Shown: one piece after another, positions 1-64,000 of the stretch
How the letters are laid out: each line of letters opens with the position of its first letter
Numbering within the stretch: the stretch's first letter is position 1
Assembly (NCBI GenBank): GCA_913057715.1
Contig: CAJXOR010000001.1
Coordinates: 17,539-81,538, forward strand
Reading direction: 5' to 3'
DNA length: 64,000 nucleotides
Origin: an uncultured Moraxellaceae bacterium
GTDB lineage: Bacteria > Pseudomonadota > Gammaproteobacteria > Pseudomonadales > Moraxellaceae
Notes under the pieces: generated by a model
What the model saw: only the letters and a program-made list of their open reading frames with translations
Told to the model about the DNA's origin: nothing
The model's database searches: none
Made by a program: the position numbers and the translations under genes

Positions 1-319
1 GCATCAGCCGAGTCAGCTCGCTTTGGTTAAGGTTGCTGCGTCCACTGAGTTTGAGTTTGGTTTTTTGACGGGTTTTGAGGATCGCGAGGTCCTGGCTATC
101 GCTGGTTCGGGCATAGACAAAGCAGCGTTCATGCTCAAAGTGGATAAAACGGCGCGCATCGATGTGGCGAAAGCTCTTGCCACGAAACAAGATGTAGATC
201 GACTCAAGCAGACTCGTCTTACCGGAGCCATTTGGTCCAAAAAACAGGTTGCAGCGGGTTAGGGGTAGATCAATCTTGCCCAGATTGCGCACGCCCTGCA
301 CGCTGAGCCTTGTTAACAC
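1..319 (-). CDS. recF: DNA replication/repair protein RecF, N-terminal part (gene runs off the window edge)
   Basis: Absent from the ORF track (edge-truncated, GTG start at 319). My minus-strand translation from 319 reads VLTRLSVQGVRNLGKIDLPLTRCNLFFGPNGSGKTSLLESIYILFRGKSFR, with Walker A GPNGSGKTS. It follows the canonical dnaA-dnaN-recF order. Confidence 0.85.
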   Translation of the reverse strand, partial: MLTRLSVQGVRNLGKIDLPLTRCNLFFGPNGSGKTSLLESIYILFRGKSFRHIDARRFIHFEHERCFVYARTSDSQDLAILKTRQKTKLKLSGRSNLNQSELTRLM

Positions 320-355
320 CGCAGGTCAATCACGTCAGTTCGCCGCAAAAGCAAA

Positions 356-1510
356 CTAGATGCGCATCGGCATGATCACGTACTGAAAATCCGCCATCTC
401 GGAGGAGTTGACCAGCACCGAGGCGTTCGGGTCGGTTAAGTTAAGACGCAGCGGGCCATCGAAGACATTGATCACATCGAGCAAGTAGGAGGCGTTGAAC
501 TGAACCTCGATCTCATCGCCATTGTAATCCACCTGCAGATCTTCAACTGCCTCGTCTTGTTCAGCATTATTGGCACGCACTTGCAGCTTGCCCTCAGGCT
601 TAAACTCAAAGATTACCCCGCGCGAGCGCTCGTGGGACAGGATCGAGACGCGCTGCAACACTTGCTTGATTTGATCACGATCCACGGTGGCGACTTTGGT
701 GGTGTCCTGCATCATCACCCGCAAGTAGTCAGGGAACTTGCCATCGATCAGGCGAGCGGTGAACTGCGTAACCAAGGTCACACCTTCAGGTGCGCCCTTG
801 ATTTGCGGGGTGATGTCGATCACCACTTGTAAAAACTCACGTCCCACCGCGAGCTGCAGATCACCCTGTTCGCTTCCCAGCAGTCGTTGCAGTTCATTGA
901 TTGCTTTACGCGGCACCACCGCTTGCAACGTCTCACTTATGTTTTGCGCGGTTTTAGCGCGGCCAAAAGCCAAGCGGTGACCGTCGGTTGCGATGGTGCG
1001 GATCTCATCCCCTTCCACCTCAAACAGCATGCCGGTTAAGTAAAACCGCACGTCTTGAACCGCCATGGCAAAACCAGTGCCCGCGATCAGCTGCTTCAGA
1101 TCGCTACGGGACACCGTCACTTGCTCTGGCTGATCAGGACTGCCTAAAGTGGGGAAATCAGCCGCTGGCAAAGTCCCCATGCTAAAGCGTGAGGAGCCTG
1201 CCTTGATGGTGCATTTGTCGGCAGCGCTGAGCGCCAGTTGCACTTGAGCGCCCGGCGGCAGTGATTTGATGATGTCGATCAATTTTTTAGCCGGCATGGT
1301 GATGGCACCAGCCTCAATACAGGCACCCTCTGGCAAACTCAGCGTGGTTTTAAGCTCAAGCTCCAAATCAGATGCGGTCAGCACTAACTGCTCAGGGCTT
1401 AACTCAAATTTGATGTTCGCGAGCACCGCCATCGGATTTCTGCGCTCAACAGCGCTTGCCACTGAAGAAAGTGACTCAAGCAAAAGTTCACGGTTTACGT
1501 TGAGCTGCAT
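356..1510 (-). CDS. dnaN: DNA polymerase III beta sliding clamp
   Basis: 384-aa ORF with N-terminus MQLNVNRELLLESLSSVASAVERRNPMAVLANI and C-terminus YVIMPMRI, both typical of DnaN. It lies immediately downstream of dnaA. Confidence 0.97.
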   Translation of the reverse strand: MQLNVNRELLLESLSSVASAVERRNPMAVLANIKFELSPEQLVLTASDLELELKTTLSLPEGACIEAGAITMPAKKLIDIIKSLPPGAQVQLALSAADKCTIKAGSSRFSMGTLPAADFPTLGSPDQPEQVTVSRSDLKQLIAGTGFAMAVQDVRFYLTGMLFEVEGDEIRTIATDGHRLAFGRAKTAQNISETLQAVVPRKAINELQRLLGSEQGDLQLAVGREFLQVVIDITPQIKGAPEGVTLVTQFTARLIDGKFPDYLRVMMQDTTKVATVDRDQIKQVLQRVSILSHERSRGVIFEFKPEGKLQVRANNAEQDEAVEDLQVDYNGDEIEVQFNASYLLDVINVFDGPLRLNLTDPNASVLVNSSEMADFQYVIMPMRI

Positions 1511-1649
1511 GATAGAAACCCTTTTTTATTAAAAATGTCACCGATGGACACCGCTGAGTTTAGCAAAACTACGACCCTCAGGGCACATCGATAAAGTAGC
1601 CCATAAATTAACGCATAATTAAATTTAGCGCTCAATAAAACAGGGATCA

Positions 1650-2948
1650 TCAGCGCTCAAGCAAACGCATGATCTGCTGATAATCCTGCTCAACTTGGTG
1701 ATCATCAACGATCATTTTCTCAATCGTATCGACCGCATGCATCACCGTTGAGTGATCACGCCCGCCAAAGGCGGCGCCGATGTCGGGGTAACTTAAACTG
1801 GTGAGTTTTCGAGCGATGTGCATGGCAATTTGACGAGGACGGGCAATTGCTCGGGTGCGCTTTTTACCCAGCATGTCTTTGATGTTTAAACCGAAGTGCT
1901 CGCTCACCACCTTTTGGATGTTGGGGAGGCTCGCGGTCTGCTGACGAATCGAGATGATGTCTTTTAGGGCATTTTGTACCAGCGGCAAATCAATCGGGGT
2001 GTCTTTAAAGCGCGCGACAGCCACCACCTTGTTGAGCGCTCCCTCAAGCTCACGCACGTTAGCCACCACGTGACGGGCGATGAACTCAGCGCAATCTACC
2101 GGCAGCTGCTTAGAAACCCGTTCGGCCTTTTTGGTCAAAATCCCCACCCGGGTATCAAAGTCTGGTGGCTCAACCCCAACCGAGAGTCCCCAAGAAAAGC
2201 GTGATTTTAAGCGCTCATCAAAGTCGTTCATGGAGGAGGGGTAGCGATCAGCGGCGAGCACCAACTGTTTGCCGCTTGCGATCAAATCGTTGAACAAGGA
2301 CAAAAACTCGAGGCTGCTTTTGTCTTTTTTAGCCAGCATGTGGATGTCATCGACTAAGAGCAGATCACAATCACGGGTTTTTTTCTTAAACGCATCGACG
2401 TTATCGCCGCGTACGCTTGAGACAAACTGATTGATGAACTGCTCAGAGGTCATGTACAGCACCCGCTTGCCCTCAGCTTGAACTTCATGACCCAACGCGT
2501 GCATCAGGTGAGTTTTACCCAAGCCGGTTGAGCCATACAAAAACAAAGGGTTGTGTTCGCTGCTGCCGAGGTTCTCTAGAACATGCCGAGCTGTTTCAAA
2601 TGCCATGTGATTGGATTCACCGACAAAAAACTGCTCAAAAGTGAATTGGGGGTTAAGCTGCTGCTGTCTGAGCTTTTTTTCTTTGATCGCTGGTGTGTCG
2701 CTTGGCACTTGGATCAGTACCTGTTCCGCCTCGCCGCGCGAAGCAAACTTGGCAAAGGACTGAATCTGACCCAAATAGTTCTCGGTGACATGTTTGACAA
2801 ATTGCTGGTTGGGGGCGTTTAGCGTCAAGCTTCCTTGGGTGGTTTTAGGCGCGACTTTGAGCGGCTCCACCCACAGGGCGTAATCCTTTTCACCAATCTC
2901 AGCGCGCAGGGCTTCAGCGCAACGCTTCCACAGGGCATCCATGCTCAT
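1650..2948 (-). CDS. dnaA: Chromosomal replication initiator DnaA
   Basis: AAA+ Walker A GSTGLGKTHL, Walker B LLLVDDIH, and C-terminal DNA-binding helix GGRDHSTVMHA. The ORF is open from 2978, but the start MSMDALWKRC at 2948 is more plausible. Confidence 0.96.
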   Translation of the reverse strand: MSMDALWKRCAEALRAEIGEKDYALWVEPLKVAPKTTQGSLTLNAPNQQFVKHVTENYLGQIQSFAKFASRGEAEQVLIQVPSDTPAIKEKKLRQQQLNPQFTFEQFFVGESNHMAFETARHVLENLGSSEHNPLFLYGSTGLGKTHLMHALGHEVQAEGKRVLYMTSEQFINQFVSSVRGDNVDAFKKKTRDCDLLLVDDIHMLAKKDKSSLEFLSLFNDLIASGKQLVLAADRYPSSMNDFDERLKSRFSWGLSVGVEPPDFDTRVGILTKKAERVSKQLPVDCAEFIARHVVANVRELEGALNKVVAVARFKDTPIDLPLVQNALKDIISIRQQTASLPNIQKVVSEHFGLNIKDMLGKKRTRAIARPRQIAMHIARKLTSLSYPDIGAAFGGRDHSTVMHAVDTIEKMIVDDHQVEQDYQQIMRLLER

Positions 2949-3083
2949 AAAAACCTCAAAAACCAATAACAAATGCAAAATTGCTCAAAATCTACTCATA
3001 TCGCCCGTATTCCCTGAGGGGGTTGGGATGCGATTTAGTCTACCCAAGTTGAGTAGATTACGCCAAAGTTTTTATCAAGGATA

Positions 3084-3658
3084 TGTGGATAATTATGTTT
3101 ATAGCTTTGCTCATAACTTGGGCAGAATCAGGGGGTTAAAAGCAACCATCAAATTATCCCCTGATCACCTCCCAACCTTAGGATTAAAAAGTAATCAGGT
3201 TATACACATGGTAAGATACTGAATCTTATATATTTTTATGATTTATCCTAATTTTCTACTGTCCCTTATCATCTTCAATCTTCTTTTTCTTTAAAAAAAC
3301 ATAAAGAGATGATTGATTGGTTTTCTCAAGATTTTCGGATTGTTAAGTACTTAAATTAAACTGGTTAATTTTTGATCAATAAGCAAATGTCAAGAAATCA
3401 TCTTTTTTCCAGACCATCTGGTTTTTTTCTTAAAACTATAAAAAATGGGCTTGAGGACAGATCTGTTAAAAGTTGTGGGTAAGTAGTGGATAAGCTGTGT
3501 AAAACTGAACAAGCTTAAGATGTTTTACAAAGATAAAGCATAGCTTTAATCTGAGTCAGATCTACTTATTGTTAGAGGTTTGGATCAATTATTGACCTTA
3601 GGATGGATTGGGTTAGTTACATACAAGTTGATTGAATCAGTTTTTTAACTGTGGATAG
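3084..3658. promoter_or_regulatory. DnaA-box cluster in the AT-rich dnaA-rpmH intergenic region (dnaA autoregulation and/or oriC candidate)
   Basis: Perfect TGTGGATAA (the reverse complement of TTATCCACA) at 3084-3092. 8/9 boxes at 3485-3493 (AGTGGATAA) and 3650-3658 (TGTGGATAG). A 7/9 box at 3243-3251. This is an 800-bp non-coding, very AT-rich spacer at the point where coding strands diverge. Confidence 0.6.
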
Positions 3659-3783
3659 TTTTATCATTCACCTGAAAAGCCCAAATAGATGGGTATTTTA
3701 GGGATAAAGTGCGGTTATGGGATTGCGCCTGCGATCAAAAGCGACTAAACTTTCGCCTCTTGTAATTTTGCCGGGGTAGTCCC

Positions 3784-3918
3784 ATGAAACGCACTTTTCA
3801 GCCTACAAATCTAAAGCGTAAACGCGTCCATGGTTTCAGAGCACGTATGGCCACCAAAAAAGGTCGTCAGGTTTTGGCGCGTCGCCGCGCTAAAGGCCGT
3901 CACAAATTGACGGTGTGA
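3784..3918 (+). CDS. rpmH: 50S ribosomal protein L34
   Basis: Below the ORF-track size cut-off. My translation is [44 protein letters not shown], the canonical L34 sequence, directly upstream of rnpA. Confidence 0.95.
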
Positions 3919-3934
3919 CTTTGAAGCACTGATT

Positions 3935-3958
3935 AAGCGCCTTTTGGCGCTTTTTTTT
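3935..3958 (+). terminator. Rho-independent terminator/attenuator after rpmH
   Basis: Hairpin AAGCGCC-TTTT-GGCGCTT followed by a T-run. Confidence 0.6.
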
Positions 3959-3989
3959 CGCCTGATTTGCTTGAAAAACAGGAGCGGAC

Positions 3990-4481
3990 GTGGACAACAG
4001 CCTGCCAAAAACCGATCGACTGCTCAAGCCAACTGACTTTGCTCAGGTGTTCTCAAACACCCGGCTTAAAGTCCATACCGATCACTTGATTGCACTGATT
4101 GGCTTAACTCAGATTGCAGTTGCGGTCGATGAGACTGCTGCTTTGAGCGCGCCTGATCCTAAACCTAACCAGGTGCGATTGGGTCTGGCAGTCAGTAAAA
4201 AAAAGCTCAAAAAGGCGGTGGATCGAAATCGGCTCAAGCGACTGATTCGCGAACAGCACCGATTGCAAAAGGATCACTTAGCGCAGATTTTGCGTCAGCA
4301 TAATTTGGGTGATTTGGATCTGGTGTTGGTATGTAAGCGCACCCCCGTCGATATGCACGGGGCCTTGTTTGCAGAGTCGAGTGAGCTTTACATTAAGCTG
4401 GCCAGAAAGTTGGTTCAGATCAACCAGCCAGTGAAACCTGCCCGGCGTGCTCATACTCGATCGGATAAGAAAACCAGTTAA
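3990..4481 (+). CDS. rnpA: Ribonuclease P protein component (longer than usual at 163 aa)
   Basis: It occupies the conserved position after rpmH. It has basic RnpA-like motifs ([25 protein letters not shown]), a GTG start, an internal insertion and a basic C-terminal tail. Confidence 0.85.
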
Positions 4482-4522
4482 GCGCGATTACTTTACTCAC
4501 AACAGATGATGCTGCGCTTGAT

Positions 4523-4864
4523 ATGATCCCAGTAGGAAGCTCAAACCTTGATTCACTCACGGGGCCTGCGCCAATCAAAACCTTGCTTTTATCGCTGATA
4601 CAACTCTACCGGCGCTTTTTAAGCCCAGCGCTTGCGCCGCGCTGTCGGTTCTACCCCACTTGTTCGGCTTACTGCGCCGAGGCGATCGCCCTGCATGGAG
4701 CTGGCAGGGGCACTTGGCTTGGCCTTAAGCGCATCGCGCGCTGCCACCCCTTTGGCGGATCGGGCGTCGATTTTGTGCCTGGCAGTGTTGGCTATCGAAT
4801 TGCCCGCCGATCTCACCACTGTGTTTATCTATCCAAACGACAAGCTGATTCATCTAAGGATTGA
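4523..4864 (+). CDS. yidD: Membrane protein insertion efficiency factor YidD
   Basis: [62 protein letters not shown] matches the YidD signature. It sits between rnpA and yidC. The exact start is uncertain. Confidence 0.8.
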
Positions 4865-5066
4865 AGCGCTCCGCCTAGCTAGATGCGAGTACCAAATTGA
4901 TAAAATGCGCACGCTCTCTGCTTGGTTTGCGGTGTCAAGCGTGGGCATTTTGCTGGGCTTTACTCAGGCTTAAGATCAAAGCGCAGCAGTTGGGAATCTG
5001 GCGTAAAAATTTAGTATCATGCACAGCATTTGCCAGCGCTTAAGCTGGCGCAAGCATAGGACAAAC

Positions 5067-6803
5067 ATGCAACCAATCAAACTGCTCAGGCTTTTGGTAC
5101 TGGCCGCGATCTTTGTGGTGGCTTACTTTTTGCTGCAAGCGTGGCGTAGCGACTATGTAATCGGTGCCTCCAGCGCCCCTGCCGCATCTGAACCAGCAGC
5201 CAATCTAGCGAGCAATCCTGCAACCATGGCCCCGCCAGCGACTGGCGCTCCGGTTACAGGCGCTCCTGCAAACGATGAAGCCAATCCGCTGGTGCCTGAG
5301 GCGTTTAATCCGAGTAGCGCTGCTAGCGGCGACACGGCAGCGAGCGCTCCTAATGCGGTAGTTTCAGGCAGTCTGATCACGGTGAACACGGATCTGTATT
5401 TGCTGCAGATTGATCCGGCTGGCGGCGATATCGTGTCGCTCAAATTAAAAAACTACACCACAGAGCTCGATAACAACGTGCCCTTCACGCTGTTTGAAAA
5501 CGACTCGCGGGTTTATAAAGCGGTCTCCGGCCTAAACGGCACCGACGGTATCGATGTCACCTCGCGCGCACCCTTCACCGCGCCGGCGCAAAACTTTGAT
5601 ATGGGTGAGGCAGGCGAGCTCATCGTGCCGCTCAGCTACACTGACGCGGCGGGCCGTGTGTTCACTAAGCGCTTTAGCTTTAAGCGCGGGGAGTACCCGA
5701 TTGATGTGTCTTATCAGATCAACAACCAATCAGATACTCCTTGGCAGGGCGGGTTTTATGCGCAATTGGTCCGCGACGCATCATCCGACCCTGGCATGCA
5801 GAACAACGGCTTTATGGGCCTCGCGACTTACCTGGGCGCTGCTTGGGGCACTGAAGCTGATCCTTACAACAAGCTTAAGTTTAAAAACTTCGGCGATGAC
5901 GCGATCAACTTATCCACCGACAGCGGCTGGATCGCCATGCTGCAGCACTACTTCTTAAGCAGTTGGTTGGTACCAAACGATACCCAAGCGCAGCTCTCCT
6001 CGAACCAGTCAAATGGCCTCTATGTCATGACCATGACGCTGCCGCAAACCACGGTTGCTCCTGGCACCATCGGTAGCATGGGTGCGACGCTTTACGCCGG
6101 TCCTAAGCTTCAGGACACGCTGGATCAGCTCAACCCTACTCTTGATCAGACCGTGGACTACGGTTTCCTTTGGCCAATCGCCAAGGTGATGTTTGAGATC
6201 CTGCAAAAGATCCACAGTGTGCTGGGCAATTGGGGTTGGTCGATCATCGTGCTGACCATCTTGATCAAGTTGGCATTTTTGTGGATATCGAACAAAGCCT
6301 ACCGTTCGATGGCGAAGATGCGCTTGATCGCTCCCAAGATGCAGCGCATGAAAGAAGAGTTTGGCGAGGACCGCATGCGCTTCTCTCAAGAGATGATGAA
6401 GCTGTACAAAGAGGAGAAAGTGAACCCGATCTCAGGTTGCTTGCCGCTTTTGATCCAGATGCCATTTTTCTTAGCGTTTTATTGGGTGTTGGTGGAGAGC
6501 GTGGAGCTCAGACATGCGCCGTGGATTCTGTGGATTCAGGATCTCTCGAGCATGGACCCTTACTTTATCTTGCCGATCTTCATGGGCGCGAGCATGTACG
6601 TGTCGCAGATGTTGAACCCGCAGCCAACCGATCCAACTCAGGCCAAGGTGTTTAAGATCCTGCCGATCATCTTCACTGCGTTCATGTTGTTTTTCCCGGC
6701 GGGTCTGGTGCTTTACTGGACGGTCAACAATCTGTTCACCCTGACTCAGCAGTACGTGATCAACAAGCAGATCGAAAAAGAGGCCGCCGCTCGCGAGGCC
6801 TGA
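5067..6803 (+). CDS. yidC: Membrane protein insertase YidC
   Basis: The C-terminal core NWGWSIIVLTILIKLAFLWISNKAYRSMAKMRLIAPKMQRMKEEFGEDR...GCLPLLIQMPFFLAFYWVL is typical of YidC. The likely start is MQPIKLLRL at 5067, although the ORF is open from 5019. An Ala/Pro-rich linker follows TM1. Confidence 0.95.
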   Translation: MQPIKLLRLLVLAAIFVVAYFLLQAWRSDYVIGASSAPAASEPAANLASNPATMAPPATGAPVTGAPANDEANPLVPEAFNPSSAASGDTAASAPNAVVSGSLITVNTDLYLLQIDPAGGDIVSLKLKNYTTELDNNVPFTLFENDSRVYKAVSGLNGTDGIDVTSRAPFTAPAQNFDMGEAGELIVPLSYTDAAGRVFTKRFSFKRGEYPIDVSYQINNQSDTPWQGGFYAQLVRDASSDPGMQNNGFMGLATYLGAAWGTEADPYNKLKFKNFGDDAINLSTDSGWIAMLQHYFLSSWLVPNDTQAQLSSNQSNGLYVMTMTLPQTTVAPGTIGSMGATLYAGPKLQDTLDQLNPTLDQTVDYGFLWPIAKVMFEILQKIHSVLGNWGWSIIVLTILIKLAFLWISNKAYRSMAKMRLIAPKMQRMKEEFGEDRMRFSQEMMKLYKEEKVNPISGCLPLLIQMPFFLAFYWVLVESVELRHAPWILWIQDLSSMDPYFILPIFMGASMYVSQMLNPQPTDPTQAKVFKILPIIFTAFMLFFPAGLVLYWTVNNLFTLTQQYVINKQIEKEAAAREA

Positions 6804-6816
6804 TTTGATGCGCTTT

Positions 6817-6846
6817 AAGCCGCCCCTTGTGGGCGGTTTTTTTTGT
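6817..6846 (+). terminator. Rho-independent terminator after yidC
   Basis: Hairpin AAGCCGCCC-CTTGT-GGGCGGTTT followed by a T-run. Confidence 0.7.
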
Positions 6847-6935
6847 TCTAAGTATTTGCTCAGGCCAGTTTTTAAGGCTTTAAGTAAAATGCCCTCGCTA
6901 GTCAGATCGGCGAAGCGTCAAGGCTGAGCTACGAG

Positions 6936-7224
6936 TTATCCCGAGCTATCCATCAATTAATCACAACTAACCCGCAGAGTTAACCTCAGATTTATCCACA
7001 GCTGGGACGGACTAATTTGATGATTGGTCATATGAGCTTAAGTTGTTCTGGTTCAATGCTCAGCTTATCCCGGAGTTATCCGCAGGGTTATACGCGCAAG
7101 ATTTTAAGTTATCCACAGTCGGTTGAGATATCCACCGAGTATGATCAGCTTATTTACTGCTTATACCTCGGTTATCTATTAGATATACCTAAGTTATCAC
7201 TGGTTTATCCAGTGCTTATACCCA
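6936..7224 (+). promoter_or_regulatory. Phased array of DnaA-box-like 9-mers (oriC candidate) between yidC and mnmE
   Basis: Perfect TTATCCACA boxes at 6992-7000 and 7109-7117. Same-orientation variants start at 6936, 6946, 7065, 7076, 7088, 7128, 7150, 7161, 7172, 7183, 7194, 7205 and 7216. The last seven are spaced exactly 11 bp apart. An AT-rich tract at 7225-7345 follows. Confidence 0.65.
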
Positions 7225-7384
7225 GATTGTCCTCAATCTAACTTATTAAAAAACAACATAATTATTGGTTTATCCTCAGATAAAAAGACATTTTACTCAA
7301 TAAATAAACCGCGCTCATAAACGATCTATTTTTAAAAACCAGCATGAGGATAGATTTGCTAGCATGGCGCTATCAAGTGGAGCT

Positions 7385-8755
7385 ATGGATAACTTTGTGA
7401 ACACTTCTACCATCGCCGCGATCGCAACGGCGCAAGGGGCAGCCGGAGTGGCAATCGTGCGCTTAAGCGGGCCGCGCGCACTGGCGATTGCCTGTGAGCT
7501 AAGCGGCAAGGTCGATCTGCAGCCTAGACAGGCGGTGTACGCGCGGGCGCTGGCTAGCGATGGCTCGCTGATTGATCAAGGGGTGCTGATTTACTTTAAA
7601 GCGCCAAACTCCTTTACCGGAGAGGAAGTGGTCGAGTTTCAGGGGCATGGCGGGGTGCAGCTCCCAAGACTGGTGCTGGCGCGCTGTTTTGAGCTTGGCG
7701 CCGTGCAGGCGGGGCCGGGTGAGTTTTCCGCGCGCGCTTATCTGAACAACAAGATGGACCTGCTGCAGGCAGAGAGCATCGCCGATGCGATCCACGCCAG
7801 CTCTGAGGCTGCCGCGCGGGGTGCTGTGCGCTCGCTCTCAGGTGAGTTCTCCTCACGCGTCGATGCGCTGCTCGCGGATCTGATTCACCTCAGGCTTTAT
7901 GTGGAGTCCTCCATCGATTTTCCTGATGAGGAAGGGGTGGAGTTTTTGGGGGATCAGCAGTTAAGCGGGTTGCTGGGTAAAGTTGAAGTTGATCTTGAGT
8001 CGCTTGCGCGTGCGGCCAAACAGGGGCAGCTGCTCAGAGACGGGGCGAATCTGGTGATCGCCGGACTCCCAAACGCCGGTAAATCTAGTCTGCTAAACGC
8101 ACTGGCCGGAGTCGATCGGGCGATAGTGACCTCTGAGGCTGGTACCACGCGCGACGTGCTGACTGAGCACCTGCTCATCGATGGACTGGCTTTAAATGTC
8201 ACTGATACCGCAGGGCTGCGCGACACCGACAACTTAGCTGAGCAAATCGGTATCGAGCGCGCTCGCGCGGCGATCCAGGCGGCGGATCTGCTGCTGGTGG
8301 TGTTTGATGTCACCCAGATCAGTGATCCCTTTGCACACGCTCAGGCGCTGCTGCAAACTGATACGGAGACTGAGTTCGATCCCAGCCGCCTGCTGCTCGT
8401 AGCCAACAAAGTAGATCTGCTCGAAACCAACCCGCATAACCAAGATCAGAACCTGCTCAGTATCTCAGCCAAACATGGCGCGGGTCTGGATAGACTGAAA
8501 AATGCCATCCATGAACGCATCGGTTTTGATCCGCAGCCTGACGCTCTGATCGCGCGCACTCGCCACCTAGATGCGCTGCTCAGAGTCTCTGGGTTTGTGG
8601 AGGAGGCGCGGACGCAGCTTAGCATTTACGCCTCAGGTGAGCTTGCTGCTGAAAGCCTGCGCCTTGCTCAAGAAGCGCTCTCAGAGATCACCGGAGAGTT
8701 CACCTCAGATGATTTGCTGGGTGAGATCTTTGGCTCGTTTTGTATCGGCAAGTGA
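7385..8755 (+). CDS. mnmE: tRNA modification GTPase MnmE (TrmE/ThdF)
   Basis: N-terminus TIAAIATAQGAAGVAIVRLSG, G-domain GLPNAGKSSLLNAL and DTAGLR, and the conserved C-terminal FCIGK*. The likely start is MDNFVN at 7385, although the ORF is open from 7364. Confidence 0.95.
   Translation: MDNFVNTSTIAAIATAQGAAGVAIVRLSGPRALAIACELSGKVDLQPRQAVYARALASDGSLIDQGVLIYFKAPNSFTGEEVVEFQGHGGVQLPRLVLARCFELGAVQAGPGEFSARAYLNNKMDLLQAESIADAIHASSEAAARGAVRSLSGEFSSRVDALLADLIHLRLYVESSIDFPDEEGVEFLGDQQLSGLLGKVEVDLESLARAAKQGQLLRDGANLVIAGLPNAGKSSLLNALAGVDRAIVTSEAGTTRDVLTEHLLIDGLALNVTDTAGLRDTDNLAEQIGIERARAAIQAADLLLVVFDVTQISDPFAHAQALLQTDTETEFDPSRLLLVANKVDLLETNPHNQDQNLLSISAKHGAGLDRLKNAIHERIGFDPQPDALIARTRHLDALLRVSGFVEEARTQLSIYASGELAAESLRLAQEALSEITGEFTSDDLLGEIFGSFCIGK
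8725..8753 (+). repeat. Left direct repeat (att-like) in the mnmE 3' end
   Basis: 28 of 29 nt are identical to 18050-18078. Confidence 0.85.
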
Positions 8756-8924
8756 ATATGAAGTTTAATGAAGCTGAGACAAGAGTAAATTATTTTAAGC
8801 TGAGCTATTTTCTAAGTTTGAATTTTAAAAAAGATCACATTATTTGTATAAGATGAAATAGCAAAAATTAATCAAAAGTGAACTTAACCCAGCATTTTTG
8901 CTTCAGAGAGTTTGTATATTGAAA

Positions 8925-11900
8925 ATGATCGATAACATCAACTCCCTTTTAGGAGATGACCTGAAAAAAAGTATCAAGCCGGATATTCGCTTGATGATCG
9001 CTGCGTCCAGCTTTTCTATTTATGCATTTGAAGCACTTAAAAAAGAGCTATCGAAGGTGGACAGCCTGCAGTTCATATTTACTGCCCCAACCTTTATACC
9101 AACCGAAGTGACTGATCGCCCTTACAAAGAACGGCGTGAGTTTTTTATCCCAAAGGCACGTCGTGAAAGTGGCCTATATGGAACCGAGTTTGAAATTAAG
9201 CTGCGCAATAAGCTGACGCAACGAGCGGTAGCGCGCGAATGTGCTGATTGGATCCGGAAGAAGGCGAAGTTCAAATCGAATACGTCTAAGGCGCCTATGC
9301 AGCAATTCATACATATCGACAGCTCTGCTGAAGGCATCGCCTACATGCCCATCAGTGGCTTCACCGCAGTCGATCTTGGCTACCAAAAGGGCGATGCCGT
9401 TTCCAATTTTGTGACGAAGTTTGACGACCCAAACCACGCACAGATATATCTTCAACTTTTTAATCAGATCTGGGCAGACCCAGAGAAGGTCAAAGACGTC
9501 ACGGACGCGATCTGTGATCATATTGAGTCTGTCTATCAAGAGAATTCACCCGAGCGAATCTATTTCATGATGCTTTACAATATTTTTCAGGATTTTCTGG
9601 AAGATATCGACGAAGACGTGTTGCCAAATGATTTGACGGGCTATCAGGATAGCCTCGTCTGGAACAAGTTGTTCAATTTCCAGAAGGATGCGGCAACCGG
9701 CATCATCAATAAGCTTGAGACCTACAACGGCTGCATTCTGGCTGACAGCGTTGGCTTGGGGAAAACGTTCACAGCGCTTGCTGTCATCAAGTATTATGAG
9801 CTTCGTAACCGTTCTGTCTTGGTACTATGCCCAAAGAAACTCGCAGACAATTGGCTTAACTACAACACCAACCTGACCACGAACATTTTTGCTAAAGATC
9901 GTTTTAACTATGATGTCCTCTGCCACACAGACCTATCGAGGACTTCGGGCGAGTCATTTGGGATGCCTTTAAACCGGATAAATTGGGGCAATTACGATCT
10001 CGTTGTGATCGACGAGTCCCATAACTTCCGCAACAACGACGTCTACAAGGATCGCGAGACCCGCTACCAGAAGCTGATGAACAAGGTCATTCGCGCTGGC
10101 GTGAAAACCAAAGTACTCATGTTGTCGGCCACGCCTGTAAATAACCGTTTCACCGATCTTCGCAACCAGCTTGCCCTCGCATATGAAGGCCAGTCTGAAA
10201 GCCTAAGCCGTAACTTGAAGACCGACACGAGCGTTGAAGAGATCTTCAAGCGAGCTCAGAAAGCCTTTAACAGTTGGTCGCTACTGCCCCCGGATGAACG
10301 AAACGCTGCGTCGATCCTTAAGGCGCTCGATTTCGACTTCTTCGAGCTTCTCGACGCTGTCACGATTGCCCGCTCGCGCAAGCATATCGAGACCTTCTAC
10401 GACACCAAGGACATCGGTAAATTCCCTCAACGCCGTAAACCACTGTCCTACCATTGCCCTATTACCCATCGTGACGATGTGATGGGGCTGAACGAGATCT
10501 TTGAACAGCTCTCGGTCCTCAAGCTGTCTGTTTACGCACCAATCAGCTACATCCTTCCAAGCCGCCTGCGGAAGTACGAAGAAATCTATGACACCCTAGT
10601 CGAAGGGGGACGTGGCAAGCTGCGTCAAGCTGACCGTGAGCGCAGTCTGCAAGCTTTGATGACAACTAACTTACTTAAGCGTTTGGAGAGTTCGGTTGAA
10701 GCGTTCCGACTTACTCTGCGCGCCCTCGCTGCAAACATATCACGGACGCTAACAGCGATCGGTGAATTCGAGCGATCCAGCGGCACGCAAAGCGTCAGTG
10801 ATTACTTGGCTGATGTTGAAACACTGGACGCTGAAGATGACGAACTTGAGGGCTTGAGTGAATTTACGGTTGGCAAGAAGGTTCAGATCAGCCTCGCAGA
10901 TATGGATTTACCGTCTTGGAAACAGGATCTTCAGGCCGATCTTATTCTGATAGACGATCTGGTCGCTTCTATGGACAAAGTCCGACCCGAGGACGATGCC
11001 AAGCTCCAGCACTTACAAGATATTATTACCCGTAAAGTTGGCGCGCCAATTAACCCGGGAAATAAGAAAGTGCTTATCTTTACGGCGTTCGCGGACACGG
11101 CAAACTACCTCTTTGCAAACCTTGCCCCTTTCGCAAAGGATCTCGGGCTGCACACCGCAAAGGTAACTGGCTCGGATTCACCGAAGACCACTCTCAAAAA
11201 AAGCTATGATTTCCAGGGCGTCTTGACGTTGTTTTCACCTCGCTCGAAGGATAAGGACGTCATCCTGCCGGACGAACCAGCAGAGATTGATATTTTGATT
11301 GGCACGGACTGTATCTCAGAAGGCCAAAACCTTCAGGACTGCGACTATCTGATCAACTACGACATCCACTGGAACCCAGTGCGAATCATCCAACGCTATG
11401 GGCGCATCGACCGTATTGGCTCACCGAATTCCCAGATCCAACTGGTAAACTACTGGCCTGACATTTCGCTGGACGACTATATCAACCTCAAAGAGCGTGT
11501 AGAAAACCGGATGGTGATCGCCGATATGGTGGGTACCGGTGACGACAACGTGCTGACGGCAAAAAGTGGTGACATCGCCTACCGAAGGGATCAGCTCAAG
11601 CGCCTGCAGGAAGAGGTCATCGATCTTGAAGACGTCAAGACCGGCGTCTCGATCACTGACCTTGGTCTGAACGATTTCCGGATGGATCTGCTGAACTACG
11701 CCAAGCAGCACGGCCAGCTTAACAACCTGCCAAACGGCATGCATGCCGTGGTGCCAGCGCAAGCCCAAATGGGGCTCCGTCCCGGCGTAATCTTCGCGCT
11801 GAAAAACATACACGATACCGTGAACATCAACCAGCAAAACCGGCTCCACCCCTTCTATCTGGTCTACATCGCCGACGACGGAGAAATCATCGCAGACCAT

Positions 11901-12203
11901 ACCGAGGTCAAGCGCCTGCTCGACCTGATTCGGACCAGCTGCAAGGGCCGTGAGGTCCCTGTCCCCGACGTCTGCCGCACGTTCAACGAGCGCACCGAAG
12001 ACGGCCGCAAGATGGAGCATTATTCCGGTCTGCTAAGCGCGGCGATCCGCTCCATGATTGAGGTGAAAGAGGAAAAGGATCTCGACAGCCTGTTCAGCGG
12101 TGGTCGAACGACCGCGCTGACCCACACCATCGCCGGGCTCGATGACTTCGAGCTGATCGGATTCATAATAATTGAGCCAGCGATCGATGATAGCGTCGCA
12201 TGA
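8925..12203 (+). CDS. SNF2-family (SWI2/SNF2) helicase-related ATPase with an unassigned ~260-aa N-terminal domain
   Basis: Motif I ILADSVGLGKTFTALAVI, motif II DLVVIDESHNFRN, motif III LMLSATPVNN, and C-terminal helicase motifs TDCISEGQNLQDCDYLINYDIHWNPVRIIQRYGRIDRIGS. The likely start is MIDNINS at 8925, although the ORF is open from 8898. Confidence 0.9.
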   Translation: MIDNINSLLGDDLKKSIKPDIRLMIAASSFSIYAFEALKKELSKVDSLQFIFTAPTFIPTEVTDRPYKERREFFIPKARRESGLYGTEFEIKLRNKLTQRAVARECADWIRKKAKFKSNTSKAPMQQFIHIDSSAEGIAYMPISGFTAVDLGYQKGDAVSNFVTKFDDPNHAQIYLQLFNQIWADPEKVKDVTDAICDHIESVYQENSPERIYFMMLYNIFQDFLEDIDEDVLPNDLTGYQDSLVWNKLFNFQKDAATGIINKLETYNGCILADSVGLGKTFTALAVIKYYELRNRSVLVLCPKKLADNWLNYNTNLTTNIFAKDRFNYDVLCHTDLSRTSGESFGMPLNRINWGNYDLVVIDESHNFRNNDVYKDRETRYQKLMNKVIRAGVKTKVLMLSATPVNNRFTDLRNQLALAYEGQSESLSRNLKTDTSVEEIFKRAQKAFNSWSLLPPDERNAASILKALDFDFFELLDAVTIARSRKHIETFYDTKDIGKFPQRRKPLSYHCPITHRDDVMGLNEIFEQLSVLKLSVYAPISYILPSRLRKYEEIYDTLVEGGRGKLRQADRERSLQALMTTNLLKRLESSVEAFRLTLRALAANISRTLTAIGEFERSSGTQSVSDYLADVETLDAEDDELEGLSEFTVGKKVQISLADMDLPSWKQDLQADLILIDDLVASMDKVRPEDDAKLQHLQDIITRKVGAPINPGNKKVLIFTAFADTANYLFANLAPFAKDLGLHTAKVTGSDSPKTTLKKSYDFQGVLTLFSPRSKDKDVILPDEPAEIDILIGTDCISEGQNLQDCDYLINYDIHWNPVRIIQRYGRIDRIGSPNSQIQLVNYWPDISLDDYINLKERVENRMVIADMVGTGDDNVLTAKSGDIAYRRDQLKRLQEEVIDLEDVKTGVSITDLGLNDFRMDLLNYAKQHGQLNNLPNGMHAVVPAQAQMGLRPGVIFALKNIHDTVNINQQNRLHPFYLVYIADDGEIIADHTEVKRLLDLIRTSCKGREVPVPDVCRTFNERTEDGRKMEHYSGLLSAAIRSMIEVKEEKDLDSLFSGGRTTALTHTIAGLDDFELIGFIIIEPAIDDSVA

Positions 12204-12907
12204 CAGGCTTCTTCGACTATCCCAAAAGCGCTGCCTTCGGCCGGGTTCTGCCCAAGAACAAGATCTACGAACACGCAGGCGCAAACACTGCCCTCAAGGA
12301 TCTGTTCGTGCGTGAGGTCGATCAGATCGTCTGGCGCTACAAGCTCGCGCCAGAAACGATCAACCTGAGCGCTACCAAATCGGTGGCCGAAATTCAGATC
12401 TTCAGCATCTCGCTGAAAACCGGCAAGCTGGACGAGACCGTTCTGCGCGCCATAGATAAGGCTATACCGTTTCCCCTGATCTTCGAGTTGAGCCATGGCG
12501 GCAAACGCAGGGCCATGGCGGCCTACAAGCGGCCGAGCGAGGCCGACAGCGCGAAGTGGGTGATCAGCGAGTACTTTGCCACCAACTGGGTGGCCGATAC
12601 CGCCGCCAGGTCGCCCCTGCCGGTCGCGCTCAACCTTGGTGGGCTTTATGACGCGCTTCTGTCCGGCTTGATGCCACAACAGGTTCAGGCGGCACCCGGA
12701 CAGAGCGCGGAAGACATACAGATCCGTGTCGAGCGGATGGAGGCGATCCGCGCCAAGACGCGAGATGTTGAACGGATCAAGGCGCGGCTGGCGCGCGAGA
12801 AGCAATTCAACAAGCGCGTGGCGATTAACGCAGAGCTGCGCGAAGCGAAATTGGAACTAAAACAGCTCACCGGGGCAAAGGCCCCGATGAGCGCACCGAG
12901 TGAATAA
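12200..12907 (+). CDS. DUF4391-like protein with a C-terminal coiled-coil, function unknown
   Basis: 235-aa ORF whose ATG overlaps the SNF2 stop (ATGA at 12200-12203). From memory, the N-terminal region FFDYPKSAAFGRVLPKNKIYEHA...IVWRYKLAPETINL...IPFPLIFEL resembles DUF4391 family members. The C-terminus is charged and heptad-like (RVERMEAIRAKTRDVERIKARLAREKQFNKRVAINAELREAKLELKQL). Confidence 0.7.
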   Translation: MTGFFDYPKSAAFGRVLPKNKIYEHAGANTALKDLFVREVDQIVWRYKLAPETINLSATKSVAEIQIFSISLKTGKLDETVLRAIDKAIPFPLIFELSHGGKRRAMAAYKRPSEADSAKWVISEYFATNWVADTAARSPLPVALNLGGLYDALLSGLMPQQVQAAPGQSAEDIQIRVERMEAIRAKTRDVERIKARLAREKQFNKRVAINAELREAKLELKQLTGAKAPMSAPSE

Positions 12908-12914
12908 GAGGACG

Positions 12915-14855
12915 ATGAGCATGGATAAGATGAAACTGCATAGCCCCGACCTGAGCCAGGACAACATCGCCAAGATCCGCGCTCTGTTCCCCGGCTGCGT
13001 GACCGAGGCATCCGATGACAATGGCAAGCTGCGGCTGGCAATAGACTTCGATCAGCTGCGCCAAGAGCTAAGCGACCACACCGTCGAAGGTGGGCAGGAG
13101 AGGTATCGGCTGGATTGGCCCGGCAAGCGGGAAGCGATGGCGCTTGCGAACGCTCCCATCGCAAAAACGCTTCGCCCCGCACGGGATGAAAGCGTAGCTT
13201 TCGACACCACCCAGAACCTCTTTATCGAAGGCGACAACCTTGAGGCCCTGAAACTGCTGCAAGAAACCTATCTTGGCAAGGTCAAGATGATCTATATCGA
13301 CCCGCCTTATAACACGGGGAATGACTTTGTTTATGATGATGATTTTGCCGAGAGTTCGGCCGAATTTCTAGAACGCTCGAACCAGAAGGATGGTGAAGGC
13401 AATCGAATGGTTGCAAACACAACGGCCAATGGGCGCTTTCACTCCGACTGGCTTACGATGATGTTTGCAAGACTGCGACTGGCAAAAAATCTGCTCACGG
13501 ACGATGGTGCGGTGTTTGTCAGCATAGATGATAACGAGTCTGATAGCTTGATCAAAATAGGTCGAGAGATTTTTGGCGACGAGAACTTCGTCGCGCAATT
13601 GGCTGTTCAGCTTAACCCTCGAGGACGACATCTTGATCGTTTCATCGCCAACACTCATGAGTCTGTCGTTGTCTTCGTAAAGGACGGACTTAATTCCAAC
13701 TGCATTGGCGGGCTGGAAAAAGAAGGAAGAATGGCCGATGAGTACAACAGAAACGACAGTGATGGAGCGTTCAGGCTGCTTGGCCTCAGGAACCGAAACC
13801 AAGCCTTCAATCCAACCACTCGGCCGAACCTCTACTATCCCTTATATGTTTGCCCAAAAAATGGGCTGATATCTTTGATCAATGACGAACTGTTTACTGA
13901 TGAAGTTTGGCCAGATACCCCCGATGGGATTAAGACCTGCTGGACTTGGGGTAGAGAAAAAGTCTCCAAAGAAGGTAGCTTGCTACTTGCAGAAAAATCT
14001 GGAGGCGAATGGAGGATATTCCGAAAAGACTATCTTAACAAGAATGGTGAAGTCACTAAGACGATGGCTAAGTCGCTCTGGGCCGAAAAGGAAATTACGA
14101 ACGACTATGGCCGGTCTTCAGTCAAAGACCTTTTTGGCAAGGCAGTTATGGATTTCCCAAAATCGCCAGCTTTGCTGGAGCGGCTCGTAAAGATAGGTTC
14201 CAATGAAAATGACCTTATATTGGATTTTTTCGCAGGCTCATCATCAACGGCACATGCGATACTATCGACTAACGCTCGAGAAGGATGTCATCGCAGATTC
14301 ATAATGGTTCAATTGCCTGAATCTACGTCAGCAGGCTCAATAGCCCGACAAGAGGGCTATGAAACCATTTCCGAGCTATCCAAGGAACGCATTCGCCGCG
14401 CGGGTCAAAAAATCCTTGAATCGGATTGTCACACCGACTGGAACAAGGACGTCGGTTTCCGTGTCCTGAAGATCGACACGTCGAACATGGAGGACGTCTA
14501 TTACCGTCCTGACGAAGTCAAACAGGCTGACCTGCTTACCGCCGTCGACAATGTCAAACCGGACCGCACGGTCGAAGACCTGCTTTTTCAGGTGCTCGTG
14601 GACTGGGGCGTCGACCTGACGCTGCCCATCCGCCGCGAGACCGTCCAGGGCAAGACCGTGTTCTTCGTCGACGACAACGCGCTGGTCGCATGCTTTGACA
14701 CTGGCATCACCGAGGATCTGGTGAAGGAGCTGGCCGGGCATGAACCGCTGCGCGTCGTCTTCCGCGACAACGGCTTCGTCTCGGATGCGGTGAAGATCAA
14801 CGTCGAACAGATCTTCCGCCAGCTCTCCCCCACCACCGATGTTAAATCGATCTGA
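12915..14855 (+). CDS. mod: Type III restriction-modification methyltransferase (Mod), beta-class N6-adenine MTase
   Basis: Motif [21 protein letters not shown] precedes motif [15 protein letters not shown], with a variable region between them (the TRD position). ATG at 12915 follows AAGAGG; an alternative GTG lies at 12900. Confidence 0.92.
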
Positions 14856-14865
14856 GGGGAACAGC

Positions 14866-17800
14866 ATGTCAGGCGCCATGAAGTTTAAGTTCAAAGTCCA
14901 ACCCTATCAAACCAATGCTGTCGACGCCGTCGTGGACTGTTTTGCCGGTCAACCTTATGTCAGTGGCATCAACTATCGGATCGACCCCGGCCGCAAGGCA
15001 CAGACCAGCGCCTTCGAAGAAGGCTTCAAGAACGCCGATATCTCGTTGAGCGAGGCGCAGGTGCTTGCGAACGTCCAGGGTGTGCAGCGAAGCCAGAACC
15101 TGCCTTTCAGCGAAAGCCTGACCGACTTCACCGTAATCAATGGGCGTGGCGAGCGGACACCAGCGCCAGCGACCTATATCCGCGACGCGCTGGCGGCGAG
15201 CCGCTACCACCTAGACGTCGAGATGGAAACCGGCACTGGCAAGACCTATTGCTACATCAAGACTATCTTTGAGATGAACAAGCGCTTCGGCTGGTCGAAG
15301 TTCATCATCATGGTGCCCAGCATCGCCATCCGCGAAGGCGTCTACAAATCGCTTCAGATCACGGCTGACCACTTCACCGAAAGCTACGGCAAGAAGGCAC
15401 GGTTCTTCATCTACAACTCAAAGCGTCTGCATGAGCTGGAAAGCTTCTCGTCGGACGCTGGCATCAACGTGATGGTCATCAATATTCAGGCCTTTGCTGC
15501 CCGCGGTGCGGATAACCGTCGCATCTACGACGAGCTCGACGACTTCCAATCCCGCCGCCCCATCGACGTGATCGCCAGCAACCGGCCGATCCTGATCCTG
15601 GACGAGCCGCAAAAGATGCAGGGAAACGCGACGATGGAAGCGCTGCCAAAGTTCAAGCCGCTGATGGTCCTACGCTATTCGGCGACCCACAAAACCCAGC
15701 ACAACAGGATCCACCGCCTGGACGCCTTGGACGCCTACAACCAGAAGCTAGTGAAGAAGATCGCCGTACGCGGCATTCAAACGCGCGGTCTGGCCGGAAC
15801 CAATGCTTACCTCTACCTTGAGGGGATCGACATCTCGAAGAAGGCGCCGGTCGCCCGGATTGAGATGGAGGTGAAGCTGAGATCCGGCGAAATCAAACGG
15901 CAACTTCGGCGGCTGGAATTTCGCGACGACCTGTTCACGCTTTCCGGGGAGCTGGATCAGTACAAAGGCTTCACGATCTCTCAGATCGACTACAACCACG
16001 ACACGGTGGAATTCACCAACGGCGAGGTGCTTACGGCTGGCAAGGCCACAGGTGACGTGTCAGAGCACGACATCCGGCGGATCCAGATCCGCGAGACTAT
16101 CAAAGCTCACTTGGATAAGGAAAAGCAGCTCTTCGCTCAAGGGATCAAGGTCCTTTCGCTATTTTTTATCGATGAGGTGGTTAAGTACCGCGACTACGGC
16201 CAGCCGGATGATAATGGAGAGTACGCCCGTGTTTTTGAGGAAGAGTACGAACTTTTAAAGAGCGAGTATCTCTCAGAGCTCGCTATCGACAACGAGGCCT
16301 ACCGAGCGTATCTCGCGGCGATTGACGCGACAAAGACTCATAATGGCTATTTCTCTATCGACAAAAAAACCAAACAGCTAAAGGATCCCAAAGTCGGTAA
16401 GCGAGCTGTCGATTCAGACGACGTAGATGCTTATGACCTTATCTTAAAGGACAAGGAGAGCTTGCTGACGCTACCAATGCCTTCAGACAGTGCCGATCAG
16501 CGCGCCAAAAAAGAGGTTCGATTTATCTTTTCCCACTCTGCGCTACGTGAGGGATGGGATAACCCCAATGTCTTTGTTATGTGCATGTTGAAGCACAGCG
16601 ATAACATGATCTCTAGGCGACAAGAAGTGGGTCGGGGTTTGAGGCTTTCGGTTAACCAGCAGGGTGACAGAATGGATCACTCGGCGACGGTTCATGACAT
16701 CAATGTTCTCACGGTGATCGCGAGCGAAAGCTATAAGGACTTCGTGGGCGGACTTCAAAAAGAAATTGCAGAGACCTTATCTTCACGACCCCGGCAGGCC
16801 ACCGAGGCCTACTTTACCGGCAAGACCGTTAACACCAATGCAGGCCCTATTGAAATCACGCCTGCTATGGCGAAGCAGATCTACAGGTACCTCGTTAAAA
16901 ATGACTACACGGACGACGCTGATCAAATCACTGACGACTATCACAAGGCAAAGGAAGCGGGTACGCTGGCTGAACTGCCAGATGAATTGAGGCCGCATGC
17001 CGATCAGGTATTTGAACTTATTGACAGCGTGTTCAGCGATGCACAGCTGCCTAAGGTTGACGATGGGCGAAAACCAAAAACTAATCCTCTTAACGCCAAC
17101 TTTGAAAAAAAGGAGTTCCAGGAGCTCTGGTCCCGGATCAATCGGAAAGCCGTCTATCGCGTGGACTTCGACTCAGTTGAATTAGTTCGAAAATGTGTCA
17201 GCGCTCTCGATAGCCAGCTCCGCGTGACGCCGCTCCAATATACCGTTCAAGCAGGCATTCAGGCAGATGAGATGACTGACGACCAGTTAAAAGCTGGTGA
17301 CGGTTTCGAGGTGACTACCACTTCCACTCAATACGGTGATTCGGTATTCTCCAGAGTCAAATATGACTTGGTTGGCAAGATCGCAGAAAGCTCTAAACTC
17401 ACACGCCGATCAACCGCCGAAATCCTTTCGGGCTTACAGGCTGTTGTCTTTGCCCAGTTTCAGCAGAATCCGGAGCACTTCATAGCAGAGGCTATAAGAC
17501 TTATAGCTGAGCAGAAGGCGACGATGATCATCGAGCGTCTGAGCTATGACGAGATCGACAATCACTACGATGTCGATATCTTCACTGCTAGTCAGACCGG
17601 TCAAGATTTTTCACGCGCAAGCGCAAAGTTAAAAAAGCACGTCTATGACTACGTTGTCACCGACTCAAACGTCGAAAAGCGGTTTGTGGCAGAGCTGGAT
17701 ACCAGTTCAGAAGTGGTTGTTTATGCGAAGCTTCCTCGCGGTTTTCTGATCCCAACGCCAGTTGGAGACTACAATCCTGACTGGGCAATCTCTTTTAAGA

Positions 17801-17997
17801 ATGAGGGCGTGAAGCATATCTATTTTGTAGCTGAAACCAAGGGCTCGATGTCAACGATGAAGCTACGTGAGATCGAGAAGACCAAGATTGAGTGCGCCAG
17901 AAAGTTTTTTAAAGAAATTGGACGGAAGATCTCGCAAGATAAGGTGAAATATGAGGTGGTCGATAATTACTCTCGTCTTGTCGATATCATCAGATGA
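14866..17997 (+). CDS. res: Type III restriction enzyme Res subunit (helicase plus PD-(D/E)xK nuclease)
   Basis: Motifs [24 protein letters not shown] and LRYSATH, the C-terminal helicase region [18 protein letters not shown]...QEVGRGLRL, and nuclease YNPDWAISF...[11 protein letters not shown] at 14866 follows GAGGGGA; the ORF is open from 14839. Confidence 0.92.
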
Positions 17998-18049
17998 AAA
18001 AGATCTACTAAAAATTAATTGATTAAACTCCTCGCGTTTTACTCTTTAG

Positions 18050-18078
18050 GATCTTTGGCTCGTTTTGTATTGGCAAGT
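18050..18078 (+). repeat. Right direct repeat (att-like), a duplicated mnmE 3' end
   Basis: 28 of 29 nt are identical to 8725-8753. In the mnmE frame it encodes IFGSFCIGK followed by TAG. Confidence 0.85.
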
Positions 18079-18214
18079 AGTAGCTGTGCTTTTGTAGCCG
18101 GTAGGTAAGGTGGATGAGCTGCACTTGAATTAAACAGCAAGTCGGCGGATTGAATCTTCAGCTGATTTGATCAGCCAACTGAGTTGATACGCTTTAATTG
18201 ATAGGACTAAGATC

Positions 18215-18814
18215 ATGAAATTTACCAACACCCCCAACCGCGAAGTGACCACCACGGATGGCGAGCGCCTGCATGTGTCGCGCTCGGTTGCGGTGGTGGC
18301 TCAGGTGTTTGTTTTCCATGTTGCCAGTCAAAGTTGGTTGATCTTGCTTGGCGAGCGCGGTCAAGGGGTAGACGATTTTCACGGTCAGTGGTGTTTTCCT
18401 TGTGGGTATCTGGACTGGGATGAGACGCTTTATGAAGCCCTGATTCGTGAGGTCTGGGAGGAAACTGGCTTAAGTCTGCCCAAGCTTAGAAACCATGAGC
18501 ACACCCACCACTGGATCGATGCGGCGCTGGAACCTGAGGGCGGAGTCGCCCCGCGCAAGGTGTCAGCCGAACCCAGCAACAACCGCCAAAATGTCTCGGC
18601 CAGCTTTGCCTGCTGGCTCAGCTGGTATGGAGAGGAGCTGCCAACGCTTAGTCTTGATAACATGGAGATGGATGAGGCTACCGATGCCCGCTTCCTGTCT
18701 TTAGATGAGGCGCAAAAGCTGGGTCTCGCGTTTAACCACAATCAGGTGCTTCAAGAGCTGCTAACTCATGAGAAGCGGCGCTTTAGGCAGATTGAGGCTA
18801 GCGTAGGCATTTGA
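18215..18814 (+). CDS. Nudix hydrolase
   Basis: Intact Nudix box GYLDWDETLYEALIREVWEETGL (Gx5Ex7REUxEExGU). Confidence 0.85.
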   Translation: MKFTNTPNREVTTTDGERLHVSRSVAVVAQVFVFHVASQSWLILLGERGQGVDDFHGQWCFPCGYLDWDETLYEALIREVWEETGLSLPKLRNHEHTHHWIDAALEPEGGVAPRKVSAEPSNNRQNVSASFACWLSWYGEELPTLSLDNMEMDEATDARFLSLDEAQKLGLAFNHNQVLQELLTHEKRRFRQIEASVGI

Positions 18815-18961
18815 CTGATTAGGTGAGCTAGACAAGGCGCAGGCGGCGAGCTGCAGTTTCACGCCCCAAAGCTCACCAAAACCCCCACAACCTTTACCAG
18901 ACTCGAGGGTTTTAAGTTTTTTGATTGATTAAGCTTGAGAAAAACCACCCAATCGATCTTC

Positions 18962-19558
18962 ATGAAACTCACCGCTCAAGACAATCCGGTTTTCACCCTG
19001 CCAAATGGCGACCCGATCCGCCATACCCGTCATATCGAGGTCATCGCGCAGATCTTTGTTTTTCATGAGCCGGATCAGCAGTGGTTCGTGCTGCTTGAGC
19101 AAGACAACCACACCGGTCAGATGAACTTTCCACACGGGGATCTGTGTTGGGATGAAACCCTGCACGAGGCCATGTACCGGGTACTGTGGCTCTCAAGCGG
19201 TCTGTACCCGCCCGCGCAGCGCATGGACCCGCGCAGCTCTCACTATCATGATTTTAGTTGCGATCAGCACGGCTGCCCCGATGTTTGGAACATCTGTAGC
19301 TCCCCCAGCCAGCCCGATCAAGTGATTAGCCTGAGTTACGGAAACCTCAGTCGCTGGAGCGCCGATCATCTGCCAGCACTCTCAAGTGGCAGCACGCCTG
19401 AGCGCCGTGCGCAGTGGGTGAAGCTGTGCCAAAGTAGCGATATGCCGCTGGTGCCGCTGCACGCCAACCTGCTTGAGCTGATCAACTTTCAAAAGTCAGT
19501 GATCTTTCACATGGCTGAGCACCCTGAGGATCATGTGGGCGACACCTCGGCTTGTTAG
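18962..19558 (+). CDS. Nudix-fold paralogue with a degenerate Nudix box (probably catalytically inactive)
   Basis: It aligns with the upstream Nudix gene (IEVIAQIFVFH versus VAVVAQVFVFH), but its box reads GDLCWDETLHEAMYRVLWLSSGL, so REUxEE has become RVLWLS. The likely start is MKLTAQDN at 18962. Confidence 0.6.
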   Translation: MKLTAQDNPVFTLPNGDPIRHTRHIEVIAQIFVFHEPDQQWFVLLEQDNHTGQMNFPHGDLCWDETLHEAMYRVLWLSSGLYPPAQRMDPRSSHYHDFSCDQHGCPDVWNICSSPSQPDQVISLSYGNLSRWSADHLPALSSGSTPERRAQWVKLCQSSDMPLVPLHANLLELINFQKSVIFHMAEHPEDHVGDTSAC

Positions 19559-19620
19559 TTGTGCATGGTCCCTACCCTGCCAAATGCCTGCCCTATCTGC
19601 TCCCTCGCTAAAATCTGGCC

Positions 19621-20193
19621 ATGAGCGCATCAGTTAAGTCAGTCCTGCCGCTGAGCTGGTTTGAGCGCTCAGCAAGCTGCGTGGCACGTGATTTGATCGG
19701 GTCGTATCTGTGTAGCGCTGAGCCCGGCGTGCGGCTCCTCATCACCGAAACCGAGAGCTACCCGGGTCCTCATGAGCAAGCGACTGCGCTGCACCTAACG
19801 CGGCGGCGTCACAGCGAGCAGATGAAAAGCCGCGGCGGAGTTTGGTACGTCTATCCGGTTTACGGAGTTCACCTGATGCTGAACCTGGTAACCGGAGCCG
19901 CAGGCGAGGCGCAGTCGGTGCTGATCCGCGCAGCTTTTGATCCAGCAGCTGAAGCTCATAAGCTATGTGCGGGCCCTGCCAAGCTCAGTAACTACTTAAG
20001 CGTCAGCAAGGGATTGAGTGGTCAGCCGATCACGCCTGAATCAGGCCTGTGGATTGAGCGCGGTGAGCTGATTGGTGATAAAAGCTTGAGCATCGGCAGT
20101 CGTATCGGTATCGACTATGCCGGAGCGGACGCGGCGCTGCCGCTGCGCTTTGGACTGAAAAACCACCCCTCGCTGTCTAAAAAGTTCACTTAA
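19621..20193 (+). CDS. mpg: DNA-3-methyladenine glycosylase (Mpg/AAG family)
   Basis: ARDLIG...ITETESY...GGVWYVYPVYGVHLMLNLV...SVLIRA...GPAKLS matches the Mpg family pattern. Confidence 0.85.
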   Translation: MSASVKSVLPLSWFERSASCVARDLIGSYLCSAEPGVRLLITETESYPGPHEQATALHLTRRRHSEQMKSRGGVWYVYPVYGVHLMLNLVTGAAGEAQSVLIRAAFDPAAEAHKLCAGPAKLSNYLSVSKGLSGQPITPESGLWIERGELIGDKSLSIGSRIGIDYAGADAALPLRFGLKNHPSLSKKFT

Positions 20194-20324
20194 AGTGCGT
20201 AAGTTTTGAGTTTTGGTTTGGGCAAATCAGTGGGCATTTGACCCTAAGCTCTCTAAAAGCGCTTTAACCGCACTGTCACATAGGTGCTCTAAGGTTAGAT
20301 CAAATTCCAACCTAGAGCGATCCC

Positions 20325-22646
20325 ATGATCTTGCGATTGACCCCGATTGTTTTGAGCTTAAGCTTGTTGGCCGCTTGCGGCGGTGACTCAAGCAAACCAA
20401 CCATAGAGCCTGCAGCCAAAAACTTTAACCGCAGCGCGGTGTTTGCCGCTTGCGAGCAGATCAGCGCCACCTGTGACACCGACACAGAAACCTCAGCTGA
20501 GATCGTCGATATCACCAAAGACGGCATGACCGCGGTGTATACCGACTCACCCAGAGGCGTGATCGGTTTCACTGACTTGAGCGACCTTGAAAATCCTAAA
20601 AAACTGGGTGTGCTGGACGTGGGCGGTGAGCCGACCTCGGTTGCGGTGGTGCAAGGGGCGGCAGGTGAGTACGCGCTTGTCGGGGTGAACACGTCACAGA
20701 GCTTCACGAGTCCTTCGGGTTTCCTCTTGGTGGTCAATATCGAGACTCAGCAAGAGGTGCAGCGCTTTGATCTGGCTGGTCAGCCGGACTCGGTGGCGGT
20801 CTCTCCAGACGGAAAGTATGCGGCGATCGCAATTGAAAACGAGCGTGACGAAGACTTGGGTGACGGTCAGATCGATATCAATCCGCAAGCGCCGGCTGGC
20901 TACTTGGTGACATTTGACTTGGGCGATGCAAACCCCGCTAACTGGACGCAAACTCAAGTCAGCATGACGGGACTTGCGGATATCGCGCCAAGCGACCCTG
21001 AGCCTGAGTACGTCGCAATCAACGAGCAAAATGTCGCGGTGGTGACCTTGCAAGAAAACAACCACTTAGTGCTGGTTGATCTGGCTACTAGCACCGTGAC
21101 CGCTGACTTTAGCGCCGGTTTTGCAGACTTGGATCAAATCGACACGGATGAGGAAGGCGTGATCCGCTTCGATAGCAGCCTGTCCCAAGTCCCCCGCGAG
21201 CCAGACGGCGTGGCCTGGATCAACGACACATTGTTTGCCACCGCCGATGAGGGCGATCTAAACGGCGGTTCGCGCGGCTTTACTATCTATAACACCAGCG
21301 GAGCGGTGGTCTACACCAGCGGCAGCACGGTTGATCAAATTGCCGCAGCAGCAGGTCACTACCCTGAAGAGCGCTCTAAAAACAAAGGATCAGAGCCTGA
21401 GAACCTAACTGTCGCCACCTTCGATGGCACGCATTACTTGTTCTTAAACCTTGAGCGCGCCTCCTTAACGCTGGTATATGATCTGAGCGATCCTGCTGAG
21501 CCTAAACTGACCCAAGCGCTGCCTGCGCTGCTGGCACCTGAAGGAGTCAAAGCAGTGCCTGCGCGTAACCTGCTCGTTGTCGCAAGCGAAGCGGATGAGC
21601 GCGGAGTATCTCGCGCCGGGCTAAACCTGTATGTCTTTGGGGAAGGCGAGGCTCAGTATCCAAAGCTCGTCTCAGATGAGCGCGCTGACGGCACACCGAT
21701 TGCATTTTCTGCGCTCTCAGCACTCACAGCTGATGGCAGCGAGGCGGGTTTTTACTTCACTACCGAGGACTCGGCTTTTACTTCAAACCGGATCTTACGG
21801 ATCGATGCAAACCAAAGCCCGGCTCGTGTGGTGAGTGAGATCACCCTTAAAGACACCAACGACGTACTAGCTAGCACCGCGCTGTTCACTGGCCCGCAAA
21901 ACCAGAATCCAGAGGTCGACAACAACTTTGACGCGGAGGATCGCGCAGCGCTGATCAACGCCGATAAAACCGTGAATCTCGATCCTGAAGGCTTAGCGGT
22001 CGCCAGTGACGGCGGGTTTTGGCTAGCTAACGAGGGCAGCGGCACGATCAACGATCCAGATCGCCCGATCGAGACGCTGAACTGGATCATCAAAACCAAC
22101 TCAAGCGGCGTGATTGAGCGGGTGATCAGCTTGCCTGAAGAGGTGATTAGCCAGCAGATCCGCTTTGGCTTTGAGGGCGTGAGCGAGTCAGACGGCAAAC
22201 TGGTGGTTGCTTTCCAGCGCGCTTGGCTGGGTCAAGCCAACCCCTGGATCGGCGTGTATGATCTGACCATAGGCACATGGAGCTTTACCGACTACCCTCT
22301 TGACGCTGCTACTTCACAAAACGGTGGCTGGGTTGGCTTGTCTGACATCGCGGCTTTAGGCGCTGGCCGCTTTGCCGTGATCGAGCGTGATAATCAGATG
22401 GGCTTTGATGCCAGCATTAAGCGGATCTATGAGTTTGATCTAAACGCCTCGCTGGTAGAAGGCAGTCTTAACAAAACCCTACGGGTTGATTTGCTGGATC
22501 AGCTTCGCTCGTTTGGAGGCCTCGTGGTTGAGAAGATCGAGGGACTGGCAGTAGATGCAGCTGGTCAGTTTAAGGTGCTCAGCGACAACGACGGCGTCGA
22601 TGACAACTCCGGTGAGACGGTGTTCTTTACTGCCGAAGAGCAGTAG
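20325..22646 (+). CDS. Large secreted lipoprotein, beta-propeller type (choice-of-anchor I-like N-half, phytase-like esterase C-half)
   Basis: Lipobox LSLLAACGG. Repeated propeller-like segments are present. The domain assignment is from memory only. Confidence 0.5.
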   Translation: MILRLTPIVLSLSLLAACGGDSSKPTIEPAAKNFNRSAVFAACEQISATCDTDTETSAEIVDITKDGMTAVYTDSPRGVIGFTDLSDLENPKKLGVLDVGGEPTSVAVVQGAAGEYALVGVNTSQSFTSPSGFLLVVNIETQQEVQRFDLAGQPDSVAVSPDGKYAAIAIENERDEDLGDGQIDINPQAPAGYLVTFDLGDANPANWTQTQVSMTGLADIAPSDPEPEYVAINEQNVAVVTLQENNHLVLVDLATSTVTADFSAGFADLDQIDTDEEGVIRFDSSLSQVPREPDGVAWINDTLFATADEGDLNGGSRGFTIYNTSGAVVYTSGSTVDQIAAAAGHYPEERSKNKGSEPENLTVATFDGTHYLFLNLERASLTLVYDLSDPAEPKLTQALPALLAPEGVKAVPARNLLVVASEADERGVSRAGLNLYVFGEGEAQYPKLVSDERADGTPIAFSALSALTADGSEAGFYFTTEDSAFTSNRILRIDANQSPARVVSEITLKDTNDVLASTALFTGPQNQNPEVDNNFDAEDRAALINADKTVNLDPEGLAVASDGGFWLANEGSGTINDPDRPIETLNWIIKTNSSGVIERVISLPEEVISQQIRFGFEGVSESDGKLVVAFQRAWLGQANPWIGVYDLTIGTWSFTDYPLDAATSQNGGWVGLSDIAALGAGRFAVIERDNQMGFDASIKRIYEFDLNASLVEGSLNKTLRVDLLDQLRSFGGLVVEKIEGLAVDAAGQFKVLSDNDGVDDNSGETVFFTAEEQ

Positions 22647-22729
22647 CGCCATGAGCCAAATGTCAGTGCGGTAGCCTGCGGCTAAACGTCAAAGCTGCTG
22701 CGCTGATTTAGGCCAAATTGAGCAATTAA

Positions 22730-22754
22730 AACCCTCCACATGGAGGGTTTTTTT
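22730..22754 (+). terminator. Rho-independent terminator after the lipoprotein gene
   Basis: Hairpin CCCTCC-ACAT-GGAGGG followed by T7. Confidence 0.75.
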
Positions 22755-23005
22755 GGGTTGGATTGGAGGTTTTGATTTGTGGAAGCCCTGAGAAACGACC
22801 TGTCACAGAGCTGTCATGGATCGACAGTAATATGGTGAAAATCGAGATCAAAGCGGTTTTTTAGTCAAGTGCTTCTTAAGGCTTTGCCTAAATACTCAAT
22901 TGATCCGATCTTGATATAGAAACACTGATTAAGTTTTCAGCGACAAAACCTACAATCAGCTGAACCGATAACAATTCAATCCAACATAATTCGCATCAAT
23001 AACTT

Positions 23006-23028
23006 GCCCCCGAAAGGGGGCTTTTTTT
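23006..23028 (+). terminator. Orphan plus-strand rho-independent terminator with no upstream ORF
   Basis: Hairpin GCCCCC-GAAA-GGGGGC followed by T7. It lies 250 nt downstream of the previous terminator. Confidence 0.6.
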
Positions 23029-23119
23029 GAAGATTAATCTGAGTGGTTTAAGCGAAGTGATTTAACCGATCAGGCTGAGCTAGCCGTGGGTTAAAGAGCT
23101 TAGAATTGATCGGCGTTGA

Positions 23120-24037
23120 TCAGGCCGCCACATCCATCGATGACACTGCCTCAGCTTCAAGCTTAAGCAAGTACGCTTTGTGAATCGCGACTTGTTTGGA
23201 GTCGTCGTCCTGCCAAGGGTGAAAGGCCGGATCAAAATACTCAAGGATCGCGGGCAGCAGCATCTTCGCCATGCCGCCGGTGCGAGTGAGCTCACGCAAA
23301 CCCTTTAAGTAAACACTGGGACGGCCCAGCAGCCCGTCTGCTTTTAAAAACTCCTGAGAGTAGATCGCCGTGTAGGTGATCAGCTCGATGACAGCCGCAG
23401 GCATGGCCCTGACACGGGTGAGATAGTCCCCGCCGGTGACATTTTGCAGCAGGTCAAACGCCACTGCCTTGTGCTCAGTTTCCTCGATCCCGTGCCACAG
23501 CCACAGCGCACGCACGCTTGGGTCCAGACGGCTCAAGGTCTGCTCGGTCATGAGCCAGCGGCCAAGCACAGCGGTGATGTGCTCAAGCGCCGCAGTCGTT
23601 GCCAGTTGATCGACCGCCGACTTACGCGCTTGGATGCGCTTGATCATGTAGCGCGCAAGCTTGGTGCCACCTTTGACCGGCTGCTCGTAACCCTGAGTTT
23701 TTAAATACTTGTTGAAGTGGTCGTGCTCAAGTGAGTGCATGGCCTCTTGACCGATAAACCCGCGAATGTGCTGCTTTTGGCGCTCATCGGTGTAGTGCTC
23801 GCGAAACGCACGAACTGAGTCGACAAAAAACTGCTCGCCGTCGGGAAAGGTCAGCGACATAGCGTTCATGACGTGGGTGATCAGCGGGTTGTTGTCATAC
23901 CAGTAGCGCGGCACGTCTTCAAAGGTGAAGTTTTTGCGCACCGGTTTGATCTGGATTGCCGCGGGCGTGTCGATGTGGCGCGCTTTAAAGCGTTTGGGCG
24001 TGAGTGATTTGAGTGACTTGAGTTGGTTGGCGATCAT
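23120..24037 (-). CDS. Predicted metal-dependent hydrolase (PF10118-like)
   Basis: FEDVPRYWYDNNPLITHVMNAMSLTFPDGEQFFV...GFIGQEAMHSLEH...HGIEETEHKAVAFD is typical of this family. The gene is divergent from an AraC regulator. Confidence 0.7.
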   Translation of the reverse strand: MIANQLKSLKSLTPKRFKARHIDTPAAIQIKPVRKNFTFEDVPRYWYDNNPLITHVMNAMSLTFPDGEQFFVDSVRAFREHYTDERQKQHIRGFIGQEAMHSLEHDHFNKYLKTQGYEQPVKGGTKLARYMIKRIQARKSAVDQLATTAALEHITAVLGRWLMTEQTLSRLDPSVRALWLWHGIEETEHKAVAFDLLQNVTGGDYLTRVRAMPAAVIELITYTAIYSQEFLKADGLLGRPSVYLKGLRELTRTGGMAKMLLPAILEYFDPAFHPWQDDDSKQVAIHKAYLLKLEAEAVSSMDVAA

Positions 24038-24145
24038 GTCCGGCTCCTCATAAGTGTTTAAGCTTGGCCACTTCTCATAACCAAAATGGCCACGGATTGA
24101 CTACTGCTCTCAATTCATACTGGGTTAATCTATAGAAGTTGTCTT

Positions 24146-25249
24146 ATGAGTGAGGGACAAGTTGACATGAGTATCGGCCAAGAGCGCTTAACCGGCGTGT
24201 TTCAAGGGATACCGGCGATCTACCTGCTGCTGTTTTGTCAGGCGGTAGAGCAGCTGGGCGTGGACCCTGATTTGATCACCGAGGGGATGGAGCTAAGTGA
24301 CGATCAACTGCTCAAGCCCGGCGCCCGCATCAGCATGAGGCAGGGTTACATCGCCGCTCAGCGCGGCTCAGCGCTCGCCGGCAGTCTGGGTTTGGGTATG
24401 GTCTATGCCAAGACGCTAAAGCCCACCCTGCATGGGCCGGTCGGACTGCTCGCTATGACCAGTGAGAGCGTGGGCGCGGCACTGCACGCCTTAACTCGCT
24501 ACTTAGCCCTGCGCGCGCCTTTTTTTAAATGCGAGGTCACCGAGACTGAGTCAGAGGCCAGATTTACCTTAGAGCCGCTCTTGTCGATGGATGCGCCGAT
24601 CAAGACATTTTTGCTTGAGTCGGTGCTGGTGGCAGCGGCGAGTATGATCGATAGCTTGGTTGGCAGTGCGGCTGGCGCTGACAGCGCGGATGAGGCGCTA
24701 GGCGCTGAGCTGTCTAAGTTTAAGGTGTGCTTTGATCTACCCAAACCTGACTACTTCGAGCGCTTTGCAAGAGAGGTGAGTTTTGAGCTTGAGTACGGGG
24801 CGCCAGTTTCCCAGTTGGTGGTACCGCGCGCGCTGTTTGAGCGCGCGCCGCGTCTTAGCGATCCAGATGCGGCCAAGCTTGCCCGCCAGCAGTGTGAGCT
24901 TGAGTACATCGAGCTGTTTCCTGAGCACGAGACACTAGCCGATCAGATCGCTCGCCACTTAAGCCACTGCCAAAGCGGGGTGGCCTTGCCTGACTTAAGC
25001 GAGGTGGCGAAGCGCTTTCACTTATCGCCGCGCACCTTGAGGCGTCGCTTGAGTGAGCTGGATACCGGCTTTTCCACCTTAAGTGATCAGGAGCTGCTGA
25101 GCCGGGCGCAAAAGCTGCTGCGCCGTTCAAACTTGAGTGTGTCTGAGGTGGCCTATGAGCTGGGCTACCCCAACGTGAGTAACTTCTCCGCCAGCTTTAA
25201 GCGCTTGAGCGGAAAAACCCCCAAAGCTTACCGCGATGAGGTTGAGTAG
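24146..25249 (+). CDS. AraC-family transcriptional regulator
   Basis: C-terminal HTH: LSEVAKRFHLSPRTLRRRLSE...VSEVAYELGYPNVSNFSASFKRLSGKTPKAYR. Confidence 0.85.
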   Translation: MSEGQVDMSIGQERLTGVFQGIPAIYLLLFCQAVEQLGVDPDLITEGMELSDDQLLKPGARISMRQGYIAAQRGSALAGSLGLGMVYAKTLKPTLHGPVGLLAMTSESVGAALHALTRYLALRAPFFKCEVTETESEARFTLEPLLSMDAPIKTFLLESVLVAAASMIDSLVGSAAGADSADEALGAELSKFKVCFDLPKPDYFERFAREVSFELEYGAPVSQLVVPRALFERAPRLSDPDAAKLARQQCELEYIELFPEHETLADQIARHLSHCQSGVALPDLSEVAKRFHLSPRTLRRRLSELDTGFSTLSDQELLSRAQKLLRRSNLSVSEVAYELGYPNVSNFSASFKRLSGKTPKAYRDEVE

Positions 25250-25291
25250 AGTTTGAGTGTGGTTGCGTGAAACCCAGTAGCCTTTTGATCG

Positions 25292-25459
25292 TTATCGGGG
25301 TTTAGGCTTAAATTCTGGGTTGGATTTTGCTGCCGCCTGACAGCGCTTGGAGCAGTAAACCACCTGCTCCCAATCGCGCTCCCACTTTTTGCGCCAGCTA
25401 AAGGGTCGCTGGCACACCGGGCAGATCTTGCTGGGAAGCTTGAGTTTGCTGTGAGTCAT
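25292..25459 (-). CDS. DUF2256-type small zinc-ribbon protein
   Basis: [31 protein letters not shown]. The likely start is MTHSKLK. Confidence 0.6.
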
Positions 25460-25559
25460 GGGCTGAGCCTTAACTTCTGGCTTGCAGAGCCACAAAAATG
25501 CCCACTAGCCAAGCTTAGGCGAGTGGGTATGATTGTGGACATTTTACTGGTTTAACTAA

Positions 25560-26711
25560 TCAAGCTGACTCGTCCATAAACGGGTAGTCGATGTAACCTG
25601 TCGCGTCGGTGGTGTAAAAGGTTTTGGGGTTAGGCTCGTTGAGCGCCGCGCCGGCTTTAAAGCGCTCGGGCAGATCGGGGTTAGCTATGTAGGGTACTCC
25701 GTAAGCGATGGCGTCTGCCTTGTCGTTTAGGATCGTATCGTTGCCTTCTTTACCGCCAAAGTCGCAGTTGAGTACCACGTTGCCGGTGTAGTGCTCAGTG
25801 AAAGCGGCAACCACGGCTTTTTGATGTTCTTGGCCCTCTGACCCTGCGATGTTGCTTCGGATCACGTGAAGATAGGCAAGATCATGATCACTTAGGGTTT
25901 TGGCTAACGTCTGCGACAAGCCCACTGGATCCTCGTCTTTCATGGAGTTAAACGCATTGATCGGGGATAAGCGCAGGCCGGTTTTGCCGCTGCCGATGGC
26001 TTGAGTGACGCCTTGGACGACTTCAAGCAAGAAGCGCATGCGGTTTTCTACGCTGCCGCCGTATTCGTCGGTGCGCTGGTTGGCACTGCTGCGCAAAAAC
26101 TGATCAATCAAGTAGCCGTTTGCGCCGTGGATCTCGACCCCGTCAAAACCGGCCTCCATGGCATTTTTGGCGGCTTGTACATAGGCTTCAACTGCGCCCT
26201 TGATCTCATCTACGGTCATGGCACGAGGTACGGTGTACTCAAGGCGACCCATAGGGGTGTGAGCGTCTCCCTCGATACGTAGCGCACTTGATGAGATAGA
26301 CTCCACTCCGTCGTTCAGCTCCGGGTGAGCGGCGCGGCCTGGGTGCCAGATCTGCATGAAGATCAAACCGCCCTCTGCATGGACGGATTCAGTGATATTT
26401 TTCCAAGCAGCGATTTGCTCTTCAGAGTAGATGCCAGGGTCAGTACCAAAAGCCGATGATTTGGGTGCCACCAAGGTGCACTCGGTGATCACAAGACCCG
26501 CGCCTGAGCGCTGGGTGTAGTAAGTGTTCATCATCTCGGTTGGTACGTGATCTTTGGTGTTGCGGCAGCGAGTCAGCGGCGCCAAAAACACGCGGTTACG
26601 CGCCGTATAGTCACCTAATTTTAACGGGTTGAACAGCGCTGCCACTTCGGGCTTGATCTGCTCGGCTGCTTCACTTGGAGTGGGGTGTGCGCTTGGGTAA
26701 TCGGTGCTCAT
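25560..26711 (-). CDS. Old Yellow Enzyme family NADH:flavin oxidoreductase (NemA-like)
   Basis: NRVFLAPLTRCR..., QIWHPGRA and GFDGVEIHGANGYLIDQFL are OYE signatures. Confidence 0.9.
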   Translation of the reverse strand: MSTDYPSAHPTPSEAAEQIKPEVAALFNPLKLGDYTARNRVFLAPLTRCRNTKDHVPTEMMNTYYTQRSGAGLVITECTLVAPKSSAFGTDPGIYSEEQIAAWKNITESVHAEGGLIFMQIWHPGRAAHPELNDGVESISSSALRIEGDAHTPMGRLEYTVPRAMTVDEIKGAVEAYVQAAKNAMEAGFDGVEIHGANGYLIDQFLRSSANQRTDEYGGSVENRMRFLLEVVQGVTQAIGSGKTGLRLSPINAFNSMKDEDPVGLSQTLAKTLSDHDLAYLHVIRSNIAGSEGQEHQKAVVAAFTEHYTGNVVLNCDFGGKEGNDTILNDKADAIAYGVPYIANPDLPERFKAGAALNEPNPKTFYTTDATGYIDYPFMDESA

Positions 26712-26911
26712 ACTGGCTGTCCTGTTGATCATTTGATCTTTAAATCTAGGACACCCACTCTACGCGTGACACGTGGCAGCATCAGCCGCTTGGCTGTAGC
26801 AGATCCGTGAGAGCGTGTTAAGAGTTGAGCGCGTTTGTGCTGAGGGTGATCACCGCGATAGGCAAAACTGATCAGCGAGCCTGAGTTTAGTCAGATTAAG
26901 GTTGTTAAAGC

Positions 26912-27730
26912 TCAGACCAGCAGTGTCCATAGCATCCCCAAACCGCTCAAAGCCATGAACCCGCCCACCAGCCCAGTAAATCGCTCGCTGCTCATGCCAA
27001 GTACCCAGCCTTTAGAAACCCACGAGCCGACGCCAGCGCCCACCCCAAAGGCCAGCCCCAACCACACCCAAGTGTCTGCCTTTACAAAAACCGCGTAGGC
27101 GCCGATCTGCGCGACACCCATCACCAAACTACAGGCGGTTTTGGTGGCGATCATCGCCTCTTTGTTGACGTCGGTTTTCACGTACAGCGGGTTCAACACC
27201 GGCCCCACCGCGCCGATCAAGGTAGAGATCACTGAAACTACCAGCCCTGCGGGGGCAAATGCCCACCTTGGCAGGCGCTGACCGGTAGCACTTTCACCGC
27301 CCTTATAGGAGCTTGATACTGACTGACCCGACTCAGAGTTAGCAGGTCGATCAGCAGATCTAAGCTGTCTAGAGCGGACATTTGACCAAATAAGCTCAAA
27401 CCCGTTGACCAGCAAAAAGATCGCCACCAAAACCTTTAGCGCGGTCTGTGAGCTACTGGCAAAAGCGAAACCGGCAATTAGCGCGCCCATACTTGCTGCC
27501 GGTGCATACCAGGCCACCACCCGCCAATCGATGAACCGCCAAAAGATCACGAGGCGCACCGGACGCGCCACCAGTGCGCCCAAGTTTAAGATCGGGGCGG
27601 CAAGGTTTGGCGCCAGCAGGCTAGCGACGGGCAGCGCCAGCATCGCGCCGCCGCCGCCAAACAGGGTGGAGGCAGCAAAGCTGATCGCGCCAAGCGCAAA
27701 GAACACCAAGATCAGTAGCTCAAAACTCAT
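26912..27730 (-). CDS. TauE/SafE family anion exporter (membrane protein)
   Basis: A polytopic hydrophobic 272-aa protein with a duplicated 4-TM organisation typical of TauE. Confidence 0.7.
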   Translation of the reverse strand: MSFELLILVFFALGAISFAASTLFGGGGAMLALPVASLLAPNLAAPILNLGALVARPVRLVIFWRFIDWRVVAWYAPAASMGALIAGFAFASSSQTALKVLVAIFLLVNGFELIWSNVRSRQLRSADRPANSESGQSVSSSYKGGESATGQRLPRWAFAPAGLVVSVISTLIGAVGPVLNPLYVKTDVNKEAMIATKTACSLVMGVAQIGAYAVFVKADTWVWLGLAFGVGAGVGSWVSKGWVLGMSSERFTGLVGGFMALSGLGMLWTLLV

Positions 27731-28014
27731 GAAACCCCATCAACTTGGCCAGATACGGATTGTTTGGCGTCCGCCGAAAACCAAGCGGGTTTGCCAATCA
27801 GGTTGCCAGATCAGTTTGCACCAAAACCTGAAAAACTGCCGCCAAGTTTTGGGTTTTTGCACCTAAGTTGGGTGTCCGCTGCACCGTCTTAAACCGTCAG
27901 TGTATCGGCTGCCAAGAGGGCTGCCGATCAGTTACTGGCAGTTCTGTGATAATCGTGACAGCCCGTTTCAAACAAGGTAGAGTCATAACAATTCAACACA
28001 AAAAAGTAACCTTC

Positions 28015-29604
28015 ATGCACGGTATTCAGCGCGCTAAACCTGCTTCGGATCGGGCGTTAGATTCAGATCCTAAGCTAACTCAGTCCCTAAGTTCTCGCTA
28101 TGCCCAGCTGCTTACCATGCTGGCTGCGCTCATGTCGGTCTTGCTGCCAAGTGCCGCGCAGGCAGCTGAATCAGCCTCGCCGGTGGTTGATCAGATTAAC
28201 TCCATACTGGCGCCGGTTGCCGATGCGGTGAACGCGGTGGTTTTCTGGTCGCTGCCGGGCACTCAGATCGAGCTGATCGTGGTGTGGCTCGCAGTCGCCT
28301 CGTTTATCTTTACGATTTACTTTGGTTTTATCCAGTTTCGTAAGCTTAATTTATCGGTGCGGGTGATCAAGGGTCACTTCACTAAGCCAACCGATCCGGG
28401 TCAGTTAACCGCCTTTCAAGCGCTCTCAACAGCGTTGTCCGGTACCGTGGGGCTCGGCAACATCGCAGGGGTGGCGGTTGCGATCACCATCGGCGGTCCG
28501 GGTGCCATGATCTGGATGATCCTCATGGGGCTTATGGGCATGGCCACCAAGTTTGTTGAGTGTACTTTGGGTGTTAAGTACCGCGAGATCGACGAGCATG
28601 GACAAGTGTCCGGCGGTCCTATGTATTACCTGACCAAGGGCTTAAAAGAGCGCGGTTTCCCCGTGTTTGGCAAGATCATGGGACTAGCAGCCGGGGTCAT
28701 GATTGTGCTGGCAGCGCTGGGCGCGGGCAACTTGTTTCAGGCGAACCAAGCCACCAGCCAGGTGATGAGTTTGTTCGGTTTGCAGGGGTCATCGATGCTG
28801 GGCGTGTCAGCGGCAGTGTGGATCGGCCTTGTGTTCGCACTCACTGTGTTTGCGGTGATCATCGGGGGGATCACCTCGATCGCCAAGGTGACCTCAAAAC
28901 TGGTGCCATTTATGGGGATTGGTTACTTGCTCGCCGGTTTTTTGATCATCGCTATGAACATCACCTCCCTGCCAGCAGCGCTCGCCACCATCTTTGCCTC
29001 GGCCTTTAGTTTGGAGTCGGGGATTGGCGGGTTGATCGGCGCCATGGTGCAGGGTTTTCGCCGCGCCTCGTTTTCCTCTGAAGCTGGTTTTGGTACCGCC
29101 TCAATCGCACACAGTGCGGTCAAAACCAGTGAGCCGACCACCGAGGGGTTGGTGGCGCTGCTTGAACCTTTTATCGACACCGTGATCATCTGTACCACCA
29201 CGGCGCTGGTCATCGTGATCACTGGCTCTTATCTGATCCCTGAGCTGCAAGGGGTCAACATGACCTCGCACGCCTTCGATGTGAACTTGCCTGGCTTTAG
29301 TGTGGTGTTGACCGTGGCGGTGGTGCTGTTTGCCTTTTCTACCATGATCAGCTGGAGTTACTACGGTGAGATTGGCTGGAAGTTCCTGTTTGGCGACTCA
29401 ACCTTACTGCTTTACAAAATTCTTTTTTGCGGTATGTGCGTGATGGGAGCTGCGATCCAGCTCGATCAGGCGGTCGCTTTGTCCGACGCCGGTGTGTTTG
29501 CGCTCGCGTTTATCAACATATTGGGATTATACTTTTTGCTACCCATCGTCAAACGCGAGGTCGCGCAGTTTTTCAAGAAAGTGGAAAATGGCGACCTGAG
29601 CTGA
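28015..29604 (+). CDS. Alanine/glycine:cation symporter (AGCS family)
   Basis: QALSTALSGTVGLGNIAGVAVAITIGGPGAMIWMILMGLMGMATKFVECTL is the AGCS signature region. The likely start is MHGIQ at 28015, although the ORF is open from 27868. Confidence 0.9.
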   Translation: MHGIQRAKPASDRALDSDPKLTQSLSSRYAQLLTMLAALMSVLLPSAAQAAESASPVVDQINSILAPVADAVNAVVFWSLPGTQIELIVVWLAVASFIFTIYFGFIQFRKLNLSVRVIKGHFTKPTDPGQLTAFQALSTALSGTVGLGNIAGVAVAITIGGPGAMIWMILMGLMGMATKFVECTLGVKYREIDEHGQVSGGPMYYLTKGLKERGFPVFGKIMGLAAGVMIVLAALGAGNLFQANQATSQVMSLFGLQGSSMLGVSAAVWIGLVFALTVFAVIIGGITSIAKVTSKLVPFMGIGYLLAGFLIIAMNITSLPAALATIFASAFSLESGIGGLIGAMVQGFRRASFSSEAGFGTASIAHSAVKTSEPTTEGLVALLEPFIDTVIICTTTALVIVITGSYLIPELQGVNMTSHAFDVNLPGFSVVLTVAVVLFAFSTMISWSYYGEIGWKFLFGDSTLLLYKILFCGMCVMGAAIQLDQAVALSDAGVFALAFINILGLYFLLPIVKREVAQFFKKVENGDLS

Positions 29605-29652
29605 GTTTCCCCGGACGTTACGTTCGCGGGATTGTGTGACTGTTTTACTTAA

Positions 29653-29676
29653 CTGGCCCTAGTGGCCAGTTTTTTT
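29653..29676 (+). terminator. Rho-independent terminator after the symporter gene
   Basis: Hairpin CTGGCC-CTAGT-GGCCAG followed by T7. Confidence 0.75.
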
Positions 29677-30053
29677 GGTGTTGGTTTTACGATTAACCGC
29701 TTTGCGGAGCGAGCGTTTGAGAGATTGATCAACACGGAAGACACTTAAACTTTAAGGGTGAGCCTTGAGTAGTGGTGGTTGCGGCTTGGTAAGGGTTCTG
29801 GTTTTTGGTTGATCTGGACGTGGTGGTGAGGCCGGATCGGGTGGGCATTTGGTTAATCAGCCTGATTGAGTGAGCTGTCTGGTGCAGATTGAGGGGCGGG
29901 TTGCTTAGGGAGAACTCGCCATATCGCGGCGTTTACTTAACTTGTGTGCAAATCTTACAACGTACTTTTCGGGTAAACTCTGTAGCGCTTTACTGGCAAG
30001 GGCTGCGCCCACTTGGTAGGCTGTCCAGCTGTCTAAAAGTATAAGCGACTGCC

Positions 30054-33000
30054 ATGAACCAAGCGATGACCCCCACAAGCTCTGCCCCTCTAAGCGATAT
30101 CAGAACGCAGATCCGAGCACATTTGCTGGTGAGTGACGAGGCAGCGCTCAAGGAACTCATGGCAAGCGGTGCCCCAAGCGCACATGAGCGTGCGGCCATG
30201 GTGGAGCTGGCGACCAAGCTGATTAAGCAAGTGCGAGAGGGTTTTAAGCCGGGTCTCATGGATGCCTTTTTGGCTGAGTATGGGCTTGAGACCAACGAAG
30301 GCATCGCCCTCATGACCTTGGCTGAGAGTTTGCTGCGAGTGCCAGACGCCTCAACCGTCGATGAGCTGATCGAAGATAAGATCGTCTCGGGCCAGTGGCG
30401 CTCACACTTAGGGCGCTCCTCTTCAGCTTTGGTTAACTCATCTACCGTGGCGCTCTTGATCACCGGCCAACTGCTTGCCCCGCCCAAATCGGGCGGCACC
30501 GGCGCGATGCTGAAAAATATGTTTAAAAACCTAGGCGAGCCGGTGGTTCGTATGGGTGCGGGCAACGCCATGCGTGAGATGGGTCGCCAGTTTGTACTCG
30601 GCACCAACATCGATAAAGCGATGTCGCGGGCCAAGGCCCAGCAAGACAAAGGCTACACCTACTCCTACGATATGCTGGGTGAGGCGGCGCGTACGCACGG
30701 TGACGCCATGGATTACCTCGAATCCTACGAGCGGGCGATCGATGAGCTCGCCACCAGCGTCAAAAACGCTAAAAAGGGCGGCGGCTCAAACCAAAACCCT
30801 GACGCCCAAAAACAAGCGGGTTCGGTCAGAGACAACCCAGGTATCTCGGTTAAGTTATCTGCCCTGCACCCGCGCTATGAATTTGCTAAGCGCGAAGAAG
30901 TGCTGCCGGTGCTGGTGCAGCGCACGCTCAAGCTGGCGCTGATGGCGCGCGAAGCCAACCTGGGTTTCAACATCGATGCCGAGGAAGCGGATCGTCTGGA
31001 CTTCTCGCTCGACATCATCGAGCAGGTGTTAAGCGATGAGCGTCTGGCCGGCTGGGAGGGCTTTGGTATCGTGGTTCAAGCCTTTAGTCAGCGCGCCCCC
31101 TATGTGCTGGATTGGCTCCACGCACTCAGCACCAAACTCTATCGCCGCATCATGGTGCGTCTGGTTAAAGGCGCTTACTGGGACACCGAGATCAAGCGCG
31201 CTCAGGTGATGGGCCTCTCCGGCTTTCCGGTTTACACCCAAAAGCACCACACCGACGTCTCCTATCTGTGTTGCGTGAAAAAACTACTGACGCTGACCGA
31301 CCGGATTTACCCGCAGTTCGCCACCCACAACGCCAACACCATCGCAGCGGTGATCACCATGGCGGACTCGCTAGGTGTGTCCAAAGACGCGTTTGAGTTT
31401 CAGCGTCTTCACGGCATGGGCGAGGCCATGCACTATCTGGTACACCGCGAGCATGGCACACGCTGCCGCATCTATGCGCCGGTTGGCACCCACAAAGAGC
31501 TTTTAGCTTATCTGGTGCGCCGATTACTGGAAAACGGCGCGAACTCTTCTTTTGTGAACCAGCTCTTTGATGAGTCGGTGAGCGCCAGCGAGCTGTCCGC
31601 CGATCCCTTTGAGGAGATCGAGGCTCACGGTGCTCCCATCGGGGAGTCGACCGTGCTCGCCAAAAACATTTATGCGCCGACGCGCGGCAACTCGACCGGT
31701 TATGACTTAAGCGATCCGGTCACGGTCGATCAGCTCTTAAGTGAGCGCAGCCAGTTTGCCCAAACCCAGTGGCAGGCTGGTCCGCTGGTTGCTGGTAGGT
31801 CAAATGCCGCCGCTGGACACTCAAGCGATGCTTCAGGCTCAAAGCTCCAAGCCGAGTCTGATACTGATCTGAACAAAGAGCCCGTGACCAACCCAACCGA
31901 TCCATCTGACACTGTGGGCTATGTGATTCAATCCAGCTCTCAGATCGTCACCGATGCGATCGGCGCAGCCGAAGCCGCCTTTGTAGACTGGTCACAAACC
32001 AGCCCTGAGCACCGCGCTGATCTGCTCGATAAAGCTGCCGATTTGTTTGAGACGCACACCGCTGAGTTTTTTGCGCTCGCCGCACGTGAAGCCGGTAAGA
32101 CTCTGGCAGACGCGGTCGCTGAAGTTCGCGAGGCAGTCGATTTTGCGCGTTACTACGCTGAGCAGATCCGAGACTTTGATGAATCAACCGATTTCCCGCT
32201 CAACATAGAGGGCATGAACTTAAGCCCTCGCGGGGTGATCGTGTGTATCTCGCCGTGGAATTTTCCACTCGCGATCTTTGCTGGGCAGATATTTGCCGCG
32301 CTCGCTTCAGGCAACACCGTGGTCGCGAAACCCGCTGAGCAAACCCCACTGATTGCCCACAAAGCCGCGCAGCTCATGCTTGAGGCCGGTTTCCCAAGTG
32401 ACGTGCTGCAGTTCGTGCCTGGCACGGGTAAAACCGTGGGGGCGGCGCTGAGCGCTGACTCGCGCGTGGCTGGGGTTTGCTTTACCGGCTCGCTTCCCAC
32501 CGCTCGGGCGATTGAGCAGTCCATGGGCGAGCACATGGCGCCAAACGCGGCGCTGATTGCGGAGACTGGCGGGCTAAATGCCATGATCGTCGACTCTACC
32601 GCGCTGCCAGAGCAAGTGGTGCGTGACGTGGTCGCGAGTGCCTTTCAAAGTGCCGGTCAGCGCTGCAGTGCGCTGCGCATGCTCTACGTCCAAGAAGACA
32701 TCTATAAGCACCTCTTAGCGATGCTGATTGGCGCCATGGATGAGCTCAAGCTCGGCGATCCGCTGGATCTATCGACCGACGTTGGGCCAGTGATCGACGC
32801 GGCGGCGCTTAAAAAGATTGAGGGCCATATCGATGAGTTTGATGAAAAGGGGCAACTGCTGAAGTCCCTTGAGGTGCCTAAAAGTGGACATTTTGCACGG
32901 CCGTCTTTGATCCGAGTTTCAGGGATCGAGGAGCTCGCCGAGGAGATCTTTGGGCCCGTGCTGCACATCGCGACCTTTAAAGCAGGCGCCGGGCCTAAGG

Positions 33001-33875
33001 TGATCGAGGCGATCAACGCCAAAGGATACGGCTTAACCTTTGGGCTGCACTCGCGCATGGAGAGCGCGCAGGGTTACGCCGCTCACCACATCCACGCGGG
33101 CAACGTGTACATCAACCGCAACCAGATCGGCGCGATCGTAGGCTCTCAGCCCTTTGGCGGCGAAGGTTTGTCTGGTACTGGCCCCAAAGCGGGCGGCCCG
33201 CTGTACTTAAAGCGCCTCATGTCGAGCGGTGACTCAGAATCGCACAGTTTGTCCGACTTAAGCTTGGGCGAGCAGCGCGAGGGGGCTAAAAGAATTAGCT
33301 CGGAGGCGCTCGCCAAAGCGATCGTCGATATCAAGCCTGAGCGTAAGCAAAAACCCAAGGCCAGTGTGCCGCTGAGTCTGGGCGACTTTTATGAAGCCTG
33401 TGGCTACCGCACTCCAAGCCTCATGAAGCAGGTGCGCTTGCTTCCAGGACCGACTGGTGAAACCAATCGCTGGAGTCTGCACCCGCGCGGTCTGATCCTG
33501 TGCCTCGGACCCGACGCCAAAAGCGCTTACCGTCAGGCGGCGCTGGCGCTCTCCACCAGTAACTCGGTGCTGATCGTCGCTCCAGACGCTTCAAGCCACC
33601 CTGCTTATAAACTGAGCGAAGGCTTGCCGCTGCAAGTGCTCGACGGTTGGCTAGAACCCGATGCGCTCAAGAACATGCAGGGCGTCGCGGCGGTCAGTTG
33701 TAACTCCTCGGGCGATCTACAGCAGGCGTATCGCCGTGCACTCGGCGCTCGCGATGGGGCGATCATCCCGCTGATTCATGAGGTCTCTCAGCCCGACCGC
33801 TATCAGGTAGAAAAACACCTGTGCGTTGACACCACGGCCGCTGGCGGTAACACCAGCCTAATCGCGCAAAGCTGA
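30054..33875 (+). CDS. putA: Bifunctional proline dehydrogenase / 1-pyrroline-5-carboxylate dehydrogenase PutA
   Basis: 1273 aa. The PRODH barrel region is YSYDMLGEAA...LVKGAYWDTEIK...YPQFATHNA. The ALDH domain has FTGS, ETGGLNAM and GQRCSALR. No N-terminal RHH domain is obvious. Confidence 0.97.
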   Translation: MNQAMTPTSSAPLSDIRTQIRAHLLVSDEAALKELMASGAPSAHERAAMVELATKLIKQVREGFKPGLMDAFLAEYGLETNEGIALMTLAESLLRVPDASTVDELIEDKIVSGQWRSHLGRSSSALVNSSTVALLITGQLLAPPKSGGTGAMLKNMFKNLGEPVVRMGAGNAMREMGRQFVLGTNIDKAMSRAKAQQDKGYTYSYDMLGEAARTHGDAMDYLESYERAIDELATSVKNAKKGGGSNQNPDAQKQAGSVRDNPGISVKLSALHPRYEFAKREEVLPVLVQRTLKLALMAREANLGFNIDAEEADRLDFSLDIIEQVLSDERLAGWEGFGIVVQAFSQRAPYVLDWLHALSTKLYRRIMVRLVKGAYWDTEIKRAQVMGLSGFPVYTQKHHTDVSYLCCVKKLLTLTDRIYPQFATHNANTIAAVITMADSLGVSKDAFEFQRLHGMGEAMHYLVHREHGTRCRIYAPVGTHKELLAYLVRRLLENGANSSFVNQLFDESVSASELSADPFEEIEAHGAPIGESTVLAKNIYAPTRGNSTGYDLSDPVTVDQLLSERSQFAQTQWQAGPLVAGRSNAAAGHSSDASGSKLQAESDTDLNKEPVTNPTDPSDTVGYVIQSSSQIVTDAIGAAEAAFVDWSQTSPEHRADLLDKAADLFETHTAEFFALAAREAGKTLADAVAEVREAVDFARYYAEQIRDFDESTDFPLNIEGMNLSPRGVIVCISPWNFPLAIFAGQIFAALASGNTVVAKPAEQTPLIAHKAAQLMLEAGFPSDVLQFVPGTGKTVGAALSADSRVAGVCFTGSLPTARAIEQSMGEHMAPNAALIAETGGLNAMIVDSTALPEQVVRDVVASAFQSAGQRCSALRMLYVQEDIYKHLLAMLIGAMDELKLGDPLDLSTDVGPVIDAAALKKIEGHIDEFDEKGQLLKSLEVPKSGHFARPSLIRVSGIEELAEEIFGPVLHIATFKAGAGPKVIEAINAKGYGLTFGLHSRMESAQGYAAHHIHAGNVYINRNQIGAIVGSQPFGGEGLSGTGPKAGGPLYLKRLMSSGDSESHSLSDLSLGEQREGAKRISSEALAKAIVDIKPERKQKPKASVPLSLGDFYEACGYRTPSLMKQVRLLPGPTGETNRWSLHPRGLILCLGPDAKSAYRQAALALSTSNSVLIVAPDASSHPAYKLSEGLPLQVLDGWLEPDALKNMQGVAAVSCNSSGDLQQAYRRALGARDGAIIPLIHEVSQPDRYQVEKHLCVDTTAAGGNTSLIAQS

Positions 33876-33892
33876 TTTTGCTTGTGGTTATG

Positions 33893-33916
33893 ACCGCCCG
33901 CTTGGGCGGTTTTTTT
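33893..33916 (+). terminator. Rho-independent terminator after putA
   Basis: Hairpin ACCGCCC-GCTT-GGGCGGT followed by T6. Confidence 0.8.
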
Positions 33917-34087
33917 ATGCAAAATGTCTTCCATAGACGCATCTGCTTTGGGTTTTAAGGTTTGGCTGGTCATGGTGGGCAACTCACGAAGGCGATCACT
34001 TATAAGCCTCGCAGATAAGTGCAGGCGAAAATTGGTCACCCCCGCAGTGCAGATGCTTCACTCACGACTACAAAGGCAAACCACACA

Positions 34088-34172
34088 GAGCTGCAAGGCA
34101 GGGCGCTTTGAGCTGCAAGGCGTACCACTTTGAGCTGCAAGGCGTACCCTTTTGAGCTGCAAGGCGTACCCA
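34088..34172 (+). repeat. Tandem 22-bp repeat (3 full copies plus 1 partial) upstream of the 34208 gene
   Basis: TTTGAGCTGCAAGGCGTACC(AC/CT/CA) at 34107-34128, 34129-34150 and 34151-34172. A partial copy GAGCTGCAAGGCA lies at 34088-34100. Confidence 0.9.
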
Positions 34173-34207
34173 GCTTGCGCTAGTATTGATCCCAATCAAA
34201 TCTTTAG

Positions 34208-35026
34208 ATGACCCAAGCTATGAAGCACTCAGATATCTCAGCTCTACCTAACCGCCAGCACGCTACCCTATCAACTGGCGCGAACTCAGCTGCTGTCCAG
34301 ACGTCACGTCCCAAAGCGGGAGCGCTGGTAAGCGCCCTGTGCGGAGCGTTGCTGCTGGCGGGTTGCTCGGGCAAACCGGAGACAGTACGTGCGCCGCAGG
34401 TGGCTGGCAGCCCGTTGCCACCATCGCAGTCATTTGACCCGAAAACCGATCCAGCGGACCCAGTTTATGAAGATCCGCGCGGCATGAGCAAAAGCTGGCG
34501 CGCCTATGCGGCCAAAGGTGATTTGTACTTTGATCGCAGCCTGACCCAGCAGGTGAGTCAGATTAATCAGCAGGCGATGAGCGCCAAGCTTGGCAAGGCG
34601 GATCGCGCTGAGCTTTCGCGCCTGATCGCGCGATTGGGTGAGCCGAGTCAGTATATTGGGGTGGGCGCGCTTAAGGGCGACTGGGTGTGCCGCGCCAGTG
34701 TGGTCAGCGCAAGTGGCCTAAAGCAAACACCGGATCAAGCCTGCGATATGTTCACCAGCCCCGGCGCACTGTACTTTGAGAAAACCAGCGGAGAGGCGCG
34801 CCGCGCTGGCTACCTGTTCCCAGATCGTGTGTCAGAGAACTTTGACAAATGGGTTTTCTTGGGCACCACCAGCACGGGGGATGCGCCGCAAACCCTTTAC
34901 AGTGGCCTTGGCACTGGAGACACCAGCCGCGACTCGGTGGGCCTGTTCATGCTCAAGCCCAGCGGGCTGATCGCGGTGTTTGCGGGGGATGCTGGGAGTT
35001 ATACGGTTTATGAGCTCAAGCGTTGA
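34208..35026 (+). CDS. Hypothetical lipoprotein (possibly DUF4893-like)
   Basis: Lipobox LLLAGCSG follows a long N-terminal leader. No recognisable catalytic motifs. Confidence 0.5.
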   Translation: MTQAMKHSDISALPNRQHATLSTGANSAAVQTSRPKAGALVSALCGALLLAGCSGKPETVRAPQVAGSPLPPSQSFDPKTDPADPVYEDPRGMSKSWRAYAAKGDLYFDRSLTQQVSQINQQAMSAKLGKADRAELSRLIARLGEPSQYIGVGALKGDWVCRASVVSASGLKQTPDQACDMFTSPGALYFEKTSGEARRAGYLFPDRVSENFDKWVFLGTTSTGDAPQTLYSGLGTGDTSRDSVGLFMLKPSGLIAVFAGDAGSYTVYELKR

Positions 35027-35059
35027 TCAAACGAGTGACAGTAAAAAGGACAATAAAAA

Positions 35060-35977
35060 GTGAAAAAAATATCAGCAACTGCACTGAGTAAAGCACGTGG
35101 GATTACATCAAAGGAAGTCTATGCAGCGCTGACTGATCGCGGTTGGGTTGAGAAAACCGATGACGGCTGGGAGCTCACCGGTTTAGGTGAGAGTGTTGGC
35201 GGCGACCACAAGGAGTCAGCTAAGTTTGGTCGCTACATCGTCTGGCCGGAAGATTTGGATTTGGGCGTGGATAATCAGCAGCCAGTAGCCTCAAAACCCG
35301 CAGAGTCAAGCGGGTCGGTTAAGCCGACTGAGCTCTTAACTGCCTCGGCATTGGGCGAAGAGTTTGGCATCTCCGCCACCAAGGTCAACTACGTGCTGTC
35401 TGAGCTAGGCTGGGTCAAGAAAGGATTAAAGGGTTGGCTGGTCACGGATCAAGGCCTAAAACTTGGCGGAGTTCAAGCCGAGGTTTACTCATCAGGCGTG
35501 CCATACGTTCGCTGGCCGACAACTGTTATAAAGCTCAAATCTCTCAAAGAGAGTATCGGTCAGCTTAAGGGTGAGGAGCCAGCACCGGATTCGGATAAAC
35601 CGGCAGCTGCTGAGGTAGTCGAGTTTCGCGATAAATTCCCAGCTGGATTTCGCACGACCGATGGACACATGGTTCGCTCTAAAGCTGAGATGTTGATTGA
35701 TAATTGGCTGTATATGGCTGAGATCGTTCACGCTTATGAGCGTAAGCTTCCAATTGAAGAAGACGTCTACTGTGACTTCTATATACCAACCGGCAAGGTA
35801 TATATCGAATACTGGGGTTATGAAAATGAGCCTAAGTACTTAGCACGCAAGCAACAGAAAAAAGAGATTTATGAAAAATACGGCTTTAACCTAATTGAGC
35901 TAAATGACAAAGAGGTTCAAAATCTTGACGATCATTTGCCTAAGTTTTTGCTCAGATTTGGCGTGCAGGCTTATTAG
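35060..35977 (+). CDS. Protein with two N-terminal wHTH-like repeats and a C-terminal restriction-endonuclease-like (PD-(D/E)xK / Vsr-DUF559-type) domain
   Basis: Internal repeat: ISATALSKARGITSKEVYAALTDRGWVEKTDDGWELTGLGESVGG versus LTASALGEEFGISATKVNYVLSELGWVKKGLKGWLVTDQGLKLGG. The C-terminus is RSKAEMLIDNWLY...YCDFYIPTGKVYIEYWG...LIELNDKE. GTG start. Confidence 0.55.
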   Translation: MKKISATALSKARGITSKEVYAALTDRGWVEKTDDGWELTGLGESVGGDHKESAKFGRYIVWPEDLDLGVDNQQPVASKPAESSGSVKPTELLTASALGEEFGISATKVNYVLSELGWVKKGLKGWLVTDQGLKLGGVQAEVYSSGVPYVRWPTTVIKLKSLKESIGQLKGEEPAPDSDKPAAAEVVEFRDKFPAGFRTTDGHMVRSKAEMLIDNWLYMAEIVHAYERKLPIEEDVYCDFYIPTGKVYIEYWGYENEPKYLARKQQKKEIYEKYGFNLIELNDKEVQNLDDHLPKFLLRFGVQAY

Positions 35978-35981
35978 TATC

Positions 35982-36413
35982 GTGAAGGTTCATGTATCCA
36001 CTAAATGTCAGCTCATTAAATCAACGAACCTCTTTTTTACTAGGCACTGGAGCGAAGAGATTAGTACGCCAATTTGGGACTTTAGCTGGAGATTTCAAGG
36101 AGCGATTCCTAATTACCTCCTTGGTGGGGTTTACGCGCTGCTTCGAGAAGAGGAGGTTGTCTATCTGGGTCTTGGCATCAGTAAAGGTGGCGGGATTTAT
36201 AAAGATAGAGGTATTAGTCGCAGACTTCAGAGCCACGTATATAAAAGAGATGATACCCCGACCGGATATATCTTAAGACCTCATTGGAGGGATAAAGGCA
36301 TAACTACTGTAGCGACACTTGGTTTTGATAAGGATCGATGCTATTTGGCTCCAGCACTTGAAAACTTTTTAATTGCCAGCCTTCGCCCTTCTTCAAATAT
36401 GATGAATAAGTGA
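35982..36413 (+). CDS. GIY-YIG nuclease domain protein
   Basis: GGVYALLREEEVVYLGLG (the GIY...YIG equivalents), RRLQSH (conserved Arg) and LENFLIASLRPSSN (conserved Glu/Asn). A GTG at 35982 lies just after the upstream stop. The ORF is open from 35904 but that portion overlaps the previous gene. Confidence 0.55.
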   Translation: MKVHVSTKCQLIKSTNLFFTRHWSEEISTPIWDFSWRFQGAIPNYLLGGVYALLREEEVVYLGLGISKGGGIYKDRGISRRLQSHVYKRDDTPTGYILRPHWRDKGITTVATLGFDKDRCYLAPALENFLIASLRPSSNMMNK

Positions 36414-36583
36414 GCTAAAGAGAAAACTTCAGGCAATATGCGGGCTAGTGAGAGCTATGCCGATAGTGAATTTGCGGAGCTAATTCAATCTTGGCGAAAG
36501 CACGGCATAGAGATAAAGGTTTGTGACAAGACCAATCAAGGTTGGGAATTAACTTTGAAAGATATACCCACAAAAGAGAGTGG

Positions 36584-37363
36584 CTAGATAGACCTAAAGA
36601 TACGCTCTCTATGATAAGCCATGAGTTTTTTATCAAATTTGTGATTGACTCCAATTTGAATTGCTTTGTTCTCATAAGGCATAAAGTGATTCAGCAGCGC
36701 TTTTGATTGAGACGACTTGAGTGTCTTGCTAAGCATGACCTCTGCTTGCTCATTTAGAGTGATAAAGCCCTGATCAAATGCTTTATCAAATAAAGAAGAT
36801 AGGCAAAGCCCGTTGGCAGGGTTCAATCGGTTTTGGAAATCCAATGACCATGGTGCAATATGACTGGCGACTAAGAAGCCAGGCATATCTATTCCTGTGA
36901 TACAGCACCTGTTTTCATAATTATCCAAAACCATCTGACGAAACAGACTTTGACCTATTCGAGCAGTGATGGTTGCTGATCGTTGGGTGACCAGTTCTTC
37001 AGGTGGCTTGGTTAAATTAGCGTAACTAAGTTGAGTGCTGATCTCGCCAAGTGAGGCATTTTCAAATTGGAGAAATATAGATTCTGATTGTGATTGAAAC
37101 TCAACTGGGTGGTTAATATGCCAATCCCAGATTTGCCTGTCTTTGTTAGATACGTTGGGTAGACCCCTGCGACCAGATTCTATGATGACTGGGTCTAAAC
37201 TGGCAAAGTTACACAGTTTCATCGATACCGAGCTAGGAGTTCGATTCATGATCCTAGCCAGCTCTATAATCTCAGGAGTGTTGCGATCAAGTCTCCCAAA
37301 GGGAATTAAGTGGTATAAATTAAGCGCCAGTATTTGCTCTTGCTCGCTCCAGATTTTAGCCAT
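36584..37363 (-). CDS. HNH endonuclease (HNH_2 / PF13391-like)
   Basis: CCITGIDMPGFLVASHIAPWSLDFQNRLNPANGLCLSSLFDKAFDQGFITL is the typical HNH_2 core. The N-terminal region is WSEQEQILALNLY...SSVSMKLCNFASLDP. Confidence 0.8.
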   Translation of the reverse strand: MAKIWSEQEQILALNLYHLIPFGRLDRNTPEIIELARIMNRTPSSVSMKLCNFASLDPVIIESGRRGLPNVSNKDRQIWDWHINHPVEFQSQSESIFLQFENASLGEISTQLSYANLTKPPEELVTQRSATITARIGQSLFRQMVLDNYENRCCITGIDMPGFLVASHIAPWSLDFQNRLNPANGLCLSSLFDKAFDQGFITLNEQAEVMLSKTLKSSQSKALLNHFMPYENKAIQIGVNHKFDKKLMAYHRERIFRSI

Positions 37364-37423
37364 TGGCTGAACTCCAAATTCCTTTAGGTTACTTTAACCG
37401 CACCAATTAAATATCACACAAAT

Positions 37424-37447
37424 AAAAAACCCCGCTTTCGCGGGGTT
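37424..37447 (-). terminator. Rho-independent terminator after dnaK
   Basis: The minus strand reads AACCCCGC-GAAA-GCGGGGTT followed by a T-run. Confidence 0.8.
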
Positions 37448-37465
37448 TCTTTTAACAAGACAACC

Positions 37466-39373
37466 TTACTTTTTGTCGTCTTCAACCTCAGTAAAGTCAG
37501 CATCAACCACCGAGTCATCGTCTGACTCAGGAGCTTGCTCGCCCTCGCCGCCCTGAGGAGCTTCCTGCGCATGAACCTTTTGCAGGATTGGCATCGCGAT
37601 GTTTTGCAGTGCCTCAACCTTGGCCTTGATCTCGTCTGAGTCGTCTTGCTTGACCGCAGTTTCTACCGCATCGATCGCGTCAGAGACTTGCTGCTTCTCA
37701 TCGTCCGAGATCTTATCCGCGTGCTCATCTAGTGTTTTGCGCATGCTGTGCGTCACGGCGTCGGCTTCGTTACGAGCGGCAGCCAGATCAGCGAACTTTT
37801 TGTCCTCTTCGGCATTTGCCTCGGCCTCAGCCACCATGCGATCGATCTCTTCATCCGACAAACCAGAGTCCGCCTTGATCTGGATGCTCTGCGCTTTACC
37901 GGTGCCTTTATCAGTCGCCGAGATATTCATGATCCCGTTCGCATCGATGTCAAATGTCACTTCGATCTGCGGCACGCCGCGTGGGGCTGGCGGGATCTCA
38001 GCCAGATTGAACTGACCTAGCATCTTGTTTTGCGCCGCTTGCTTACGCTCACCCTGATACACCTGGATCGTAACCGCAGGTTGGTTATCTTCAGCAGTTG
38101 AGAACACCTGTGACTTTTTAGTCGGGATCATGGTGTTTTTCTCGATCACTGGCGTCATCACACCGCCCATGGTCTCGATACCCAGAGTCAGCGGAGTCAC
38201 GTCAAGTAGCAGTACGTCAGACTTATCACCTGAGAGTACCGCGCCCTGGATCGCAGCACCCATCGCAACTGCTTCGTCTGGGTTCACGTCTTTACGCGGC
38301 TCTTTACCAAAGAACTCCTGAACTTTTTGCTGTACCAGCGGCATACGCGATTGACCGCCGACCAAGATCACGTCCGAGATATCAGCGGCTTTGAGGCCAG
38401 CGTCCTCAAGCGCGATACGGCAAGGCTCGATCGTACGCTTAACCAGATCTTCAACCAACCCTTCAAGTTTAGAGCGGCTGATCGTGGTTACTAAGTGCTT
38501 GGGCCCTGTGGCGTCTGCAGTGATGTAGGGCAGATTCACCTCAGTGCTCTGGCTACCAGACAGCTCGATCTTGGCTTTCTCAGCAGCTTCCTTAAGACGC
38601 TGCATCGCCAGTGGGTCGCCTTTAAGATCGAAGTTGTTCTCGTCTTTAAAGGTTTTAACCAAGTACTCGATCAGTGCGTTATCGAAGTCTTCACCGCCCA
38701 GGAAGGTATCGCCGTTGGTGGCCAGTACTTCAAACTGCTGCTCACCGTCGACGTCGGCGATCTCGATGATCGACACGTCAAAGGTACCGCCGCCCAAGTC
38801 ATAGACCGCGATGGTTGAGTCGCCTTTTTTGTCCATGCCGTAAGCTAGGGCTGCGGCTGTCGGCTCGTTGATGATCCGCTTAACATCCAGTCCTGCGATC
38901 CTGCCGGCGTCTTTAGTGGCTTGGCGCTGAGCATCGTTAAAGTAAGCAGGCACGGTCACAACTGCTTCGGTGACTTTTTCACCCAAGTAGTCTTCAGCGG
39001 TTTGCTTCATCTTTTTTAAGATCTCAGCAGAAACCTGAGGTGCGGCCATCTTTTTGCCGCCGGCTTCAACCCAAGCGTCGCCGTTTTCAGCTTTGACGAT
39101 CTTGTAGGGCACCATGCCGATGTCTTTTTGCACGACTTTGTCTTCAAAGCGGCGACCGATCAGACGCTTGATGGCGAACAGGGTGTTTTTCGGGTTGGTG
39201 ACCGCTTGACGCTTGGCACTTTGTCCGACCAGTGTCTCGCCGTCTTTGTAGGCGACGATCGAGGGGGTGGTGCGCGCGCCTTCTGCGTTTTCGATCACTT
39301 TAACTTTGTCGCCTTCCATCACGGCAACACATGAGTTGGTGGTTCCTAAATCAATACCAATAATCTTGGCCAT
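37466..39373 (-). CDS. dnaK: Molecular chaperone DnaK (Hsp70)
   Basis: [18 protein letters not shown]..., [13 protein letters not shown] and [11 protein letters not shown]. Full-length at 635 aa. Confidence 0.99.
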
Positions 39374-39462
39374 TTTTAATCTCCAGTTAGTTTTGCTTAC
39401 TTAATTAGTGCGGGCCAGTTGCCCGCGAACTTGCTAAAGCGTTGTGTGTTTGGGTCACTATC

Positions 39463-39490
39463 TATATGGGGGAGCGACTTCGGTTTTCAA
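39463..39490 (-). promoter_or_regulatory. Sigma-32 (heat-shock) type promoter for dnaK
   Basis: The minus strand reads CTTGAAAACCGAAGTCGCTCCCCCATAT. This matches the -35 CTTGAAA and -10 CCCCATNT consensus and lies about 90 nt upstream of the dnaK ATG. Confidence 0.7.
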
Positions 39491-39577
39491 GTGGGCGGTG
39501 TTTCGCCGGCTTAAACCAATTGAGCCAAATGCCAACGGATGTCCCATCCCGCCGCACTCAAGCTCAGCGCTCCGCTC

Positions 39578-40165
39578 TTACTGCCCGACCCGAACCATCG
39601 CGGGTCTAAGCAGACGCTCCTCTAAGCGATAGCCTTTTTGCAGCACCTGAGCAACTTTGCCCGCCTCTGCCTCAGGATCGACGCCGACCGCTTCATGAAA
39701 ATCAGCGTTGAAGTCCTGCCCCACCGGATCGATCACCTCGATCTTGTGGCGCTCTAAAGTTGAGAGCATCGCTTTATAAGTGATGCGCACGCCGTCTAGC
39801 AGTGCGTCTGAGTCTTTAGAGTCGGCGGCTTCAGCGGCGGTGATGGCGCGCTCTAAGTTATCGACGATCTCAAGCAGATCGCGCGCTAAGCGCTCGTTGG
39901 CAAACTTGCGCGCGCTTGCGGTTTCACGCTCTACGCGCTTTTGAAAGTTGTACATATCAGCGTTGGCGCGGGCTTTGGTTTCAGTCAGCTGCTTTTCCAG
40001 CTCTTCAACTCGTGCGTAGTGATCAATCACCGGATCATGCTCGTCAGTTTGCTGATCTGGGTTTTCGCTAGGCTCAGTGCCCGCCTCAAAATCAGCGTCT
40101 TGGCTCATCTGCTCAAGCTCATCTAGCGGATTGGTGTCGGGTTTGGGGGTATTTGCATCGCTCAC
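39578..40165 (-). CDS. grpE: Nucleotide exchange factor GrpE
   Basis: Acidic N-terminus, a coiled-coil, then ARDLLEIVDNLERA...GYRLEERLLRPAMVRV. It lies upstream of dnaK. Confidence 0.95.
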   Translation of the reverse strand: MSDANTPKPDTNPLDELEQMSQDADFEAGTEPSENPDQQTDEHDPVIDHYARVEELEKQLTETKARANADMYNFQKRVERETASARKFANERLARDLLEIVDNLERAITAAEAADSKDSDALLDGVRITYKAMLSTLERHKIEVIDPVGQDFNADFHEAVGVDPEAEAGKVAQVLQKGYRLEERLLRPAMVRVGQ

Positions 40166-40196
40166 GGAGTGCTCCTTATTTGTGTTGCTTGTCTCT

Positions 40197-40225
40197 TAGG
40201 TGGGATCGATTGTGCGCTTTTCAAG
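40197..40225 (-). promoter_or_regulatory. Sigma-32-like promoter for grpE
   Basis: The minus strand reads CTTGAAAAGCGCACAATCGATCCCACCTA, with a perfect -35 CTTGAAA and a -10 CCCACCTA that approximates CCCCATNT. Confidence 0.5.
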
Positions 40226-40574
40226 GGCGCAGCTGTAAATTCATCTCAAATCCCCAAATTTAGTGGGGTTTCATATGATTTTGAGCGGGGAGTGAGCGCT
40301 ATGCCTCAAGTTTTGACTGCGGGTGTTTTTCTGAGACCTCAAAAGAGATTGAGCTGAGAGATGGGCAAACAAAAGTGGTCAAACGCCGCCAAGTTAACTT
40401 GGCGATGACGGATCAAGCGCGGCGGTTTTTTACGCGTGAGGGCGGCCAGCAGTGACATTTGACTAAAGATTTGGCTTTGCGTCGTTATGTTAGCCGCGTC
40501 CTATCTGGGTGATTAAATTGAGGTACTATAAAGGCAAAATTGACGTCAGCTCAGGCTGATTTGCAGGAGTGAAC

Positions 40575-41627
40575 ATGCCACGCAAGCTATCGATCGCGCT
40601 GTATAAAGCGCAAAAATTTGTTGCCGTCTCGGCGGCTAAACTGCCAGCCCCGCTGCTCGGCGCGATGGGGCGTGCGCTGGATCCTAACCTCGCGAACGCT
40701 GACTCGCACATGCGTGTGCTGCTGGGCGCAAGCCGAGCATCTGGCCACAAACTGATCACGCCCAACGTTAAAAAATCACGTAAAAACTACGAGGCGATCT
40801 GTATCGGCTCGCGCGATGCAACGATCGAGATGCATGAAGTTGAGACGCTCACTTTGGATCACCCTGAAGTTAAGCGCGGGCTTAAGATGCGCCGCTATGT
40901 GCCCAACAAGCCAAGCGGTACAGATGCGATGCTGGTGTTTTTTCACGGCGGCGGCTTCGTGCTGGGATCGCTTGAAACCCACGATGAGTTTTGCAGACTG
41001 TTTGCGCGAGAATCGGGTATGCAGGTGCTGGCGCTGGATTATCGCTTAGCGCCTGAGCATGTGGCGCCTGCGGCGATCTTGGATTGTGAGCTGTGTTTGA
41101 GCTTTGCTTTCAAGTCGGCTGCACGCTTCGGGGTATCGACAGACCGCATCGCGGTGGGCGGGGACAGCGCCGGGGGCAACTTAGCTGCCGTAATCACCCA
41201 GCAAACACGCGGCAGTGACATCCAAAGCTGTGCTCAACTGCTCATCTACCCGACCGCCGATACGGTTAAGCCCTACCCCAGCCACGATCGTTGGGGCACC
41301 GGCTATACGCTGAGTTTTGAGGACATGTCGGTTTTTGAGTCGATCTACATGGGTAAAAACAACGCCTTGGATCTGACCGATCCACTCATAGCGCCGATTC
41401 GCGGCGATCTTAAAAAACTGCCGCCCGCCCTGGTGGTGATCGCTGAGATTGATGTGTTGAGCGACGAAGGCGTCGCCTATGCGCAGAAGCTTGAAAGTGC
41501 TGGCGTTAAGGCCCAGACCCAGCAGTGTTTTGGTCTGCCGCACGGCTTTATCCACATGATCGGTTTGCATGAGGGTTCGAAGCAGGCGTGCATCAAGATG
41601 GCCAAAAACTTCGCCAAGATGGTCTAA
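40575..41627 (+). CDS. Alpha/beta hydrolase, hormone-sensitive-lipase-family esterase
   Basis: Oxyanion HGGGF (FFHGGGFVLGS) and nucleophile elbow GDSAGGNLA. Confidence 0.85.
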   Translation: MPRKLSIALYKAQKFVAVSAAKLPAPLLGAMGRALDPNLANADSHMRVLLGASRASGHKLITPNVKKSRKNYEAICIGSRDATIEMHEVETLTLDHPEVKRGLKMRRYVPNKPSGTDAMLVFFHGGGFVLGSLETHDEFCRLFARESGMQVLALDYRLAPEHVAPAAILDCELCLSFAFKSAARFGVSTDRIAVGGDSAGGNLAAVITQQTRGSDIQSCAQLLIYPTADTVKPYPSHDRWGTGYTLSFEDMSVFESIYMGKNNALDLTDPLIAPIRGDLKKLPPALVVIAEIDVLSDEGVAYAQKLESAGVKAQTQQCFGLPHGFIHMIGLHEGSKQACIKMAKNFAKMV

Positions 41628-41730
41628 GCGCTTTAGTTTTTGAAACTTCAGCTGTCGTGTCGTTCTATCGCGCCAGCTGAACATAGGGCTTATCTTAGCG
41701 TTAGATTATGAGTTTCAAATGCGGCAACAC

Positions 41731-42306
41731 TCAGCGAAGCTGTTTTCCGCTGTGCAGATCGATCAGGCGACTGGGTTTCTCAAACCCCAAGGTATTTCCC
41801 TCAAAGTAAGTCACTGCGCTACCAAATATGTCCATCGCCTCTTCTAAACTTCGCGCGGTGGGCTCGCCGCTTAAGTTGCAGCTGGTTGAGATGATCGGCG
41901 CTCCGAAAGCAGCAATCAGTTGAGAGATCTGCCAGTGAGGTGTGACCCTGAGCGCGACCGTCTCATGACTGCCCATGATCCACTGGGGTATGCTGTCAGG
42001 TGCGGGTTTCACCAGAAAACTGGTGGCACGGCTTTTTTGATTGAGCCAGCCACTTTTGAGTTTGGCCAAATCCGCGGAACTTAGGTGCTTAGTGCAGTGA
42101 GCAAAGCGCGCCGGCGTATCAGCAAGTAGGATCACGCCCTTGTCAGCGGGACGGTTTTTTACTTCCAAGAGTGCTTCAAACGCGCGCTGGCTAAACGGGT
42201 CGCAGCCGATCCCCCAGACACTTTCGGTTGGATAAACCAGCAGCTCTCCTCGCTTGAGGCTCCTTGCGGCTTGCTGCGGAGTAGTAAAAAGCCTCAATGC
42301 GTCCAC
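41731..42306 (-). CDS. tsaC: L-threonylcarbamoyladenylate synthase type 1 (YrdC/TsaC)
   Basis: GELLVYPTESVWGIGCDP...VKNRPADKGVILL...STSCNLSGEP. It has conserved linkage with dprA. Confidence 0.85.
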   Translation of the reverse strand: MDALRLFTTPQQAARSLKRGELLVYPTESVWGIGCDPFSQRAFEALLEVKNRPADKGVILLADTPARFAHCTKHLSSADLAKLKSGWLNQKSRATSFLVKPAPDSIPQWIMGSHETVALRVTPHWQISQLIAAFGAPIISTSCNLSGEPTARSLEEAMDIFGSAVTYFEGNTLGFEKPSRLIDLHSGKQLR

Positions 42307-43553
42307 CCGCTGCGCTGATAGCGCCCGGCTTGCTGAGTGATCTGCCCGCTGATCTCAAGCAACGTGAGCTGCTCTATGATCTGTGGAATTGGTTGAGAGA
42401 GCTGGTTCACCAATTCATCCAAGCTCATGGCTTGGCTACTGAGCGCCTCCAGTAATGGGGTATCCGCTGGGCCTTGCTGGGTGCGGCGCGGCTCACGTGC
42501 ACTGTGATCGGATTTTGTTTGCATGAAGGGGTCAGCTTGAGCTCTCTCGTGCAACTGATTTGATGCAGCCCTGACTAATTGGTGTTCTGTGGAGCTTCCG
42601 GCGCTGGCAGAGTTTGCTCGCTGATCGGCAATCAGCACTTTGATCTGAGAACTCAGATCCTCAAGCACCTGCTCTGGCTGGTAGCATAGAGTAGCCCCGC
42701 CGCGGATCAGGTCATGACAGCCGACCGCTTTTTGGTTACCGATGAATCCGGGCACCGCAAAGACGCTGCGTCCGAACTCAGCTGCCATGCTGGCGGTGAT
42801 GAGCGATCCGCTTCTTTGCGCTGCCTCTATCACTAGTGTGCCCATACTCATACCGCTGATGATCCGATTGCGTCTGGGAAAGTGGTGTTTGAGTGCTCGA
42901 GTCCCAGGCAGATACTCACTGATAACGGCGCCTCCTTGATCCAACACATCTTCAAGTAGTTTTTGATTGCTGGGTGGGTAGCACAGATCGACCCCGCAGC
43001 CCATCACCGCGACGGTTTGTGCGCCGCTGGTTTCTGGGGCTGCCTTGAGCGCTGCTGCGTGTGCGACTGCATCGATACCGGCAGCCAAGCCGCTCACGAT
43101 GCTCAGGCCTGAGCGGCTGAGCATCTGCACAAACTGCTCGGTGGTGGCTCTGGCACTGGGAGTGGGAGATCGAGTGCCTACTACCGCTAAGTGCGGGTCA
43201 GCAAGCAGCGCTTGACGACCTCGCCCAAAGAGCACTGCGGGGGCGTCGTCGACTTCACAAAGCAAGGCAGGATAATCTGGGTCGCCGTGATAACTGACCC
43301 AAAAACGCTGATCCCTCAATTGTGAGAGCGTTTGCTCAAGCTGCTTGAGTGAGCTTTGGGGTTCAGACAGCCGCTTGATGTGGGTGCCGTGCACGCCTGC
43401 CCCCGACCATGCGCTGATCGGCTCTCGGAGCGCTGCTTCAGCAGAGCCAAAGGCGCCTGTCAGCTTGGCGTAGGCCGCGCTACTGGCTTGAACTAAGCAC
43501 CACAAGATCAGTCTTGGATCAGACCCGCCAAACTGAGTTTGATCGATAAGCAT
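42294..43553 (-). CDS. dprA: DNA-processing protein DprA (Smf)
   Basis: Rossmann-like core AVVGTRSPT...IVSGLAAGIDAVAHAAAL...TVAVMGCGVD..YP..N and a C-terminal wHTH-like domain. Confidence 0.9.
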   Translation of the reverse strand: MLIDQTQFGGSDPRLILWCLVQASSAAYAKLTGAFGSAEAALREPISAWSGAGVHGTHIKRLSEPQSSLKQLEQTLSQLRDQRFWVSYHGDPDYPALLCEVDDAPAVLFGRGRQALLADPHLAVVGTRSPTPSARATTEQFVQMLSRSGLSIVSGLAAGIDAVAHAAALKAAPETSGAQTVAVMGCGVDLCYPPSNQKLLEDVLDQGGAVISEYLPGTRALKHHFPRRNRIISGMSMGTLVIEAAQRSGSLITASMAAEFGRSVFAVPGFIGNQKAVGCHDLIRGGATLCYQPEQVLEDLSSQIKVLIADQRANSASAGSSTEHQLVRAASNQLHERAQADPFMQTKSDHSAREPRRTQQGPADTPLLEALSSQAMSLDELVNQLSQPIPQIIEQLTLLEISGQITQQAGRYQRSGWTH

Positions 43554-43562
43554 GTGATCAGA

Positions 43563-44666
43563 TCAAAAGGCCAGCGGAGAAAGCAGTTGATCCCCTGGAC
43601 GAACGATCTCGTCTGCCTCAAGCACATAAGCGTAGCTGACTTTGTCAAAGGTCTTAAAGATCATCAGCATGCCGCTGCGCTCGCTCGGCAGCTCAACCAA
43701 TTCACCTTGAGCACGTCGATCTAGGACGGTTGCGCCATCGCGGTAGATGGTAAAGACATCTCCGGCCTTAGCGCCATCGAGGCGACCCATATCGACGCTG
43801 ACGACTGAGTTTGCTGTTGCAGATCCCAGTGAGCCCAGTACCTTAAGTACCTCTCCTGAGAGGTTGGCATTGGCGGCGTTTGGATAGAAAATTGGCTGAT
43901 AAGCGTCGTCCAGATCGATAAAGACTCGGTCACCCTCGCGCACTTCTTCACGCATGGATTGGGTGATCTCAAGAGTGGTGATGTCTTTACCTGAGGTCGA
44001 TACCGCTAACGCTTTACCAATCTGCTGAACTTCTTGCCCTAAGGTCTTGCCAGTGTCTGGATCGTAGTAAAAGTCTCCAGCACGGTAGATCCCGTAGTCT
44101 TCACCTAAGATAAGCTTGGCGCCGCGCGCGTAGACCGTGTTACCTGCTCCAGTGATGATGCTGCCGGATTTAGACGCCAGGATATAAGGCGTGCCCTTGA
44201 GGGCAACTGGATCAACCACTTGGGCGAAGTACAAGAAGGATTTGATGTCAGAGAGCGGGATCGCAGAGATCGCGCTCGATAGCGGCTCATAGCGTGCGAT
44301 TGCAGCTTTTTGGCCGGTCATACGCGCTTCTAAACCCGCACAGCCTTCACCGTCATCGATACCAATCAAGCGCTCGCCAGCGATGATGCACAAAATCAGG
44401 CGATCCCCAGGATAAATCAGGTTGGGGTTTCTGATCTGTGGATTGGTGCGGTAAATCTCAGGCCAGCGCCATGGCTCGCTCAGGTATTGACCTGAGATAT
44501 CCCAGAGTGTGTCGCCTTTTTGGACGACGTACACGTTGGGCGCTTCGACTTTGATCGCTGGAGGCGGGTTGTTTGCATGGGTGAGACCACTCAGCGTCAA
44601 TCCGGTGACTAAAGTGGTGGCAGCTAAAAATCCTGTCTTGAAACAAACCGGTAAACTTGGGCGCAT
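43563..44666 (-). CDS. LysM domain protein, TsaP-like
   Basis: Signal peptide, then LysM VYVVQKGDTLWDISGQYLSEPWRWPEIYRTNPQIRNPNLIYPGDRL. The position between dprA and def matches that of the TsaP-type genes of Pseudomonas and Neisseria, as I recall them. Confidence 0.65.
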   Translation of the reverse strand: MRPSLPVCFKTGFLAATTLVTGLTLSGLTHANNPPPAIKVEAPNVYVVQKGDTLWDISGQYLSEPWRWPEIYRTNPQIRNPNLIYPGDRLILCIIAGERLIGIDDGEGCAGLEARMTGQKAAIARYEPLSSAISAIPLSDIKSFLYFAQVVDPVALKGTPYILASKSGSIITGAGNTVYARGAKLILGEDYGIYRAGDFYYDPDTGKTLGQEVQQIGKALAVSTSGKDITTLEITQSMREEVREGDRVFIDLDDAYQPIFYPNAANANLSGEVLKVLGSLGSATANSVVSVDMGRLDGAKAGDVFTIYRDGATVLDRRAQGELVELPSERSGMLMIFKTFDKVSYAYVLEADEIVRPGDQLLSPLAF

Positions 44667-44860
44667 GGGCCATCCTTTTTAGAGGCTGTAGCCAGCAAAG
44701 AGACTTCACCAAACCACGGCAGTCGCTGTACTTGTGGGCATTTTTCTTAGGTTAATCTGAGTTACAATAATCCTTTAAGCGGCTCAAGTCCAGTCACTAA
44801 CCGCTCGGTATCCTCTAAGGGTTTTTGACTGGCAAGACTAAGCAAAGCAAGGAGTTTTGT

Positions 44861-45370
44861 ATGACGGTACGAGACATACTGACCTATCCAGACCCACGTC
44901 TGCGCACCTTGGCCAAACCGGTCGAGCAAGTTGACGACACGATCAAAATCTTGATCGAGGATATGATCGAGACCATGTACGCCGCCGACGGTATCGGCCT
45001 TGCGGCAAGCCAAGTCGATGAGCACCTGCAGCTAGTGGTCATGGATTTAAGTAAAGAGCGCGATGCGCCAAGGGTGTTTATCAACCCTAAGATCACGGTG
45101 CTTGATGAGGAAAAACTTCCCTACGAGGAGGGTTGCTTGTCGGTACCGGGGATTTACGATGAGGTTGAGCGCCCGCGCGAGATCAAGATTGAGGCGCTGG
45201 ATCGGGAGGGCAACCCCTTTACCGAGATCGCCTCCGGATTGCTTGCGGTGTGTATCCAGCACGAGATGGACCACCTAAACGGTAAGCTGTTTGTGGATTA
45301 CCTATCTAAGCTCAAGCAAGACCGTGCCCGCACCAAGGTCACCAAGCTGGTGAAAGCGCAAAAAGCTTAA
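44861..45370 (+). CDS. def: Peptide deformylase
   Basis: Motifs [17 protein letters not shown] and [12 protein letters not shown] at 44861 follows AAGGAG. Confidence 0.96.
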
Positions 45371-45402
45371 GCAAAATGCCCACGCGGCTTAACCCCTCGC
45401 TA

Positions 45403-45427
45403 GCCACCGAATCCGGTGGCATTTTTA
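45403..45427 (+). terminator. Rho-independent terminator after def
   Basis: Hairpin GCCACC-GAATCC-GGTGGC followed by ATTTTTA. Confidence 0.6.
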
Positions 45428-45469
45428 TGGGTAAAAACACTGGGCTTAGCTTCGCCGCTTTGTAAGCTT

Positions 45470-45640
45470 GTGTTAAGATGCGCGCAGCGTTTGAGGTCGC
45501 TCAGATCACGGTCTGAGATGAAATGGGAAGCCGGTGCAAAACCGGCGCTGCCCCTGCAACGGTCAAGTGAAAACTTAAGCCCGACACCAGCCTCAAATTC
45601 ACTCACTAAACTGGCGCAGCGGGCGCGTGGTTTCGGAAAA
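45470..45640 (+). promoter_or_regulatory. Cobalamin (B12) riboswitch in the btuB leader
   Basis: Core AATGGGAAGCCGGTGCAAAACCGGCGCTGCCCCTGCAACGGT (45520-45561) and a B12-box-like AGCCCGACACCAGCC (45578-45592). It sits immediately upstream of a TonB-dependent receptor. The ends are approximate. Confidence 0.8.
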
Positions 45641-45651
45641 AAATCCCTCTC

Positions 45652-47469
45652 ATGAAAAAAACTGTCCTGTTTGCAGCGATCTGCGCTGCTTCGTTTTCCT
45701 CTGTCTCAAGTTTCGCAGCCGAATCGGCTACCGATAAAAAACCCATCGCGCTAGATGAAATCGTGATCAGCGGATCAGCCGGTTCTGCGGTCATGCCCGA
45801 TCCGATCATCGAGACTTACGTGATCGGCGAGCGTGAGTTAAGCCAAGTGATTGGCGGCACGATCTTTGATGCGCTGCGGTTTGCCCCTGGTATCGACGTC
45901 AACCAAAACGGTGGGATCGGCCAAAACTCAAGTATCTTCATCCGTGGCAACCGCTCCGAATCGACCTTGGTGTTGGTCGATGGCATGCGCTACGGCCAGA
46001 TCAGCTCCGGCAGCGCGCAGCTGGGTTTTATCCCAGTGGATACGATTGATCGGATTGAGGTTTACTACGGTGCAGCGGCTGCGGCGCGCTATGGCTCAGA
46101 CGCCACCGGCGGGGTGATCCAAGTGTTCACCAAGACCGCCAACAAACCCGGTTTTTCAGGCGACCTGCGAGGCAGTTTCGGCTCAGGCGATACCTTTAGC
46201 AGTAGCGTGAGCGGGGGCTACCAGTCTGACGCTTTTGACATAAATGTCACCGGCGGCACCCTGCGCGACGAGGGCATCAGCTCAGTGGTCGATGAAAACA
46301 ACTTCCGGTTTGAGTCCGACAAAGACGGTTATAAAAGCGACTTTGCTTCGCTTGCTTTGCGCGGGCGGTTGAGCGATAAATCCATGCTGCGCTTCAGCGG
46401 TGTCGCTGCCAGTTCAAACGCCGAATACGACTCCGGCGATCCAGCGCAGGGCACCAACGTCGACCTGCTCAACCAATCGGGTAACCTTGAATTTACTCAC
46501 CGGGAAGCGGGCTACTTGCTCAGCGCCTCTCACGGCATAAGCGTCGATAAAGCGATCAACAACACGCTTTTCCCCTCGGATTTTAAAACCCGTCAGGATT
46601 TGTCGAAGCTCTACCTGCATAAGGACACGGACCTTGCGCTTTTAAGCATAGGGGTCGAGCGCTTAAAGCAGGACCTCGTGTCGACATCAAACGGGATTGA
46701 TCGCGACCGCACTCTAAACAGCGCGGTGCTGGGCGCACTGCATGAAGGCACGGGGTTTGAGGCCAGCATCACTGGACGCTTAGATCATGTTGAGGGCGGC
46801 GATACCAAACAAAACGGCTCAGTAGGCGCCGCTGTGTATCTGACTCCAGAGATCAAGACCGGTGTTCAAGCGGCACGAAGCTACCGCCTGCCGACATTTA
46901 ACGATTTGTTTTTCCCTTTTGGCGCTAACCCCGATCTAAAGGCTGAGCAGTCGCGCTACTACGAGGTGTTCGGTGAGTACGCCGCGGGCAACCAAAGCCT
47001 GCGCTTGTCGGGCTACCGCACCGAGGTTGACGATTTTATCTTGCTGGATCAAAGCTTTATACCGCAAAACATCGCAAATGCCCGCCTGCTTGGGGCCAGT
47101 ATCAGCGGTAAAGCGGCGCTTGGCTGGGCAGATCTGGGCGCAGGCTACGACTACCTAGACGCCACTGACACCGAAACAGGGCAGGATTTACCCTACCGCT
47201 CTAACCATAAAGCCAACGCCTCAATCGGCGCGGGCGGCGCGGGCGGCTACGGACTGCTTCAGGCCAAGTGGACTGACCACCGCCCCTCTTCAAACCGCGT
47301 GGATCTTGACTCCTACTGGTTGGTTGACGCCAGTTTCCGCCAAAGCTTAAGCGACTGGGCGGCGGTGACCTACCGCATCGACAACTTACTCGATGAGGAC
47401 TATCAGCTGGTAGACGGCTTTGGCACGTCCGGGATTGAGGCAAGTCTCGCGCTCGATTTGAACTGGTAA
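45652..47469 (+). CDS. btuB: TonB-dependent vitamin B12 receptor (BtuB-like)
   Basis: Signal peptide, TonB box DEIVISGS, a plug domain (IFIRGNRSESTLVLVDGMRY) and a C-terminal beta-barrel ending LDLNW. A B12 riboswitch lies upstream. Confidence 0.85.
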   Translation: MKKTVLFAAICAASFSSVSSFAAESATDKKPIALDEIVISGSAGSAVMPDPIIETYVIGERELSQVIGGTIFDALRFAPGIDVNQNGGIGQNSSIFIRGNRSESTLVLVDGMRYGQISSGSAQLGFIPVDTIDRIEVYYGAAAAARYGSDATGGVIQVFTKTANKPGFSGDLRGSFGSGDTFSSSVSGGYQSDAFDINVTGGTLRDEGISSVVDENNFRFESDKDGYKSDFASLALRGRLSDKSMLRFSGVAASSNAEYDSGDPAQGTNVDLLNQSGNLEFTHREAGYLLSASHGISVDKAINNTLFPSDFKTRQDLSKLYLHKDTDLALLSIGVERLKQDLVSTSNGIDRDRTLNSAVLGALHEGTGFEASITGRLDHVEGGDTKQNGSVGAAVYLTPEIKTGVQAARSYRLPTFNDLFFPFGANPDLKAEQSRYYEVFGEYAAGNQSLRLSGYRTEVDDFILLDQSFIPQNIANARLLGASISGKAALGWADLGAGYDYLDATDTETGQDLPYRSNHKANASIGAGGAGGYGLLQAKWTDHRPSSNRVDLDSYWLVDASFRQSLSDWAAVTYRIDNLLDEDYQLVDGFGTSGIEASLALDLNW

Positions 47470-47512
47470 GTTTTTACCCAGGCTTAAAGCCAAGTCATAA
47501 AATGCCCCACAT

Positions 47513-47541
47513 AAAAAACCCCGCGTGATGCGGGGTTTTTT
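47513..47541. terminator. Bidirectional rho-independent terminator between convergent genes
   Basis: A6-CCCCGC-GTGAT-GCGGGG-T6. Confidence 0.8.
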
Positions 47542-47553
47542 ATGGCGCTGAGC

Positions 47554-47892
47554 TTAGGCGTAAACCGACTCTTTACCAAAGTGCTTGGTTAGCAAGTAGT
47601 AAACCACCACGCGATACTTGGTTGGCTTGCTGCGGCCGTATTTGTCGATCACCGCTTGGATCGCCCCGTCCAGATCTTCAGACTCAGAGACACCCAGTTT
47701 TTTGATCAGGAAGCTGTTTTTGACGGTGTCGAGCTCTTTTTGATCACTGCCAGCGACGGTGGCTGAGTCGCGGTTGTAGATCGAGGGACCCAGACCTTTG
47801 GCGACGGCGTGGAGTAAGTCAGCGTCGACAGACTCCCCGATCGCCTCTAGATCTGCGGTGTACTTAACTTTTAATTCGTCCAATTGGCTCAT
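47554..47892 (-). CDS. DUF2853 family protein
   Basis: From memory, GLGPSIYNRDSATVAGSDQKELDTVKNSFLIKKLG...YRVVVYYLLTKHFGKESVY matches DUF2853 proteins. Confidence 0.7.
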   Translation of the reverse strand: MSQLDELKVKYTADLEAIGESVDADLLHAVAKGLGPSIYNRDSATVAGSDQKELDTVKNSFLIKKLGVSESEDLDGAIQAVIDKYGRSKPTKYRVVVYYLLTKHFGKESVYA

Positions 47893-48010
47893 CGTTTTTC
47901 CTTTAATTACTTTTTAGGTTAGCTAACAGTTGCCCATCAAACATAGCACCAGATGGGTTGGCTGACAAACCTGAAAGTTGGACGTTTAGAGCCAATCAGT
48001 ACTCAAACAA

Positions 48011-48379
48011 TTAACCGGCCGGAGCGGCCTCAGCGGGAGCCTCTGCTGGAGCGGCCTCAGCAGTGGTATCGACTACCGCCACTTCAGACGCTGGATCGGC
48101 TGCAGTTTCTCCGCCAGCGCCTGCTTCAGCAGCTGTCTCGGCAGCCTCACCGACTGGCTCATCGACAGGAATCACGCCGGTTGCCTCTTGAGCGTACTCA
48201 GCTGCTCGCGCGCGAAGATCGGCGTCAATTTGCTCCTGCCCCTCAACCACATAGGGTTCAGCTACCGGACGAAAGTAGCCAGAGAGGCCGATCAGCGCGG
48301 CAATGGCGATGAAAAAGCCCAGTCCACACAGCGTGATCAAAAGTTCTTTTTTGGGTGAGTTGTTGCTTGCATCTGCCAT
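48011..48379 (-). CDS. Hypothetical single-pass membrane protein with an Ala/Glu-rich tail
   Basis: TM helix LLITLCGLGFFIAIAALIGLSGYF followed by a low-complexity acidic region. I prefer it to the overlapping plus-strand ORF 47953-48312. Confidence 0.4.
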   Translation of the reverse strand: MADASNNSPKKELLITLCGLGFFIAIAALIGLSGYFRPVAEPYVVEGQEQIDADLRARAAEYAQEATGVIPVDEPVGEAAETAAEAGAGGETAADPASEVAVVDTTAEAAPAEAPAEAAPAG

Positions 48380-48630
48380 GAATTGAGCCTTGTTAAATAG
48401 TAAAATGCCACCGGGGCATGCAAGCGGATTTTAGCAAACTTTGGCCTGAGTGACAGCGCGAGTTTGCAGTGGTCTGATGCGGCTCACCGCCGAGAAACCC
48501 TATCAGCAAGTCTAAAGCCAATCACCCGCTAGTCTATGCTAGTCGCAGATTAGAGTTGAGATTAGTCTCTATCGGCAATCCGAGCGATATACTATAAAGC
48601 ACCACTCATACAGGATGTAGAGACAGACAT

Positions 48631-50157
48631 ATGGCAAAGGTAAATCGGCGGACATTTTTGGCGGGCTCGCTCGCAAGCGGCCTTGCAATCAACACGCAAG
48701 CTCAGGCGGGCTTGTTTTCTAAGTCGTACCGCTCGCGTACTAAAGCGCTGGTGCTGGGTTCGGGGTTTGGCGGCTCGGTAGCCGCTTTGCGCTTAACTGA
48801 AGCGGGTATCGATACCGTCATGATCGAGCGCGGCAAGTTCTGGAAATACAGCGGTGAGGATACCTACCCTAAAGTCAGCAATATTTTTGGAGAGCTGAGT
48901 GACAGCGCCCTGTGGCGAGAGCCCAGCAAGTGGCTGGGCGGCTCGGTGGGCATGATCCAGTATATAGTCAACAATGGCATCAATATCGGGGTGGGTGCTT
49001 GCCTTGGTGGTGGCTCGCTGGTCTATGGCGGGGTGCTCTTGCAACCGCGCCGCGAGATCTTTGAGACGGCACTCAGTGGATTGAACTACACCCAGATGGA
49101 CCGCGAGTACTACCCAAGGGTGCTCGCGCGCATCAGCGGGGGCCCCATACCGGACGACATACTGGGTTCCCCTAATTACGCAGGCATGCGCGATTACATA
49201 CGGGTGGCCGAGGCAGCAGGTCATGAGATTGTGCGCTCAGAGGTCGGCTTTGACTGGAACATCATCCGTGAGGAGATACAAGGCAAGCGCGCGCCAGCCG
49301 CCTCGATTGGTGAGTATGTGTTTGGCTGCAACAGCGGCGCCAAAAATTCGCTCGATCGCAACTATATAAAAGACGCCGCTCGCACCGGGAAGCTCAAGAT
49401 TCACGTCCTGCACAACGTACAGCACATCGTTAAAAAGCGCACTGGCGGCTATGAGATCTTCTGCGACTTGCTCTCCAAGCAGGGCTCGATCATTGGTGAG
49501 CATGTTATAGAGTGTGAGTACCTGTTCATGGGCGCAGGTTCCGTCAACACCACGCGCTTGCTCTTGAAGTCTCAGGCAAATGGCGACTTGCCCGGCATCA
49601 CTTCTGATTTGGGCGATAAGTGGGCCACTAACGGCGATCTTATCTATGCCAGATACGGCCTCGGCGAGGTCAACGGTGAGTATCAGGCGGGGCCTGCCTG
49701 TATCGCCTCTTTTGATACCAACAATCCGATCAAGCCCACCGGCTTCATGCATTCGCCAGGCCCTGTTGGCAAATCAACCCAACTGCAGATGGGTATGCTC
49801 GTGCCTGAAGTCACCAGTAAAGCGACCTATAACCGCTTTTTAGACAAGATGAGTCTGAACTGGGATAAGTCGCTCGACACCCGCTCCACCGAGGCTTTAG
49901 ATAGCACGACTCAGGACATGATAGATGCCGGCGGCGGCAAATTCTCATCCATCCCGGCATTTGGCACTTGGCACCCACTGGGCGGCGCGGCCATGGGCTC
50001 TACATGTGACTACAGCGGCCGCGTTTATGGTATCGATAATCTGTTTATCGTCGATGGTGCTGCGATACCCGGCGCGGTTGGTGCGGCTAACCCCTCGCTC
50101 ACGATCGCGGCTAACGCCGAGCGCATGATGGAGCAGATCATACCTACCTTAAGTTGA
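48631..50157 (+). CDS. GMC-family FAD oxidoreductase (cholesterol-oxidase-like) with a Tat signal
   Basis: Twin-arginine NRRTFLAGS, the FAD fold VLGSGFGGSVAALRLTEAG, and a GMC C-terminal region GVDNLFIVDGAAIPG. Confidence 0.85.
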   Translation: MAKVNRRTFLAGSLASGLAINTQAQAGLFSKSYRSRTKALVLGSGFGGSVAALRLTEAGIDTVMIERGKFWKYSGEDTYPKVSNIFGELSDSALWREPSKWLGGSVGMIQYIVNNGINIGVGACLGGGSLVYGGVLLQPRREIFETALSGLNYTQMDREYYPRVLARISGGPIPDDILGSPNYAGMRDYIRVAEAAGHEIVRSEVGFDWNIIREEIQGKRAPAASIGEYVFGCNSGAKNSLDRNYIKDAARTGKLKIHVLHNVQHIVKKRTGGYEIFCDLLSKQGSIIGEHVIECEYLFMGAGSVNTTRLLLKSQANGDLPGITSDLGDKWATNGDLIYARYGLGEVNGEYQAGPACIASFDTNNPIKPTGFMHSPGPVGKSTQLQMGMLVPEVTSKATYNRFLDKMSLNWDKSLDTRSTEALDSTTQDMIDAGGGKFSSIPAFGTWHPLGGAAMGSTCDYSGRVYGIDNLFIVDGAAIPGAVGAANPSLTIAANAERMMEQIIPTLS

Positions 50158-50198
50158 TCGCACAGCAGCAAATGCAACGGTGCTTAGTATTGATGCAT

Positions 50199-50232
50199 AA
50201 AAAAACCGGCCACTCTGGTGGCCGGTTTTTTT
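50199..50232. terminator. Bidirectional rho-independent terminator
   Basis: A7-CCGGCCAC-TCTG-GTGGCCGG-T7, between convergent genes. Confidence 0.85.
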
Positions 50233-50315
50233 GGTTTTAAGTTTGAGCAGGTGCTTAGCTTTAGCTCGATCAAATGAGCTCAACCAATCGGCGCTAAGCC
50301 AACAAGTTTGAGCGC

Positions 50316-51908
50316 TTAGTATCGATATCGAGGACGACCACGGCGCAAGTAGCTTGCCACCAAGATAACCAGACAGATCGCGAGCAGCGGCCAGAAACCA
50401 AGGCGCATGAACGGGGTCTCACCCACCATACCAGGGACGCTGACTGGTAGCACACCGCGCTTAAACTGAGGGGCGCGATCAGTGATCTCCCCACTCGGTG
50501 CAATCAAGGCGGTCACGCCCGTGTTGGTGGCACGCACAAACCAGCGACCGGTTTCCCGCGCGCGCATCTGCACCATCTGTAAGTGCTGCAGCGGCCCAGC
50601 TGAGGTGCCGAACCAAGCATCGTTTGAGATGGTGAGCATAAAGTCGGTGTTTTTGGCGTTGTTTGCGGTGGTGGCAGGATAAGCGGCCTCATAACACAGA
50701 GCGCTGCCCATGAGCCTGCCTTGCACCGAGAGTGGCCGCTGATCTTTTGCGCCAGCTGAAAAGCTAAGCAGCTCAGAGCCCTCCGATACGCCGGGGATCA
50801 CCCAGTCGAGCCAGCCGCCAAGCGGAACATATTCGCCAAAGGGCACCAGGTTCTGTTTTCGATACAGATCGGAGGTGTATTGCTGCCCAACCTCGGTTGG
50901 CAGAGGATTGGCCGGATCAAAGGCGATGATTGAGTTGTAGTAGCGTGCATCGGGACCGATACCAGCTGAGTAGTCGGCATAGGGTACGCCGGTTACCCAG
51001 GTGGTGCCTGTGTCTTCAGCGGTGCGAGCGACTGGACCCATGAAGTCAGCTACCTGAGTTTGGAACAGCGGGATCGCTGACTCTGGCCAGATTACCGCGT
51101 CATAGTTGCCCCAAAGCGGCTCACTTAACTGGTAGTAGATCCTTAAAGTCTCGACTTGAAAACTCTCAAGCCACTTAAGATCTTGCGGGATATTGCCTTG
51201 AACCAGCGCCGCTTTGAGCGGCGGCTTGCCGTTAGTTTCGGTAAAGCTGATTTGGTTGACCCCTGCGCTGACCCCGATCGTAACCAAGATCACCGCGAGC
51301 ATGAGCAGACGGCGGCGGGTAAAAAGCAGCTCCCAGAGTGCCGCACAAATCAGCACCAGCACGAAGCTCACTCCCAGCACGCTGAACACGGGCGCCAGAC
51401 CCGCCACCGCTGAATCAGTGAGTGCGTAGCCGGCAAAGAGCCAAGGAAAACCGGTTAACAACCAAGTTTTGGCCCACTCCTGGATCACCCAGATGGCGGC
51501 AAAACTAAAGACATTTAGTCCTAAGTTTTTCACGGTTTTAAAGGCAAAAGCGTGAAACAGGCTCATGACCAGCGCGCACAGAAACACCAGCAACACCGCA
51601 AGTGCCGCAGGCGTGCCGCCAAAGTCGTGGATCGAGGTGTAGATCCAAAAACTGCCGGTGAACCAAAGCCCGGTGCCGTAGCAAAGGCCGATCCAAAAAG
51701 GGTGGTCAGTTTGGCGCACCAGACCATACACGCCGCCTAAGGAGATCACCGCGATCCATAGCTGGTTATAGGGCGCAAGCGATAAGCAAAAGATCGCACC
51801 CAGTACAAAAGCAATCAGTCCGCAGATCCAGCCACTCAAACCTAAGCGGTTGCGGTAAGCAGATTTTAGGCTGGGGATGTAGGAGGTGAAGCGATGATCA
51901 GGACTCAT
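50316..51908 (-). CDS. lnt: Apolipoprotein N-acyltransferase
   Basis: N-terminal polytopic region plus a CN-hydrolase domain (AVIWPESAIP, KQNLVPFGEYVP, SALCYEAAYP). Confidence 0.9.
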   Translation of the reverse strand: MSPDHRFTSYIPSLKSAYRNRLGLSGWICGLIAFVLGAIFCLSLAPYNQLWIAVISLGGVYGLVRQTDHPFWIGLCYGTGLWFTGSFWIYTSIHDFGGTPAALAVLLVFLCALVMSLFHAFAFKTVKNLGLNVFSFAAIWVIQEWAKTWLLTGFPWLFAGYALTDSAVAGLAPVFSVLGVSFVLVLICAALWELLFTRRRLLMLAVILVTIGVSAGVNQISFTETNGKPPLKAALVQGNIPQDLKWLESFQVETLRIYYQLSEPLWGNYDAVIWPESAIPLFQTQVADFMGPVARTAEDTGTTWVTGVPYADYSAGIGPDARYYNSIIAFDPANPLPTEVGQQYTSDLYRKQNLVPFGEYVPLGGWLDWVIPGVSEGSELLSFSAGAKDQRPLSVQGRLMGSALCYEAAYPATTANNAKNTDFMLTISNDAWFGTSAGPLQHLQMVQMRARETGRWFVRATNTGVTALIAPSGEITDRAPQFKRGVLPVSVPGMVGETPFMRLGFWPLLAICLVILVASYLRRGRPRYRY

Positions 51909-51983
51909 GGCGAGGTCTCAAGATGTTGACTCAGGTGTGGGCTTAGGCGTTGACTAAAGCTAGCTGCATGGCATCATAGCACC

Positions 51984-52241
51984 ATGACTCAAAACCCCAC
52001 CAGCAGCGCCGCTGTGCTGTTAGACACCACCGGACTGATTTGCCCTGAGCCGATCATGCTGCTGCACCGCGCGATCCGTAAGCTTGCGAGCGGTGAACAG
52101 GTGCGTCTGGTGGCCACCGACCCCTCAACCCAGCGTGACGTGCCCAAGTTTTGCACGCACTTGGGTCATACCTTGATCGAGGCTGAGCGCACTGAAACCA
52201 GCGGAGATGAGGCGTTTTATTTTGTGATTGAAAAGGGCTAA
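51984..52241 (+). CDS. TusA-family sulfurtransferase-like protein
   Basis: LDTTGLICPEPIMLLHRAIRKL, the CPxP motif. Confidence 0.8.
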   Translation: MTQNPTSSAAVLLDTTGLICPEPIMLLHRAIRKLASGEQVRLVATDPSTQRDVPKFCTHLGHTLIEAERTETSGDEAFYFVIEKG

Positions 52242-52297
52242 TTTTGCTGTCATGGTCAAGCTAAGCCGTCTCGGCAAGATCAATCTGAGTGCCATTC

Positions 52298-53071
52298 ATG
52301 AACGCAAACGCCCCTAGCCAGACCGATACCGCTCCACTCGCTGACGCCAAACACAAGCCAACGACTCAAGCAGGTATCGTGCACGAGCGGCGGCAGTACC
52401 AGATTCAAGGCCGCACGATGACGCTTGACGTGTATCGTCCAGACAACCAAAAGCTAGTACCTGGGATCTTGTACCTGCACGATATCTTTGGTTTGCTTGA
52501 GGTGTGTCACACCGACGCGCGCGAGCTGGCAAGTTTGGGTTATGCGGTGTACTTGCCGGATCTGTTTAGTGGGCAGGCCATACGCTACTGTATCCGCTCG
52601 GTGGTGATCAGCAGCGCGCGCAACAACGCCGCAGACAGCCCGCTGCTAGCTGAAGTCTTTGAGCTGCTCGACCAACTAAAAGCCGAAACCTACTGCAACG
52701 GCCGCCTGGGCATGCTGGGTCAGTGCTTAAGCGGCGGTTTTGTGATCCAAAGCGCACTTCGTAAGGAAGTCGATGCGCCGGTTATTTATCACCACTCCTT
52801 TGGGCAGCAGGGCGCCGGCATACCGCTGGTTGAGGAGAGCAACTTATCGGGTATAGAGTCGGTCCAGGGCCACTGGAGCAGTCTGCCCGACCCTTTTTGT
52901 CCCGCCAAGCGCCGCGACAAACTCAAATCCTTGCTTGGCGATCGCCTCGATGATCACACCTACCCGATCCCGCACGGCTTTCGCACCAGCTCTCGCTCCA
53001 CCGACTCAGCTAAGCTTGCTTGGAAGCGCACGCTTGAGTATTTTGATGAGCAGCTAAAGCCTGCCTCTTAG
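52298..53071 (+). CDS. Dienelactone hydrolase family protein
   Basis: An alpha/beta-hydrolase-like layout with a GQCLSGGF nucleophile-type motif. Weak assignment. Confidence 0.6.
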   Translation: MNANAPSQTDTAPLADAKHKPTTQAGIVHERRQYQIQGRTMTLDVYRPDNQKLVPGILYLHDIFGLLEVCHTDARELASLGYAVYLPDLFSGQAIRYCIRSVVISSARNNAADSPLLAEVFELLDQLKAETYCNGRLGMLGQCLSGGFVIQSALRKEVDAPVIYHHSFGQQGAGIPLVEESNLSGIESVQGHWSSLPDPFCPAKRRDKLKSLLGDRLDDHTYPIPHGFRTSSRSTDSAKLAWKRTLEYFDEQLKPAS

Positions 53072-53144
53072 TCAAATGCCTACGGTAGCCGCCAAAGACT
53101 CTATGTATGGTGGCCGCCCTTTTTTAAGTCTGTAAGGGGCACTC

Positions 53145-53993
53145 ATGACCACGACACAGTTGCCGATCTATGTGGTGGAGGCATTTTCCTCTGGCTCCTT
53201 TGGCGGCAACCCCGCTGCGGTGGTGCCACTTGAGCGCTGGCTCAGCGATGCGCTCATGCAGTCGATCGCCGCGCAAAACAACTTATCTGAAACTGCCTTT
53301 TTCGTCGCGACTGATGCTGGTTTTCACATCCGCTGGTTTACCCCGACGCGCGAGGTGAGCCTGTGCGGGCACGCGACCCTAGCAAGCGCTTACGTCTTGT
53401 TTGAGCACTTGGGGTTTGAGGGCGAGCGGATCAGTTTTGAGTCGCTCTCGGGCGAGCTGTCAGTGACACGGCTTTTAACTTTGGGCGCTGAGCAGGCTGG
53501 GACTGATTTGCCTCTTCTTGCGCTAAACTTCCCCGCGCAGATGCCGGCCAGCTGCGCTGCTCCTGTCGGCCTCGCGCAAGCGCTGGGTTTAGTTAGTGAG
53601 TCGAGCGTGCTTGAGTGCTTTAAGGGGGAGGACTTGGTGGTGGTGTTTGAAAGCGCGGCTGATCTCGCCGCGTTGAGTCCTAACTTTGCTGAGCTTAAGG
53701 CGCTTGATGTGCGCGCCGTGATCGTCACCGCGGCAGGCTCACCTGAAACTTATGACTTTGTCGCACGCGTGTTTGCTCCCAGTGTCGGTATCGATGAAGA
53801 TCCGGTCACTGGTTCGGCCTACACCAAACTGGCTCCGATTTGGGCGGCCAAGCTGGGTAAAACCAAATTGTCCGCGCGACAGTTATCGGCGCGCGGTGGG
53901 GACGTGTTTTGCGAGTTGATCGGGGATCGGGTGCAGATCGCAGGGAGCTGTATGAGCTACCTCAAGGGTGAGATCGAGGTTAGTGAGCCGTGA
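53145..53993 (+). CDS. PhzF-family isomerase
   Basis: VVEAFSSGSFGGNPAAVV...NLSETAFF...IRWFTPTREVSLCGHATLA...DPVTGSA are PhzF-family hallmarks. Confidence 0.85.
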   Translation: MTTTQLPIYVVEAFSSGSFGGNPAAVVPLERWLSDALMQSIAAQNNLSETAFFVATDAGFHIRWFTPTREVSLCGHATLASAYVLFEHLGFEGERISFESLSGELSVTRLLTLGAEQAGTDLPLLALNFPAQMPASCAAPVGLAQALGLVSESSVLECFKGEDLVVVFESAADLAALSPNFAELKALDVRAVIVTAAGSPETYDFVARVFAPSVGIDEDPVTGSAYTKLAPIWAAKLGKTKLSARQLSARGGDVFCELIGDRVQIAGSCMSYLKGEIEVSEP

Positions 53994-54257
53994 ATGGGTT
54001 AAGGCTTATGGGTGGATAGTCTTATCTACTGAAACCTGCGAGTGCACCAAGTGCGTAGCTGTCGGCAGTTTTACCCCAAGACCTCTTAATCAAGGCCTCT
54101 AAAACAAGACCTCTCGTCAAAGACACGCTAGGTCTGAGTGTTACCTGATCCAGAAGCTTCTTACTGAACCACCAATCAACCGGCATAGAGCCCACACGGC
54201 TTTTGACAGCCAGACTCGATAGGGTATTAACACACTCTAAAAAAAGCCGAGACGACT

Positions 54258-55088
54258 ATGAGCTTATTTATGCCCACCCAATTGATCAGCAATCACCTAG
54301 ATAAGGTTTATCAAGTGACCCAGCGCGATATCGGGCAGCTTGCCTCGGCCAAGTCGCTTGCTGAACAAGCCAAAAAGCACTCCGACAACTTGGATGAGCA
54401 AATCGACTGGCTCATCAAGACCGAGGGTCGTAAAGCAGGCGTATCGGGTTTTATCTCTGGGTTCAGCGGCGTTTCGCTCTCAGTTGTCACGCTGCCCGCT
54501 AACTTTGCTAGCGTCACCTACCTGCAGATGCGTCTGGCGGCAGCGATCGCTCACTTAAAAGGCGTGGATCTAGACGACAAGGCGACATGCGATAGCCTAT
54601 GCAATCTGGTGGCGGGAACTTCGGTCGATGTCCCGCGCGGCGGCGCAGTGCAGGCTGGTAAATTGATCACCTCACGCTTGCTTGGTGCGGTGCCTAAAAA
54701 AGCCCTCAAAAAAGTAAACGATAAAGCGGGCAAAAAAGTGCTGCAAAAAGGAAAAGCGGAAGCCAAAGGGGAAAATGCCCTTGATGCCACCAGCAGCGCC
54801 GCTTCAGACTCAGCGGCTGAGCTAAGCTTGAAAAAACCCGCTAAGAAAACCCGCGCCCAGAAAAAGGCCGATAAAAAAGAGGCTAAAGTTCAAGCTAAGG
54901 CCGACAAAAAACAAGCCAAGCAAGAGCAAAAGACTGGCCTGCTCGACATCACGCGTCTGGTCCCACTGGTGGGCGGGGCAGTAGGCGCTGTGCTCGATGC
55001 TAAAAGCACCCAAAAAGTAGGTGCAAAAGTTCGCAACAAGTTAGCTGATGCCCCAAGAGGCTGGGCGGTGCCAGTCGAACAAAACTGA
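54258..55088 (+). CDS. Hypothetical protein (EcsC-like N-region, lysine-rich tail)
   Basis: The TLPANFASVTYLQMRLAAAIAHLKG pattern resembles the EcsC family. The KKxAK-rich region is low complexity. Weak assignment. Confidence 0.4.
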   Translation: MSLFMPTQLISNHLDKVYQVTQRDIGQLASAKSLAEQAKKHSDNLDEQIDWLIKTEGRKAGVSGFISGFSGVSLSVVTLPANFASVTYLQMRLAAAIAHLKGVDLDDKATCDSLCNLVAGTSVDVPRGGAVQAGKLITSRLLGAVPKKALKKVNDKAGKKVLQKGKAEAKGENALDATSSAASDSAAELSLKKPAKKTRAQKKADKKEAKVQAKADKKQAKQEQKTGLLDITRLVPLVGGAVGAVLDAKSTQKVGAKVRNKLADAPRGWAVPVEQN

Positions 55089-55155
55089 TCGTTTGCCAGT
55101 ATGCCGCTCATAAATTGGGCGGCTTTGAGTGCTCAATTGATTTGAGCGCGATCCC

Positions 55156-55181
55156 AAAACCAGCTAATCGGCTGGTTTTTT
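55156..55181 (+). terminator. Rho-independent terminator
   Basis: Hairpin CCAGC-TAATCG-GCTGG followed by T6. Confidence 0.65.
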
Positions 55182-55403
55182 GATGTTAAATCTCATGCAA
55201 GCTCAGGTTAAGAGAGCGCATCAGCCGCGCCCCATGTTCACCTGCGCAGCCCAAGGATTCATGCTAAAGCGTAGCAGTACCAGGCTGAACTTGGGCAGAT
55301 CTTGGCGTCGCTAAAGTTAAGTCACTCAGCGCAAGCGGCTGATTGTGCGTGTCGGCGAGGTTGAGGCCAGCTAGCGGCGGGATTTTGCCGGGCAGCTTAA
55401 AGT

Positions 55404-56117
55404 TTAGTCCGCCAAGTAGTACTGCACCGTCGACACCACGCGCACCTTTTTGATGTGCGGGTTGTTCTGGTCACGATCCTCAATGCTGAACTGACCCTGA
55501 GAGGCAGTTTTGATCTTGCCTAAGCGCGAGTCTGAGTCGGCGGCGAACTTGCCTGCGACTTCGCGCGCGTTTTGGGTGGACTCCTCGATCATGGCCGGTT
55601 TTATGTCAGATAAGCCGGTGTAGAGATAATCAGGTTTTGAGTCATAGTCACCGGAGAGCACGATCCCCTGTTTGCCGATCTCGGAGAGCTCACTCATGAC
55701 CGCGCGCACGGCCTTGATGTCTTTTGAATACACGGTCACGCTTTGGTTTGCTGCATAGCGAAACTCAGCCCCTGCGCCGCTTTGGTAGGCCTGCGCGAAG
55801 CGGTCGGTGATCTCCGGCGCTGACACGCTCACGTCGGTTGCGGCCACGCCCTTGGTGGTTAAAAACTGCTTGATCGTGGCGGTGTTGGTCTCGATCGAGC
55901 GGTACAGCGCCTCTATGTCGTTGCCCGCGACGGTGAACTTGATCGGCCAGATCACGATATCGGCGGGGACTTCACGCTCCGATAACCCCTTTGCGGTGAC
56001 GGTGCGCTCGAGTTGCTTCACGCTTTTGGCGCCCATACCCAAGATCACGCCGAAGAGCGCGAGTGCGGCGATGAGGCAGACGCCGAGGATGAGAGAGTTT
56101 TTGGTGGTTAGGGTCAC
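55404..56117 (-). CDS. SIMPL (DUF541) domain protein
   Basis: A signal-anchor followed by the SIMPL-like pattern (VSVSAPEI..., YAANQSVTVY..., FSIEDRDQ...VRVVSTVQYYL). Confidence 0.7.
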   Translation of the reverse strand: MTLTTKNSLILGVCLIAALALFGVILGMGAKSVKQLERTVTAKGLSEREVPADIVIWPIKFTVAGNDIEALYRSIETNTATIKQFLTTKGVAATDVSVSAPEITDRFAQAYQSGAGAEFRYAANQSVTVYSKDIKAVRAVMSELSEIGKQGIVLSGDYDSKPDYLYTGLSDIKPAMIEESTQNAREVAGKFAADSDSRLGKIKTASQGQFSIEDRDQNNPHIKKVRVVSTVQYYLAD

Positions 56118-56235
56118 GGGCGGGCTCCTTGGGGTTGTTAGGTGGGGGTGAAATGTCAGCGGTGGCAGCTGCTTGAAAGTGACCAGCTATGTTCACAAGC
56201 TGAGAACCATGGCCTATAAGCTAAAGCCAAGCGTA

Positions 56236-59200
56236 TTAGTTGGTAGCTGACAAGTAGACTGAATTAAATGAATTAAAAGAATCACTCACTGAAAAGTTTA
56301 CTCCCAATCCAAGCGCCTTAAAGTGCTCTTTGCCGCAGTCGATTCTAGCTTTTTCCTCAGGACGAAGTGCGCTGCTAAGCAAGGTGCTCTTGGTCTCTAC
56401 TACAAAGTAAAGCTTTTGCTTACCGTCCACTTCAATCAGAACAGCCCAGTCTGGGTTGTAACCTCCAAGGGGGGTGTCGATCTTGAACCAGTCGGGTAAT
56501 TTGGCATAGACCTTTACGTCTTCGCTAAGCTCGAAGCTCTTGGCAAATTTCAGCTCGACTTCGGAGTCGTATACGACGTGGTTGAATACAGATTTATTGC
56601 TTTCAACCATGTTTTTACTTAAATAACCAAATAACTCCTTATCGCTAAAGAGTTCTTGTGCATAGTATTGATCATCACCAATCTTTTGATATTTGATTCC
56701 ATCAACTATAAATAAGCGCATTTGAGATTTTATGATGTTCGACACTTGCTCTATGAACTTTTGCGGATTTAGCTTAAAGGTGCTTAGACGACCACTTTTA
56801 GAGATGATAGATACGATACTTACGCGAGTCAGTTGGGTTTGATCAACTAGATAGCTAATCAGATCAGGCAGCTCGAAAGAATTTGATGAATATAAAATAC
56901 TACTCTGTTCGGACTCTTCAGCATGAACACCGCCCCGATCTATCTCTGTTTTGGCTTTGCGATAGATAAAACGTGCTTTTCCAACTTGAAGATTGTTTCG
57001 TATCTCATCAGCGCACTTATCAATCAATTGGCTGCTGTCAAAGTCTACTCTAAATGATGTTTTGTATTTTATATGATTCCATAGCTCCTTGAACTCAGGA
57101 CTCAGAATCACACCTTTGTTTAGGGATATTTTTTGTTTGTCATTATGATTTTTGATATGAAGGCTGCCTGATACCTTTTTCAGAAGTGCGACAATCTGAG
57201 CGTTATGCTCATTGAACTCCTCTAGTAAGTTCAAATTTCCAGTGCTCAAAGCAAGTTTGAGGCTGTCTTGGATCTTACCCTGGGTATCGATATAATCTAA
57301 AGTTCTGAGTTCTTCCCAAAGCTTCTCAGAAGATTCAACCCCCAGATACTCCTGATTTATGGTACCTGTTGATACTAATATGCTGGCAAATAAGTGCGGC
57401 TCAACCACTCCAAACTTTATACCTTCCTCTTCTTCGATTTCCTTTTGTAGTTGCTCAGCAAACTCCTCATAAGACTCATTTGCCATGACGGTGAGAGTAT
57501 TGACCTCAAAACCGTGTACTCTTTGACCTTGTTGATTGACACAGATACGCAGACCACGACCGATCTCTTGACGCTTTTTCATCACAGAGCTGGTTTCGTT
57601 CAGAGTGCAGATCTGAAAGACGTTTGGGTTATCCCAACCTTCTTTTAGGGCTGAGTGTGAAAAGATAAACTTGAGCGTGGACTCAAAGCTCAACAGCTTC
57701 TCTTTATCTCTCATGATCAAGTGGTAAGCACTTTCATCGGCGGCTGATGTTTTCTTGCCAGCAGAAGAATCTTTTAGTTTTTCGTTGCCAGAAGTGTCTT
57801 TGCCTTTATCTACTGCAAAATACCCGTTATGCACACTGCTGACATATTGATCAAGATCCTGACCTTGGGTCAGATTGCTGTATTTGGGCTTACTCAAAGC
57901 TTTCTTGAGTTCTTCCTCAAACATCTGAGCAAACTTACCTTTTTGAGCGCGACCACTTTCGTCATACCAGCGGTAATTAGCAACCTTGTCGATGAAAAAT
58001 AGACTCAGCACTTTGATACCTTGGTTTTTTAATCTGATTTCTTTTTCTAAGTGCTCATCTATAGTTTTGCGAATTTGCAGCCGCTTTAGCTCGTTTGAGT
58101 CGATCCCACCCGAAGCCTGACCAAGCCTCAATATATCGGCTTTACTGGTGAAGCTGACATACTCGTTTCCAGGTTCGCAGTAGATATCATCAACGATATA
58201 GCCATCGTATAAGTCCCTACCTCCGCTAAATTTAGCACCGTGCAGATCCACACCACTTTTGACTGTGACGATTTTTCTCTTGATGCTGCCGCCTTTGAGG
58301 CTAGCGTCTATCTCAATTTTTGCACTTATTGGGGTTTTTTTATTGTTGACGCTAAGTAGTTTGATATAAGCCGAGTTATGGTTGTCTTGGACTTCGATGC
58401 CAGCGACCTCAATCTGCTTTACCAGTTTTTGCTCATAAGCATCGACCGAATCAAGCTTGTATAGCATGTGGTGCTTTTCAAGGTGAGTAGCAGAGTATCG
58501 CAAAGTGCACATTGGGTTAAGTGAGGCGATGGCCTCTCTACTTGTGTCAGTACTATCTACGCTTTGAGGTTCATCGATGATGACGATAGGGTTAGTTTGC
58601 TGCAAGTAGTTGATCAGCGGCAGTCCATCTGGACCTTTTTCTGTGCCTACCCTATTCATGACGTTATCGTCTCTGTTGAAGGCGTGGATGGTGGTAATCA
58701 GTATGGTTAACTCTGTATTTTCTGCAAAAGACCTTAGGGTTGTGGGATTTAGTTTTGCTTTTTGCCCTGTCTGATAAAGATACGACTCAAACGGGGTGTT
58801 GTTATAAAGTTGTCTGAAGTGTTCTGTTGTCATCTGTATCGACTTGATGACACCCTCTTTAATTGCCACAGATGGCACTACGATGATGAATTTGTTAAAG
58901 CCGTAAAGGTGGTTCATCTCAAATATCGTGCGCAGATATACATAGGTCTTGCCTGTGCCAGTTTCCATCTCGACGGTCAGGTGGATACCTTTTTTAGAAT
59001 CAAACGACTTGGATGGAGCTAAGCCGTTTTTGAGCTGGATCTCACGGATGTTGGCATGTAATGTTTCGTCCTGCAGGATCAATTGGTTGCCTAAAGCTGA
59101 GTCAATGTGGTTTGTAGGCTTTAAGGATAAATCTTGATTTCTTGATATGAACGGGGCTTCGGTAAAACCGCTCTTACAGATCTCTTGACCAGAAAACACA

Positions 59201-59262
59201 GCAGTCACAGAAGCTATGGCTTGCTGTTGATAGTCCAGATTGGCGTCAAACTCAATCTTCAT
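56236..59262 (-). CDS. res: Type III restriction enzyme Res subunit (second system)
   Basis: A paralogue of 14866-17997, with [56 protein letters not shown] and nuclease YNPDWAVLI...YFVVETKS. ATG at 59262 lies 1 nt after the mod stop. The gene is visibly AT-rich. Confidence 0.9.
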   Translation of the reverse strand: MKIEFDANLDYQQQAIASVTAVFSGQEICKSGFTEAPFISRNQDLSLKPTNHIDSALGNQLILQDETLHANIREIQLKNGLAPSKSFDSKKGIHLTVEMETGTGKTYVYLRTIFEMNHLYGFNKFIIVVPSVAIKEGVIKSIQMTTEHFRQLYNNTPFESYLYQTGQKAKLNPTTLRSFAENTELTILITTIHAFNRDDNVMNRVGTEKGPDGLPLINYLQQTNPIVIIDEPQSVDSTDTSREAIASLNPMCTLRYSATHLEKHHMLYKLDSVDAYEQKLVKQIEVAGIEVQDNHNSAYIKLLSVNNKKTPISAKIEIDASLKGGSIKRKIVTVKSGVDLHGAKFSGGRDLYDGYIVDDIYCEPGNEYVSFTSKADILRLGQASGGIDSNELKRLQIRKTIDEHLEKEIRLKNQGIKVLSLFFIDKVANYRWYDESGRAQKGKFAQMFEEELKKALSKPKYSNLTQGQDLDQYVSSVHNGYFAVDKGKDTSGNEKLKDSSAGKKTSAADESAYHLIMRDKEKLLSFESTLKFIFSHSALKEGWDNPNVFQICTLNETSSVMKKRQEIGRGLRICVNQQGQRVHGFEVNTLTVMANESYEEFAEQLQKEIEEEEGIKFGVVEPHLFASILVSTGTINQEYLGVESSEKLWEELRTLDYIDTQGKIQDSLKLALSTGNLNLLEEFNEHNAQIVALLKKVSGSLHIKNHNDKQKISLNKGVILSPEFKELWNHIKYKTSFRVDFDSSQLIDKCADEIRNNLQVGKARFIYRKAKTEIDRGGVHAEESEQSSILYSSNSFELPDLISYLVDQTQLTRVSIVSIISKSGRLSTFKLNPQKFIEQVSNIIKSQMRLFIVDGIKYQKIGDDQYYAQELFSDKELFGYLSKNMVESNKSVFNHVVYDSEVELKFAKSFELSEDVKVYAKLPDWFKIDTPLGGYNPDWAVLIEVDGKQKLYFVVETKSTLLSSALRPEEKARIDCGKEHFKALGLGVNFSVSDSFNSFNSVYLSATN

Positions 59263-59263
59263 A

Positions 59264-61308
59264 TCATAGACTCCAGATGCTTTTGATACCAGCTTGTTTG
59301 AGTATCTGCATGGCGTTGGTCTTAACCACGTCTCCAGCAAATCCCGTATCTTTAAAGACCACACTCATGGATGCTTGCTTTAACTGGTCTTTGAGTTTAG
59401 CGATTCCTTCGACTACCTCCAAAGTGATGTTATCGCTCACGCAAACAACCAGCTTACCTGAGTCGATTTCATAAACTTTTTGCCCGTCAGCACTGTGCTC
59501 GATAATGGGTAGTGTCAGCTCAAATCCTGACTTAATTATTACCTCATAGAGCAGGTCAGTATCGGTTCGATCGGTTTTTATGTTTGAGATTTGGTCTACT
59601 AAATCTTGTTCACTCAAGTCAAAGTCTGCTTCCCAGGACTTAATATTGGTGGAATCAAGTTTAAACACTTTAAGTCCCAGGTCACCCTCGTAGTCTGGAT
59701 TTTCTTCTTTAAATTTAGATATGGTTAGTAGAATTCTTTTTTTAAAGACACCGCAAACATTTTCAATAGAAGAAAGTCCGTCTTTTGAAAAATAATCTTT
59801 TTTATCTTTATCTTTTAGATTTTCAGGTAGTTGAACAGAAATTGACTGTATATATGAACCTCTATCTATATTTTTTGAAAAACAGGCATGTGCGGTGCTT
59901 CCTGATCCAGAAAAAAATCTAGTACTATTCCTTTTTCTCCACCCTTAAAGCAGAGCTCAATAAGCCTTTCTATAAATTTAATTGGTTTCTTTCCATTCGG
60001 GTAAGGAACACTTCCTTCTAAAGCAACACTACTCCATGAGAGATCATTCCATAATGTCCCGATCTTATCTTTTTTGATAATCCCTTCGCTTGATTTTTCA
60101 CACACCCCACTGAGGTAACTAATTAATCTTTTTGTTTTACCGATAAACGAAACTTTAGTTCGCTTTCCTTTATTTTTTCCTGAAATTGGTTTGTAATATA
60201 TATTTATTAATCCATCATAGTTAGGGGCAGCATTTTTAACGCGCTCTCTTATAGATGTTTGAGCATTTTCTGTAGTTAGTATTTGGTCAAAATATTTTTC
60301 ATAAATTTTATTAATGTCGATATTCTCTTCTTTTGATAATTGAGAAACACTTTTAAGCTCGAAATCTTTTACTGTGAATACATCTATGTCATTATTTGAG
60401 CCATCTTTGATTGTTTTCAGAAAGCTCTCTGTACCATTTTTTACCATTACTTTAGTGTAAGCAAAAGTTTTACCCTCTAGTTTCCGATCACTAATGTATT
60501 TTTCTAAATTTTCTTTCTTATAGACTTGATTAAACTTTTTAAATAATTCTCCACCAGAGTAGCAAATAAGATATTCTATATTTTTCTTTAATCGTTTATC
60601 TTCTCCACCACCACTTGCTCCAGAACTATCCTTAGATTTTACGCTAACTAAATTAATAAAATTTTCCTCTCCAAATATTTCATCACAAATCTTCCGAAGA
60701 TTTGCCACTTCATTATCATCAATACTGATGAATATAACTCCGTCTTCTTTAAGTAGATTTCTAGCAAGCTTTAATCGCGGATACATCATATTTAGCCAGT
60801 TGGTATGGTATCGACCACTGGTTTCTGGATTGTCTGAGTAGGGGCGACCGCCTTCACCGACTTGACCGGTGATCTCTTTGTAATTTTTAATATTGTCCGA
60901 GAAGTCGTCTTCATATACAAAATCGTTCCCCGTGTTGTAGGGTGGATCGATATAGATCATCTTCACTTTTTTGTGGTAGCTCTTTTGAAGCAGTTTTAGC
61001 ACCTCTAAGTTGTCGCCTTCTATAAACAAGTTTCCGGTGGAATCCCAGTCAACAGACTCCTCCTCGCACGGCCGAAGGGTTCCTGTGCTTGGAGTTTGGG
61101 CGAGTCTGCGCGCTTGGTTCTTGCCGTTCCAAGTAAAACTGTAGCGCTCCTCCCGATCCTCGACATGTTCACCCAACACTTCTCGAAGCGTGTCGAAATC
61201 TACCTTGCCCTCGGTAAAGGCTTCTGGGAAAAGCTGCTTGAGCTGGGATATGTTGTCTGCAACGATATCTTGGGTTGCGCTGTCCATGCTGGGTATGACT
61301 TTACTCAC
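59264..61308 (-). pseudogene. mod: Type III Mod methyltransferase split by a 1-nt frameshift at an A7/T7 tract (phase-OFF allele, pseudogene or homopolymer sequencing error)
   Basis: The N-terminal ORF (59866-61308) carries [19 protein letters not shown] and ends VLDFFLDQEAPHM*. Adding one T to the T7 tract gives DFFSGSGSTAHA (motif I). The reading frame then runs without stops into ORF 59264-59668, whose sequence aligns with the C-terminus of Mod1. Confidence 0.85.
59911..59917 (-). repeat. Homopolymeric A7 (T7 on the coding strand) at the mod frameshift site
   Basis: The plus strand reads CCAG-AAAAAAA-TCTAG. T8 on the coding strand would restore the frame. Confidence 0.9.
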
Positions 61309-61422
61309 TAGAGATCCTTTAACTGCTTTGGGCGCTGAGCCTAACGATAGATCGCAGGCAAAACGAGTCTTTGTTATGTCTACTAACTTTTAGACTTTGA
61401 AAATCTTGATAAATTTAACCAC

Positions 61423-61446
61423 AAAAAAGCCCCCGAATCGGAGGCC
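61423..61446 (-). terminator. Probable rho-independent terminator after the EAL gene
   Basis: The minus strand reads GCCTCCG-ATT-CGGGGGC (one mismatch) followed by T6. Confidence 0.45.
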
Positions 61447-61464
61447 ATTTTGCTGCCTTTTCCC

Positions 61465-63003
61465 CTAGGCAGACAAAATTGGGCTAGTGCTAACAGGTGC
61501 CACGGGCGTCTCCAAACTCCACTCTAGGAACTGCTTGAGCGCCATGGGCCTGGCGATCCCGTAACCCTGAGCATAGGTTGCGCCATATCCGGTGACGATG
61601 CTAAGCGCCTCGGCGTCTTCCACCCCTTCGACCACCGTGGCAATCTGCAAGCGCTGGCACAGCTCGATCATCGATAAAACCAGCGCTTGATAGTGGCTAC
61701 TGGTGCTGATGGTGCGCACAAAACTTTGGTCGATCTTGATCTCGCTGAACTGGATGTTGTGAAATGACTGCAAGGACGACTCACCGGTACCAAAGTCATC
61801 TAGCGAGATGGTGAAACCCAAGTCTTGTAAGCGCTTGATGTTGGCGGTGGCTTCTTCTGAGTTGTAGATCCAAAAGCGTTCGGTGATTTCGATGATGATC
61901 TTTGAGGCGCTGATCTGGTGTTCTGCGAGTTTTGACTCCAAGAAGTCGATCATCTGGGGGTTGGTGTCTTTAAAAGAAAAATTGATCGCAATCGAGATAT
62001 CGTGCCCCAGTAACTCAAGCTGGCGGGCATCGGCAAACGCGCGCTCAATCACCCACGCGGTAATTCGGTTGATCAAACCGATCTCCTCCGACAGGGGGAT
62101 GAACTCGTCTGGCGGGATATTGCCAAGTTTTGGGTCTGTCCAGCGAATCAGTGCTTCCAGTGATCGGGTCTCACCGGTTTTCAGATCAATCTTGGGTTGG
62201 TAGGCCAGGTGGAAGTGATCGTCGTGCAAGGCATCGTTGATCTTGTGGGCGATGTTGCGCTTATCAAGCGCGCGTATGTGCTGATAGCGCACTACCCCGC
62301 TGTAGCCGTACACCACGACCCCGTAGCTGACGCAAAAGCAGCTGATCGTGTAGTAGAGGTTCAGGATCAGCAGCCACGGCTCCCCCCAAGGAATCAGCCC
62401 TTGGTTGAAGTACCAGCCAGTGATCGCGATCAGGGTGCAGATCAGTAGCAGCGAACCGGCGGTGAACCAGCGAATTCGTGCGCCATCAAAAAAGTGGTAG
62501 GTCAGCACTGCGTAGGTCAGCGTATAGGGTAAAAATGTCCAGTGGCCAATCAGCTCAGCGGTGCGCTGGTTCGGCGCCAAGACGATCGCCATAAACGAAG
62601 CAGCAGCCAGCGCGTATAGCAAGGTTGGTGCCCAGGCGTTATCACGGATAAAACTATAGGCTTTAAACGAGGTGATCAGTGTGGACTTGAGGATGATCAG
62701 GGTCAGCAGAGCCAAACTGATCGGAGACGCCAGAGGCAGCACTCGCTTGATGGCGTCTGGTAGCAAAGCGGCAATTGGTGAGCCGGTCAGCGACTGAAAG
62801 CTTAAGTTATACAGGCAGTAAGAGAAAAACCCGATGGCGCCGATGGCCAGCATCATCGAGGCTTGCTTGTTTTGGTTATGAAACCAGTGCAGCAAACTGG
62901 TCATGGCGACCAGTATGGCGCTCGCCAGACAAAAACAGCTCACGAACCCGTAAAAGTAAATCAGCCAGTCTGTACTTTGCCAAAGCACGCTCATATAACC
63001 CAA
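61465..63003 (-). CDS. Membrane-anchored EAL-domain cyclic-di-GMP phosphodiesterase
   Basis: About 230 aa of N-terminal TM helices, then the EAL domain (SLEALIRW..., ITERF, SLDDFGTG, KIDQSF, VVEGVE). Confidence 0.85.
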   Translation of the reverse strand: MGYMSVLWQSTDWLIYFYGFVSCFCLASAILVAMTSLLHWFHNQNKQASMMLAIGAIGFFSYCLYNLSFQSLTGSPIAALLPDAIKRVLPLASPISLALLTLIILKSTLITSFKAYSFIRDNAWAPTLLYALAAASFMAIVLAPNQRTAELIGHWTFLPYTLTYAVLTYHFFDGARIRWFTAGSLLLICTLIAITGWYFNQGLIPWGEPWLLILNLYYTISCFCVSYGVVVYGYSGVVRYQHIRALDKRNIAHKINDALHDDHFHLAYQPKIDLKTGETRSLEALIRWTDPKLGNIPPDEFIPLSEEIGLINRITAWVIERAFADARQLELLGHDISIAINFSFKDTNPQMIDFLESKLAEHQISASKIIIEITERFWIYNSEEATANIKRLQDLGFTISLDDFGTGESSLQSFHNIQFSEIKIDQSFVRTISTSSHYQALVLSMIELCQRLQIATVVEGVEDAEALSIVTGYGATYAQGYGIARPMALKQFLEWSLETPVAPVSTSPILSA

Positions 63004-63081
63004 CTCTAGTCTTTATACTTTTAGGTGAGTGTAGATTATGGTTTACCTAGCGTACTGTCCGGTGTGAATTGATCAGCGGAC

Positions 63082-63108
63082 AAAAAAAACCCCCTAAACG
63101 GGGGTTTT
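63082..63108 (-). terminator. Rho-independent terminator after the ETF-QO gene
   Basis: The minus strand reads CCCCC-GTTTA-GGGGG followed by T8. Confidence 0.75.
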
Positions 63109-63139
63109 AACTTATCTGACAGAATCTGACAGATAGGTA

Positions 63140-64000
63140 TCACATGTTCGGGTAGTTCGGTCCACCGCCGCCCTCTGGCGTGACCCAAGTGATGTTCTGC
63201 GAGGGGTCTTTGATGTCGCAGGTTTTGCAGTGCACGCAGTTTTGCGCGTTGATCACAAACTTGTTCTCCCCTGCTTCCTCGACCACCTCATAGACGCCCG
63301 CTGGGCAGTAACGCTGCGCTGGCTCGTCAAACAGCGGCAAGTTGTGCTTGATGGGCACCTTAGGATCGGTGAGTTTCAAGTGAACCGGGATATCTTCTGG
63401 GTGCGTGGTGTTGGACACAAACACACTTGAGAGCTTATCAAAGGTTAGCTTGCCGTCAGGCTTTGGATACTCCGGCTTCACGTGCAGCGCTGCACGCTCA
63501 AGCTCTTTGTAATCCGGCGTGGTTTCGCGCACGTTGAAAGGGATCTTGAACAGTTTTTGGTCGATGAAGTTAAACGCGCCGCCCATGTATTTGCCCATGC
63601 GGTGCATCGCAGGGCCAAAGGTGCGGTAGCGCTCCATCTCCTCACCTAGCCACGAGTTCTCGTAGTGGGTTTGGTGCGCGGTGATCTCATCGTTAGCGTG
63701 ACCTTTAGCGATCGCTTCATAGATCGCTTCAGCCGCGAGCATGCCCGACTTCATGGCAGTGTGGTTGCCTTTGATCTTCGCGATATTCAAGAAACCCGCG
63801 TCATCGCCAACGAGCAAGCCGCCTGGGAACTGCATCTTAGGCAGTGAGTTAGCGCCGCCTTTACAAGCAGCACGTGCGCCATAAACCAAGCGCTTACCGC
63901 CTTCTAAAAAGTCTTTGATGATCGGGTGAGTTTTCCAGCGCTGCATCTCATCAAACGCAGAGACGTGTGGGTTTTTGTAGTTGAGGTCCAAAAATGTCCC
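63140..64000 (-). CDS. Electron transfer flavoprotein-ubiquinone oxidoreductase, C-terminal part (gene continues beyond the window)
   Basis: GGLLVGDDAGFLN...KGNHTAMKSGMLAAE and the C-terminal 4Fe-4S region RYCPAGVYE...INAQNCVHCKTCDIKDPSQNITWVTPEGGGGPNYPNM. Confidence 0.9.
   Translation of the reverse strand, partial: GTFLDLNYKNPHVSAFDEMQRWKTHPIIKDFLEGGKRLVYGARAACKGGANSLPKMQFPGGLLVGDDAGFLNIAKIKGNHTAMKSGMLAAEAIYEAIAKGHANDEITAHQTHYENSWLGEEMERYRTFGPAMHRMGKYMGGAFNFIDQKLFKIPFNVRETTPDYKELERAALHVKPEYPKPDGKLTFDKLSSVFVSNTTHPEDIPVHLKLTDPKVPIKHNLPLFDEPAQRYCPAGVYEVVEEAGENKFVINAQNCVHCKTCDIKDPSQNITWVTPEGGGGPNYPNM

Follow-up and report, generated by a model that had tools for sequence, protein, structure and literature searches.

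A minimal island with a Type III restriction-modification operon in the last codons of mnmE of a marine Moraxellaceae-like bacterium

We found that the mnmE gene of a marine, uncultured, Moraxellaceae-like bacterium is followed by a 9.3-kb insertion, which is bounded by a repeat of the last 29 nt of the gene and carries a single operon with Type III restriction-modification genes. The island probably arrived by site-specific recombination of the tyrosine-integrase type at the end of mnmE, and would now be a minimal, passive element of the CIME type. It is a stripped-down mobile element at a landing site that is well known, real but fairly ordinary, and as it stands a decay product of a kind to be expected.

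The insertion and its boundaries

The window (the whole stretch of DNA analysed, 64 kb) was searched for copies of the mnmE tail, and its features are given in Table 1. The tail (GATCTTTGGCTCGTTTTGTATCGGCAAGT) and the sequence at the far end of the island (GATCTTTGGCTCGTTTTGTATTGGCAAGT) were identical at 28 of 29 positions, and the second copy translated to IFGSFCIGK before a TAG stop. Of the stop codon, the repeat took in only the first base. Both the one-mismatch repeat and its reading had been reported in the preliminary description, which also considered that the 29-mer might be a common repeat. With up to three mismatches allowed, the 64-kb window contained no match beyond this pair, and none of 100 dinucleotide shuffles of the window yielded two matches. 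Insertion of the Xer/dif type (IMEX) was set aside on inspection by eye, as the repeat seemed to have no dif-like dyad symmetry and lies at the origin, not the terminus.

Table 1. Features of the island and of its chromosomal surroundings (window coordinates)
Feature	Position	Strand	Remarks
DnaA-box cluster, oriC candidate	6992-7278	+	yidC-mnmE spacer; context only
mnmE (trmE/thdF), target gene	7364-8755	+	intact, ends FCIGK-TGA; Pfam TrmE_N, MMR_HSR1, MnmE_helical
attL-like repeat copy	8725-8753	+	C at repeat position 22; GA of TGA stop next
Left arm	8754-8924 (~170 nt)	+	non-coding, 25% GC
SNF2-family helicase	8925-12203 (alternative TTG start 8898)	+	Pfam SNF2-rel_dom, Helicase_C
DUF4391 protein	12200-12907	+	Pfam PF14335, 3.4e-60; overlaps both neighbours
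Type III Mod methyltransferase	12900-14855	+	PADLOC MTase_III, 1.9e-216
Type III Res (helicase and C-terminal endonuclease)	14839-17997	+	PADLOC REase_III, E=0; Pfam ResIII, RE_endonuc
Right arm	17998-18049 (52 nt)	+	non-coding, 27% GC
attR-like repeat copy	18050-18078	+	T at position 22; then AG of TAG stop; original downstream DNA joined
Original mnmE-Nudix spacer and Nudix gene, chromosomal right flank	18079-18814	+	colinear with post-mnmE DNA in empty-site relatives L093-L107

The empty site was found in three sister lineages (MnmE ~96% identical), in which mnmE was followed by the Nudix gene and the island was absent. It was represented by 13 loci from independent assemblies (L093-L097 and L100-L107), where the TAG stop of mnmE preceded a 133-nt spacer colinear with 18081-18214 of the window. 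The boundaries given by these empty sites coincided exactly with the 28/29 repeat, and the 9.3 kb that the two copies enclose were truly inserted. The prediction that relatives lacking the four genes would join mnmE straight to the sequence from about 18079 was thus borne out, and the proposed position at the 3' end of mnmE/trmE held both here and in the match to published att codons described below. Moreover, the island junctions were seen again in independent ENA, JGI and Logan assemblies from several studies, ruling out an assembly chimera. One locus (L006), taken as having a different Nudix neighbour, was rejected as the same island with N gaps.

It is extremely improbable that a transposase or casposase-like enzyme produced the repeat as a target-site duplication, or that the structure is an assembly artefact. 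The direct repeat is the one feature speaking for such an origin. The known target duplications of DDE transposases and casposases measure 2-15 bp, far below 29 nt, and neither a transposase nor terminal inverted repeats were found at the island; against an artefact stands the recurrence of the junctions in independent assemblies.

The locus was found in other states as well. In metagenome X4, one mnmE contig forked into a path through the island and a path joining mnmE directly to a window-like right flank, which suggests a presence/absence polymorphism of the island, the empty-allele data of X3 and X4 being unphased k-mer contigs of low depth with k=31 across a 29-nt repeat. In L191, L192 and L092, the whole mnmE-Nudix spacer was replaced by 1.84 kb of DNA containing three small ORFs; homology returned 1 nt ahead of the Nudix ATG, and no repeat was present. 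Metagenome X3 had yet another sequence downstream of mnmE. These last two states at the same spot, the first of them repeat-less, would suit a lineage without any site-specific event, in which homologous recombination or transformation, acting through the conserved flanks, exchanged the contents of the mnmE-Nudix spacer, and the repeat came already formed from a related donor or was made by gene conversion. Also in favour, the closest named relatives of the host are Moraxellaceae, a family which includes naturally transformable members. However, such swapping covers the spread of the island but not the origin of a frame-restoring 29-nt repeat exactly at the trmE att position, and an integration event somewhere in the genus would still be needed. 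We regard it as very unlikely to be the explanation.

Gene content of the island

The repeats enclosed four ORFs only, each overlapping the next. The ORF and domain lists agree with the earlier reading of the 9.3 kb as a SNF2/DUF4391/Mod/Res operon with AT-rich ends and nothing else. The SNF2 helicase matched the PADLOC model C3a139 'HKD+Snf2' (4.8e-128). The DUF4391 protein was 93% identical to a protein of Rhodophyticola sp., and the contigs of its nearest relatives (P0164, 98.7%) ended before reaching the island ends; the papers listed for DUF4391 mention it in passing and contain no functional study. Mod and Res overlap in one operon with end-to-end matches to Type III models, Res also matching RE_endonuc at 2.2e-35 and NCBIfam PRK15483 at 5e-109. 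The target-recognition part of Mod (~13465-14349) was variable, being without homology to the copy in the integrative and conjugative element (ICE) described below and replaced in the X3/X4 island variant. Compared to Type III restriction-modification systems, the Mod/Res pair is the matching part, and the SNF2 and DUF4391 genes are accessory genes. Most probably, phage or plasmid DNA that enters the cell is restricted by the operon, with Mod protecting the host. The left arm probably holds its promoter.

Pfam, PADLOC and NCBIfam returned SNF2, DUF4391, Mod and Res only and detected no domain of an integrase, excisionase or relaxase in the four ORFs, and no integrase or excisionase remnant or pseudogene debris was present in the island, as expected from the preliminary description, in which the island had no integrase, excisionase or mobilisation gene. 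Four ORFs and two arms this short leave no space for an integrase. The lack of debris is compatible with a recombination module that was lost or one that was never present.

Origin and distribution of the operon

The operon was 88% identical at the DNA level to cargo located between traG and trbB in an ICE of Rhodophyticola, an alphaproteobacterium, with homology to this ICE-borne cassette beginning at 8920. Since MnmE and DnaA of the host reached only ~50-57% identity to any named genome, the operon is, on sequence comparison, foreign to its host. The gene order SNF2-DUF4391-Mod-Res was kept in 80 metagenome loci as well as in the Rhodophyticola ICE. Among 144 flanking ORFs (from ~40 of the 80 loci) were 5 tyrosine integrases, 7 WYL/BrxR regulators, conjugation genes and transposases; an mnmE tail stood next to the operon in 0 of the 80 metagenome loci and 0 of 2 ICE loci. 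In the closest relative of the cassette (L111), an integrase gene was followed by a WYL gene and then the cassette, the target site lying beyond the contig; the DNA of this integrase gave no match in E. coli genomes. A WYL/BrxR regulator precedes the module in both the ICE and L111, and is missing from the mnmE island. This is a clean natural example of one defence operon in three settings, carried by an alphaproteobacterial ICE, next to an integrase on a different contig, and here between att sites as a cassette with nothing else, which helps to trace the movement of defence modules between mobile elements and chromosomes.

Comparison with known elements

SGI1 is inserted in the last codons of trmE between imperfect 18-bp direct repeats (PMC3285670). 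The 29-nt repeat spans the FCIGK codons of mnmE, over which the published 18-bp att repeats of SGI1 and MGIVchHai6 also lie, and it takes in 16 of their 18 positions (PMC3285670; PMC4958241). The island shares with the SGI1 family (SGI1, PGI1, AGI1) imperfect repeats in the last trmE/mnmE codons and a frame completed across the left junction (PMC3285670). Unlike that family, it has no Int/Xis at the left junction, no backbone (replication, mpsAB/oriT, traNGH, sgaCD) and no resistance integron, and it measures 9.3 kb against ~42 kb. In the SGI1 family, which consists of integrative mobilizable elements, IncA/IncC helper plasmids trigger excision and mobilisation. The repeat of the mnmE island is also longer than that of SGI1 (29 versus 18 nt) and displaced upstream, and the final two bases of the stop codon fall outside it. 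Of the SGI1-type reading first given to this island, the common landing site stands, whereas family membership does not: with no SGI1-family backbone, a common target site does not make the island a member.

Genomic islands of the MGIVchHai6 family sit at trmE, yicC and dusA (PMC4958241, PMC7449626). They share the target of the mnmE island, with an attR of TTCTGTATTGGCAAGTAA against TTTTGTATTGGCAAGTAG here (16/18), and in marine bacteria they likewise carry mostly anti-phage and restriction-modification systems as cargo (PMC4958241, PMC7449626). The mnmE island lacks the genes at their two ends, int on the side of trmE and convergent xis and mobI on the opposite side of the defence cargo, and it also lacks their AcaCD-controlled promoters. 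The present island extends the use of the trmE/mnmE end as a landing site, known chiefly from the resistance and defence islands SGI1 and MGIVchHai6, to a deep-branching marine Moraxellaceae-like lineage.

The term CIME (cis-mobilizable element) was defined for derivatives of streptococcal ICEs which retain both att sites and have lost the integration and transfer genes, and such elements are catalogued in ICEberg 2.0 (PMC6323972). Similarly, the mnmE island has attL and attR, accessory cargo and no integration or transfer genes; it differs in having no known cognate ICE or IME, a marine gammaproteobacterium as host and mnmE as target. In structure the island fits a CIME, a class whose members can be mobilised in cis, by accretion, or in trans by a cognate integrase-bearing element.

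Integration and persistence

From the anatomy of the locus, we infer that the segment 8754-18049 was probably inserted into the end of the mnmE coding sequence by a conservative, site-specific event of the tyrosine-integrase type, in which an attP mimicking the mnmE tail recombined with the chromosomal attB. Integration would have left the 29-nt attL/attR pair, with island DNA rebuilding an intact mnmE frame, and the cargo would be the one operon, in which the Type III Mod/Res pair is joined by the SNF2 helicase and the DUF4391 protein. Most likely the island descends, in minimal form, from an island with an integrase or from the cargo region of an ICE. Since it is without integrase, excisionase and transfer genes, it is in structure of the CIME type, att-flanked and non-autonomous. 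It probably now persists passively, and homologous recombination in the conserved flanks would be its main means of spread among members of the genus.

A more active role was considered, in which the island is excised and integrated in trans, through sites in its two AT-rich arms, by a tyrosine integrase that is specific for trmE and whose gene lies elsewhere in the genome or on a visiting element. Such a non-autonomous cassette would never have needed its own integrase and would be likened to an integron cassette or the satellite of a helper island. The att pair has stayed at 28/29 although island variants are ~3% apart and have different Mod specificity domains, both short, AT-rich arms have been kept, and the right end (17552-18079) was identical in one variant island. 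Moreover, occupied and apparently empty alleles lie behind one mnmE sequence in X4, and the island is clean of integrase or excisionase debris. The attP-derived repeat also uses the synonymous codons of this genus, implying earlier cycles within it. On the other side, none of the 25 mid-sized ORFs of the window encodes an integrase, and no circular attP junction or skipping joint was found in the Logan contigs of four runs, which drop rare forms. The arms had no similarity elsewhere among the ~180 loci compared, so no known cassette family has these arms. The C-terminus of MnmE is identical in the host and its relatives, and selection on it suffices to keep attL intact. We consider mobilisation in trans rather unlikely; were it true of such bare cassettes, mnmE would be a general docking site for defence genes. 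It is also unlikely that the island belongs, as a working cassette without integrase, to a wider and undescribed system, in which an integrase acting in trans would capture, excise and exchange defence operons bounded by mimics of the mnmE tail at the stop codon of mnmE. In that case mnmE would be a docking site that, much like an integron, takes up defence cassettes across phyla. In distant genomes found with MnmE (up to 57% identity), no second mnmE tail was present within 10 kb.

Chromosomal surroundings

The spacer ahead of mnmE holds an oriC candidate, in which four DnaA boxes lie on the + strand within 290 nt, two of them perfect copies of TTATCCACA and two with one mismatch. The closeness of the island to the origin, from which the preliminary description predicted maximal gene dosage in growing cells, is simply the location of mnmE in the dnaA-rpmH-rnpA-yidC-mnmE cluster and not a property of the island. 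A second cluster of DnaA boxes was observed at 3084-3658, in the dnaA-rpmH spacer.

Structure and surroundings of the island

The final 29 nt of mnmE, up to the first base of its TGA stop (8725-8753), were repeated at 18050-18078 with 28/29 identity, as the preliminary description had claimed, the sole mismatch being position 22 (C in the first copy, T in the second). The reading frame IFGSFCIGK is preserved in the second copy, where it ends in a TAG stop. The possibility that the 29-mer is a common repeat was not borne out within the 64-kb window, where only these two copies were present at ≤3 mismatches, and two matches occurred in 0/100 dinucleotide-preserving shuffles of the window. Four mutually overlapping ORFs filled the space between the copies apart from two non-coding arms, which agrees with the earlier view that only the SNF2/DUF4391/Mod/Res operon and AT-rich ends are held there. 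Nothing similar to an integrase, excisionase, relaxase or transposase was found within the island, and its four ORFs included no recognised mobilisation gene, again as proposed.

Features of the window around the island
Feature	Position	Remarks
dnaN	356-1510	minus strand
dnaA	1650-2978	minus strand
rnpA, yidD		in the window alongside dnaN, dnaA, yidC and mnmE
yidC	5019-6803	
mnmE	7364-8755	TGA stop
left non-coding arm	8754-8924	25% GC
SNF2 helicase	8898/8925-12203	strong domain match
DUF4391 protein	12200-12907	strong domain match
Type III Mod	12900-14855	strong domain match
Type III Res	14839-17997	strong domain match
right non-coding arm	17998-18049	27% GC

DnaA-box matches were enriched in the window (23 versus 9.3 expected), with clusters at 6992-7278 (yidC-mnmE spacer) and 3084-3658 (dnaA-rpmH spacer). 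About 1.5 kb separates the former cluster from the start of the island, so that the island's reported closeness to an oriC candidate stands; this proximity reflects the position of mnmE in an origin-proximal gene cluster, and a gene-dosage benefit for the island is possible. In the rest of the window, Phage_integrase was not among the best 25 of the 33 families found in 25 mid-sized ORFs. One of the 25 scanned ORFs, lying somewhere within window 24146-63991, matched the N6_N4 DNA methylase family (2.2e-24), a second methyltransferase, beyond the island. Downstream, the methylpurine-DNA glycosylase gene (window 19621-20193; loci L001, L003, L100) differed in product length, 190-193 aa versus 105-108 aa among relatives; strains may differ here by a frameshift or in the start site.

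Empty site in sister lineages

The host lineage is isolated, its MnmE and DnaA being ≤57% and about 50% identical, respectively, to those of any named genome, and the closest named genomes are Moraxellaceae. Sister lineages in the 90% cluster of the host MnmE showed about 96% protein and 88-90% DNA identity. Exact look-up of three of these MnmE variants led to 13 loci in several metagenome assemblies made independently of each other. All of them (13/13) carried mnmE with a TAG stop, a 133-134-nt spacer, and then the Nudix gene of the window and the same downstream genes. The alignment was colinear with mnmE to 8753 and then with the window from 18079; the predicted empty site, with mnmE joined to the flank near 18079, was thus present in all three variants. 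In the ENA, JGI and Logan assemblies, every contig of the window's own lineage contained the island, and its junctions were identical throughout; an assembly chimera was therefore ruled out.

Position 22 of the repeat was C in the empty sites of all three sister lineages, and the empty site of one of these lineages (L106) was 29/29 identical to the attL copy of the window. Two histories fit the data. With C in the ancestral attB, the T of attR would have come from attP and the crossover would lie within the final 7 nt (GGCAAGT); with T in attB of the window's lineage, the crossover would lie left of position 22. Under both, the island contributes the end of the reading frame of mnmE together with the TGA stop. 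The attP copy agreed with the synonymous codon choices of the genus, which differ from those of the 80 other taxa examined, and this match suggests that the island had resided within the genus earlier.

Relation to described trmE islands

Imperfect 18-bp repeats bound SGI1: DRR corresponds to the final 18 bp of thdF/trmE (attB), whereas DRL comes from attP, and SGI1 encodes Int and Xis at its 5' end (PMC3285670). MGIVchHai6 has attL TTCTGTATTGGGAAGTAA and attR TTCTGTATTGGCAAGTAA, and its int adjoins trmE (PMC4958241); the cargo of its relatives in marine bacteria is mostly restriction and anti-phage (PMC7449626). Over the same 18 positions the window attR reads TTTTGTATTGGCAAGTAG, 16/18 identical to MGIVchHai6 attR, and the window repeat therefore lies on the same site; its upstream end lies 13 nt further out, and its last base is the first of the stop codon. 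With the repeat on the published att position and the empty site in relatives, insertion at the SGI1-type trmE/mnmE hotspot was upheld. However, the other defining features of SGI1 and MGIVchHai6 are all missing here, and the island was not assigned to either family, since only the target site is in common. By its structure it is a CIME, a cis-mobilizable element that retains att sites but is without integration and transfer genes (PMC6323972). We conclude that this is probably a defence island of CIME type, without an integrase of its own, that entered the trmE/mnmE hotspot by site-specific integration; a purely recombinational or transposase origin is unlikely.

Polymorphism of the mnmE-Nudix site

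Runs holding the island were examined as Logan contigs. Two biofilm metagenomes (X3 and X4) contained, at the same attL, a variant of the island that was about 97% identical and had another Mod specificity region. In X4, a 269-nt mnmE contig stopped at repeat position 21, its last 30 nt being common to two contigs: one continued with C at position 22 into the island, and the other with T through the repeat into a window-like right flank (a single mismatch over 158 nt). The X3 island contig stopped exactly at 18079, and the next flank contig was about twice as deep. These unphased, low-depth k=31 paths over a 29-nt repeat are only suggestive of occupied and empty alleles side by side in near-identical backgrounds, and the T-type empty allele is also the expected product of deletion between the two repeats. 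A joined circle of right arm, core and left arm was absent from the Logan contigs, a negative of little weight, since contigs drop rare forms. We favour a passive remnant spread by flank recombination; that the island can still be mobilised in trans is rather doubtful.

In three loci (L191, 3563-5404; L192; L092), whose MnmE was within 1-2 residues of the protein (P0123) of an empty-site group (L093), a 1.84-kb segment stood in place of the whole mnmE-Nudix spacer; its three small ORFs encode a DUF4124(-like) protein, a membrane protein of zinc-ribbon-like type and a lipoprotein. No flanking repeat of this segment was found in the three loci, and homology restarted 1 nt before the Nudix ATG; the segment is a second, repeat-less route of filling the site. 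After the mnmE stop (window 8755), an X3 contig reads TTTAAATTAAAAATACATTTTAAATCAGCA, unlike the island, the empty site and the 1.84-kb segment, and may be a fourth state. Since the island, the 1.84-kb segment and the X3 sequence occupy the same spot, the mnmE-Nudix junction in the genus is a variable spot with more than one filling route.

Origin and relatives of the cargo operon

The island DUF4391 protein shared a 90% cluster with one of Rhodophyticola sp. (Alphaproteobacteria), in which a conjugative element (L098/L099:5888-17816) carries the same four genes between traG/virD4 and trbB-trbC-virB3. That copy has a WYL/BrxR regulator upstream, overlapping the SNF2 start, whereas the window island has none, and a GmrSD-type gene downstream. 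DNA identity was 88% over 8920-13464 and 14350-17970; homology ran from the SNF2 start codon to about 27 nt short of the Res stop, with an unrelated Mod specificity region (13465-14349). When metagenomes were scanned for the SNF2 protein, 80 loci were recovered (55-84% identity), and the SNF2-DUF4391-Mod-Res order was kept in most of them. Among 144 ORFs beside about 40 of these loci, the most frequent families included WYL (7) and Phage_integrase (5), together with conjugation genes, transposases and partition genes; the closest relative (L111) had the order integrase, WYL gene, cassette. The mnmE-tail motif was absent from all 80 loci and from the two Rhodophyticola loci. Together, these results indicated that the four-gene cassette is a common cargo of mobile elements, and that its placement at mnmE is particular to the window's lineage.

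In the X3/X4 island variant, the replaced part of Mod was 13075-14430. This variant and the Rhodophyticola copy both differ from the window there, which looks like Type III mod alleles with a swapped target-recognition domain.

Follow-up and report, generated by a model that had tools for sequence, protein, structure and literature searches.

Type III restriction-modification (R-M) systems hemimethylate an asymmetric site and cleave DNA in an ATP-dependent reaction that requires two inversely oriented sites, and in their canonical form, as in EcoP15I and EcoP1I, they consist of two genes. Among other described systems, class 1 DISARM comprises the SNF2 helicase DrmD, the methylase DrmMI, DrmA, DrmB and DrmC; Hma (BREX-related type 2) comprises an HKD-SNF2 helicase, an N6-methyltransferase, a DUF499 ATPase and DUF3780; and type II ARMADA comprises the SNF2-like ArmA, the PglX-like ArmB, the YprA-like ArmC and the UvrD-like ArmD. 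In enzymes of the CglI/NgoAVII type, as described in PMC5861437, a separately encoded SF2 motor provides the restriction enzyme with ATP-driven long-range movement.

Herein we analyse a locus within a 64,000-nucleotide stretch of DNA from an uncultured Moraxellaceae bacterium (the window), where the ORF list and the window sequence place four tightly packed genes on the + strand, encoding an SNF2-family ATPase (SNF2), a DUF4391 protein, a Type III Mod and a Type III Res. An earlier note on this DNA had reported four same-strand ORFs at this position, and all four were confirmed. The features of the locus are as follows:

8725..8753, +, left 29-bp direct repeat (GATCTTTGGCTCGTTTTGTATCGGCAAGT), the final bases of mnmE and left boundary of the cassette
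8754..8924, +, AT-rich leader, presumed promoter region (from the sequence; missing from the empty site)
8925..12203, +, SNF2-family ATPase gene, 1092 aa product (Pfam, PADLOC)
12200..12907, +, DUF4391 gene, 235 aa product (Pfam PF14335, E 3.4e-60)
12915..14855, +, Type III Mod gene, 646 aa product (PADLOC MTase_III, EcoP15I homology)
14866..17997, +, Type III Res gene, 1043 aa product (PADLOC REase_III, Pfam, EcoP15I homology)
18050..18078, +, right 29-bp direct repeat copy with one mismatch (T18071), right boundary of the cassette

Gene junctions

The SNF2 stop codon and the DUF4391 start codon overlap in the ATGA at 12200-12203, which we read from the sequence exactly as the earlier note had it. 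At the next junction, the DUF4391 stop (TAA, 12905-12907) is followed by the Mod start (ATG, 12915), with the ribosome-binding site AAGAGG at 12906-12911; these elements had been placed correctly beforehand, except that the spacer is 7 nt and not 8 nt. The Mod stop (TGA, 14853-14855), the ribosome-binding site GAGGGGA (14854-14860) and the Res start (ATG, 14866) likewise lie where they had been described. The mechanical ORF list offers alternative starts at TTG 8898 for SNF2, GTG 12900 for Mod and ATG 14839 for Res; ATG 8925, 12915 and 14866 are favoured because of the N-termini of homologues (M-I/K-IDN...) and the ribosome-binding sites. A scan for consensus promoters returned no convincing promoter in the leader, and the cassette has no gene for the WYL/BrxR regulator that is present at many homologous loci.

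Insertion site and mobility

Close relatives (L100-L103) carry an empty site with the gene order mnmE-NUDIX-198aa-MPG. In a three-way alignment with one of them (L100), the alignment reaches position 8753 of the window and picks up again at 18050; to the right of the cassette the chromosome resumes, with the NUDIX gene at 18215. The 9.3-kb insert, bounded by the 29-bp repeats at the 3′ terminus of mnmE, holds exactly four genes, and the locus combines the two marks of a genomic island, namely direct repeats that duplicate the target and an empty site in relatives. The empty-site comparison shows that all four genes arrived together, and comparative genomics identifies the region as a 9.3-kb cassette of horizontal origin that is transferred as a whole. 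Genomic islands of the SGI1 type integrate at the 3′ end of mnmE/trmE, and the cassette is likewise flanked by a repeat duplicating the mnmE 3′ end; it differs from them in containing only four defence genes, with no integrase, recombinase, excisionase or mobilisation genes in its 9.3 kb.

An ICE-borne copy in an alphaproteobacterium is 88% identical at the nucleotide level, and this identity is confined to the four genes. The DNA homology begins at 8920, the leader (8754..8924) having no similarity to the ICE copy, and is interrupted between 13465 and 14349, where the specificity region (TRD) of Mod has been replaced.

Mod and Res

Mod is a beta-class N6-adenine methyltransferase (Pfam N6_N4_Mtase) in which motif IV (DPPY) precedes motif I (FxGxG), and it matches both PADLOC MTase_III (E 1.9e-216) and the Mod of EcoP15I (PDB 4zcf_A, E 2.3e-53). 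Its TRD occupies approximately aa 258-408 (approximately nt 13686-14138), and homologues can be aligned only at aa 2-260 and 400-646. Res matches Pfam ResIII and RE_endonuc and PADLOC REase_III (E 0, 1093 bits), and is homologous to EcoP15I Res (PDB 4zcf_C, E 3.7e-66). It combines an SF2 helicase-like ATPase (K126, DEPQ 246-249, with the motifs GTGKT and SAT also present) and a C-terminal PD-(D/E)xK nuclease (D972, E990 and K992 in NPDW...ETK, numbered from the alignment), and is the sole predicted nuclease of the cassette. The motors and the nuclease are intact as judged by their motifs, and every motif that the earlier note had quoted was found in the translations of Mod, Res and SNF2. Homology shows Mod-Res to be an EcoP15I-type core, consisting of a site-recognising methyltransferase with a swappable specificity domain and an ATP-dependent, helicase-like nuclease subunit.

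The window has a second Type III locus at 56236-61308, which had been taken for a canonical two-gene paralogue. It is indeed a Mod-Res pair without SNF2-DUF4391, but it is not intact, as its mod is frameshifted at a T7 run inside motif I.

SNF2 and DUF4391 proteins

The Pfam matches of SNF2 are SNF2-rel_dom and Helicase_C. Its motor has a Walker A lysine at K280, DESH at 363-366 and a Helicase_C lobe at 709-832, and the motifs GLGKT, DESH, SAT and QRYGRIDRIG are all present in the translation. The motor is preceded by a conserved N-terminal domain without assigned function (residues 1-245) and followed by a conserved C-terminal region (approximately 860-1092) without annotation. Over its full length SNF2 matches the PADLOC model PDLC01075, 'C3a139 HKD+Snf2' (E 7.5e-128, residues 2-1081 on profile positions 5-945 of 948), which represents a CRISPR type III neighbour cluster (Shah et al. 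2019, PMC6546367). For a defence gene set the conservation is unusually high, SNF2 homologues being 71-95% identical across classes.

The 'HKD' label, which comes from elsewhere, was rejected as a description of the N-terminal domain as a nuclease. The HxK(x)4D signature of PLD/HKD nucleases was not found there, no His or Lys is invariant among 15 diverse homologues, and the only candidate catalytic His, in 'FIHID', is not conserved. Searches with this domain gave no Pfam PLD match and no PDB profile match, and the hhalign probability for a PLD protein was 0.4%. The missing conserved catalytic His/Lys makes a nuclease role unlikely.

The product of the second gene, previously called DUF4391-like, was assigned to the right family in too cautious terms: it is a genuine full-length PF14335 member (204.3 bits against a gathering cut-off of 29.9, profile positions 1-232). 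An AlphaFold2 model built from a 107-sequence alignment (pLDDT 94.3, pTM 0.87) predicts a globular alpha/beta domain (approximately residues 1-160) and a C-terminal helical hairpin (173-223), so that its earlier description as a small coiled-coil protein captures the hairpin and misses the globular domain. Foldseek gave no match to the model at E<=1e-3 in the PDB or in BFVD (viral structures), and we found no recognisable DNA-binding or catalytic fold. Neither PADLOC nor NCBIfam matched the DUF4391 protein, and no NCBIfam equivalog scored above its cut-off for it or for SNF2. In line with the statement in the earlier note that no experimental characterisation was known, a search of the full-text literature for DUF4391, PF14335 or IPR025503 retrieved no functional study.

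Linkage across genomes

To characterise the gene neighbourhood, we used the closest 80 of 324 confirmed DUF4391 relatives, plus a plasmid sample. In 80/80 of these closest loci, SNF2 lies directly upstream of DUF4391 and Mod lies downstream. Res follows in 69 of them, and 10 of the remaining 11 end at a contig edge; the sole decayed locus (L071) has SNF2-DUF4391-Mod without Res. The full SNF2-DUF4391-Mod-Res order was also present in 11/11 distant plasmid contexts inspected, with DUF4391 identities of 21-42%, from E. coli, Acinetobacter, Vibrio, Lactococcus, Shewanella, Paraburkholderia, Brochothrix, Listeria, Bacillus, Enterococcus and the archaeon Methanomethylovorans. The preferential linkage that the earlier note had proposed to look for is thus found, and its statement that the neighbourhood recurs in proteobacterial genomes is borne out and extended to Firmicutes and one archaeon. 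Plasmid counts are almost equal, at 148 for the SNF2 family and 147 for the Res family, and the genera nearly coincide. Among approximately 100 contexts, SNF2-DUF4391 was never seen without Mod-Res. The linkage of SNF2/DUF4391 to Mod/Res is not due to chance.

The 4-nt ATGA overlap between SNF2 and DUF4391 is kept from archaea to proteobacteria. Across loci, identities to the window proteins correlate between SNF2 and DUF4391 (rho 0.85), DUF4391 and Res (0.72) and SNF2 and Res (0.70), and the N-terminus of Mod is decoupled (0.14-0.25). Comparative genomics thus shows SNF2 and DUF4391 to be, by every sequence indication, translationally coupled, with the tightest mutual tracking of divergence among the gene pairs of the operon.

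The converse arrangement, Mod-Res without SNF2-DUF4391, occurs on plasmids of S. epidermidis and Hydrogenophilus and at the second locus of the window. In Cupriavidus, a different, DrmD-type SNF2 precedes Type III Mod-Res, which is apparently an independent recruitment of SNF2 to such a pair. At some loci the operon is interrupted by extra genes, either after DUF4391 or after Mod. Accessory genes of the UvrD-like, Schlafen/AlbA_2-HATPase, PLD and RhuM kinds lie between the SNF2-DUF4391 and Mod-Res modules in some cases, and homologous loci are flanked by BrxR/WYL regulators, GmrSD, SIR2-HerA, DrmA-DrmB, integrases and ICE genes.

Proposed role of SNF2-DUF4391 and alternatives

These comparisons support the view that SNF2 and DUF4391 are functionally tied to Mod/Res. 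We consider it probable that the cassette is a four-component defence system derived from Type III, in which SNF2-DUF4391 serves as a dependent accessory motor module by a mechanism that we infer. SNF2 and the DUF4391 protein would form a complex, with SNF2 as a double-stranded-DNA translocase and the orphan-fold DUF4391 protein as its adaptor or sensor, and this module would need either the Type III enzyme itself or the methyl mark of that enzyme. Unaided, a Type III enzyme communicates between sites by passive sliding only; SNF2-DUF4391 would give it directional ATP-driven movement or protein-clearing, from which we propose that a broader or stronger restriction of incoming DNA would follow. 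Four observations count against this reading: the DUF4391 protein has no fold that can be recognised as DNA-binding or catalytic; since Mod-Res of the same PADLOC families exists alone, SNF2 and DUF4391 are dispensable for basic restriction-modification; the insertions between operon genes imply some modularity; and Res of distant four-gene systems (approximately 33% identity to this Res) is no closer than the two-gene Res of the window (34%), so the Res clade has no visible specialisation. As a bolder and rather doubtful extension, SNF2-DUF4391 could define a class of its own within Type III restriction, widespread and motor-assisted, in which an orphan-fold adaptor couples a remodeller-type translocase to a sliding Mod2Res. 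If true, this would alter the rules of Type III restriction, for example in that two head-to-head sites would no longer be strictly needed; phage DNA that is linear or coated with protein might also be cut, or inhibition of Res be sensed, and the family would merit its own subtype.

SNF2-DUF4391 could instead be a separate DISARM/BREX-like arm, acting in parallel to Res and using Mod methylation for self/non-self discrimination, and might halt replication or set off abortive infection upon Res inhibition. We hold this to be unlikely, even though an SNF2 with a methyltransferase is the core common to DISARM class 1, ARMADA, BREX type 3 and Hma, DrmA-DrmB directly precede SNF2-DUF4391-Mod-Res on B. 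cereus plasmids, a 29%-identical SNF2 is paired with a PglX/MmeI-like methyltransferase without Res, and a toxic effector needing its methylase would fit the absence of SNF2-DUF4391 without Mod-Res. Res is nevertheless kept with Mod in every inspected context except the decayed locus, its divergence is correlated with that of SNF2, and SNF2-DUF4391 has no predicted effector domain, the N-terminal domain lacking catalytic residues. The ability of Mod-Res to stand alone, the accessory genes found between the modules at some loci and the common clustering of defence genes would also suit an ordinary Type III R-M system that travels with an unrelated SNF2/DUF4391 system, adjacent merely through defence-island dynamics. 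Such independence is quite improbable, since order and orientation are fixed across phyla even where DUF4391 identity falls to 21%, the genes are only a few nucleotides apart, the plasmid counts are close to one-to-one, SNF2-DUF4391 was not seen apart from Mod-Res in any of the approximately 100 contexts, and nothing but the four genes is present in the cassette.

Mobility as ICE cargo, on plasmids and in the integrase-less cassette described here is striking. Together with the high conservation of SNF2 and the frequent presence of regulators of its own (BrxR/WYL or small HTH proteins), it might point to a control or establishment module that tempers or times restriction, through restriction alleviation and the shielding of the resident chromosome once DNA has been transferred or damaged, or that aids processive methylation, for safe entry into new hosts. 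This is very improbable: as many loci already have dedicated transcription regulators, adding a motor of 1092 aa as a second controller would be costly, and we know of no SNF2 protein that acts in restriction alleviation.

Comparison with known systems

On the four proteins, PADLOC called only Mod (MTase_III) and Res (REase_III), as Type III R-M, and the PADLOC, Pfam and NCBIfam models assign no four-gene system, which agrees with the earlier view that the genes do not form one named system. Gene order (mod-res), beta-class motif arrangement, helicase motifs and a C-terminal PD-(D/E)xK nuclease are all shared between the cassette and EcoP15I and EcoP1I; whereas canonical Type III operons have two genes, this one has four, with the conserved, co-transferred SNF2 and DUF4391 added before mod.

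The previously stated lack of fit to DISARM, BREX, Druantia and Zorya also holds, their diagnostic components being missing in PADLOC/NCBIfam searches. Like class 1 DISARM, the cassette is a defence operon in which the gene for an SNF2-family ATPase neighbours that for an adenine methyltransferase. The match of SNF2 to NCBIfam DISARM_DrmD is, however, partial (152.8 bits where the cut-off is 610, with the C-lobe region alone aligning), DrmA was matched only weakly and by the motor of SNF2 (PADLOC, E 6.9e-21), and DrmB (DUF1998) and DrmC (PLD) had no match among the four proteins, whose flanks are mnmE and NUDIX. The methylase here is a Type III Mod, the nuclease is Res, and DUF4391 is not a DISARM component. 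In the four proteins PADLOC found no BREX PglZ, BrxC or PglX-type methyltransferase, with BrxHI/HII matches limited to the motor, for Zorya only weak ZorD matches to the motor (none better than E 2.5e-11), and for Druantia no match.

Hma likewise combines an N-terminally extended SNF2 helicase, a methyltransferase and a small DUF protein, and the HmaA model matches the motor region of SNF2 only (PADLOC, E 1.1e-24); the cassette differs in lacking the DUF499 ATPase, DUF3780 and the HKD catalytic residues, and its methylase and nuclease are of Type III. Type II ARMADA is likewise a multi-helicase, methylase-containing defence operon, and relatives of the cassette in E. coli 0H26 and Aquabacterium have an additional UvrD-like helicase, but the cassette has no YprA/DUF1998 helicase and a methylase of another family, and ARMADA has no Res or DUF4391. 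In CglI/NgoAVII, a DEAD-Z1 helicase (the H subunit) partners a Type II-like R subunit, whereas here the motor is an SNF2 and Res has its own ATPase; even so, H may be the nearest mechanistic analogy, and one of function only, for the putative contribution of SNF2-DUF4391.

Four genes around a Type III core

Four plus-strand open reading frames (ORFs) fill 8925-17997. Direct reading of the sequence bore out the junctions described in the earlier note (with a DUF4391-Mod spacer of 7 nt), and the catalytic motifs that it had quoted were all found, intact, in the translations. The four ORFs are real genes, chance ORFs being excluded, and profile and homology matches give them the identities listed here.

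Genes and junctions of the cassette
8925-12203, plus strand: SNF2 protein; Pfam SNF2-rel_dom and Helicase_C
12200-12203, plus strand: SNF2-DUF4391 junction, ATGA, read from the sequence
12200-12907, plus strand: DUF4391 protein; Pfam DUF4391 over its full length, E 3.4e-60
12905-12915, plus strand: DUF4391-Mod junction; stop 12905-12907, AAGAGG ribosome-binding site, Mod ATG 12915, 7-nt spacer
12915-14855, plus strand: Mod; Pfam N6_N4_Mtase, EcoP15I homologue
14853-14866, plus strand: Mod-Res junction; Mod stop 14853-14855, GAGGGGA, Res ATG 14866
14866-17997, plus strand: Res; Pfam ResIII and RE_endonuc, EcoP15I homologue

The core of the cassette is an ordinary Type III restriction-modification (R-M) system, for which PADLOC called Mod as MTase_III and Res as REase_III. 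The SNF2 protein gave a full-length match (E 7.5e-128) to an unnamed PADLOC cluster, 'C3a139 HKD+Snf2', which was defined solely as a type III CRISPR neighbour (PMC6546367), while the DUF4391 protein matched none of 5027 PADLOC models. No NCBIfam model exceeded its cut-off for either protein, and the DISARM DrmD model reached 153 bits on the SNF2 protein against a cut-off of 610. The exclusion of DISARM, BREX, Zorya and Druantia, proposed earlier from gene content, therefore stands at the cassette locus. A consensus scan for promoters and terminators gave nothing informative.

The SNF2 motor is intact, with a mean column identity of ~95% in its N-lobe, and homologues in different classes are 71-95% identical. 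The N-terminal 245 residues are also conserved among homologues and matched neither Pfam nor PDB profiles; since this domain contains no invariant His or Lys across 15 diverse homologues, the 'HKD nuclease' label is not supported.

At 50% identity the DUF4391 family falls into 1,672 clusters (E<=1e-3), nearly all of them stand-alone proteins of 215-260 aa, with near-invariant residues P8, K19, W45, L49, E64, L82, D86, K110, P141, L149, Y150 and Q202. AlphaFold2, supplied with an alignment of 107 representatives at 50% identity, returned a model (pLDDT 94.3, pTM 0.87) that confidently predicts a helical hairpin (173-223) C-terminal to an alpha/beta domain; a first model from 26 sequences (>=69% identical, pLDDT 51) was discarded. 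Foldseek searches of PDB and BFVD with the retained model found no match at E<=1e-3, and because the best hits (E 0.02-0.04) had a TM of only ~0.2, no fold was assigned. Sequence and profile searches of PDB likewise found nothing at E<0.6. A PD-(D/E)xK reading of E64/D86/K110 was dropped because strand order and Foldseek both failed to support it. Among the four proteins DUF4391 is the quickest to diverge: once its identity has fallen to 21-26%, SNF2 retains 42-44%, Mod 34-39% and Res ~33%. In Listeria and Brochothrix only its N-terminal domain is present. Two individual family members have unusual architectures, one (P0352) being fused to half an SNF2 in what resembles a deletion product, the other (P0326) carrying an unannotated 490-aa tail.

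The cassette as a unit of transfer

In metagenomic relatives whose MnmE falls within the same 90%-identity cluster, a NUDIX gene follows mnmE after 133 nt, which represents an empty site. Alignment to these relatives delimits an insertion with the following boundaries.

Insertion and flanking repeat
8754-18049: insertion
8725-8753 and 18050-18078: 29-bp direct repeat, one mismatch, duplicating the 3' end of mnmE

Beyond the four genes the insertion contains no others, and in particular no integrase; it may be mobilised in trans or be what is left of a larger island. Judged by these alignments, the four genes are a single unit of transfer. The coding strand of the cassette has an AT skew of +0.10 to +0.14 that is not seen in the flanks. 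The insertion adjoins the replication origin (gyrB-recF-dnaN-dnaA, then rnpA-yidC-mnmE); positions 1-8755 constitute the origin region (dnaN, dnaA, rnpA, yidC, mnmE), where a low-GC stretch at 2001-4000 takes in some of dnaA and the spacer between dnaA and rnpA.

An integrative conjugative element in Rhodophyticola carries a copy at 88% nucleotide identity, with a BrxR-type WYL regulator on one side and a GmrSD gene on the other. Homology runs from 5 nt before the SNF2 ATG to 27 nt before the Res stop, and its sole break is the Mod specificity region (13465-14349), a comparison that shows both co-transfer of the genes and TRD swapping.

Linkage across genomes and plasmids

In order to assess whether the neighbourhood recurs, as the earlier note had stated, a DUF4391 alignment was scanned against one genome per GTDB species, yielding 324 confirmed relatives, and neighbours were placed by tblastn at the best 80 of these. 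The loci came from Alpha-, Gamma- and Deltaproteobacteria, Bacteroidota, Chlorobiaceae, Binatia and Bdellovibrionales. It does recur: in 80/80 of these best loci an SNF2 gene lies immediately 5' of DUF4391 and Mod lies downstream, with Res next in 69; the other 11 comprise 10 at a contig edge and one decayed locus (L071). Distant plasmid DUF4391 genes (21-42% identity) have the identical SNF2-DUF4391-Mod-Res order, often with a small HTH gene in front, in E. coli IncFIB, Acinetobacter, Vibrio IncC, Lactococcus, Shewanella, Paraburkholderia, Brochothrix, Listeria, B. cereus, Enterococcus and the archaeon Methanomethylovorans. The 4-nt overlap of the SNF2 and DUF4391 genes is kept from archaea to proteobacteria. 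Co-occurrence is also evident in plasmid records, where the SNF2 family (148) and the Res family (147, E<=1e-60) have nearly alike genus distributions. DUF4391 homologues (37% and 26% identity) were also observed in two 13-kb unannotated 'Bacteriophage sp.' contigs from human faeces (MT836075.1, MT836122.1).

Spearman correlation of identity to the window's proteins, across loci
SNF2 and DUF4391: rho 0.85
SNF2 and Res: rho 0.70
DUF4391 and Res: rho 0.72
Mod N-terminus and the other proteins: rho 0.14-0.25

The decoupling of Mod from the other three proteins is consistent with shuffling of specificity. Carriers include integrative conjugative elements, plasmids of Listeria, Enterococcus, Lactococcus and E. 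coli, and uropathogenic E. coli CFT073, whose type of locus (>=80% of it) occurs in 54/5,426 complete E. coli genomes. With a range covering Proteobacteria, Firmicutes, Bacteroidota, Chlorobi and Archaea, the comparative evidence shows that Mod-Res with SNF2 and DUF4391 constitutes a large, ancient and very mobile lineage.

Variants and neighbours

Several loci carry additional genes. A UvrD-like helicase is optional, being found in Aquabacterium and in E. coli 0H26 (locus L001, 15437-18139), where this 900-aa protein is encoded between DUF4391 and a mod split by IS30. CFT073 (locus L082, 6090-6601) retains no more of the helicase gene than its first 99 and last 88 codons, pointing to an internal deletion. 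A MORC/GHKL identity considered for this extra E. coli 'ATP-binding' gene was rejected in favour of the UvrD-like SF1 helicase. A Schlafen AlbA_2 plus HATPase_c_4 protein of ~555 aa lies between Mod and Res in seven loci (L053, L057, L061, L063, L067, L072 and L078), and other optional inserts are a PLD protein, RhuM and second Mod genes. The flanks of homologous loci show a defence and mobile-element context, with WYL/BrxR regulators, AAA_14-DUF4143, AddAB-like pairs, SIR2-HerA and integrases.

On B. cereus plasmids, among them pMRY14-0057_1 (L091, 3098-16831), DrmA and DrmB stand directly 5' of SNF2-DUF4391-Mod-Res on the same strand, which may be a DISARM/Type III hybrid. A Cupriavidus taiwanensis plasmid (L095, 2838-10991) has an operon of HTH, DrmD-type SNF2, Type III Mod and Res in which DUF4391 is absent; its SNF2 matches PADLOC DrmD (E 9e-215) and shares no N-domain with the cassette SNF2. 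Thus, on sequence comparison, SNF2 motors joined Type III systems at least twice, independently.

The two-gene Type III locus at 56236-61308 on the minus strand, which the earlier note had used as a canonical comparison, proved not to be intact, as its mod frame is broken.

Other features of the window
59866-61308, minus strand: second-locus mod ORF, 480 aa, TAG stop just after motif I
45477-45609, plus strand: cobalamin riboswitch, Rfam RF00174, 73 bits

The C-terminal 200 aa of this mod lie in another frame (about 59917-59294), and one T added to the T7 run at 59911-59917, within LDFF(S)GSGST, would restore the frame; the frameshift may reflect phase variation (an OFF state), decay to a pseudogene or an assembly error in the homopolymer. 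Its Res2 is 34% identical to the cassette Res, and the locus lies in a stretch of low GC (41-43%). The riboswitch was the sole Rfam match at gathering score in the whole window. Another low-GC stretch, at 36001-38000 (45%), lies within a region otherwise of 53-58% GC.

Possible roles of the SNF2-DUF4391 pair

To our knowledge, Type III restriction-modification is universally described as comprising two genes, and defence annotation tools call Mod and Res alone at the four-gene loci. A lactococcal defensome paper and a BrxR survey score such loci as plain Type III, the lactococcal R-M papers considered as descriptions of the four-gene system concern other systems, and the papers retrieved on SNF2 in combination with Type III R-M all deal with different systems (Hma, BREX-related systems, ARMADA, AbiR and MORC-associated R-M). 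In agreement with the earlier note, the searchable full texts (subscription-only papers and REBASE being outside this scope) contained no functional work on DUF4391 (PF14335, IPR025503); the domain appears in a TM7x paper in an enrichment table only, and its mention in a Goslar phage preprint is an error, DUF7941 being meant. The CFT073 methylome literature held nothing on the four-gene locus. The system is thus widespread, highly mobile and, as far as could be checked, experimentally untouched.

Mod-Res of the same Res family occurs without SNF2-DUF4391 on an S. epidermidis plasmid (Res 43% identical) and a Hydrogenophilus plasmid, and the window's second Type III locus is a further case, while SNF2-DUF4391 without Mod-Res was never seen among the best 80 of 324 genome loci and the sampled plasmids. 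This asymmetry speaks for a pair that needs the R-M core, or its methyl mark, rather than for a core that needs the pair. Less likely readings are that the pair is a parallel DISARM-like effector using the same methylation, or that it serves as a control or establishment module; a further one, that SNF2-DUF4391 and Mod-Res are two independent neighbouring systems, has to be set against their linkage across loci. Comparative genomics supports the earlier proposal that the SNF2 and DUF4391-like proteins work with the R-M module, and we infer that they form a complex working with Mod2Res.

Type III enzymes use a short ATP burst as a switch into passive one-dimensional sliding, and cleave only upon collision with a second bound enzyme in inverse orientation. 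In the accessory-motor model, which we favour, SNF2 would be a remodeller-type double-stranded-DNA translocase serving Mod2Res, tethered or targeted by DUF4391; this motor could drive, or clear the path for, site-to-site communication of the Type III enzyme and could also make substrates cleavable that are out of reach of sliding enzymes. If SNF2-DUF4391 do alter how DNA is found or cut, this would be a new answer to the Type III long-range communication problem and a first function for DUF4391, and would link R-M systems to the SNF2-plus-methylase core of DISARM, ARMADA and BREX; it would also change the scoring of defence repertoires and of plasmid and phage transfer barriers in bacteria of clinical and industrial relevance. 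E. coli offers a host in which the system can be tested directly. Accessory helicases are a familiar theme in methylation-based defence, and the closest parallel to the accessory motor proposed here is offered by CglI, in which the motor is a separate subunit, H (PMC5861437).

Follow-up and report, generated by a model that had tools for sequence, protein, structure and literature searches.

The second Type III DNA-methylase gene (mod2) of an uncultured marine Moraxellaceae bacterium is broken at a run of seven T residues inside its AdoMet-binding motif, and this raises the question of whether the locus is a reversible switch, a gene that has lost its function, or a fault of assembly. We address this question in a 64,000-nucleotide stretch of DNA (contig CAJXOR010000001.1, positions 17,539 to 81,538), analysed as a whole and called the window below, in which the following features are relevant:

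61308-59264, minus strand: mod2, whole gene, a Type III DNA-methylase gene split by a frameshift
59866-61308, minus strand: frame-0 part of mod2, from a GTG start to a premature TAG, with a 480-aa product
59911-59917, minus strand: T7 run, the site of the frame break, in AdoMet-binding motif I (Asp-Phe-Phe/Ser-Gly-Ser-Gly)
59264-59911, minus strand: -1-frame part of mod2, 215 open codons, from SGSGSTAHA... to ...KSIWSL and the stop
59713-60660, minus strand: allele-specific low-GC cassette (GC 0.30) with the target-recognition domain and motif I, delimited by blastn of the sister contigs L185 and L186 against the locus
56236-59262, minus strand: res2, intact, encoding a 1008-aa Type III restriction subunit with Pfam ResIII and RE_endonuc domains
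12900-17997, plus strand: Mod1/Res1, an intact paralogous pair used as comparator, with Mod1 at 12900-14855

A methylase gene in two frames

The coding strand of mod2 reads GTA CTA GAT TTT TTT CTG GAT CAG GAA GCA CCG CAC ATG CCT GTT TTT CAA AAA ATA TAG around the break, and frame 0 terminates 15 codons past the T7 run. The ORF that extends from the GTG at 61308 to the stop at 59866 thus encodes 480 aa with the C-terminal end VLDFFLDQEAPHMPVFQKI, of which the last 14 residues are out of frame. This product carries motif IV (IDPPYN, within IYIDPPYN at residues 118-125, which is invariant in a 28-sequence alignment) and the target-recognition region, but has neither the C-terminal domain nor an intact FxGxG loop. 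The missing parts lie in the -1 frame. Entered at 59911 (TCT GGA TCA GGA AGC ACC GCA CAT GCC), this frame translates as SGSGSTAHACFSKN... and stays open for 215 codons, down to the normal mod TGA at 59266-59264; it includes ORF 59264-59668 and encodes the C-terminal domain together with a QLPE motif and the remainder of motif I. Shuffling the stretch 20,000 times never left it open, and its two other frames contain 14 and 26 stops.

The position of the missing base can be narrowed down with the near-invariant LDFF[AS]GS of the 28-sequence alignment. Asp464 comes from frame 0, and Ser-Gly-Ser-Gly is encoded in frame -1; since these frames differ and both Phe residues are needed, the missing base must lie within the T run itself, and T8 is the only parsimonious ancestral state. 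One extra T in the run indeed yields a protein with a canonical motif I. No other repeats were found in mod2 or res2. What the preliminary description had read from this region holds in all particulars: the T7 run at 59911-59917 and its frame GAT TTT TTT CTG were recovered on the minus strand, the restoring frame, followed there without a stop over roughly 240 nt, is in fact open for all of its 215 codons, its junction with ORF 59264-59668 and the Mod1 C-terminus was borne out by alignment (34% identity, E 2e-31), and the reading of motif I in Mod1 agrees with the Mod1 translation, where the codons are GAT TTT TTC GCA. Frames and alignment likewise support its proposal that a one-base shortfall in the T run of motif I disables the gene.

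The assignment to a second Type III system was also correct. The 480-aa piece matches Pfam PF01555 (N6_N4_Mtase) at 2.2e-24, and its upstream part is 51% identical to the Mod1 N-terminus (E 1e-72). When the break is read through, the product has 681 aa, matches 27 intact homologues (667-701 aa) from one end to the other and keeps every invariant column of the alignment, including 16 of 16 after the break. Its matches among solved Type III Mod structures include 6k0w_B (8.7e-57) and EcoP15I Mod, 4zcf_A (1.4e-56). Motif I is present after the recognition domain (DFF/SGSGST), but is split over the two frames and contiguous only in the read-through product.

The adjoining res2 is co-oriented, with an ATG that begins 1 nt past the mod2 stop (TGAtATG). 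Its product contains the domains PF04851 (ResIII) and PF19778 (RE_endonuc), matches EcoP15I Res (4zcf_C, 4.4e-63) and the NCBIfam Type III endonuclease NF012027 (3.9e-112), and displays a Walker A motif (GTGKT), a DEPQ motif and a C-terminal PD...ExK endonuclease motif. Res1 and Res2 are 34% identical, and the two systems are distinct within the window. The GC content of the mod2/res2 operon (0.30-0.45) is below that of its flanks (0.50-0.57); this low-GC operon, a chromosomal Type III restriction-modification system, was therefore acquired horizontally.

Copies, sister allele and relatives

Exact copies of the truncated Mod2, of the 134-aa ORF downstream of it and of Res2 were found on about 10 contigs from ENA (metaSPAdes NODE_ and MEGAHIT k119_ contigs), JGI 3300038708, Logan SRR3933257 and NCBI, as well as from a SPIRE-style assembly of SAMN05416836. 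Among the assemblies concerned are ERZ1743942, ERZ1743505 and ERZ27299753. The contigs match the window without a single difference (100% identity) over as much as 10 kb. The run is T7 in every exact copy (at least 6 public assemblies, made with different assemblers), with no T8 among them; this is a consensus-level result for one clone rather than for independent populations, given the 100% identity, and consensus contigs hide minority variants. An intact near-identical Mod2 was not found among 5.8 billion proteins, where the best full-length match is 65% identical, and a 98% match (P0004) proved to be this truncated product again, called from a later start. The closest intact homologue reads DYFAGS at motif I. 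A search of JGI metagenome contigs for T5-T11 variants in the exact flanking context gave none, which is weak evidence. The T8 allele was thus not found in any assembly or protein collection searched.

Two contigs, L185 and L186, represent a sister lineage with a Res2 that is 96% identical (aa) to that of the window; L186 comes from the metagenomes of marine biofilms in PMC6355793. In this lineage an uninterrupted reading frame of at least 419 codons leads into res, and mod is therefore intact. Compared with the window, nucleotide identity is 90% in the part of the 5' conserved mod segment that the sister contigs cover (84-87 nt), and 93.5% from 59712 through res into the downstream flank. The central part of the sister gene is unrelated to that of the window over ~730-950 nt (the sister cassette has 727 nt and a GC content of 0.33). 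Unrelated central parts between conserved 5' and 3' mod regions indicate that mod2 exists as at least two cassette alleles, and alternative recognition-domain alleles are thus present at this locus. Motif I of the sister allele reads GAT TTT TTT GCA, with a T7 run that is in frame.

This comparison also bears on the age of the break. With a dS of about 0.17-0.33 between the two lineages, dN/dS is 0.16 over the last 149 mod codons, 0.14 over the last 100 and 0.13 over res. Constraint downstream of the break is thus not visibly relaxed, and either the frameshift is young relative to the divergence of the lineages or the downstream frame is still used. Since dN/dS downstream of the break resembles that of res, we take the break to be recent; the full-length match of the read-through product, its invariant residues, the low dN/dS and the intact res2 all indicate that mod2 was functional until recently.

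The run itself is unremarkable in terms of codon usage. TTT accounts for 79% of the Phe codons in mod2, and the chance that Asp-Phe-Phe-Ser is written as GAT TTT TTT TCT in this gene is roughly 6-9%. The T run is accordingly explained by the codons used in an AT-rich gene segment. In 135 relatives from genomes and metagenomes, the T run at motif I has a length of 2 (26 loci), 3 (46), 4 (19), 5 (10), 6 (19), 7 (14) or 8 (1), is mostly interrupted by TTC, and is always in frame, also in all 15 relatives with T7-T8. Tract length in relatives had been suggested in the preliminary description as a check on its switch; with lengths of 2-8 nt, all in frame, the run is not conserved. When the frame of the N-terminal region was compared with the one past motif I, 128 of 131 relatives had a single frame and 3 had a frame change, and none of the 131 loci was broken at motif I. 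The frame change falls on (AGCC)x10.8 in the mod of a Thiolinea MAG and on G9 in that of a Caenarcaniphilales MAG; the mod of a Methanovirga MAG is out of frame and carries (AG)x10, with the exact break not localised. Judging from these repeats, real switches in the protein family of mod2 look quite different from the T7 run.

Origin and consequences of the T7 allele

We therefore consider it probable that the break is a recent slipped-strand deletion (T8 to T7) in an incidental run, and that mod2 represents a fresh loss-of-function allele and not an evolved switch. One T would have been lost from the run encoding Asp-Phe-Phe-Ser of motif I, and the slip may have happened either before or after the cassette entered the locus. 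The T8 run would have existed through codon choice in the AT-rich cassette, and selection for mutability would not be needed to account for it. Reversion of the T7 allele could occur at the low rate that is usual for A/T runs of 8 nt; low-rate reversible switching of mod2 is neither proven nor refuted. Two observations count against a simple loss of function: an intact res2 and the lack of downstream decay fit equally well a locus that is still sometimes ON, and alternative target-recognition domain (TRD) alleles at one locus are often seen in phasevarion mod groups.

As known from EcoP1I and EcoP15I, Res acts only in complex with Mod. By this dependence, methylation and restriction by mod2/res2 would both be off. 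Lost translational coupling, and possibly polarity, should in addition lower the expression of res2. The cell would be unharmed and would retain its Mod1/Res1 system. We also looked at two ways in which activity might be preserved. The -1 frame contains no ATG, GTG or TTG start upstream of 59668, so that motif I cannot be on a separately initiated fragment, and a split enzyme assembled from two Mod2 fragments was rejected. Rescue of Res2 by Mod1 is unlikely, with 34% identity between the two Res proteins and 51% between the Mod N-termini.

The preliminary description had suggested a phasevarion-type switch, and slipped-strand mispairing could indeed toggle Mod2 and Res2 ON and OFF, the assemblies having caught a majority in the OFF state. 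The break falls exactly in a homopolymer where one added T restores a perfect gene, res2 and the downstream mod2 frame are undecayed and under purifying selection, the TRD alleles recall those of phasevarion mod groups, and members of the Mod family elsewhere carry classic switching repeats. The length of the run fits this reading less well. The survey by which Type III phasevarions were defined used a cut-off of 9 or more for mononucleotide runs (PMC5909438, Atack et al., 2018), and PhasomeIt requires 10 or more for A/T runs (PMC6321876); the T7 of mod2, or the T8 inferred for its ON state, falls below both. Since G runs of 7-8 nt can phase-vary (Atack et al., 2018), such cut-offs are conventions, and runs of 7-8 nt do switch in some species; these short-run precedents are nevertheless G/C runs, and not A/T runs of 7-8 nt. 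Moreover, the run encodes near-invariant residues of a catalytic motif and is expected from codon usage, it is not a maintained feature of the gene group, being conserved neither in relatives nor in the sister allele, the relatives with T7-T8 are all in frame, and the T8 allele is absent from the assemblies and protein collections searched. The proposed switch is thus not supported, and we regard reversible phase variation as rather unlikely.

Leaky decoding offers another route to an active enzyme: a -1 ribosomal slip, or one U added by RNA polymerase, would give back exactly the wild-type DFFSGSG and with it a small amount of Mod2, whether or not Res2 is active as well. The geometry can be read directly from the gene, as the T7 run in frame 0 forms the slippery heptamer T TTT TTT (X XXY YYZ), from which a -1 slip reads TCT GGA TCA. 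In E. coli, -1 slippage that is not programmed overcomes one-base deletions with an efficiency of ~1-10%, T_TTT being among the sites concerned (PMC10861913), and RNA polymerase inserts single bases in A/T runs with an exponential rise with run length (PMC5574713). Such leakage would also explain purifying selection downstream of the break, for which a recent lesion accounts equally well. Of the features of programmed -1 frameshifting, the heptamer is present and the other two are absent: no stimulatory RNA structure follows the run (fold z -0.70, with 44 of 200 shuffles folding as well), and the two-frame arrangement is not conserved among the relatives, nearly all of them single-frame and none broken at this site. 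Furthermore, a transcriptome study reported no case in which slippage restored the frame of a pseudogene (PMC5574713). Leaky decoding is in our view improbable. We give even less credence to a stronger form, in which the T7 allele is a maintained, attenuated expression state that supplies a little full-length Mod2 and so sustains a low-dose Type III system; if true, this would explain the unrelaxed selection on res2 and on the downstream mod2 frame.

There remains the artefact, that is, a true genome with T8 and an intact mod2. Homopolymers are classic sites of indel miscalls, k-mer coverage is low (7.6 and 2.9) and several assemblies may share reads, but T7 was obtained by four pipelines from two or more read sets that differ in depth. 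The sequence CTGTCTCTTATACACATCT stands at the end of two contigs, and MCIRDR at the start of one called protein; both are Nextera adapter read-through, and the libraries were therefore Illumina libraries. Illumina consensus errors are rare at runs of 7-8 nt. The 2.23-Mb genome contains 966 A/T runs of 7 or more, and a long ORF is split by the mod2 run only, the other 965 breaking none. Further A/T runs of exactly 7 number 779 in the genome, 22 of them in the window. A systematic homopolymer assembly error was rejected; two other candidate A8 runs (contigs C5 and C18) proved to be ordinary gene ends. An artefact is thus extremely improbable, and the T7 lesion is genuine and the consensus state of the clone. 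Of the two alternatives to a switch that the preliminary description had named, a sequencing or assembly error is now unlikely in view of T7 across assemblies, and an inactivating mutation is favoured.

The direct importance of this result is small: a slip in a homopolymer has disabled yet another restriction-modification system, here in an uncultured marine bacterium that still possesses a second, intact Type III system. Its value lies rather in calibration: a mod gene broken at a homopolymer need not be a phasevarion, and the run of mod2, a coding by-product, contrasts with the unmistakable switching repeats of its out-of-frame relatives. Real T7/T8 heterogeneity, if reads were to show it, would extend Type III switching at short A/T runs to a free-living marine lineage, which would be of moderate interest.

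Comparison with known Type III systems

The locus shares the architecture of EcoP15I and EcoP1I (4ZCF): a mod-res operon, a beta-class N6-adenine Mod with the order motif IV (DPPY), recognition domain and motif I (FxGxG), and a Res that combines a helicase-type ATPase with a C-terminal PD-(D/E)xK nuclease. It differs from them in that motif I of mod2 contains a one-base frameshift and no complete Mod is encoded, and in a recognition cassette unrelated to those of the characterised enzymes. On these grounds, mod2 can be placed among the EcoP15I-like Type III genes, although one of their defining features, the contiguous motif I, is broken.

With the homopolymer-switched mod genes of Helicobacter pylori (modH, modJ, modL) and Campylobacter upsaliensis (modU) (PMC5909438), mod2 has in common an ORF broken at a mononucleotide run, a res that depends on mod, and alternative recognition-domain alleles between conserved segments. 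However, their tracts are G/C runs, typically of 9 or more, and vary in length between strains and within cultures, whereas the T7/T8 of mod2 encodes conserved catalytic residues, lies below the cut-off, is absent from relatives and shows no length variation among the copies (consensus contigs of one clone). The modA genes of Haemophilus influenzae and Neisseria, which switch through tetranucleotide AGCC/AGTC repeats, belong to the same protein family as mod2, and the Thiolinea relative (L038) with its (AGCC)x10.8 is out of frame there; mod2 has no such repeat array.

Frameshift-inactivated restriction-modification genes are common, for instance among the many disrupted methyltransferases in H. 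pylori methylomes. As in mod2, one component is knocked out by a single indel next to an intact partner gene, and the loss is tolerated since the nuclease depends on the methylase. Nothing essential separates mod2 from this category, which fits the locus best and of which it is a further instance, the outcome of a known and common event.

A low-GC mod2/res2 block with exchanged cassettes

The second Type III restriction-modification operon of the window (mod2 and res2), in which a single nucleotide separates the mod2 stop from the res2 start (TGAtATG), is a horizontally acquired block (56236-61000). Its GC content is 0.30-0.45 throughout and that of the flanking EAL-domain and SIMPL genes 0.50-0.57, and no integrase is visible with this low-GC block. 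The chromosomal locus is common to the window and a sister lineage, represented by two contigs:

L185:1-4638, sister-lineage mod2/res2 locus (ENA ERZ27264787)
L186:1-4456, sister-lineage mod2/res2 locus (ENA ERZ23498964, marine biofilm sample SAMN08714533)

The res genes are 96% identical in amino acids and 93.5% in nucleotides, and the sister-lineage mod is intact. This comparison shows that cassettes have been exchanged as alleles at the locus, since the sister lineage carries the same locus with a recognition domain and motif I cassette unrelated to that of the window's mod2.

Contig boundaries and adapter sequence

The short contigs L019 and L020, from two low-coverage assemblies of one sample, share a start exactly at window position 61495. 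This position falls just inside the EAL-domain gene at its 3' end, upstream of a terminator:

61465-63003, minus strand, EAL-domain gene
61428-61446, terminator

This shared start may reflect a gap in coverage or a branch in the graph where the acquired block meets its flank. Untrimmed Nextera transposase adapter was found at the ends of two public metagenome contigs:

L020:1649-1692, adapter
L104:6637-6655, adapter

The gene call of one protein (P0125) opens with the adapter-derived N-terminal peptide MCIRDR; all three stretches are contaminating adapter sequence within deposited assemblies.

Repeat tracts in homologous mod genes

Three of the 131 mod relatives change reading frame between the N-terminal region and the region after motif I, and carry the following tracts:

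L069:1935-1954, (AG)x10, Candidatus Methanovirga MAG (archaeal, termite-gut; JAISZW010000268.1)
L050:3616-3624, G9 run (conserved EIFGE region), Candidatus Caenarcaniphilales MAG (CANHDW010000018.1)
L038:4397-4439, (AGCC)x10.8 within the Type III mod ORF, Thiolinea sp. MAG (JBATRF010000057.1)

In Candidatus Methanovirga, the N-terminal and C-terminal parts lie in different frames, the break being placed no more closely than between those parts. The frame change in Candidatus Caenarcaniphilales, a non-photosynthetic cyanobacterial relative, coincides with the G9 run, making this gene a candidate poly-G phase-variable mod. In Thiolinea, an environmental sulfur bacterium, the frame shifts across the array, and the gene is apparently in an OFF state; the array is a textbook modA-type phasevarion repeat.
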